Source: an uncultured virus (IMG/VR IMGVR_UViG_3300027816_004729) (Duplodnaviria; Heunggongvirae; Uroviricota; Caudoviricetes). From it: 20,000 nt of DNA. Below are positions 1 to 20,000 of the stretch, piece after piece. The notes under the pieces were generated by a model. That model ran no database searches. It saw only the letters and a program-made list of their open reading frames with translations, and was not told the origin of the DNA. Within the stretch, counting starts at the first letter, position 1, and each line of letters starts with the position of its first letter. Made by a program: the position numbers and the translations under genes. The DNA lies in IMG/VR virus record IMGVR_UViG_3300027816_004729; one strand, given 5' to 3'.

Positions 1-759
1 TGCCGCGGCTTCGCGCGTCATGTAAGTCCGATCTACGAAGTCTTTAAAGGATTCTTTTTCGGTCTTTGTACCTAAAGCTTCTTGAACTCGGTCGGTAAAG
101 GAACTTCCGAAGTTGTAAAATTTAGTGGCGGATCCAGCGGTTTCCTCTAGATCATTAGCCATACCAGAAGCTACAGAACGTAGAGCAAGTTCAGCATCCG
201 CCGCTTCTTTAACTTGTTGCGCGTTTCTATCCCAAGGATGCAAGAACTTACTACCGGCAGTAGGAATATTTGCGCCTGGACCGAATTGTGTAGCATAAAG
301 ACGTTCTCCGCCTAACGCCGTAGAAACTTTATTGATTACTTCGGATGCTGCGTCAACAGGCAAACCCACGATATCTGATAGTGCTCCGGCAGGATTTGCT
401 ACGACTTGATCGACGGCGGCTTCTTTCGTAAATTTACCAAGTCCTATTCCGGTATCTACCGCCATTTCGGCCACCCTAGGAAGAAAATTCGTAGCAACTT
501 CAGTAGCTTGGTCTACTAAAGGTTGTTCTCGCTGTTTTTCAAATACAATTTTTAATTGCTCTTGATCGAGTTCTGGGTCGCCTTCATTGTAACGTTCGTA
601 TAGCGAATCGGGATCTTTGTCTTTTTTGCGGCGTATGATTTCTGAAGTCGGAACTTTAGATTTCAGTTTTTCGCGTATTTGTTCGGATGCACTAACTGAC
701 GAAGGAGGCTGTTGGCCTCCTTCTCTCAGACGTTTTCGGATTTCTTCAGAAGCGGACAT
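1..759 (-). CDS. Putative large internal virion/DNA ejection protein, N-terminal part (runs off the window)
   Basis: Not in the ORF track. Manual translation from ATG at 759 gives MSASEEIRKRLREGGQQPPSSVSASEQIREKLK..., open for 253 codons to position 1. It starts 5 nt after the upstream stop. Helical, A/E/K-rich composition and position after other ejection-like genes support the call. Confidence 0.6.
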   Translation of the reverse strand, partial: MSASEEIRKRLREGGQQPPSSVSASEQIREKLKSKVPTSEIIRRKKDKDPDSLYERYNEGDPELDQEQLKIVFEKQREQPLVDQATEVATNFLPRVAEMAVDTGIGLGKFTKEAAVDQVVANPAGALSDIVGLPVDAASEVINKVSTALGGERLYATQFGPGANIPTAGSKFLHPWDRNAQQVKEAADAELALRSVASGMANDLEETAGSATKFYNFGSSFTDRVQEALGTKTEKESFKDFVDRTYMTREAAA

Positions 760-764
760 TATTC

Positions 765-2108
765 TTATTTGCCTTGTTGCTGAATTATCAGTTCTTCTAA
801 TTTTTTATACAACTCTGAATACTCTTTTGAAGCAGGATCTACTTTCTCGATTTTCCGGTCAAGTTCGTTAATTTGGTCTTGCAAACTGTTTTTTGCTTCT
901 ATGGCTTTGAAGTATCCGGAAACGTCGTAACCGCCGTTTTTGGCCGACTCTAAATATTTGCTTCTTGAAGACTCAAGTTTCTTTTCAAGTTGCGCCATTA
1001 AACCATCAGCAAGCTCCTGCTCTGTTCTTACATTCGGCACCATCGATTTGTAGCGCGCCACGTCTTCATTTGTTAAAACGCCAACTTCGCCAAAGACGGA
1101 TCTAGCTAATCCTGGGACAATGCTTTCAACAAGTTTATTGAGTCTTTGCGCCGCGACGTCGTAAGGATTTTTTTCCTTAAAAATACCAAATAACGGTCCG
1201 CGGGTCACATTTTTCATCTGAGCCTTAATATCTTCCAGCGATGCGCCTAACTCGTCATACTGAGCCATTCTTGTCACAAAAGTGTCAGTTACCGGTCTCC
1301 CTTCGCCTTTTGGCTTTACCGTTACGGTTCCAGTTGGAGTTTTATAAGTTTGCGACGTAATTTCGGATCCCTCGGGTATGTTTACTGCGCCTAAAGGAGA
1401 ATCACTTTTCTCGTAAGGATCACCTACACGTTTGCCAGTTATCCGATCCACGAGTATAACTTTGCTTGTTCCTTCTATAGGCATTTCTACAAATGGCGAT
1501 GGTGGTTTGGATCGCGCCAATGGTGCGGCACTTGCAGGCGCTCCCGATTGTCGATTGTCGTACGAAAATTGTTCGACTCCTTTTCCAGGTTTTTCTGTAA
1601 AACCGAATCCAAATTTGCTGTCAGATGGAATATCTTGCGGAAATAGTGAAGCATCTACATCGCCTAATGGTGTAGTTTCGGTAGGCAAAGCTTCTGGCGG
1701 TAAAGGACTGTAGTAATTTGCCGCAGCTTGTTCGCGCCGTTCTTTGTCTATTTGGAGTTGCGTTAGCGTATCTTTGAGTACGTTGTCTTCGGACTTTAAG
1801 TCGGCGAGATAGACATTTTGTAAAAACTTGTTGAGATCTTCCTCTTCCTCTAGCGCGGCTTTTTCTTTTAATAGTTCTTTTTCGTGTTCTTGCTTGAATC
1901 TTTCAGATATGCCTTCGGTTACGCCTTTAACGCCAATGGTAATGCCTGACAAGAGATTTTCAGATGCTTGTTGTTGGCCTTTTAACCACAAGTCGATTCC
2001 CGGGTCAGCGACAAGACTTTCGCCGCTCGCAAATCCAAAACTTGGACCTTGAACGTTTTCAAGTCTTGCTGCCGCCGGGGCGTTAAACTGAAATCCTCCT
2101 GTTTGCAT
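765..2108 (-). CDS. Putative internal virion/ejection protein (447 aa)
   Basis: Coiled-coil segments, a Pro-rich linker and a helical C-terminal region (GEVGVLTNEDVARYKSMVP) reminiscent of podovirus ejection proteins. Function is inferred from synteny. Confidence 0.55.
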   Translation of the reverse strand: MQTGGFQFNAPAAARLENVQGPSFGFASGESLVADPGIDLWLKGQQQASENLLSGITIGVKGVTEGISERFKQEHEKELLKEKAALEEEEDLNKFLQNVYLADLKSEDNVLKDTLTQLQIDKERREQAAANYYSPLPPEALPTETTPLGDVDASLFPQDIPSDSKFGFGFTEKPGKGVEQFSYDNRQSGAPASAAPLARSKPPSPFVEMPIEGTSKVILVDRITGKRVGDPYEKSDSPLGAVNIPEGSEITSQTYKTPTGTVTVKPKGEGRPVTDTFVTRMAQYDELGASLEDIKAQMKNVTRGPLFGIFKEKNPYDVAAQRLNKLVESIVPGLARSVFGEVGVLTNEDVARYKSMVPNVRTEQELADGLMAQLEKKLESSRSKYLESAKNGGYDVSGYFKAIEAKNSLQDQINELDRKIEKVDPASKEYSELYKKLEELIIQQQGK

Positions 2109-2111
2109 AAC

Positions 2112-2894
2112 TTACATTCCTCCAACTCGGGCTTGCGGATTTGAATAAGTCAAATTGGCAGCCTTATTAATAGACTCGCCGAACTTCGTAAACACCTGAG
2201 AGTTTGCCGGCAATCCTAATATTGTATTTTGGACTGTTGCCGGAGACATAACACTTACCGCGGCGGGTCTAGTGGTTCTTGCTACTCCTGTGTCCGCACC
2301 TTTTTCTTTCTTAAGAAACGTTTCTCCGCCAGTGACTTTTGTAGCTGCAGAACCGGCCTTTGACTCGTATTCTTTGCGTCGTTTTTCACCTTCGGCTTTA
2401 CTAACTTGCTCAAATCGCGTTTGCTCTGCTTTTTTACGCGCGTCTTCGGAAGCGGCTGCCGTCCGCGCGGCTTGATCATCCGCAATTTGTTTATTAGCCT
2501 GAGCCGGGGTTCCTCCAGAAGGCGTAGCCGGTTTGTTTTGCGGCTGTTGTTGCGGTTGTGATTGCGGTCGCGGTTGTGGTTTAGGCTCTTCTTTTTTTGG
2601 CGGAGAAAAAAAGTTTTTAACGGCTTTAAATACTTTACCAAAGAAGAATTCCGGATAACCCGTCGTCGGATTTATTTTATTTGCTTCATTACCGACGGTA
2701 AATTCGTTAATATCCACGCCATAAGAAGCGAAAACCTCCTCGATAGTAGCTTTAATTTCCGGGATTTCGGCTAAACTAGTAGGAATGACAATTTCGCCGG
2801 CCGTTAAGTGCCCGACAATATTGTCCGTGGATCTTCCGGAATTTTCAATTTCTTTGAAAATTTCTTCCATTCCGTTATCGGGAGTATTTTCCAT
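2112..2894 (-). CDS. Putative internal virion protein with GRxxD..H.T.GE.VIP...INPxTGxPEFF domain (260 aa)
   Basis: The N-terminal GRSTDNIVGHLTAGEIVIP...INPTTGYPEFFFGKVFKAVK resembles a motif I recall from uncultured aquatic phage virion proteins. It is followed by a Q/P-rich linker, a coiled coil and a C-terminus ending ARVGGM. Confidence 0.55.
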   Translation of the reverse strand: MENTPDNGMEEIFKEIENSGRSTDNIVGHLTAGEIVIPTSLAEIPEIKATIEEVFASYGVDINEFTVGNEANKINPTTGYPEFFFGKVFKAVKNFFSPPKKEEPKPQPRPQSQPQQQPQNKPATPSGGTPAQANKQIADDQAARTAAASEDARKKAEQTRFEQVSKAEGEKRRKEYESKAGSAATKVTGGETFLKKEKGADTGVARTTRPAAVSVMSPATVQNTILGLPANSQVFTKFGESINKAANLTYSNPQARVGGM

Positions 2895-2895
2895 A

Positions 2896-3357
2896 TTATA
2901 GTCCTCCCATACGAGCGCCAGATGTTTGGTAAATCATGTTGGCTGGTTTGACAATGGCTGTTCCGAACGGCGTTAAACCTGGCGCTGGAAGTGAAGATTT
3001 AGACTGGTCGCCAATTTTTTTGTTCATTGCAGAAGTTGTCGAATCGGCAATTGTGCTATCTTCTGGCGCGCCTCCTGCTTGCTGCGCAAAAGTTTCGGTT
3101 TCTGTTTTATATTTTTGTAAAGCATCCGCGTCTTTAGCCATTTGTTTTTCATCCCATAATGCTTGTTCGCGCTTAGCATTATCGGCGGCAATTCTCGCAT
3201 CCTCGTCGGCTTTTTGCTTTTCGTATTGCTTAATCATATCGTCATATTGCTTTTGTTGCATTTGACGTTGTTTGTCCATTTCTGCAGCCCAAATCTGCAT
3301 TGAGTTGTCTGGAGCAGGTTTACTGCTACTACTACTACGACGACGTCCTCCACCCAT
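2896..3357 (-). CDS. Putative small internal virion protein (153 aa, MGGG start)
   Basis: Strong Shine-Dalgarno upstream, a Q/K-rich coiled coil, and a C-terminal tail similar to that of 2112..2894. Confidence 0.6.
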   Translation of the reverse strand: MGGGRRRSSSSSKPAPDNSMQIWAAEMDKQRQMQQKQYDDMIKQYEKQKADEDARIAADNAKREQALWDEKQMAKDADALQKYKTETETFAQQAGGAPEDSTIADSTTSAMNKKIGDQSKSSLPAPGLTPFGTAIVKPANMIYQTSGARMGGL

Positions 3358-3363
3358 ATTATT

Positions 3364-3371
3364 TCCTCCTT
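3364..3371 (-). promoter_or_regulatory. Shine-Dalgarno site for 2896..3357
   Basis: The minus strand reads TAAGGAGGAAATAAT-ATG. Confidence 0.75.
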
Positions 3372-3390
3372 ATTTTATTTTTGTGTTATA

Positions 3391-3720
3391 TCAAAACCCG
3401 CGTCGTGCGGGATTCGAAAAATTAGTTCCCGAGTACATTCCGCCATTGCGAAGATCTGCGTCCGACGTAACGCCCGACCCAAAGTTATACTTATAATTCG
3501 CAAAGACTGGTTTATTCATTTCAGGAGAATATCCAGTTTTTTGGTTAGCATACGCGTCTCCAAACTTGCTAAACGCGTCCGTGACTCCTGAAGCAAGAGC
3601 TTGCCGTTGTGCTAATTGCTGTGCGGCTTGCTGTGTTGCTTGTTGTGTTGCGGCCGAAGTTGCCGATGACGCGGCGGCTGATGACGCGGCTCCGGCTCCC
3701 GCTGATGCTGCTCCTCCCAT
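3391..3720 (-). CDS. Putative small internal virion protein (109 aa, Ala/Gln-rich, MGG start)
   Basis: The start is reassigned to ATG at 3720 (MGGAASAGAGAASS...). It follows an A-rich spacer, avoids overlap with the upstream gene and matches the MGG starts of its neighbours. Confidence 0.6.
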   Translation of the reverse strand: MGGAASAGAGAASSAAASSATSAATQQATQQAAQQLAQRQALASGVTDAFSKFGDAYANQKTGYSPEMNKPVFANYKYNFGSGVTSDADLRNGGMYSGTNFSNPARRGF

Positions 3721-3773
3721 ATTTTTATTTCTTTCTGGTTTGTTGTTATTTTGTAGAAAGTCCTTTTTTTGCT

Positions 3774-4574
3774 TTAGTTCCTTAACCCGCAATACGGGAT
3801 TTTAGGTTCGCATATTTGAACCGACTCCGATACATTTGGAATGACCATGTCGTTTAGTTTCGGGCACTTAACATACTCAGGGGAATTTTTATTTATGCAA
3901 TTTGTGCAAGCGTGGTAATAGTCGCTATTTAGATGTTTATCGGATTTGGTTTTGATAATTCCATCCACCACTTCATAACGGTTTTCGTCAAAAGGAATAT
4001 TATTGTTTAGCGTGTAATCGGACACGTCTTTTTCAGACCAATCTTTTAAAGGAAACCAAATATCCGCAGAATTCGGGATTTTTTGAATGTCCAATTGAAG
4101 CGGAATTGGTCCGCTTAAAGGATCTACGTCGCAACTTTTGTGCCCGCAAATAAGACTGTCCCAAACAAACTCGGTTTTGTCAATTTTGGGTCTTAAAAGC
4201 CACTCAACTCCGCATACAAATTTTTTATTTGGCTCGTACGGTTCGGTTCCTCTGGCGATGATTAAACTTTCCTGGCCGATGGAATAGGATTCCATAAAAT
4301 CAATCCTATCGTTTCCATAACAAAGCGCGATAGACTTAGGCATCGAGTCATAAACCGAAAGATTTAAATCTTGCGATAGTTTATTGTGGAACGACCACTT
4401 TGCTTTCATCCAAGGAAGAGTCCATTGAATGCAGTCAATGTCTTTCTTCATCACTTCTTTTATCAGAAAAAGAAGGACGGTACTATCTTTTCCACCAGAC
4501 CAAAGTAGCGCGGGTCTTTTCGATTTCTCGAAAACTAAGTGAATTTTTTCTACCGTTTTGTCTATGAGTTCCAT
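3774..4574 (-). CDS. PAPS/APS reductase-family (PP-loop adenine nucleotide alpha hydrolase) protein, 266 aa
   Basis: PP-loop WSGGKDS and a CysH-like FPLKDWSEKDVSDY..NNIPF segment. It also has CTNC and a C-terminal YCGL reminiscent of the CysH ECGL motif. Confidence 0.85.
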   Translation of the reverse strand: MELIDKTVEKIHLVFEKSKRPALLWSGGKDSTVLLFLIKEVMKKDIDCIQWTLPWMKAKWSFHNKLSQDLNLSVYDSMPKSIALCYGNDRIDFMESYSIGQESLIIARGTEPYEPNKKFVCGVEWLLRPKIDKTEFVWDSLICGHKSCDVDPLSGPIPLQLDIQKIPNSADIWFPLKDWSEKDVSDYTLNNNIPFDENRYEVVDGIIKTKSDKHLNSDYYHACTNCINKNSPEYVKCPKLNDMVIPNVSESVQICEPKIPYCGLRN

Positions 4575-5333
4575 TTAGAAAATAATAGCTGCGCCAGCCA
4601 AAGCGCCGGCGGCACCAATTCCTGCTCCCATAAGCGCCGTTTTATTTCCTTCTCCGGCAGCGGCCGCCGCATTTTTTGCTTGAAGATTTTGAGATCTCCT
4701 TTGCGCGTCCATTTGAGCAAACTGTTGAAAACCGCCCATGATGTTTTCGGCGTTGTTTGACATCAATCCCAAATTTCTTGTTTTATAAGCATCTCGCGCA
4801 TTTGCGTTTTCAGCAGCCATCTGCGTCTCATAACTGGCAATTGCGCCAGGATCTAATCCAACCATTGCCATTGGATTTGCCGCCAAATGACGGGCAGCGC
4901 GGTCCTGGGCTAATGCCCGGTTCATATAATAATCTTCGCGGGTCTTATCCGCAAGCGCAGAGCGGGCAAATCCAGACCGGAGATTAGCGCCCGTCGATAT
5001 GACATCGGCCAATCCCTGTTTGAGCCACATATTGGAAAGTTCTTTACTTGGACCTCCTTCAAGATCTTCTGCTGTTTGCCTGGTCAATCCTTTTCGTATT
5101 TCAGCTAAACGCGGATCCATCCGTTCTTCAAGACCGCGCGATTTAAGAGCATTTATTTCGGATTCTCGGGCTGCAGATTTTTGAAGTGCGTCGACTTTTT
5201 GTGCCCGCATTTCTGGCGACATCTTAATAGACGACTCAAGAATACCCGTTCCTAAACCTAACCCAGAAATCATAGTCGGGGCTAGAAGCGGGTTCCCTGG
5301 ATCTGTTTTTACTTTTGGCGTTCCTCCTCCCAT
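4575..5333 (-). CDS. Putative DNA pilot/ejection protein (252 aa)
   Basis: MGGG start, helical A/R/Q-rich body, and a hydrophobic Gly/Ala C-terminus (LMGAGIGAAGALAGAAIIF) typical of membrane-inserting ejection proteins. It directly follows the GNAT-like gene. Confidence 0.6.
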   Translation of the reverse strand: MGGGTPKVKTDPGNPLLAPTMISGLGLGTGILESSIKMSPEMRAQKVDALQKSAARESEINALKSRGLEERMDPRLAEIRKGLTRQTAEDLEGGPSKELSNMWLKQGLADVISTGANLRSGFARSALADKTREDYYMNRALAQDRAARHLAANPMAMVGLDPGAIASYETQMAAENANARDAYKTRNLGLMSNNAENIMGGFQQFAQMDAQRRSQNLQAKNAAAAAGEGNKTALMGAGIGAAGALAGAAIIF

Positions 5334-5335
5334 AA

Positions 5336-5719
5336 TTATTCTCCGGTAGTTACGTATATTTCTCGTTGCATTTTTTCAAATCCTTGTCCCTCGATCATGG
5401 CCTGCGGGAATGTACTTCTTGTAGCGTCTAATGGCACACCAATAAATCCTTCACCGGCACTTACGAATTGACAATGAGCTTTAAATCCTTGGACAACTTC
5501 GATGACGGATCTTGGCGTTGTGACTTCAGGATGGAAAGCTGGAAAAGCTACCGGTAGATAAAATATGTCGGCGTATCCAAACGTTTTGTCGTCACGTTCA
5601 AAAGCAAATAATTTAGCATTGCGTTGCGGCACGATCAAATGATCGAAACTAGCAGCAAATTGCTGCATCTTCACAAAGTCATCACTAAATGGAGATACTT
5701 CTACAAATTTTGTTTTCAT
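5336..5719 (-). CDS. Putative GNAT-fold virion assembly protein (positional analogue of T7 gp13 / P22 gp14)
   Basis: 127 aa, alpha/beta pattern with LFAFERDDKTFGY and a terminal MIEGQGFEK (GNAT-like xxxGF). It lies between the tail and ejection genes. Confidence 0.45.
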   Translation of the reverse strand: MKTKFVEVSPFSDDFVKMQQFAASFDHLIVPQRNAKLFAFERDDKTFGYADIFYLPVAFPAFHPEVTTPRSVIEVVQGFKAHCQFVSAGEGFIGVPLDATRSTFPQAMIEGQGFEKMQREIYVTTGE

Positions 5720-6978
5720 CGGGTTGCCGTAACCACAATCGAAATGTCATTCATAATATTTGTTGCCACAGTTCCTGTCGCGGATACCGCTCTAAACCTA
5801 AGAGACGCCGGCGTTTTCCATTGATTATATGGAAGCGCGGGACTTCCGATCCACAAAGAACCCGTTGACGCGGTTCCTACCGAACCAGTCCAAGAATACG
5901 ATGTGTCCGTAAACGGAGTTGTAAATGTTAATCGGTAGTCAAAAGCGGCTAATCTTGTTAACGAGCAACCGTAACTTGACCTAACTCCATCGGATGTGAC
6001 GGTAAATGTCGTCACGCCGTTTTGAGTCGTGGTCGCGGCACCAGAAAGCATTTTGAATTCAAGTTGCGTCGCTGAAATTGCGCGCGTTATTCGAACTCCA
6101 AGCGTAGAAACGTTTGCTCCGCCAAGCGTTGCATTTGCGGTACCGCTAATGCTGACTATTTTAAAAATCATACCCACAAAACGATCTCCTTCAAACGTCG
6201 TGGCATTTGTCATCGTCCAAGTTCCGAGATCACTCAACGCCGTTACCGCAAGTGTCGATCCAGTTGCTGCGGCAATTGTTCCATTTGCAGGAATTGCTCC
6301 TGCCGTGCAAACTAGTGATCCTCCTGTGGCTTCCAAAAATGCCGGGTCAAAATTTATTGAAGCTGAATTTACGCGTCTTTTAGTATTTTTTGTATAGTCA
6401 GAATTGTCGCTTAAGCTCGGATATTCTATACCAGCTACAGGCATTTGGGAAGTCGTAAAAACTGTTGCTCTAAGACGAGCAGGAGTAATAATTTTTAAAG
6501 CATCAGTACCCGTGTCTACATCAGATTGAGTTGCTAAAAAAGCAACGCCTTTTACAGTTTCAGAAGCCGGAGGATACGAAAACCCAGTTCCGCCTAGCGT
6601 GTACGATCCTGGAGGAATACCCGTAATGGCAAGATCAATGGCAAAAAATGCCGCCGTAGTACTAACTTTAACCACGATCGGACTTGCTTGAGAATAAACA
6701 GCAAAAAGGATACCCGTGCTTGTAATAATACCGATTTCCTGGCAAGTATAAGTGTCGGTTGTTTCGTCCGAGACTGTAAAATGGATTGTATCCGAAGAAG
6801 GGTTCGAAAATCCTGAAGGAGTTAGCGATTTAATCGGAGCTTGAAGTGCCGTTTGCGTAGGTGACGGCGTGTATCCGGCATTTCCAACTTGAATCGTAGA
6901 AAGAACAACTGGCCCAAGTGTTCCGGCTTGTGCAATTGCCGCTTTGCCAACGTTTGTGATTACGAAGTTTAGAGCCAT
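5716..6978 (-). CDS. Tail fibre protein with P2 gpH/DUF3751-like N-terminal domain (420 aa)
   Basis: N-terminal ITNVGKAAIA...YTPSPTQTAL...EIGIITSTGILFAVYS, followed by the fibre motif PPASETVKGVAFLATQSDVDTGTDALKIITPARL and a beta-rich C-terminal domain. Confidence 0.75.
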   Translation of the reverse strand: MALNFVITNVGKAAIAQAGTLGPVVLSTIQVGNAGYTPSPTQTALQAPIKSLTPSGFSNPSSDTIHFTVSDETTDTYTCQEIGIITSTGILFAVYSQASPIVVKVSTTAAFFAIDLAITGIPPGSYTLGGTGFSYPPASETVKGVAFLATQSDVDTGTDALKIITPARLRATVFTTSQMPVAGIEYPSLSDNSDYTKNTKRRVNSASINFDPAFLEATGGSLVCTAGAIPANGTIAAATGSTLAVTALSDLGTWTMTNATTFEGDRFVGMIFKIVSISGTANATLGGANVSTLGVRITRAISATQLEFKMLSGAATTTQNGVTTFTVTSDGVRSSYGCSLTRLAAFDYRLTFTTPFTDTSYSWTGSVGTASTGSLWIGSPALPYNQWKTPASLRFRAVSATGTVATNIMNDISIVVTATR

Positions 6979-7021
6979 ACTAGTTTAATAATTCACTGTG
7001 CATTTTAAAAAGAAAATAGAA

Positions 7022-7543
7022 TTATAAGATTGTTTTTGAGAAAGAAACTCCAGACGTTACTGCCGAAGGAGTCGTGCCATCTCCCCAGTCTATCAAAGTT
7101 GGTTGCCCATTAGTCGTGATAATCATATTGGAGATTAAAGTCCCCGTCGGTGCATCAAGTGTCCAGAATATTGGAGACGACGTAAAGTCAAACCGCTCCC
7201 AAGTTATTTGTTGCAGTAATGCAAAACTATTAATTTCTCCTTCGAAATCCACGGTAACGCTTTCAAGTGAACCTGAAGGAAGAGGCGGTATAGTCGGGGT
7301 CTCAGAAGAAGTCGAAATAGAATTTTGCGGAAGTATTACTTTTTCTTCGGCGAGTTGGATTATAAACCTAAGTAGTTTATTCGAATTTAAAGATGTTAAC
7401 GAGCAAGGAAGACAGTCGTCGTCATTAGTACCTTTAATAGCTATTGAAGAGTATAGCGCAATAGGCGGTTTATCTGAAAATGGACTTATAAACGCGCTAG
7501 GAGAAGTTTTTTTGAAATTTTTTATGTCAATTGCAGAAGGCAT
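7022..7543 (-). CDS. Hypothetical virion-associated protein (173 aa)
   Basis: Coupled to the upstream gene (TAGTATG). It has a CLPC motif and a C-terminal IDWGDGT (PKD/Ig-like signature). Confidence 0.5.
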   Translation of the reverse strand: MPSAIDIKNFKKTSPSAFISPFSDKPPIALYSSIAIKGTNDDDCLPCSLTSLNSNKLLRFIIQLAEEKVILPQNSISTSSETPTIPPLPSGSLESVTVDFEGEINSFALLQQITWERFDFTSSPIFWTLDAPTGTLISNMIITTNGQPTLIDWGDGTTPSAVTSGVSFSKTIL

Positions 7544-7544
7544 A

Positions 7545-10500
7545 CTATTGGCAAGTTACTCCAGAATTTACGTAATCTTGAGCGATGGTCAGCGCGTTAA
7601 TATCCGCATCAGTTTGACTTATTTGGCTCCTATAAACACCGCCAATTGAGTAAGCCAAAAACGAGTTAATAAAAGTGCCGTTAAAATCTAGTCGGGCAAA
7701 TCGACTAGCAGTTTCTCCGTCGTATTCGGTAAATTTTCCGACGACAATCAACTTGTTGTCATTTATGATAATTTGATTTGCGACATCATTAAACCCAGAA
7801 CCCACAATAAATGAAGAATCGATCGTTCCGGTTGAAAGAATTTTAACGATTCGGTTTCTTGGACTTCCGTTGTATGACGTGAATGAACCCGCGGCATATA
7901 CGTTACCGGTTGCGTCAATTACAATAGATTTTGCAGCAAAACCATTGCCAAATCCAGATCCAACATTGAATGAAGAGTCGACAGTGCCATTGGCAAGTAG
8001 CCTGACTATATTTTTGTTTGAATTTATTCCTATGGATGAAAATATTATTTTCCCATCGGATTGAAGTGCCAAAGCGTAAAATAAATTATCTGAAGCATTG
8101 TGCTCGTAGTGTGTAAATGAAGTGTCGTCTGTTCCGTCTACATTCAAACGATTAACAGCAATTTTCGAATTTGTCCCAAAACCTGCAATTATCAGTTTCC
8201 CATCAGGTTGTTCAATAAAATCTCTAATAGAATCAAATGGCACGCTATATGTTTTGGCAACTGTCCCATTGGCATTCAATTTTATAATTGGCGATATTCC
8301 TGAATTTCCATTGTAGCTCGTAAATGTTCCAGAAACAAAAATTGATTGGCCGTCGTTGGCGATCTTTACTTTTCTGGCGGTTCCGGAAGGAAATCCCGCT
8401 CCAAAAGTTGGGGTTTGAGCTAAAGTTCCGCTTGAAGATAATTTTGTTATTCCGATTCTATTTTCACCGGAGTATTTTTGAAAATCGCCTACGCATATTG
8501 CGGACCCGTCGGAATAATTGGCAATTGAATACACATTGTAACTTACCGAAGGATCTAATGGGTTGAATGGCGTATTTACGAATCCGTTTGAGGCAATATT
8601 TACTGGCGTGTAGTTTGTCAGTCTTCCGCCATTAATTAACTCTTTTGCCGTTATTTTGCCTTGAAGTCTTGTGTTGTCAAACCAGAAATTTCCAACTAAA
8701 GCAAACTTATCCGGTAACGCGGTGATCGCGTTTACTTCGTCATTCAATACGCTAGAACATGTTCCAGGAGCAAATTTTACCGAGTCGTAGTAGCACGGAT
8801 ACCCTTGGACAACAACCGCGAGTTGATCTTCGGCGGCTTTTTGGGCCACAGCTAAAGCTTGAATATCGGCATCGGCTTGAGAAACTTTCGATCGGTATGT
8901 TGCCACGGCCGTAACCGCCACAGGACCGGTTACCGAAGGCGAAGGACAAAGTCTTTCCGCTTTATACGATTGAGTCGATATGAAAATTGAAGCCACCGAA
9001 TTTTCGTAGCGATCGCTTATTTTTATGAAATCTTTGGCTCTGCCGTACGAATGATTTTTTCCTTGTTCGTCGACGATGCAGACTTTAGTTTCATCTTCTT
9101 CGCATCTTCCATCTGACCGTTCTGGATGCGGTTCCATGAACATTCTTACCGATTCGACGGCTAATTGGCCGCACCACCGTATTAAAAGACTGAAAGCTTT
9201 GTCTATACTCTCTACGTTTTCGCTTTCGCATGTCGGACAACCAGTATCTAGATTTCCGTATTCGGTGATGACCCGACGACTTTGTTTTCTTAGCACTCCT
9301 AAGTCTTCAGACGCGTCATCAGGAATATTTGCTCCGGCGTCGTCAATCGCGATTGGCGCGATAATTTCTTTGCATAAAACATTCTTATAGCTACCGCGCA
9401 TCCCTTTGTAGTCGACTCTCAAAGAGACGTCGCCTGAAATTTCGATAAGATTTACGTCCGCGTACAAGAATACTTTCAAGTCGTGACCATCACCCATCAA
9501 TCTCGTTTCAAATTCGCAATAAATCGGGCGGCGAAAAATTTCTATTTCATTATCGGCGCCGAGTTCAAAAAATGAGTCTTCGCGTTCTGGCATAAACGCT
9601 TCCCAAATATGGTTGTGGCTTCCGTCTGATAGCGCATTATAGTCTACCGAAGCAGCAAATGCTCGGCGGCGACTACCGATGTTGGCAGCGACCCATTGTA
9701 CAGGTCGTATTCCAGTCCATACGCTAGACCAAGCCGGAATTTTTTCCGCAGAAGCTTCGCTCATGGTAGCGTAATCAAGAACGAAAGTTTCTGAATTTAA
9801 ATTTTCGCTAATTGGCGCAGAAACGAGCAGATAGTTTTCAAAACTTAAAGTACAAATTCCGGATTGGTCGGAAGCTAGCGATTGCTTACTAAAAGCCATT
9901 TCCGCATCTCTAAAATTAATTTGGCTAGTTAAGTTTGAAGATGCCGCGGCATCCGAAGAAACAAGACCGCCAGCGCTATACCACCACATTAATCCAGATT
10001 GGAATGTGATGCTCCTTCCGGCAATGCATCCAGTACTAGGAAAAAGTATTGACTGAAAGTTTGGAGTGGTAGCCCATTTTGTCCGATCTCTTATTCCAGA
10101 TTGAATAACTTCGCTTCTATTTTCTGTAAAAACGGTTAAAATTTCGGCTCGATTGTCGCCTAAAAACCCTACAAGACCTGTTATATCTTTCGAAAAAAGA
10201 AAGTCGCCGCGACTCGACCCGTTTATTCGTTCTGAGAATCTTAGAGGATCAAAGAGATCGGAAGCCACGACAACTTTTCCTCGTGCAACCCAAAGTCTTC
10301 CTCCTGAAAAAGCCATCCAGGTACCTCTAGGAGTTTGAAGACCAGGTTCAGCTTCTTTTAAATGTCCGGAATCAAATCCGTCCCAAAACCCGGCTTCGCT
10401 GACACCGTCTTGGATTATGAGTATATTGTAACTAGGAACGAGTTGTATAGCTTGATTTGAAAGAGTCGTTACAGTTTTTTCCGCAACGCAAAAATGAACC

Positions 10501-10865
10501 ATGCTAGCCGCGGAATCGAATTTTAAATTCGGAATTTTAAAAAAATCCCAATCTTTTGGCTGGGCTAAAGGAAAAGGAGCTGCGTAAATTGAACCGTCTA
10601 CGGCAAAAACAAGATAATCGGTTTCGGCTTCAGAGTTTTTTGTGGATACAAAATGTGCCATTCCCTGCAAATTTCCTGCAGGAAGAGTCAGTTGATGCGC
10701 AAATCCGGGTCTTGTCTGGGCAATTCCGCCACGATTGACTATATTTACAGCCCTTCGGTATTGGTCTGGCCTTAAAAGCCAAGGATGACGAATAGTATTC
10801 ATGCCAGCCGTCCATCCGGCATCCACGCTCACTAGTCTTCCAGCCGCGATATTTGGTGCCTGCAT
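7545..10865 (-). CDS. Tail nozzle / tail tubular protein B-like protein (P22 gp10-like) with C-terminal delta-60 repeats (1106 aa)
   Basis: The N-terminal ~600 aa look like a nozzle propeller (AVNIVNRGGIAQTRPGF, MAFSGGRLWVA, GCIAGRSI, CEFETR). The C-terminal part has delta-60/DUF5122 repeats (ALQSDGKII, RLLANGTVDSSFNVGSGF). It follows the adaptor-like gene. Confidence 0.65.
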   Translation of the reverse strand: MQAPNIAAGRLVSVDAGWTAGMNTIRHPWLLRPDQYRRAVNIVNRGGIAQTRPGFAHQLTLPAGNLQGMAHFVSTKNSEAETDYLVFAVDGSIYAAPFPLAQPKDWDFFKIPNLKFDSAASMVHFCVAEKTVTTLSNQAIQLVPSYNILIIQDGVSEAGFWDGFDSGHLKEAEPGLQTPRGTWMAFSGGRLWVARGKVVVASDLFDPLRFSERINGSSRGDFLFSKDITGLVGFLGDNRAEILTVFTENRSEVIQSGIRDRTKWATTPNFQSILFPSTGCIAGRSITFQSGLMWWYSAGGLVSSDAAASSNLTSQINFRDAEMAFSKQSLASDQSGICTLSFENYLLVSAPISENLNSETFVLDYATMSEASAEKIPAWSSVWTGIRPVQWVAANIGSRRRAFAASVDYNALSDGSHNHIWEAFMPEREDSFFELGADNEIEIFRRPIYCEFETRLMGDGHDLKVFLYADVNLIEISGDVSLRVDYKGMRGSYKNVLCKEIIAPIAIDDAGANIPDDASEDLGVLRKQSRRVITEYGNLDTGCPTCESENVESIDKAFSLLIRWCGQLAVESVRMFMEPHPERSDGRCEEDETKVCIVDEQGKNHSYGRAKDFIKISDRYENSVASIFISTQSYKAERLCPSPSVTGPVAVTAVATYRSKVSQADADIQALAVAQKAAEDQLAVVVQGYPCYYDSVKFAPGTCSSVLNDEVNAITALPDKFALVGNFWFDNTRLQGKITAKELINGGRLTNYTPVNIASNGFVNTPFNPLDPSVSYNVYSIANYSDGSAICVGDFQKYSGENRIGITKLSSSGTLAQTPTFGAGFPSGTARKVKIANDGQSIFVSGTFTSYNGNSGISPIIKLNANGTVAKTYSVPFDSIRDFIEQPDGKLIIAGFGTNSKIAVNRLNVDGTDDTSFTHYEHNASDNLFYALALQSDGKIIFSSIGINSNKNIVRLLANGTVDSSFNVGSGFGNGFAAKSIVIDATGNVYAAGSFTSYNGSPRNRIVKILSTGTIDSSFIVGSGFNDVANQIIINDNKLIVVGKFTEYDGETASRFARLDFNGTFINSFLAYSIGGVYRSQISQTDADINALTIAQDYVNSGVTCQ
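7660..8745 (-). repeat. Delta-60 (DUF5122-like) beta-propeller repeats
   Basis: About 6-7 units of the form xxQxDGKIxxxGxFxxYNG...RLxxxGTxDxSFxxGxGF. Confidence 0.8.
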
Positions 10866-10868
10866 AAA

Positions 10869-13853
10869 TTAATCCAACCAATCGTCAGGGTTTGACATTA
10901 TGTCGGCGTTGACTTGTATAGGGGTAATTCTTGCACCGTCAATTGCGCGATTCCGCTTATTTAAGTATTCGACGGCGATGGCTCTATAGCGTTCGGATTC
11001 ATCGGCAAATTTTCGCATCAGAAGTTCTTGAGATTGAACCATCATGAGTATTGCCATCTTGGAATCGAGATTGATGAAATCATATTCCGTCATTAAGTCA
11101 TAACTACGACGGCGGTATTTCATTCTGATCCATTTTGCGTTATCTCGTATTTTTATCCGCCTGTAAGCCGGATTGGTTTCAAAAAAAGGAGAATTTCCTA
11201 AAAACGCGATGTTCTGATCTCTGCCGGTATCCCAAGCGTAAAGTCTTTTAAAACCATCTGTAATCGGATGCTGTATGTTATGAATTTCGGCGATGTTAAT
11301 TTCTGGAACGGAAAAAACCAATTTTTGTACGCCGGATCCTGTAGAAAAAAACGTCAGTCTTCCAGTAATAGAGGTTGTATTTTCGGCTTCGGCTTTACTT
11401 CCGTATAGTTCAACGGTATCTTGCGTTAGTGATCTTACAAAATATGTCGTATTAGGTAAAAGCGGATCCGGAAAATCCAACTCGGCCTCAACGCTGACTT
11501 CAGTTCCTGTGGAAAATGCTTGATTTGAGACGTCTAAGCTTGTCGCGGCATCGACAGTTAATGCTCTTGCAATTTTTAGTTTATGCGTTCCTGACCCAAT
11601 TCCGGTAAAAGAAACGAGGACATTAGATGTCGTATAAACTTCAATTTGGTCGTTAACTACAGAAACTAAATACGGAGAACCAGAAATAAGAGGTTGGGGA
11701 AGCGTCCCGGTTGTCGTAAATGTTGCCGGAACTAAATTTCCGAGAAACGCCGAAAACTCAATATCCAATTGATTGTCTCTAGGAACTATTTGCGCGGATC
11801 TTTCAGTAAAACCGTAAAGTTTTCCTATTCCCAAAGAAATTGCCGAAATTATCCCAGTCGTAGTCGCCGTGTTTATCGCCTGTTGATACTGGCCGTACAG
11901 TTGAATTCGTGTATCGCCGAGTTTTCGTATGTAAAATGGATTTTGCGTGTCTATTTGAGGAGACGTAACCGGAACGGCTCCTGTCGTAAATACTCTAACC
12001 GCAGATCCAGTTACAAATGAAGTCGCACTTAGTTGCCAGTCTTGCGAAAATCCGACTGAAAAAGTCCTATTAATAACTAAGAAAAGCGAACCACTTCCTG
12101 TAGACGTGATATTTATAGGTTCAGGGATTGCCGAGCTTACCGTAAAACTCGTAAGTCCCATCGGATTTAAATCGGTGCCTTCTGCTCGATAAACAGCTTC
12201 CGCAGTTAACGGTGCTGGAAGCGTTCCAGTTGTCTGGAATTGAATAAAACTTCCAGAAGCCGGAACAAACTGTACTGCCGGAGCGGTTGTATATCCTGTA
12301 CCTCCAGTGATTACAGAAACTGCGACCACTTTTCCGCCGGATACCGTAGCGACGGCTGTTGCACCAGTTCCCCCGCCTCCGGTTAGTTTGATAACAGGAG
12401 AAACATTATAACCGGTTCCGGCGGCCGTTATATTTAACGAGGTGACGGTACCATTTGTTATGACTGAAGTCCCCGTTGCTCCACTTCCAGAAGGGTTATT
12501 TAAATTGTGCGGAACACTAGTCGTTATATTTGCCGAAGCACCCGTAGTTACCGTAGAAATTGGGATTATTTTTTGTACGACACTTATGCCAGAACCTAAT
12601 GACGTAAAAACTATTGAATTTAAATTTCCAGTTGCATCGGCCGATGTATTATGCAACGTTATTCGGGTGTCGTCTATTTTCCGTACAAAATAAGTCGTAT
12701 TTTCGACAAGAGGTTCCGGCATATCTCCGCCAGAATTTTTGACGGTGACACTGTCTCCGGTTATAAAGTTATGAAAGACAGAAAAGTTTAGGGTTGTTAC
12801 CGGATCGAGAGACAAGAGTTGCCGAAGTTGGAGTCCAGAACCCGGATCTGTAACATTTACAGGATCGGTGCCCGACTTTGCGTCTTGCAAAGTTTTATGT
12901 ATATTAAAATTCTCGGTTCCAGCAGTTTTAACGTAGAATATGTTGTCGGCTTTTATTTCAGGCGGATACGTCGTTGCGCCAAACGCAACTATATCTAAAT
13001 CATTTAGCCCGTTAGCTCCAAAAGTTTTTACCATCGTCCGAGCCGTCGTACTTCTTTCGTCGATAAGCGAAATTGAAGAGTTAGACGACAATTTTGTTAC
13101 TTGAATCGGACTTTGATTTAATTGCGCGTCAAGTCTTGTTGCGTGAATGGTAACCGTGTTTAAATCGACCGCCCGTACGTAATAATAAAAACCATTATTG
13201 AGAGGTTGCGGAAATAATCCGGTATTGGCCAAGGCCTGCATTCTAACGCCCGTTATCAGCTTATGGTCTGTAGATGAACTAAAAAACTTCATTACCGAAG
13301 TAGTGAATATTCTTTTTTGAGTTCTAGTTAAAGGTTTTGCAGTTGGTATTAAAGCAGAAAATTCAAATGGCAAGAATATCCCATCTAACCACAGACCGTC
13401 TTCGGTTTGTTGTCTAAGTGTATTCCCAAATTCGTCAATTCCCATTATTCGGGTCTGCAATCCTTCATCAGACCTAAGATCGCATCTGGCTATAACAGGA
13501 CCCGGAACTTTTATATCCATGGTTGTCGGGACAATTCCGACGTCGTCCCAAACCCAAGGAACAACTCTTTCGTCGGTTAATCCGTCACCATTTAAATGAA
13601 ATCTAGAAAATTCATCTCTACCAAATACCGGGATACCATCGATTGTGACAGCCAACGGAGTTTCGACCTCTCGCGGCAAAGTTACGGTATTTCCGTCATT
13701 GAAAGTCCTTATATCAAGGACGCCAATGTTGGCATTCCAGTCGCCTTCGTCTTGGAGGGCTCTTACTGCGTCGGTAAGGCGTTTAAGCGCTTTTTCGCGA
13801 TCGCATCTTCCAAGAATTTCTACGACATCGTCGAGGATCTCAGAGACGAACAT
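10869..13853 (-). CDS. Head-tail adaptor / tail tubular protein A-like protein with large repeat insertion (994 aa)
   Basis: The helical N-terminus (MFVSEILDDV...VTLPREVETPLAV) and helical C-terminus (YRRIKI...ERYRAIAVEYLN) resemble podoviral adaptors. About 650 aa of beta-repeats lie between them, and the gene precedes the nozzle-like gene. Confidence 0.55.
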   Translation of the reverse strand: MFVSEILDDVVEILGRCDREKALKRLTDAVRALQDEGDWNANIGVLDIRTFNDGNTVTLPREVETPLAVTIDGIPVFGRDEFSRFHLNGDGLTDERVVPWVWDDVGIVPTTMDIKVPGPVIARCDLRSDEGLQTRIMGIDEFGNTLRQQTEDGLWLDGIFLPFEFSALIPTAKPLTRTQKRIFTTSVMKFFSSSTDHKLITGVRMQALANTGLFPQPLNNGFYYYVRAVDLNTVTIHATRLDAQLNQSPIQVTKLSSNSSISLIDERSTTARTMVKTFGANGLNDLDIVAFGATTYPPEIKADNIFYVKTAGTENFNIHKTLQDAKSGTDPVNVTDPGSGLQLRQLLSLDPVTTLNFSVFHNFITGDSVTVKNSGGDMPEPLVENTTYFVRKIDDTRITLHNTSADATGNLNSIVFTSLGSGISVVQKIIPISTVTTGASANITTSVPHNLNNPSGSGATGTSVITNGTVTSLNITAAGTGYNVSPVIKLTGGGGTGATAVATVSGGKVVAVSVITGGTGYTTAPAVQFVPASGSFIQFQTTGTLPAPLTAEAVYRAEGTDLNPMGLTSFTVSSAIPEPINITSTGSGSLFLVINRTFSVGFSQDWQLSATSFVTGSAVRVFTTGAVPVTSPQIDTQNPFYIRKLGDTRIQLYGQYQQAINTATTTGIISAISLGIGKLYGFTERSAQIVPRDNQLDIEFSAFLGNLVPATFTTTGTLPQPLISGSPYLVSVVNDQIEVYTTSNVLVSFTGIGSGTHKLKIARALTVDAATSLDVSNQAFSTGTEVSVEAELDFPDPLLPNTTYFVRSLTQDTVELYGSKAEAENTTSITGRLTFFSTGSGVQKLVFSVPEINIAEIHNIQHPITDGFKRLYAWDTGRDQNIAFLGNSPFFETNPAYRRIKIRDNAKWIRMKYRRRSYDLMTEYDFINLDSKMAILMMVQSQELLMRKFADESERYRAIAVEYLNKRNRAIDGARITPIQVNADIMSNPDDWLD
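11330..13270 (-). repeat. Seven degenerate ~85-aa beta-domain repeats
   Basis: Recurring HxxxTG..V...GxLPxPL...YxVR..D..IxL...I.xTxxGSG, for example FPQPLNNGFYYYVR, MPEPLVENTTYFVR, LPQPLISGSPYLV and FPDPLLPNTTYFVR. Confidence 0.85.
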
Positions 13854-13862
13854 TTTGCGTAG

Positions 13863-14096
13863 TTAAATTCCAAGACGCGAATCAGACATCCCAGAAAGCT
13901 CTTGGCCGAATCCTTCAAGGCCGGGAGCTTCTGCGCCAAGGCCAAGGCCTTTCATCTTTTCAGCGGCTTTTGCGCCTTTCATGTCGGCTTTGATTTTTGC
14001 TTCTGCGCCGTCAAGCGCTGAACCTAATTGAGCAATGAATTCTTTTGCCATTTGAAACGTGGTCATTGGCATTGTGATTGTAATTTCTTCTTCCAT
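13863..14096 (-). CDS. Hypothetical small protein (77 aa)
   Basis: The start is reassigned to ATG at 14096 (MEEEITITMP...), which forms a TAATATG junction with the upstream stop at 14098. Confidence 0.65.
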   Translation of the reverse strand: MEEEITITMPMTTFQMAKEFIAQLGSALDGAEAKIKADMKGAKAAEKMKGLGLGAEAPGLEGFGQELSGMSDSRLGI

Positions 14097-14097
14097 A

Positions 14098-14463
14098 TTA
14101 GTCTTCCTTTTCGTTTTCTGCTTTATCTTCTGTTTCGTCTTCTGATTCGGATAAACCTTTTTCAATTTCATCTTCGTCCGAAGAGCTTTTGCTTCCCGAA
14201 TTAAAGTCAATTCCCATGACGTCGATGTCCACGGATTTCATTTCTTTAACGCTACCGTCGTCATTTTTGCGTTCAGTTTCGTGTTTAGAAACTACGCGAA
14301 ATTTAATAGTAGCAGTTCCTTCGACTCCAACATCCGGAGTTTCTAGATCTTCAATCCCGCTTAAATATAAAGTCGGGTAATGCACGACTTCGTCCATATT
14401 TTCGTCAGAAACAAGTTCAACGACGTCCATTTCTGAGTTACGTTTTTTTCCAAGATCGACCAT
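14098..14463 (-). CDS. Acidic protein, possibly capsid staple/decoration-like (121 aa)
   Basis: The pattern MVDL...YPTLYL...PDVG...ATIKFRVVS..E...SVDIDVMGI resembles small podoviral capsid staple proteins as I recall them. The tail is acidic. Confidence 0.4.
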   Translation of the reverse strand: MVDLGKKRNSEMDVVELVSDENMDEVVHYPTLYLSGIEDLETPDVGVEGTATIKFRVVSKHETERKNDDGSVKEMKSVDIDVMGIDFNSGSKSSSDEDEIEKGLSESEDETEDKAENEKED

Positions 14464-14499
14464 AGTAGTATTATTATCGTTTTGTGGGTTATGAGAATA

Positions 14500-15042
14500 T
14501 TATTTACCTTCTAGTAGAAGATACGGAATTGTTTTTTGGTGGTATCTATTCATTTCTGAGTAGACGAGATTGATGAATCCGTCCCATTGCGGCGGGTAAA
14601 TTGTTTGGCAACCCTCAGATGAAGTCGTTCGATAACCTCCGCGATGGATATTAATGGCAATGCCCATGTCGTCTCCGGTAACATCCCGCGTAACCGGAAG
14701 TTCTTCTTTTGGGTTAGCAGGTCGCAATGCCGGGTAGCCGCCTCCGGGTTTAGAGATACCGTGATTACCTTTGCGGTATCTGTGAACGCCCGTTTTAAGA
14801 ACCGCGATGCCTTTTTTGTAAACCGAAGGATCCGTGTTAGCATTAAAAGTAGCATGGACTGACGGAGAAATTAAAATTATGGCATCGTCGTAGATGCCTC
14901 TATCGTTTTTTCCTTTTTCTCCCATGCTATCCAGATAATATCCGCGAATCCCGACCAACGAAACAACGTCTTCAATCCCGGCTTTGATAACCATAGCCAA
15001 GGTTTTTTCTTTTGCTTGTTGCGGTCGGGAATTTGGGATCAT
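14500..15042 (-). CDS. Putative endolysin with L,D-transpeptidase (YkuD)-like His/Cys motif (180 aa)
   Basis: INIHRGG...SSEGCQ matches the HxG..SxGC motif. Other conserved-looking blocks are LVGIRG, YDD and NTDP. It overlaps a holin-like gene via ATGA. Confidence 0.7.
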   Translation of the reverse strand: MIPNSRPQQAKEKTLAMVIKAGIEDVVSLVGIRGYYLDSMGEKGKNDRGIYDDAIILISPSVHATFNANTDPSVYKKGIAVLKTGVHRYRKGNHGISKPGGGYPALRPANPKEELPVTRDVTGDDMGIAINIHRGGYRTTSSEGCQTIYPPQWDGFINLVYSEMNRYHQKTIPYLLLEGK

Positions 15043-15215
15043 TTTCCTTTGCGGATTACGTTAATTAGTCCGACTAAACCTAATCCGGCAACAAGAATTG
15101 CTTCTTGAAGTTGCGGTTCAATTTTTACTCCAACTGCCGTAGCAATCAGAATTAACCCACGCCAAGTGGAGTTTTCGCTTAGTTTGTCGATCAGTACGTT
15201 GATTACGTTTTTCAT
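15039..15215 (-). CDS. Putative holin (58 aa, two hydrophobic segments)
   Basis: Not in the ORF track. Translation: MKNVINVLIDKLSENSTWRGLILIATAVGVKIEPQLQEAILVAGLGLVGLINVIRKGK. It has an ExSTWRG motif, a basic C-terminus and ATGA overlaps at both ends. Confidence 0.75.
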   Translation of the reverse strand: MKNVINVLIDKLSENSTWRGLILIATAVGVKIEPQLQEAILVAGLGLVGLINVIRKGK

Positions 15216-15367
15216 TTTTTGGTTCCTTTTGGTTCTGGAAGTTCGTATGTGAACTTTCCGTATTCTGTTTCGAAAGAGATTCCTAGCGTTGTACAGCCGG
15301 CTAAAAAAATTGCTCCGAATGCAATAAACAAAATTACGATGATATTTAAAGATATTTTTTTACTCAT
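15212..15367 (-). CDS. Small lipoprotein, o-spanin-like candidate (51 aa)
   Basis: Not in the ORF track. Translation: MSKKISLNIIVILFIAFGAIFLAGCTTLGISFETEYGKFTYELPEPKGTKK, a signal peptide with a canonical LAGC lipobox. Confidence 0.75.
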   Translation of the reverse strand: MSKKISLNIIVILFIAFGAIFLAGCTTLGISFETEYGKFTYELPEPKGTKK

Positions 15368-15371
15368 AAGT

Positions 15372-15644
15372 TTATTTTTGTTCCAATCGACGCAGACGTT
15401 GCTCGTGGTCGAGAATAGCGAGGTCGTGTCGTTTATCGGTTTCAGCGTTTGCTTCCATACGAATTAAAACGGCTTCAATTTTTTCAATCCTTTGATTAAC
15501 CATGGCGAACTCTTCTCGGGTCGCAAATTTTGTTCCTAACAAAGCTACACCCACGAGGGCCGCAAATGTTCCTAACTTTAACGCGTTATCAAAATAACGC
15601 ATAACTTCGTCGCTTTTTCGTCGGTATGGGTTTTCTTCGGGCAT
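15372..15644 (-). CDS. Single-TM coiled-coil membrane protein (i-spanin- or holin-like, 90 aa)
   Basis: A hydrophobic stretch (LGTFAALVGVALLG) followed by a heptad coiled coil ending DHEQRLRRLEQK. It is the first gene of the lysis cluster. Confidence 0.55.
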   Translation of the reverse strand: MPEENPYRRKSDEVMRYFDNALKLGTFAALVGVALLGTKFATREEFAMVNQRIEKIEAVLIRMEANAETDKRHDLAILDHEQRLRRLEQK

Positions 15645-15645
15645 A

Positions 15646-18600
15646 TTAGCTAATTGTTAAAGTTGATGTTGTTTTGTTGTAAGTTCCAGTCCTTCCTGTA
15701 GCACCAGTCAAAGCAACAGCCGAATACGTATTTGTTGTATCTGCAGGGAAAAATTTCCAGGTTGACCCAACTGCAGGAACTGGTCCTGTGAAAGTTACAT
15801 TGAGTGTGGTTCCTGCCGTAAAACTTCCTGTTGCAGTTGTTGTGCCGCTTACAACAGATCTTGTCAGCGTTCCTGCGCTTATCGTTGTAGAGCCATCGTA
15901 GTTGTGCGCATGGTTGCCAAGGTTTAGCGTTCCTGTACCAACTTTTGTTAGAGTAGAAGCGTTAGATGGTCCTGCTGTTGAAATGGCACCAGAAAGTGTT
16001 ATTGTTCCTGCACCATCAAATGCTAGTGGTGCTGGCCATACGCCAAGAAGAGAGTCATTTCTGGTTATGCCATTTATTGTTAAAGTTAATCCTGCTGCAC
16101 TCGCTATTCTGTTTACTGCAGAGCCGCCAACTTTAAGAACTCCAGACCCTATCGTGTTGTTCAATGCCGTGTTGTTCAAAGCACCTTGAGAAGAAACACC
16201 ATTGCCAGAAATTGTTGTTAATTTTGAAAATGTTCCTGCAACTGTAGGTTGAATTTGAAGAGTTGCTCCATCGTTAACAATAACTTCAGATGATGTTCCA
16301 AAGGAAGAAAAAGACGTAATTCTTAAAATTCCTTGCAGGACAGATGTTGTGCCTGTGTAGGTGCTTGTTGTTCCAGAAAGAGTCAAAGTTCCTGAACCGG
16401 TCTTTTGGAGAGTTCCAGTTGTCAGAGCTATTTGATTGCTGGCAACAATTTCTGCTCCTGCCGCGGTTGTAAAAATTAAATTCCTTGTTGCTCCAGTGAT
16501 TGTTCCTGAAATTGTAAAAATTCCAGCAGAAGATCCAATTGTTGAATCTGCGCCAAGTGTTATTGCTCCTGAAAAAGTATTATTTCCAGAGCGATTCATC
16601 AATGATCCTTCAGATGTTGCTCCAATTCCGCTAATTGTGACGGCTCTGGCAAATGTTATTGCTCCTGAAATTTCAAGAGATGCGTTTGTTGCGGCAGTTA
16701 TTGTTCCGGCGGTTCCAAGAGCTGAAGCATTGGAAATTCTAACTGCTCCAGAATTGATCGCCGTGGCTCCTGTATACGAATTAGCCGCAGATAAAATTAT
16801 CGTTCCTGTTCCCGCACAAATTATTCCGCCAGTAGTTAAAGTTATTATTCCAGAAAGTGTAAGTGTTCCAGCGCCGCCAAGAGTTAAAGTCCTTGTTGCT
16901 CCACTTATGGCTCCAGAAATCGTCAAAGATCCGGCAATGCTATGAATTCGGGCATTAGCCGCCATTGTTATAGCCCCGGACATCGAATTTGTTCCAGAAA
17001 GGTTGGCAATTGCTCCGTCAAATGCTGCTCCATCGCCAGAAATTGTCAATGGCTCTGCAACAAGAGTTATTCCTCCGCTAACTTGAAGAGATGCTCCTGA
17101 ATTTACAGTTGTTGCTGTTGCAATTGTGCCGAGAGCTGAAGCATTGGCGACTATAAGGTACCCGGCATTGATTGTAGTAGTACCGCTATATGTGTTTGCT
17201 CCAGCTAGAGTCCATTTTCCTGTTCCAGATTTTACAAGCGATATAAAGGCTGTTCCTGTGGCTGGAGAAGTCACTAAATTATCACGAATTGTTCCAGAAA
17301 TTTGACCATCAGAGCTACCGCCAAGTGTCAGAGTCCTTCCAGCACCAACTCCAGTTGTTGCATTTGTCTGAATATTGAAAATTGCTGCAGAAAAAATTAT
17401 CGTTCCTGTTCCGTTTGAAAGTATTATTGCCCCGCCAATGTCAGTTGCTGCAGGAGTTGCTGCATTTATTCCAACTCTTATTGTTCTATTCGATGTGTCT
17501 CCAGATCCTTGATAATTTAAAGTCCCAGTTGTCCCAAAACCACCAAATTGGACAGGATTTGAAGAATCAGCACCAAGACTCGATGGTGTTGAAAAATTTT
17601 TTATGGAATTTACATTTGTTGTTCCAGAAAAAACGTGAAATCCGTTAATAAACGTATTCGCTCCAAAAATTGAGCACTGACCTAACACCATATTAACTAC
17701 AACGCCGCCAGTTCCAGAAATAATTCCAGAAGAAACAATCGATCCAGAAGAGTTAGATACAAAAGTTAAAAGGTTGCCAGAAGGATTTATATTGTTTGAT
17801 AAAACTAATGTGCCAGATTCACAACCAATTCTTGCTGTTGAATTTAAAGTTATTGTCCCAGAAATCTCATTCGACCCACTTAAATTTTTTATTGCCCCAC
17901 TGTTGTCAGGACCAAAAGAATTTATTGTGATTGGCCTAGATATAACGATATTATTTCCTAAATTAAACGCTGTTCCTGATAAAATTGTTAATTGTGAAGA
18001 AGAACTCCCAAAAGACAAAGAATTTGTAGCACGCAAAACACCTGCATTTACATTAATTGCTCCTGAAAATGTGTTTGCTCCATCGAGTTGCAGTGTCCCA
18101 GAGCCAAGTTTATTAAAAGTTCCTGTGCCAGAAATAACTCCAGTCAATGTTAGTGCTACTGCTGTTTCCAATTCACACCCGAACTGATCTATTAATATCT
18201 TTTTATCCGTTGTAGTCGCCGTTCCAGTATAAAGTATTTTAGATAGAGAGTTGATTCCTGCTTTAATCGGAAGTGTTCCTGCACCAAATGGGCCAGGAAC
18301 GTTATCAAAATTGAAATTTGAAACAGAAACTGTGCCTCCGTGTATCAAAACTTGTCCTGTAAATGTGTTTGTTCCGGAAATTACCAGTATGTTTGAACCA
18401 AATTTTGCAATTCCAATGCTTCCAGAACCTGTTCCTGTGGAGTCTGCTATAATATTTGATAGCGTAAATGTTCCGCCAGCGGCATTTGTCGTGTTGAATC
18501 CGAAAAATGATCCGGCTTTGAAACCATTATTTGATATCGATGATGCTAAAAGCAACAGACTCGTTATGTCTGAAGATGCAAATTCTCCAGTTCCGCCGAC

Positions 18601-19458
18601 ATTGATGGCGAATATTCCATTTGAATTGACAATTATCTTATCTTTTGTCCAACTTGCAGACTGACCGTTGTAAAGAGATGCGATTTTTTCAAACTGTAGA
18701 GTGCCGGATAAAATATTTACTATTCCGGTGTTTGTGTTTGTCGCGTTAAACGCGACGGTAGATGTGCCGGATTTATCTATTTGACCGGATCCGGAAATTG
18801 GAGAAGCTACAATTATATTGTTGCTGCCGGTGAAAACAATAGTTCCGGCGTTTGTAAACGAAGAACTCGTTAGTTGTCCGCTTGTTTGACGGGATATTGT
18901 CAATTTTGCGGCAGAGAGTACTATTGTCGCGCCAGTATAAGTGTTATTGTTCGTAAGTACAACGTCTCCGCCGGATGTTAGCGTTCCAATACCAGAAATT
19001 ATTCCGGAAAGTGTCTGTTGAGTTGGCGTTATTATTGAAAATTGAGTGGCGTTTGATATTGCCCCAGAATAATTCCCATTCCCAAGAACTCCTGTTTGAA
19101 TTTCTAAAACACCATCAGTTATTTCTGTATTTCCAGAATAAGTGTTTATTCCTTTCAGCGACAATTTTCCAGTTCCAATTTTCCTGAGCGATCCAATTCC
19201 AATTATTTTTTGATTTATTGTGCCGTCAGCAGATTGTCCAGAAATAAAAAGAATTGCTTGTCCACTTGGGTTAGTTAAATCAACTGAATTCCCTGCAAAC
19301 CCATCGATGAATGTTATAAGATTTGGATTCCTTATCGTTACTTCAATTAAATTTTTAAAAACGGACAGATCTAAAAAACTACTTATAGACTGCGAAAAAG
19401 TACCGAAGTCTATTTTCTGTATATTTTCTGTCGGGGTTAATGAAGCAGAAAATGGCAT
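15646..19458 (-). CDS. Autotransporter-associated beta-strand repeat protein (1270 aa), putative virion adhesin/spike
   Basis: About 10 copies of LxKxGxGTLxLxGxNTYxGxTxIxxGxL. It is G/T/S/I-rich, with no visible signal peptide, beta-barrel or PEP-CTERM. Confidence 0.8.
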   Translation of the reverse strand: MPFSASLTPTENIQKIDFGTFSQSISSFLDLSVFKNLIEVTIRNPNLITFIDGFAGNSVDLTNPSGQAILFISGQSADGTINQKIIGIGSLRKIGTGKLSLKGINTYSGNTEITDGVLEIQTGVLGNGNYSGAISNATQFSIITPTQQTLSGIISGIGTLTSGGDVVLTNNNTYTGATIVLSAAKLTISRQTSGQLTSSSFTNAGTIVFTGSNNIIVASPISGSGQIDKSGTSTVAFNATNTNTGIVNILSGTLQFEKIASLYNGQSASWTKDKIIVNSNGIFAINVGGTGEFASSDITSLLLLASSISNNGFKAGSFFGFNTTNAAGGTFTLSNIIADSTGTGSGSIGIAKFGSNILVISGTNTFTGQVLIHGGTVSVSNFNFDNVPGPFGAGTLPIKAGINSLSKILYTGTATTTDKKILIDQFGCELETAVALTLTGVISGTGTFNKLGSGTLQLDGANTFSGAINVNAGVLRATNSLSFGSSSSQLTILSGTAFNLGNNIVISRPITINSFGPDNSGAIKNLSGSNEISGTITLNSTARIGCESGTLVLSNNINPSGNLLTFVSNSSGSIVSSGIISGTGGVVVNMVLGQCSIFGANTFINGFHVFSGTTNVNSIKNFSTPSSLGADSSNPVQFGGFGTTGTLNYQGSGDTSNRTIRVGINAATPAATDIGGAIILSNGTGTIIFSAAIFNIQTNATTGVGAGRTLTLGGSSDGQISGTIRDNLVTSPATGTAFISLVKSGTGKWTLAGANTYSGTTTINAGYLIVANASALGTIATATTVNSGASLQVSGGITLVAEPLTISGDGAAFDGAIANLSGTNSMSGAITMAANARIHSIAGSLTISGAISGATRTLTLGGAGTLTLSGIITLTTGGIICAGTGTIILSAANSYTGATAINSGAVRISNASALGTAGTITAATNASLEISGAITFARAVTISGIGATSEGSLMNRSGNNTFSGAITLGADSTIGSSAGIFTISGTITGATRNLIFTTAAGAEIVASNQIALTTGTLQKTGSGTLTLSGTTSTYTGTTSVLQGILRITSFSSFGTSSEVIVNDGATLQIQPTVAGTFSKLTTISGNGVSSQGALNNTALNNTIGSGVLKVGGSAVNRIASAAGLTLTINGITRNDSLLGVWPAPLAFDGAGTITLSGAISTAGPSNASTLTKVGTGTLNLGNHAHNYDGSTTISAGTLTRSVVSGTTTATGSFTAGTTLNVTFTGPVPAVGSTWKFFPADTTNTYSAVALTGATGRTGTYNKTTSTLTIS

Positions 19459-19459
19459 C

Positions 19460-20000
19460 TTATGTTAGTTTTGATGGTATCACAGCATTGAATCTCGTGG
19501 ATGTAACAACTCCATTTGCATAGATAATATTTGCATAAGCAAAGAGATATTTAGCATTATCCGCTACTGGCATTGAGCCAATCCAAGTTCGTCCATCATT
19601 CGTCGTTGTTACGCTAGACCAAACACGGCTAACATTGAATGGCTCCACTTCAGCTTTCCAGAACACAACAGAAGAAATTGTCAGCGATGTGTCTGGCTGG
19701 ACATTGAATTGACAAGTTCCCGATACTTTGGACAACCATGATGCGGGTCGTTTCGGCCAAGTAATTGCAGAACCAAGAACATACTTGTTAAGCCAAAGGA
19801 GTTCGTTGCCTACATTTAGAGACACATCGTGGTTCTTATTCGCATCATGCGAGAAGTCCCAAGGAATGCCTACTGGTATCTTATCGAAAGTATCGTCTAC
19901 TCTATCGTGTCCTCCGTGATGATCCGCTGATCCGTTGATAAGAAGAATTGGAACCCTTGTATACTTTGCCGTTGCTTCTGCCGTAGGTGCATTCAGATAA
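19460..20000 (-). CDS. Alpha/beta-hydrolase (esterase-like), C-terminal part; start lies outside the window
   Basis: The frame of the 121-aa ORF stays open to the window edge: YLNAPTAEATAKYTRVPILLINGSADHHGGHDRV...ANKNHDVSL...WLNKYVLG...WPKRP. PILLINGSAD and NH fit catalytic Asp/His elements, followed by a beta-rich domain. Confidence 0.65.
   Translation of the reverse strand, partial: YLNAPTAEATAKYTRVPILLINGSADHHGGHDRVDDTFDKIPVGIPWDFSHDANKNHDVSLNVGNELLWLNKYVLGSAITWPKRPASWLSKVSGTCQFNVQPDTSLTISSVVFWKAEVEPFNVSRVWSSVTTTNDGRTWIGSMPVADNAKYLFAYANIIYANGVVTSTRFNAVIPSKLT

Follow-up and report, generated by a model that had tools for sequence, protein, structure and literature searches.

In the late operon of an uncultured phage, the three genes at positions 5719-3774 may make up a maturation cassette for a single internal (ejection-type) virion protein, a reading that the sequence leaves with about an even chance of being correct. 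The window (the whole stretch of 20,000 nucleotides that was analysed) belongs to a 48 kb viral record and carries all of its genes on the minus strand. Since a PP-loop gene and a GNAT-like gene flank one virion-type protein in more than 100 related phages, these two genes most likely process that protein, at position -1, and do not serve sulfur metabolism. The whole case rests on gene neighbourhood. The features of the window are as follows.

5716-6978, minus strand: tail fibre protein, 420 aa, directly upstream of the cassette (PF12571, E 3.9e-5; phrog_15547, E 3.2e-37; phrog_8443, E 4.7e-31)
5336-5719, minus strand: 127-aa protein, position -2, with a GNAT-like fold by fold model only; candidate acyltransferase
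4575-5333, minus strand: 252-aa protein, position -1, candidate internal virion or ejection protein and proposed substrate; N-terminus MGGGTPK, C-terminal tail ..GAGIGAAGALAGAAIIF
4572-4577, minus strand: TAAATG junction, where the stop of the -1 gene (TAA, 4577-4575) abuts the start of the PP-loop gene (ATG, 4574-4572)
3774-4574, minus strand: predicted PP-loop ATP-pyrophosphatase-type enzyme of the PAPS-reductase superfamily, 266 aa (PF01507; WSGGKDS)
3391-3720, minus strand: small protein, 109 aa, MGGAAS.. to ..NPARRGF, read from the ORF with ATG 3720 chosen as start (the longest ORF begins at TTG 3792)
2896-3357, minus strand: small protein, 153 aa, MGGGRRR.. to ..ARMGGL, with a strong Shine-Dalgarno sequence upstream
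2902-2907, minus strand: GGAGGA, the Gly-Gly codons of ..ARMGGL and a Shine-Dalgarno sequence 7 nt upstream of ATG 2894
2112-2894, minus strand: 260-aa protein with C-terminal ..ARVGGM, read from the ORF
2118-2123, minus strand: GGAGGA, the Gly-Gly codons of ..ARVGGM and a Shine-Dalgarno sequence 9 nt upstream of ATG 2108
765-2108, minus strand: 447-aa protein of the internal-protein block, with no family function assigned by Pfam or PHROGs
1-759, minus strand: N-terminal 253 of the 3874 aa of a giant protein that closes the operon (full gene G000:C1:17164-28788)

The features on which an earlier note had built its case are present: the SGGKDS enzyme gene begins directly after the stop of the -1 gene, three proteins start with MGG (MGGGT at 5333, MGGAA at 3720, MGGGR at 3357), and three end in ARVGGM (2112), ARMGGL (2896), or ARRGF (3391). 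Small paralogue-like MGG proteins are limited to the window's own subclade (L010, L079, L084, and L086). The 260-aa and 153-aa proteins have a C-terminal FG..I.K.AN..Y....AR.GG motif in common, read by eye from the translations. The proposal that a C-terminal GG is an activated end, as in ubiquitin-type proteins, fails. The GG is never the terminal residue pair in the neighbouring proteins, and 11 of 12 such tails are encoded by GGAGG at a distance of 1-12 nt from the start codon that follows; they are Shine-Dalgarno sequences, or ribosome-binding sites.

The product of the PP-loop gene matches PF01507 at 29.6 bits (Pfam cut-off 22.5), and AF2 models it with high confidence (pLDDT 95.6). In sequence and fold it comes closest to CysD, CysH, APS reductase, and the PAPS domain of FAD synthase, although identity to the assimilatory enzymes is only about 15% and TM is 0.43-0.54. 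VIA gives Z 14.3 for CysD, 13.2 for the FAD synthase PAPS domain, and 11-13.2 for APS reductases, followed by NcsA (9.6), LarE (9.1), TtuA (8.3), Cap9 (7.1), and QueC (7.0); CysD 1zun is also found by profile (E 6.5e-13) and aligns over 157 residues with an rmsd of 2.6. The enzyme belongs to the PAPS-reductase branch, outside the QueC branch. Of 164 family members, at least 162 keep residues S26, G28, K29, D30, and S31, and all 164 keep C121, C223, C226, and C237; GHK..D.D and RY motifs are also carried by the family. The four cysteines probably coordinate a [4Fe-4S] cluster like that of APS reductase, or else zinc. The closest relatives of solved structure (CysD, FAD synthase, and CysH) have small molecules, and no proteins, as their substrates for adenylyl transfer or binding.

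The family is virus-restricted, with 306 representative clusters, and a relative is encoded in 463 of 493 and in 89 of 166 pattern-matched viral stretches. No close cellular homologues were found: among 185,579 species genomes, 15 stretches matched and five were near full-length, all five in MAG contigs. Searches by tblastn with the window's protein and its L043 relative found nothing in 50,697 cultured phage records. The earlier note had asked whether the neighbourhood is conserved among phage homologs, and in 105 of 135 related loci the gene immediately before the PP-loop gene belongs to one and the same protein family. Within the window's clade, 59 of 69 loci show a one-base overlap between the two ORFs, and no Shine-Dalgarno sequence precedes the PP-loop gene at the TAAATG junction; the two genes are predicted to be translationally coupled. 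The coupled position inside the internal-protein block of the structural operon is fixed across identities of 30 to 100%. Other protein-modifying folds take the same slot: a SET-domain protein adjoins the PP-loop gene in 16 loci, and five of six tested pass the Pfam cut-off. With its fixed coupled position, its restriction to viruses, and a small GNAT-fold gene upstream of the same neighbour, the PP-loop gene cannot be counted as a metabolic gene that strayed into the operon, which agrees with the earlier note. The reported absence of sulfur, dnd, and nearby DNA-metabolism genes also holds, as Pfam detects no cys, dnd, or sulfur genes in the window or the rest of the 48-kb record, and the DNA-metabolism genes of the record lie beyond the 11.6-kb giant gene.

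A similar late cassette is found in the cultured Bcep22-like phages (Lessievirus, Gervaisevirus, and Cimandefvirus), where gene order and sizes are as in the window: acyl-CoA N-acyltransferase gp69, virion protein gp70, PAPS-reductase-like gp73, gp74, and giant gp75 (DarB-like). Tail fibres, a small acyltransferase-fold gene, a Gly/Ala hydrophobic-tailed protein ending in F, an abutting PP-loop gene, further virion proteins, and a >3800-aa protein closing the operon are common to both. The gp73-type enzymes carry CC...CxxC and are related to the window's family at the profile level (hhalign 96.5%, E 7.3e-10, 161 columns), and the N-terminus of Cimandef gp17 is MGGKGGG. However, the window's PP-loop enzyme belongs to a different subfamily and the window has extra small MGG proteins. 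The Bcep22 counterparts of the -2, -1, 447-aa, and giant proteins have no detectable sequence homology to those of the window, including the 447-aa protein against gp74 and the giant protein against gp75; for the 252-aa protein and gp70, BLAST gives E 0.41, the core HMM matches none of 160, and hhalign reaches 67% across 18 columns. The parallel is thus architectural, because the -1, 447-aa, and giant proteins lack similarity to gp70, gp74, and gp75.

Presence of the PP-loop gene goes with how the neighbouring protein ends, rather than with its N-terminus. In 11 cultured phages, the two with a PP-loop gene have a gp70 that ends ..MAF at the stop codon, while in the nine without one gp70 extends, in eight of them into an S74 autoprocessing domain directly after ..MAF/W. 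This domain (Peptidase S74, an intramolecular chaperone of the endosialidase and tail-fibre type) comes in these relatives immediately after ..GLMAF, a hydrophobic segment in the gp70-like protein. PP-loop HMMs matched none of 80 S74-type loci, the S74 HMM matched none of 160 PP-loop loci (80/80 S74 loci were positive), and the window has no S74 domain. The two are unrelated in sequence and fold, S74 being a self-cleaving domain that is fused to the protein and works without ATP. Both the PP-loop gene and the S74 domain are missing from three gp70-like loci, which end in ..LKKWG, ..GKKVA, and ..GWWA, so the enzyme is not needed for every short end. Only a few evolutionary events may lie behind the exclusivity; the cultured PP-loop-type phages look like one Burkholderia/Ralstonia lineage.

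The 127-aa protein had been called GNAT-like from its sequence, and support for this comes at the level of the fold, not from sequence families. It has no matches in Pfam, PHROGs, NCBIfam, or PADLOC, no PDB sequence was hit in profile searches, and it lacks an evident acetyl-CoA loop motif. The AF2 model is of moderate confidence (pLDDT 69.4, pTM 0.69), and its top 50 VIA matches are nearly all GNAT-fold proteins, among them FemA (Z 8.7), AAC(6') (8.2), NAA80 (7.3), and RimI (6.9). Foldseek also returns GNATs (best E 8e-3), and by Atlas features the protein scores 0.97 to viral clusters with GNAT Pfam families in 47-67% of their members. The protein is therefore described as GNAT-like by predicted fold only.

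In the proposed explanation, the 252-aa protein, which has no family match in Pfam, PHROGs, or NCBIfam, including to pilot-like proteins, would be the substrate, with an N-terminus (MGG..) that is flexible and a C-terminal tail that is hydrophobic and rich in Gly and Ala. The downstream PP-loop enzyme, presumed to use ATP, translationally coupled, and with a putative metal site of four cysteines, may contact this protein, as its gene neighbourhood suggests, and would act on or for the C-terminal end, the place held in relatives by the self-cleaving S74 domain. The step would be carboxylate adenylation, the general PP-loop chemistry. The 127-aa GNAT-fold protein would probably acylate Gly2 or a Lys close to it in the N-terminal region. 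Both enzymes would act in the producing cell and would not be sulfur-assimilation genes.

If the N-terminus were instead the target of the PP-loop enzyme, then a carboxylate would be conjugated to the N-terminal Gly of the MGG proteins, as the QueC-family PP-loop enzymes Cap9 and QatC do on M(G/S)G(G/S)GG; of the forms that the earlier note's idea could take, this one has the best precedent. Cap9 (type IV CBASS) and QatC (QatABCD) are PP-loop ATP-pyrophosphatases whose genes stand, as in the window, beside that of a protein with a flexible M-G-G-type N-terminus; a carboxylate is first adenylated and then attacked by an amine. For Cap9, the adenylated compound is 7-carboxy-7-deazaguanine and the attacking amine is that of Gly2 in CdnD (bioRxiv 10.1101/2025.04.06.647259), and the N-terminal glycine motif of QatB is described as essential (PMC13279940). 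The window has three MGG proteins and its enzyme has fold matches to Cap9 and QueC. Alignment A4 of the -1 family shows M1 and G2 in every sequence, and all 65 full-length -1 neighbours of the window's SGGKDS clade start with MG. The Gly2 codons are mixed (GGC 30, GGA 17, and GGT 1 in 48 distinct start contexts), so the constraint acts on the protein. MG starts occur in 95 of 997 distinct ORFs of at least 80 aa in related loci, mostly in one protein family, and are not due to chance; none is present among the ORFs listed for the rest of this genome. The N-terminal Gly singled out by the earlier note is thus invariant within the window's clade, but it does not follow the enzyme. The sister SFGKDS clade retains every catalytic residue, yet its -1 neighbours start with MG in only 9 of 69 cases (21 start with MA and the rest are varied), and MG(G) starts are common without a PP-loop gene, in 47 of 80 S74-type loci and six of nine cultured phages. 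Moreover, Cap9 and QueC belong to another PP-loop branch (Z 7 against 14 for CysD), the record shows no deazaguanine or other donor pathway, and Cap9 and QatC are defence systems whereas the window is a phage structural operon. Conjugation to the N-terminal Gly is unlikely. The presence of the acyltransferase does not discriminate between N-terminus types either, with 39 MG-start loci having it and 8 lacking it, against 24 and 9 for all others (MS-start, leader, no motif, or other).

The PP-loop enzyme could also modify a nucleic acid or small molecule, for example by DndC/SspD-like DNA phosphorothioation or by TtuA/NcsA-like thiolation with an Fe-S cluster, and be a passenger in the late operon. 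Sulfur-insertion enzymes of the TtuA, NcsA, LarE, and DndC type are characterised by a PP-loop together with invariant clustered cysteines, the first three are among the fold matches above, and genes of nucleotide-modification type (thymidylate-synthase-like, dCMP deaminase, and NUDIX) are present elsewhere in the genome. DndC, SspD, and BrxP likewise have an SGGKDS PP-loop and Cys cluster, and the DndC and BrxP models give weak matches. However, the NCBIfam models for CysD, DndC, and TilS score far under their cut-offs (DndC 18.5 bits against 290), Pfam and PHROGs find no dndA/B/D/E, ssp, ParB, or sulfur-carrier partner nearby, and neither the coupling to a virion protein nor the co-variation with its end would be explained, which makes this explanation improbable.

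S74 domains are folding and trimerisation chaperones, and the PP-loop gene lies at the exact position of the S74 domain. The protein could then be a trans-acting chaperone or cap that binds the hydrophobic tail during its exit from the ribosome and replaces S74 without chemistry. This is distinctly unlikely, as a pure binder would hardly keep the PP-loop serines, Lys, and Asp together with four cysteines in at least 162 of 164 members.

The view of the gene as a conventional auxiliary metabolic gene or moron, whose cysH-like (P)APS reductase raises host sulfur assimilation, draws on the PAPS_reduct match, the resemblance of the four cysteines to APS-reductase Fe-S ligands, and the YCGLR end. 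The C-terminal ECGLH of CysH, which this end resembles, is its catalytic motif. RefSeq names the gp73 type cysH, published papers treat gp69 and gp73 as morons, and the JC1 paper proposes sulfate reduction (PMC9144972). Yet only 44 of 164 family members, with 1 of 81 in the SFGKDS clade, retain the C-terminal Cys. The complete SGGKDS loop is of the CysD/ATP-pyrophosphatase type, aligning by profile to the CysD "SIGKDS", whereas the CysH loop is degenerate; no NCBIfam CysH model matches at E up to 1, and there is no CysN partner. With a virus-only family, a fixed coupled position, and exclusion of the S74 domain of the neighbouring protein, this explanation is very unlikely. Packaging and injection of the enzyme for an early role in the next host, such as counter-defence or takeover, would suit a gene among those for internal or ejected proteins and a giant protein with GNAT domains (aa 3349-3415 and 3523-3574), but is highly improbable, since virion mass spectrometry of phage JC1, a distant analogue in which low-copy proteins could be missed, found the gp70 homologue gp64, gp68, and giant gp69, while acetyltransferase gp63 and PAPS reductase gp65 are absent from the protein list in the accessible part of that paper (PMC9144972).

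In published annotation, genes of this kind are labelled cysH morons.

All sizeable open reading frames of the window are on the minus strand, in one tightly packed late operon. Window positions 1-19993 correspond to G000:C1:28030-48022, with G000 being the full IMG/VR record of 48,022 bases, estimated to be 76% complete. The late-operon products are given below in transcription order; the protein encoded directly upstream of the PP-loop enzyme is referred to as the -1 protein, and the one before it as the -2 protein.

Products of the late operon, in order of transcription
15646-19458, minus strand: 1270-aa fiber protein with autotransporter PATR repeats (E 5.6e-38), first of the listed products
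Between the PATR-repeat fiber and the 994-aa tail protein, minus strand: several small proteins
Before the 1106-aa protein, minus strand: 994-aa tail protein
7545-10865, minus strand: 1106-aa tail protein with DUF5122 beta-propeller repeats (E 1.1e-34) and DUF5977
Directly before the 127-aa gene, minus strand: 420-aa tail fiber (PF12571, phrog_15547)
5719-5336, minus strand: 127-aa GNAT-fold -2 protein
5333-4575, minus strand: 252-aa -1 protein
4574-3774, minus strand: 266-aa PP-loop enzyme
3720-3391, minus strand: 109-aa protein
3357-2896, minus strand: 153-aa protein
2894-2112, minus strand: 260-aa protein
Between the 260-aa gene and the giant gene, minus strand: 447-aa protein
G000:C1:17164-28788 (L006:65-11689 in the corresponding locus), minus strand: 3874-aa giant protein, its first 253 residues at window 759-1, closing the late operon

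The TAAATG at 4572-4577 on the minus strand, by which the earlier note had placed the enzyme directly after the stop of its upstream neighbor, was confirmed, and the three MGG starts and three tails (ARVGGM, ARMGGL, and ARRGF) described there are present. The five other small cassette proteins match no Pfam or PHROG family, except for a weak phrog_3394 match of the 153-aa protein; their NCBIfam matches are weak (E of at least 0.005, far under the cut-off) and PADLOC has none. The giant protein has Pfam matches only to GNAT domains near its C-terminus, at residues 3349-3415 (E 2.7e-10) and 3523-3574; residues 1519-1578 match a single PHROG of unknown function. The tail proteins at 7545-10865 and 15646-19458 carry repeats of cellular type. 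The other half of the record, on the plus strand, has replication and nucleotide-metabolism genes (helicase, dCMP deaminase, PD-(D/E)XK nuclease, family A polymerase, NUDIX, thymidylate-synthase-like, primase-type protein, and pyrimidine-dimer glycosylase), and Pfam identified no sulfur or dnd genes there. An early-region cluster in this half (G000:C1:3313-4161, 5268-5732, and 10623-12599; locus L005) has a weak match to a PLP-enzyme family (PF00291, 23.8 bits, below the cut-off), the dCMP deaminase, NUDIX, and thymidylate-synthase-like proteins, and a 230-aa protein with an N-terminus that is P-loop-like by eye (GPDGCGKT); it may be a modified-pyrimidine pathway.

The PP-loop enzyme matches PF01507 (PAPS_reduct) with 29.6 bits against a gathering cut-off of 22.5 (E 8.3e-7), and WSGGKDS at residues 25-31 is the pyrophosphate-binding loop that follows the first β strand of a Rossmann-like fold. 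The family alignment (n = 164) combines the query with 163 members, each 240-340 aa long; S26, G28, K29, D30, and S31 are kept in at least 162 of its sequences, while C121, C223, C226, and C237 are present in all 164, the middle two as C223-x2-C226. The AlphaFold model (pLDDT 95.6, pTM 0.91) has its best fold match in CysD (Z 14.3, 157 residues, rmsd 2.6), followed by the PAPS domain of human FAD synthase (Z 13.2) and plant and bacterial APS and PAPS reductases (Z 10.8-13.2), with TilS, NcsA, GMP synthase, LarE, and TtuA lower (Z 8.3-9.8); the matches to CysD, FAD synthase, and CysH together lie at Z 10.7-14.3. Foldseek is in agreement (best E 6.6e-6, TM 0.43-0.54, 11-17% identity), and the family profile finds both CysD (E 6.5e-13) and CysH (E 1.9e-6) among PDB sequences.

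The enzyme could not be placed among the CysH, CysD, or DndC/SspD/BrxP enzymes. The profile match to CysH structures spans the P-loop region (20-74) and a short stretch at 163-194. The catalytic cysteine of CysH sits in a C-terminal ECGLH-type tail. The window enzyme has YCGLR there, and this cysteine is found in 44 of the 164 members, with 42 of 69 in the SGGKDS clade, which includes the window enzyme, and 1 of 81 in the SFGKDS clade. With this tail cysteine unconserved and no curated CysH model listed for the enzyme (NCBIfam, E up to 1), it is judged unlikely to be a CysH/APS reductase. Identity as CysD was rejected, at 31.6 bits against an NCBIfam cut-off of 195 and with no GTPase (CysN) partner in the record. 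DndC/SspD/BrxP was dismissed at 18.5 bits against 290.4 for TIGR03183, with no partner genes and a PADLOC DndC match (E 1.3e-4) covering residues 4-42 only. The PHROG matches phrog_2302 and phrog_424 are confined to the P-loop region (residues 5-46), and the QueC-type fold matches are at superfamily level only (Cap9 9nto_B, Z 7.1; QueC 3bl5_A, Z 7.0), beside a QueC-like phrog_1550 match at residues 11-37 (E 0.004). Because the curated families are all far under their cut-offs and the fold matches are to CysD, FAD synthase, and CysH, the predicted enzyme is assigned to an unnamed branch of PAPS-reductase-like PP-loop enzymes. It has a complete ATP/pyrophosphate loop and a predicted four-cysteine metal site, and does not show the conserved catalytic tail that defines sulfonucleotide reductases.

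Among 1.84 billion representatives, 306 clusters match at E ≤ 1e-3, 220 at E ≤ 1e-10, and 57 at E ≤ 1e-30, and a word-index search found 46 proteins, mostly unnamed. An SGGKDS-clade relative is encoded in 463 of 493 IMG/VR pattern matches and an SFGKDS-clade relative in 89 of 166; 80 loci were retained per clade. Among 185,579 prokaryote species, each represented by one genome, 15 of 466 pattern matches are relatives, and the five that cover most of the protein are all on MAG contigs (one Proteobacteria, three Verrucomicrobiota, and one Oceanicoccus) that could be phage DNA. No match was found by tblastn of the window enzyme and its 45%-identical relative from locus L043 against 50,697 cultured-phage records. 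Because of the IMG/VR matches, the near-absence from prokaryote genomes, and the lack of a cultured-phage match, the family is regarded as virus-restricted and uncultured, which is not the distribution of a recently captured host cysH.

The earlier note had named conservation of the neighborhood among homologs as a check on its proposal, and the neighborhood is conserved: one family is directly upstream in 105 of the 135 loci where an enzyme ORF was called (97, and another 8 from the window subclade). In these 135 loci, a virion protein of about 640 aa is at -3 to -5 in 101, a fiber protein is present in 65, and proteins of about 130 aa are at -2 in 38 + 11. Downstream of the enzyme gene are increasingly large proteins, the last one of 740-2250 aa, and those of the related loci match no Pfam or PHROG family. 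Among the 80 SGGKDS loci, the enzyme ORF could be called in 71 and an ORF upstream of it in 69; in 59 of these 69, a single base is shared between the upstream stop and the enzyme start. All 65 full-length upstream proteins start with MG (53 MGG, 7 MGK, 4 MGS, and 1 MGD); the remaining four ORFs are either cut by the locus end (L032, L047, and L070) or a miscalled minus-strand ORF (L086). The -1 proteins have a flexible N-terminus and, in every listed case, a Gly/Ala-rich, uncharged, hydrophobic C-terminal segment that ends in F, L, Y, or M. When the enzyme (alignment A1) was co-folded with the 252-aa protein (alignment A4) and ATP, the runs scored 0.43, 0.01, and 0.00, which weighs neither for nor against an interaction.

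The terminal glycines had been read in the earlier note as possible marks of virion-protein modification, and the two ends fared differently. Among 48 distinct start contexts the Gly2 codon is GGC in 30, GGA in 17, and GGT in 1, and M1 and G2 are invariant in A4, the -1 protein alignment; the N-terminal glycine is thus a genuine protein-level feature, invariant despite its mixed codons. The -1 proteins of the SFGKDS clade have a greater length, about 500-1000 aa, and longest-ORF calls, of which some are probably wrong, begin them with MA (21 of 69), MG (9), or MF (8), the rest being varied. The glycine therefore stands but its tie to the enzyme does not, with only 9 of 69 SFGKDS-clade neighbors starting with MG, and the MGG feature is reassigned to the -1 protein family and its acyltransferase. 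The C-terminal GG, likened in the earlier note to the activated end of ubiquitin/ThiS-type proteins, has another explanation. The tails are GGM, GGL, and GF, none strictly GG-terminal, and in ..ARMGGL (2902-2907) and ..ARVGGM (2118-2123) the Gly-Gly codons read GGAGGA, with the following ATG 7 and 9 nt downstream, respectively. Across 8 loci (with GG-tail relatives in L008, L010, L079, L084, L086, L115, and L165), proteins that end in GG or GGx use GGAGG in 11 of 12 cases, 1-12 nt upstream of the next start, while an intergenic TAAGGAGG follows instead where proteins end in ..RRGF or ..RIGF. Because of this coding just before the next start, the GG tails are embedded ribosome-binding sites, not ubiquitin-like ends. 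The motif FG..I.K.AN..Y....AR.GG is common to the C-termini of the 153-aa and 260-aa proteins, which suggests that they are paralogs.

The 127-aa -2 protein, described as GNAT-like in the earlier note, is so at the level of fold but has no match to a GNAT sequence family. Its model (pLDDT 69.4) has the GNAT order of strands and helices (β1-α-β2-4-α3-β5-α4-β6), and its best 50 VIA matches are almost all of GNAT fold (Z 6.4-8.7, the middling range of the tool, over about 100-110 residues), including FemA at the top, aminoglycoside acetyltransferases, NAA80, NAA50, RimI, and RimL. Foldseek finds GNATs at E 8e-3 and weaker, and language-model features lead to viral clusters with GNAT domains in 47-67% of members. 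No family was found with Pfam at E up to 1, no PDB sequence with a 27-sequence profile at E up to 10, and hhalign against the family of the acyltransferase gp69 of the cultured phage Bcep22 gave a probability of at most 1%. The acetyl-CoA pyrophosphate-binding loop of GNATs is Q/R-x-x-G-x-G/A, a motif that FemA-type, tRNA-dependent GNATs do not have; by eye, the β4-α3 junction of the 127-aa protein is FHPEVTTPR, without G-x-G. Three -2 families (window, L043, and Bcep22 gp69 types) have no relation detectable by hhalign. HlyC came up as a candidate identity for the L043-group -2 protein (132 aa): of 10 Atlas clusters with PF02794, the best-ranked has this family in 23% of its members. It was reduced to a lead, since neither Pfam scans of 31 members nor a profile search of the PDB gave a match. 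A SET-domain protein of about 131 aa (PF00856, up to 39.6 bits) adjoins the PP-loop gene in 16 loci, most of which belong to the SFGKDS clade, and five of six tested are above the Pfam cut-off (SET loci L089, L104, L110, L114, L120, and L134; for example, L114:6794-7186). A lysine-methyltransferase fold is unusual in a phage internal-protein block. Small proteins with predicted protein-modifying folds thus recur around the -1 protein.

A similar cassette is found in Bcep22, with fibers gp64-66, gp67, gp68, the acyl-CoA N-acyltransferase gp69 (143 aa), the virion-associated protein gp70 (331 aa), the PAPS-reductase-like gp73 (242 aa), gp74, and the giant gp75 (4602 aa), and Ralstonia phage Cimandef has the same gene order. 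The window shares with it the order of acyltransferase, tail-ended virion protein, PP-loop gene, and giant protein. Homologs of gp70 are present in 71 phage records; gp73 has homologs in 45 records, 41 of them from phages of Burkholderia or Ralstonia. The gp73 type is related to the window enzyme family (hhalign probability 96.5%, E 7.3e-10, 161 columns), and gp73-type enzymes carry CC...CxxC, which is the Fe-S pattern of APS reductases. The window -1, 447-aa, and giant proteins have no detectable homology to gp70, gp74, and gp75, respectively; the giant protein has no similarity to the DarB-like, 4602-aa gp75 at the same position. Because these flanking proteins are unrelated as far as homology can be detected, the parallel is taken as one of architecture plus a related enzyme. 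The gp70-like proteins of Parlo, PEp14, SopranoGao, and Bcep22 (loci L184, L185, L186, and L182) have a hydrophobic N-terminal leader of about 55 residues, ending in ..FKK(G/D), before the sequence that elsewhere follows the initiator Met (MGKGSSKAP.PDP), which suggests that cleavage of the leader may leave these proteins with the N-terminus of the other phages.

The gp70 ends were read in detail in 11 cultured phages. In the two with a PP-loop gene, gp70 stops at ..AGAGIMAF or ..GGAALMAF, whereas in the nine without one it continues, in eight into a peptidase S74 intramolecular chaperone domain and in one into a different extension. The S74 autoprocessing extension, as annotated by depositors, has SSKELKEDK .. 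PVEEWKYKDG .. HIGPYAEDF. On viral contigs, 190 of 191 pattern matches are S74-type relatives, in which a gp70-like protein ends in S74, and 80 were retained. PP-loop HMMs (A1, A2, and gp73 type) match none of these 80 loci within 3.5 kb; the A1 and A2 HMMs match 80/80 and 79/80 loci of the two PP-loop sets. Conversely, the S74 HMM matches 0 of 160 PP-loop loci and all 80 of the S74 set. A hydrophobic, F-ending tail with a PP-loop-type gene directly after it is found in two further lineages, a 39.7-kb spring-water phage genome and Aeromonas phage phiA008. The exceptions are three distant gp70-like loci (L287, L288, and L289) that have neither a PP-loop gene nor an S74 domain, and their short ends (..LKKWG, ..GKKVA, and ..GWWA) are a third kind of C-terminus. 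In function, the PP-loop enzyme is apparently interchangeable with the self-cleaving chaperone domain, with the counts being of loci and not of independent switches.

In phiA008 (L274, 5001-5687), a 167-aa protein that ends in ..IGTIAVMF precedes the gp73-type homolog, which is 35% identical to Bcep22 gp73; no GKDS motif was found in this homolog, and it may be a degenerate, non-catalytic version. In L287-L289, a Gly-rich motif of MGLGLGALGG type opens the next gene, a motif likewise seen after S74-type proteins. A gp69-type HMM matches 63 of 80 S74-type loci, 0 of 80 SGGKDS loci, and 2 of 80 SFGKDS loci. In the S74 set, 47 of the 80 proteins start with MG immediately ahead of the AP.PDP motif. 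Tracking of the MG start by the acyltransferase was rejected for lack of discrimination (present with 39 of 47 MG-start proteins versus 24 of 33 others).

Annotations of cultured Bcep22-like phages already include this arrangement but interpret the genes as morons. In the paper on phage JC1, the N-acetyltransferase gp63 and the PAPS reductase gp65 are called 'moron genes' and sulfate reduction is proposed; the virion mass spectrometry list given there has gp64 (the gp70 homolog, 45% coverage), gp68, and the giant gp69, without gp63 and gp65 (PMC9144972). This list fits enzymes that would act during assembly and then be left behind. Lasso-peptide cyclases are one precedent for protein modification by PP-loop enzymes. 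Two others, Cap9 (bioRxiv 10.1101/2025.04.06.647259) and QatC (PMC13279940), are reported to modify a protein N-terminal glycine. A search of the literature, with subscription journals largely outside its reach, found nothing linking phage PAPS-reductase genes to virion-protein maturation, and the enzyme subfamily and its tie to the C-terminus of a protein are not described in the searchable literature.

The best-supported reading is that the cassette is a dedicated maturation system for one internal virion protein. The virion-protein modification system proposed in the earlier note is partly supported: the fixed partnership with one virion protein is retained, the GG tails are lost, the MGG feature has moved to the partner, and the modification itself is something that we infer. 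The PP-loop enzyme would be linked to the hydrophobic C-terminal end of the -1 protein, and the small GNAT-fold protein probably to its glycine-rich N-terminus. Adenylation of a carboxylate would follow from general PP-loop chemistry, although the nearest solved relatives adenylylate sulfate or FMN instead. A more specific proposal, which we consider improbable, is that the enzyme adenylates the C-terminal carboxylate of the virion protein, after which the end would be amidated, thiocarboxylated, or ligated. Under C-terminal adenylation, the partner in ligation could be a lipid, another virion protein, or the N-terminal glycine of the same chain, which would cyclize the protein. In relatives, the ester intermediate of S74 self-cleavage would supply an activated carbonyl equivalent to this one, and any N-terminal or lysine marks on the ejection protein would come from the GNAT-fold and SET partners.

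To our knowledge, protein modification by PP-loop enzymes has so far been N-terminal only (Cap9 and QatC, 2025-2026), and a C-terminal counterpart in virions would be new. If C-terminal adenylation is true, it would be a new ATP-dependent C-terminal protein modification by a PAPS-reductase-type enzyme, built into virions. In these phages an ATP-using enzyme and a self-cleaving chaperone domain apparently stand in for each other, which amounts to a natural experiment on the purpose of the enzyme. The label "PAPS reductase/cysH" is among the commonest given to viral auxiliary metabolic genes and has been used to argue that phages steer the sulfur cycle. A large virus-only branch (306 representative clusters and more than 500 viral stretches) appears to behave instead as a dedicated virion-protein partner, and if so, viral counts of PAPS reductase/cysH as an auxiliary gene are inflated, and phages would have co-opted PP-loop chemistry for building or arming the machinery that ejects their DNA.
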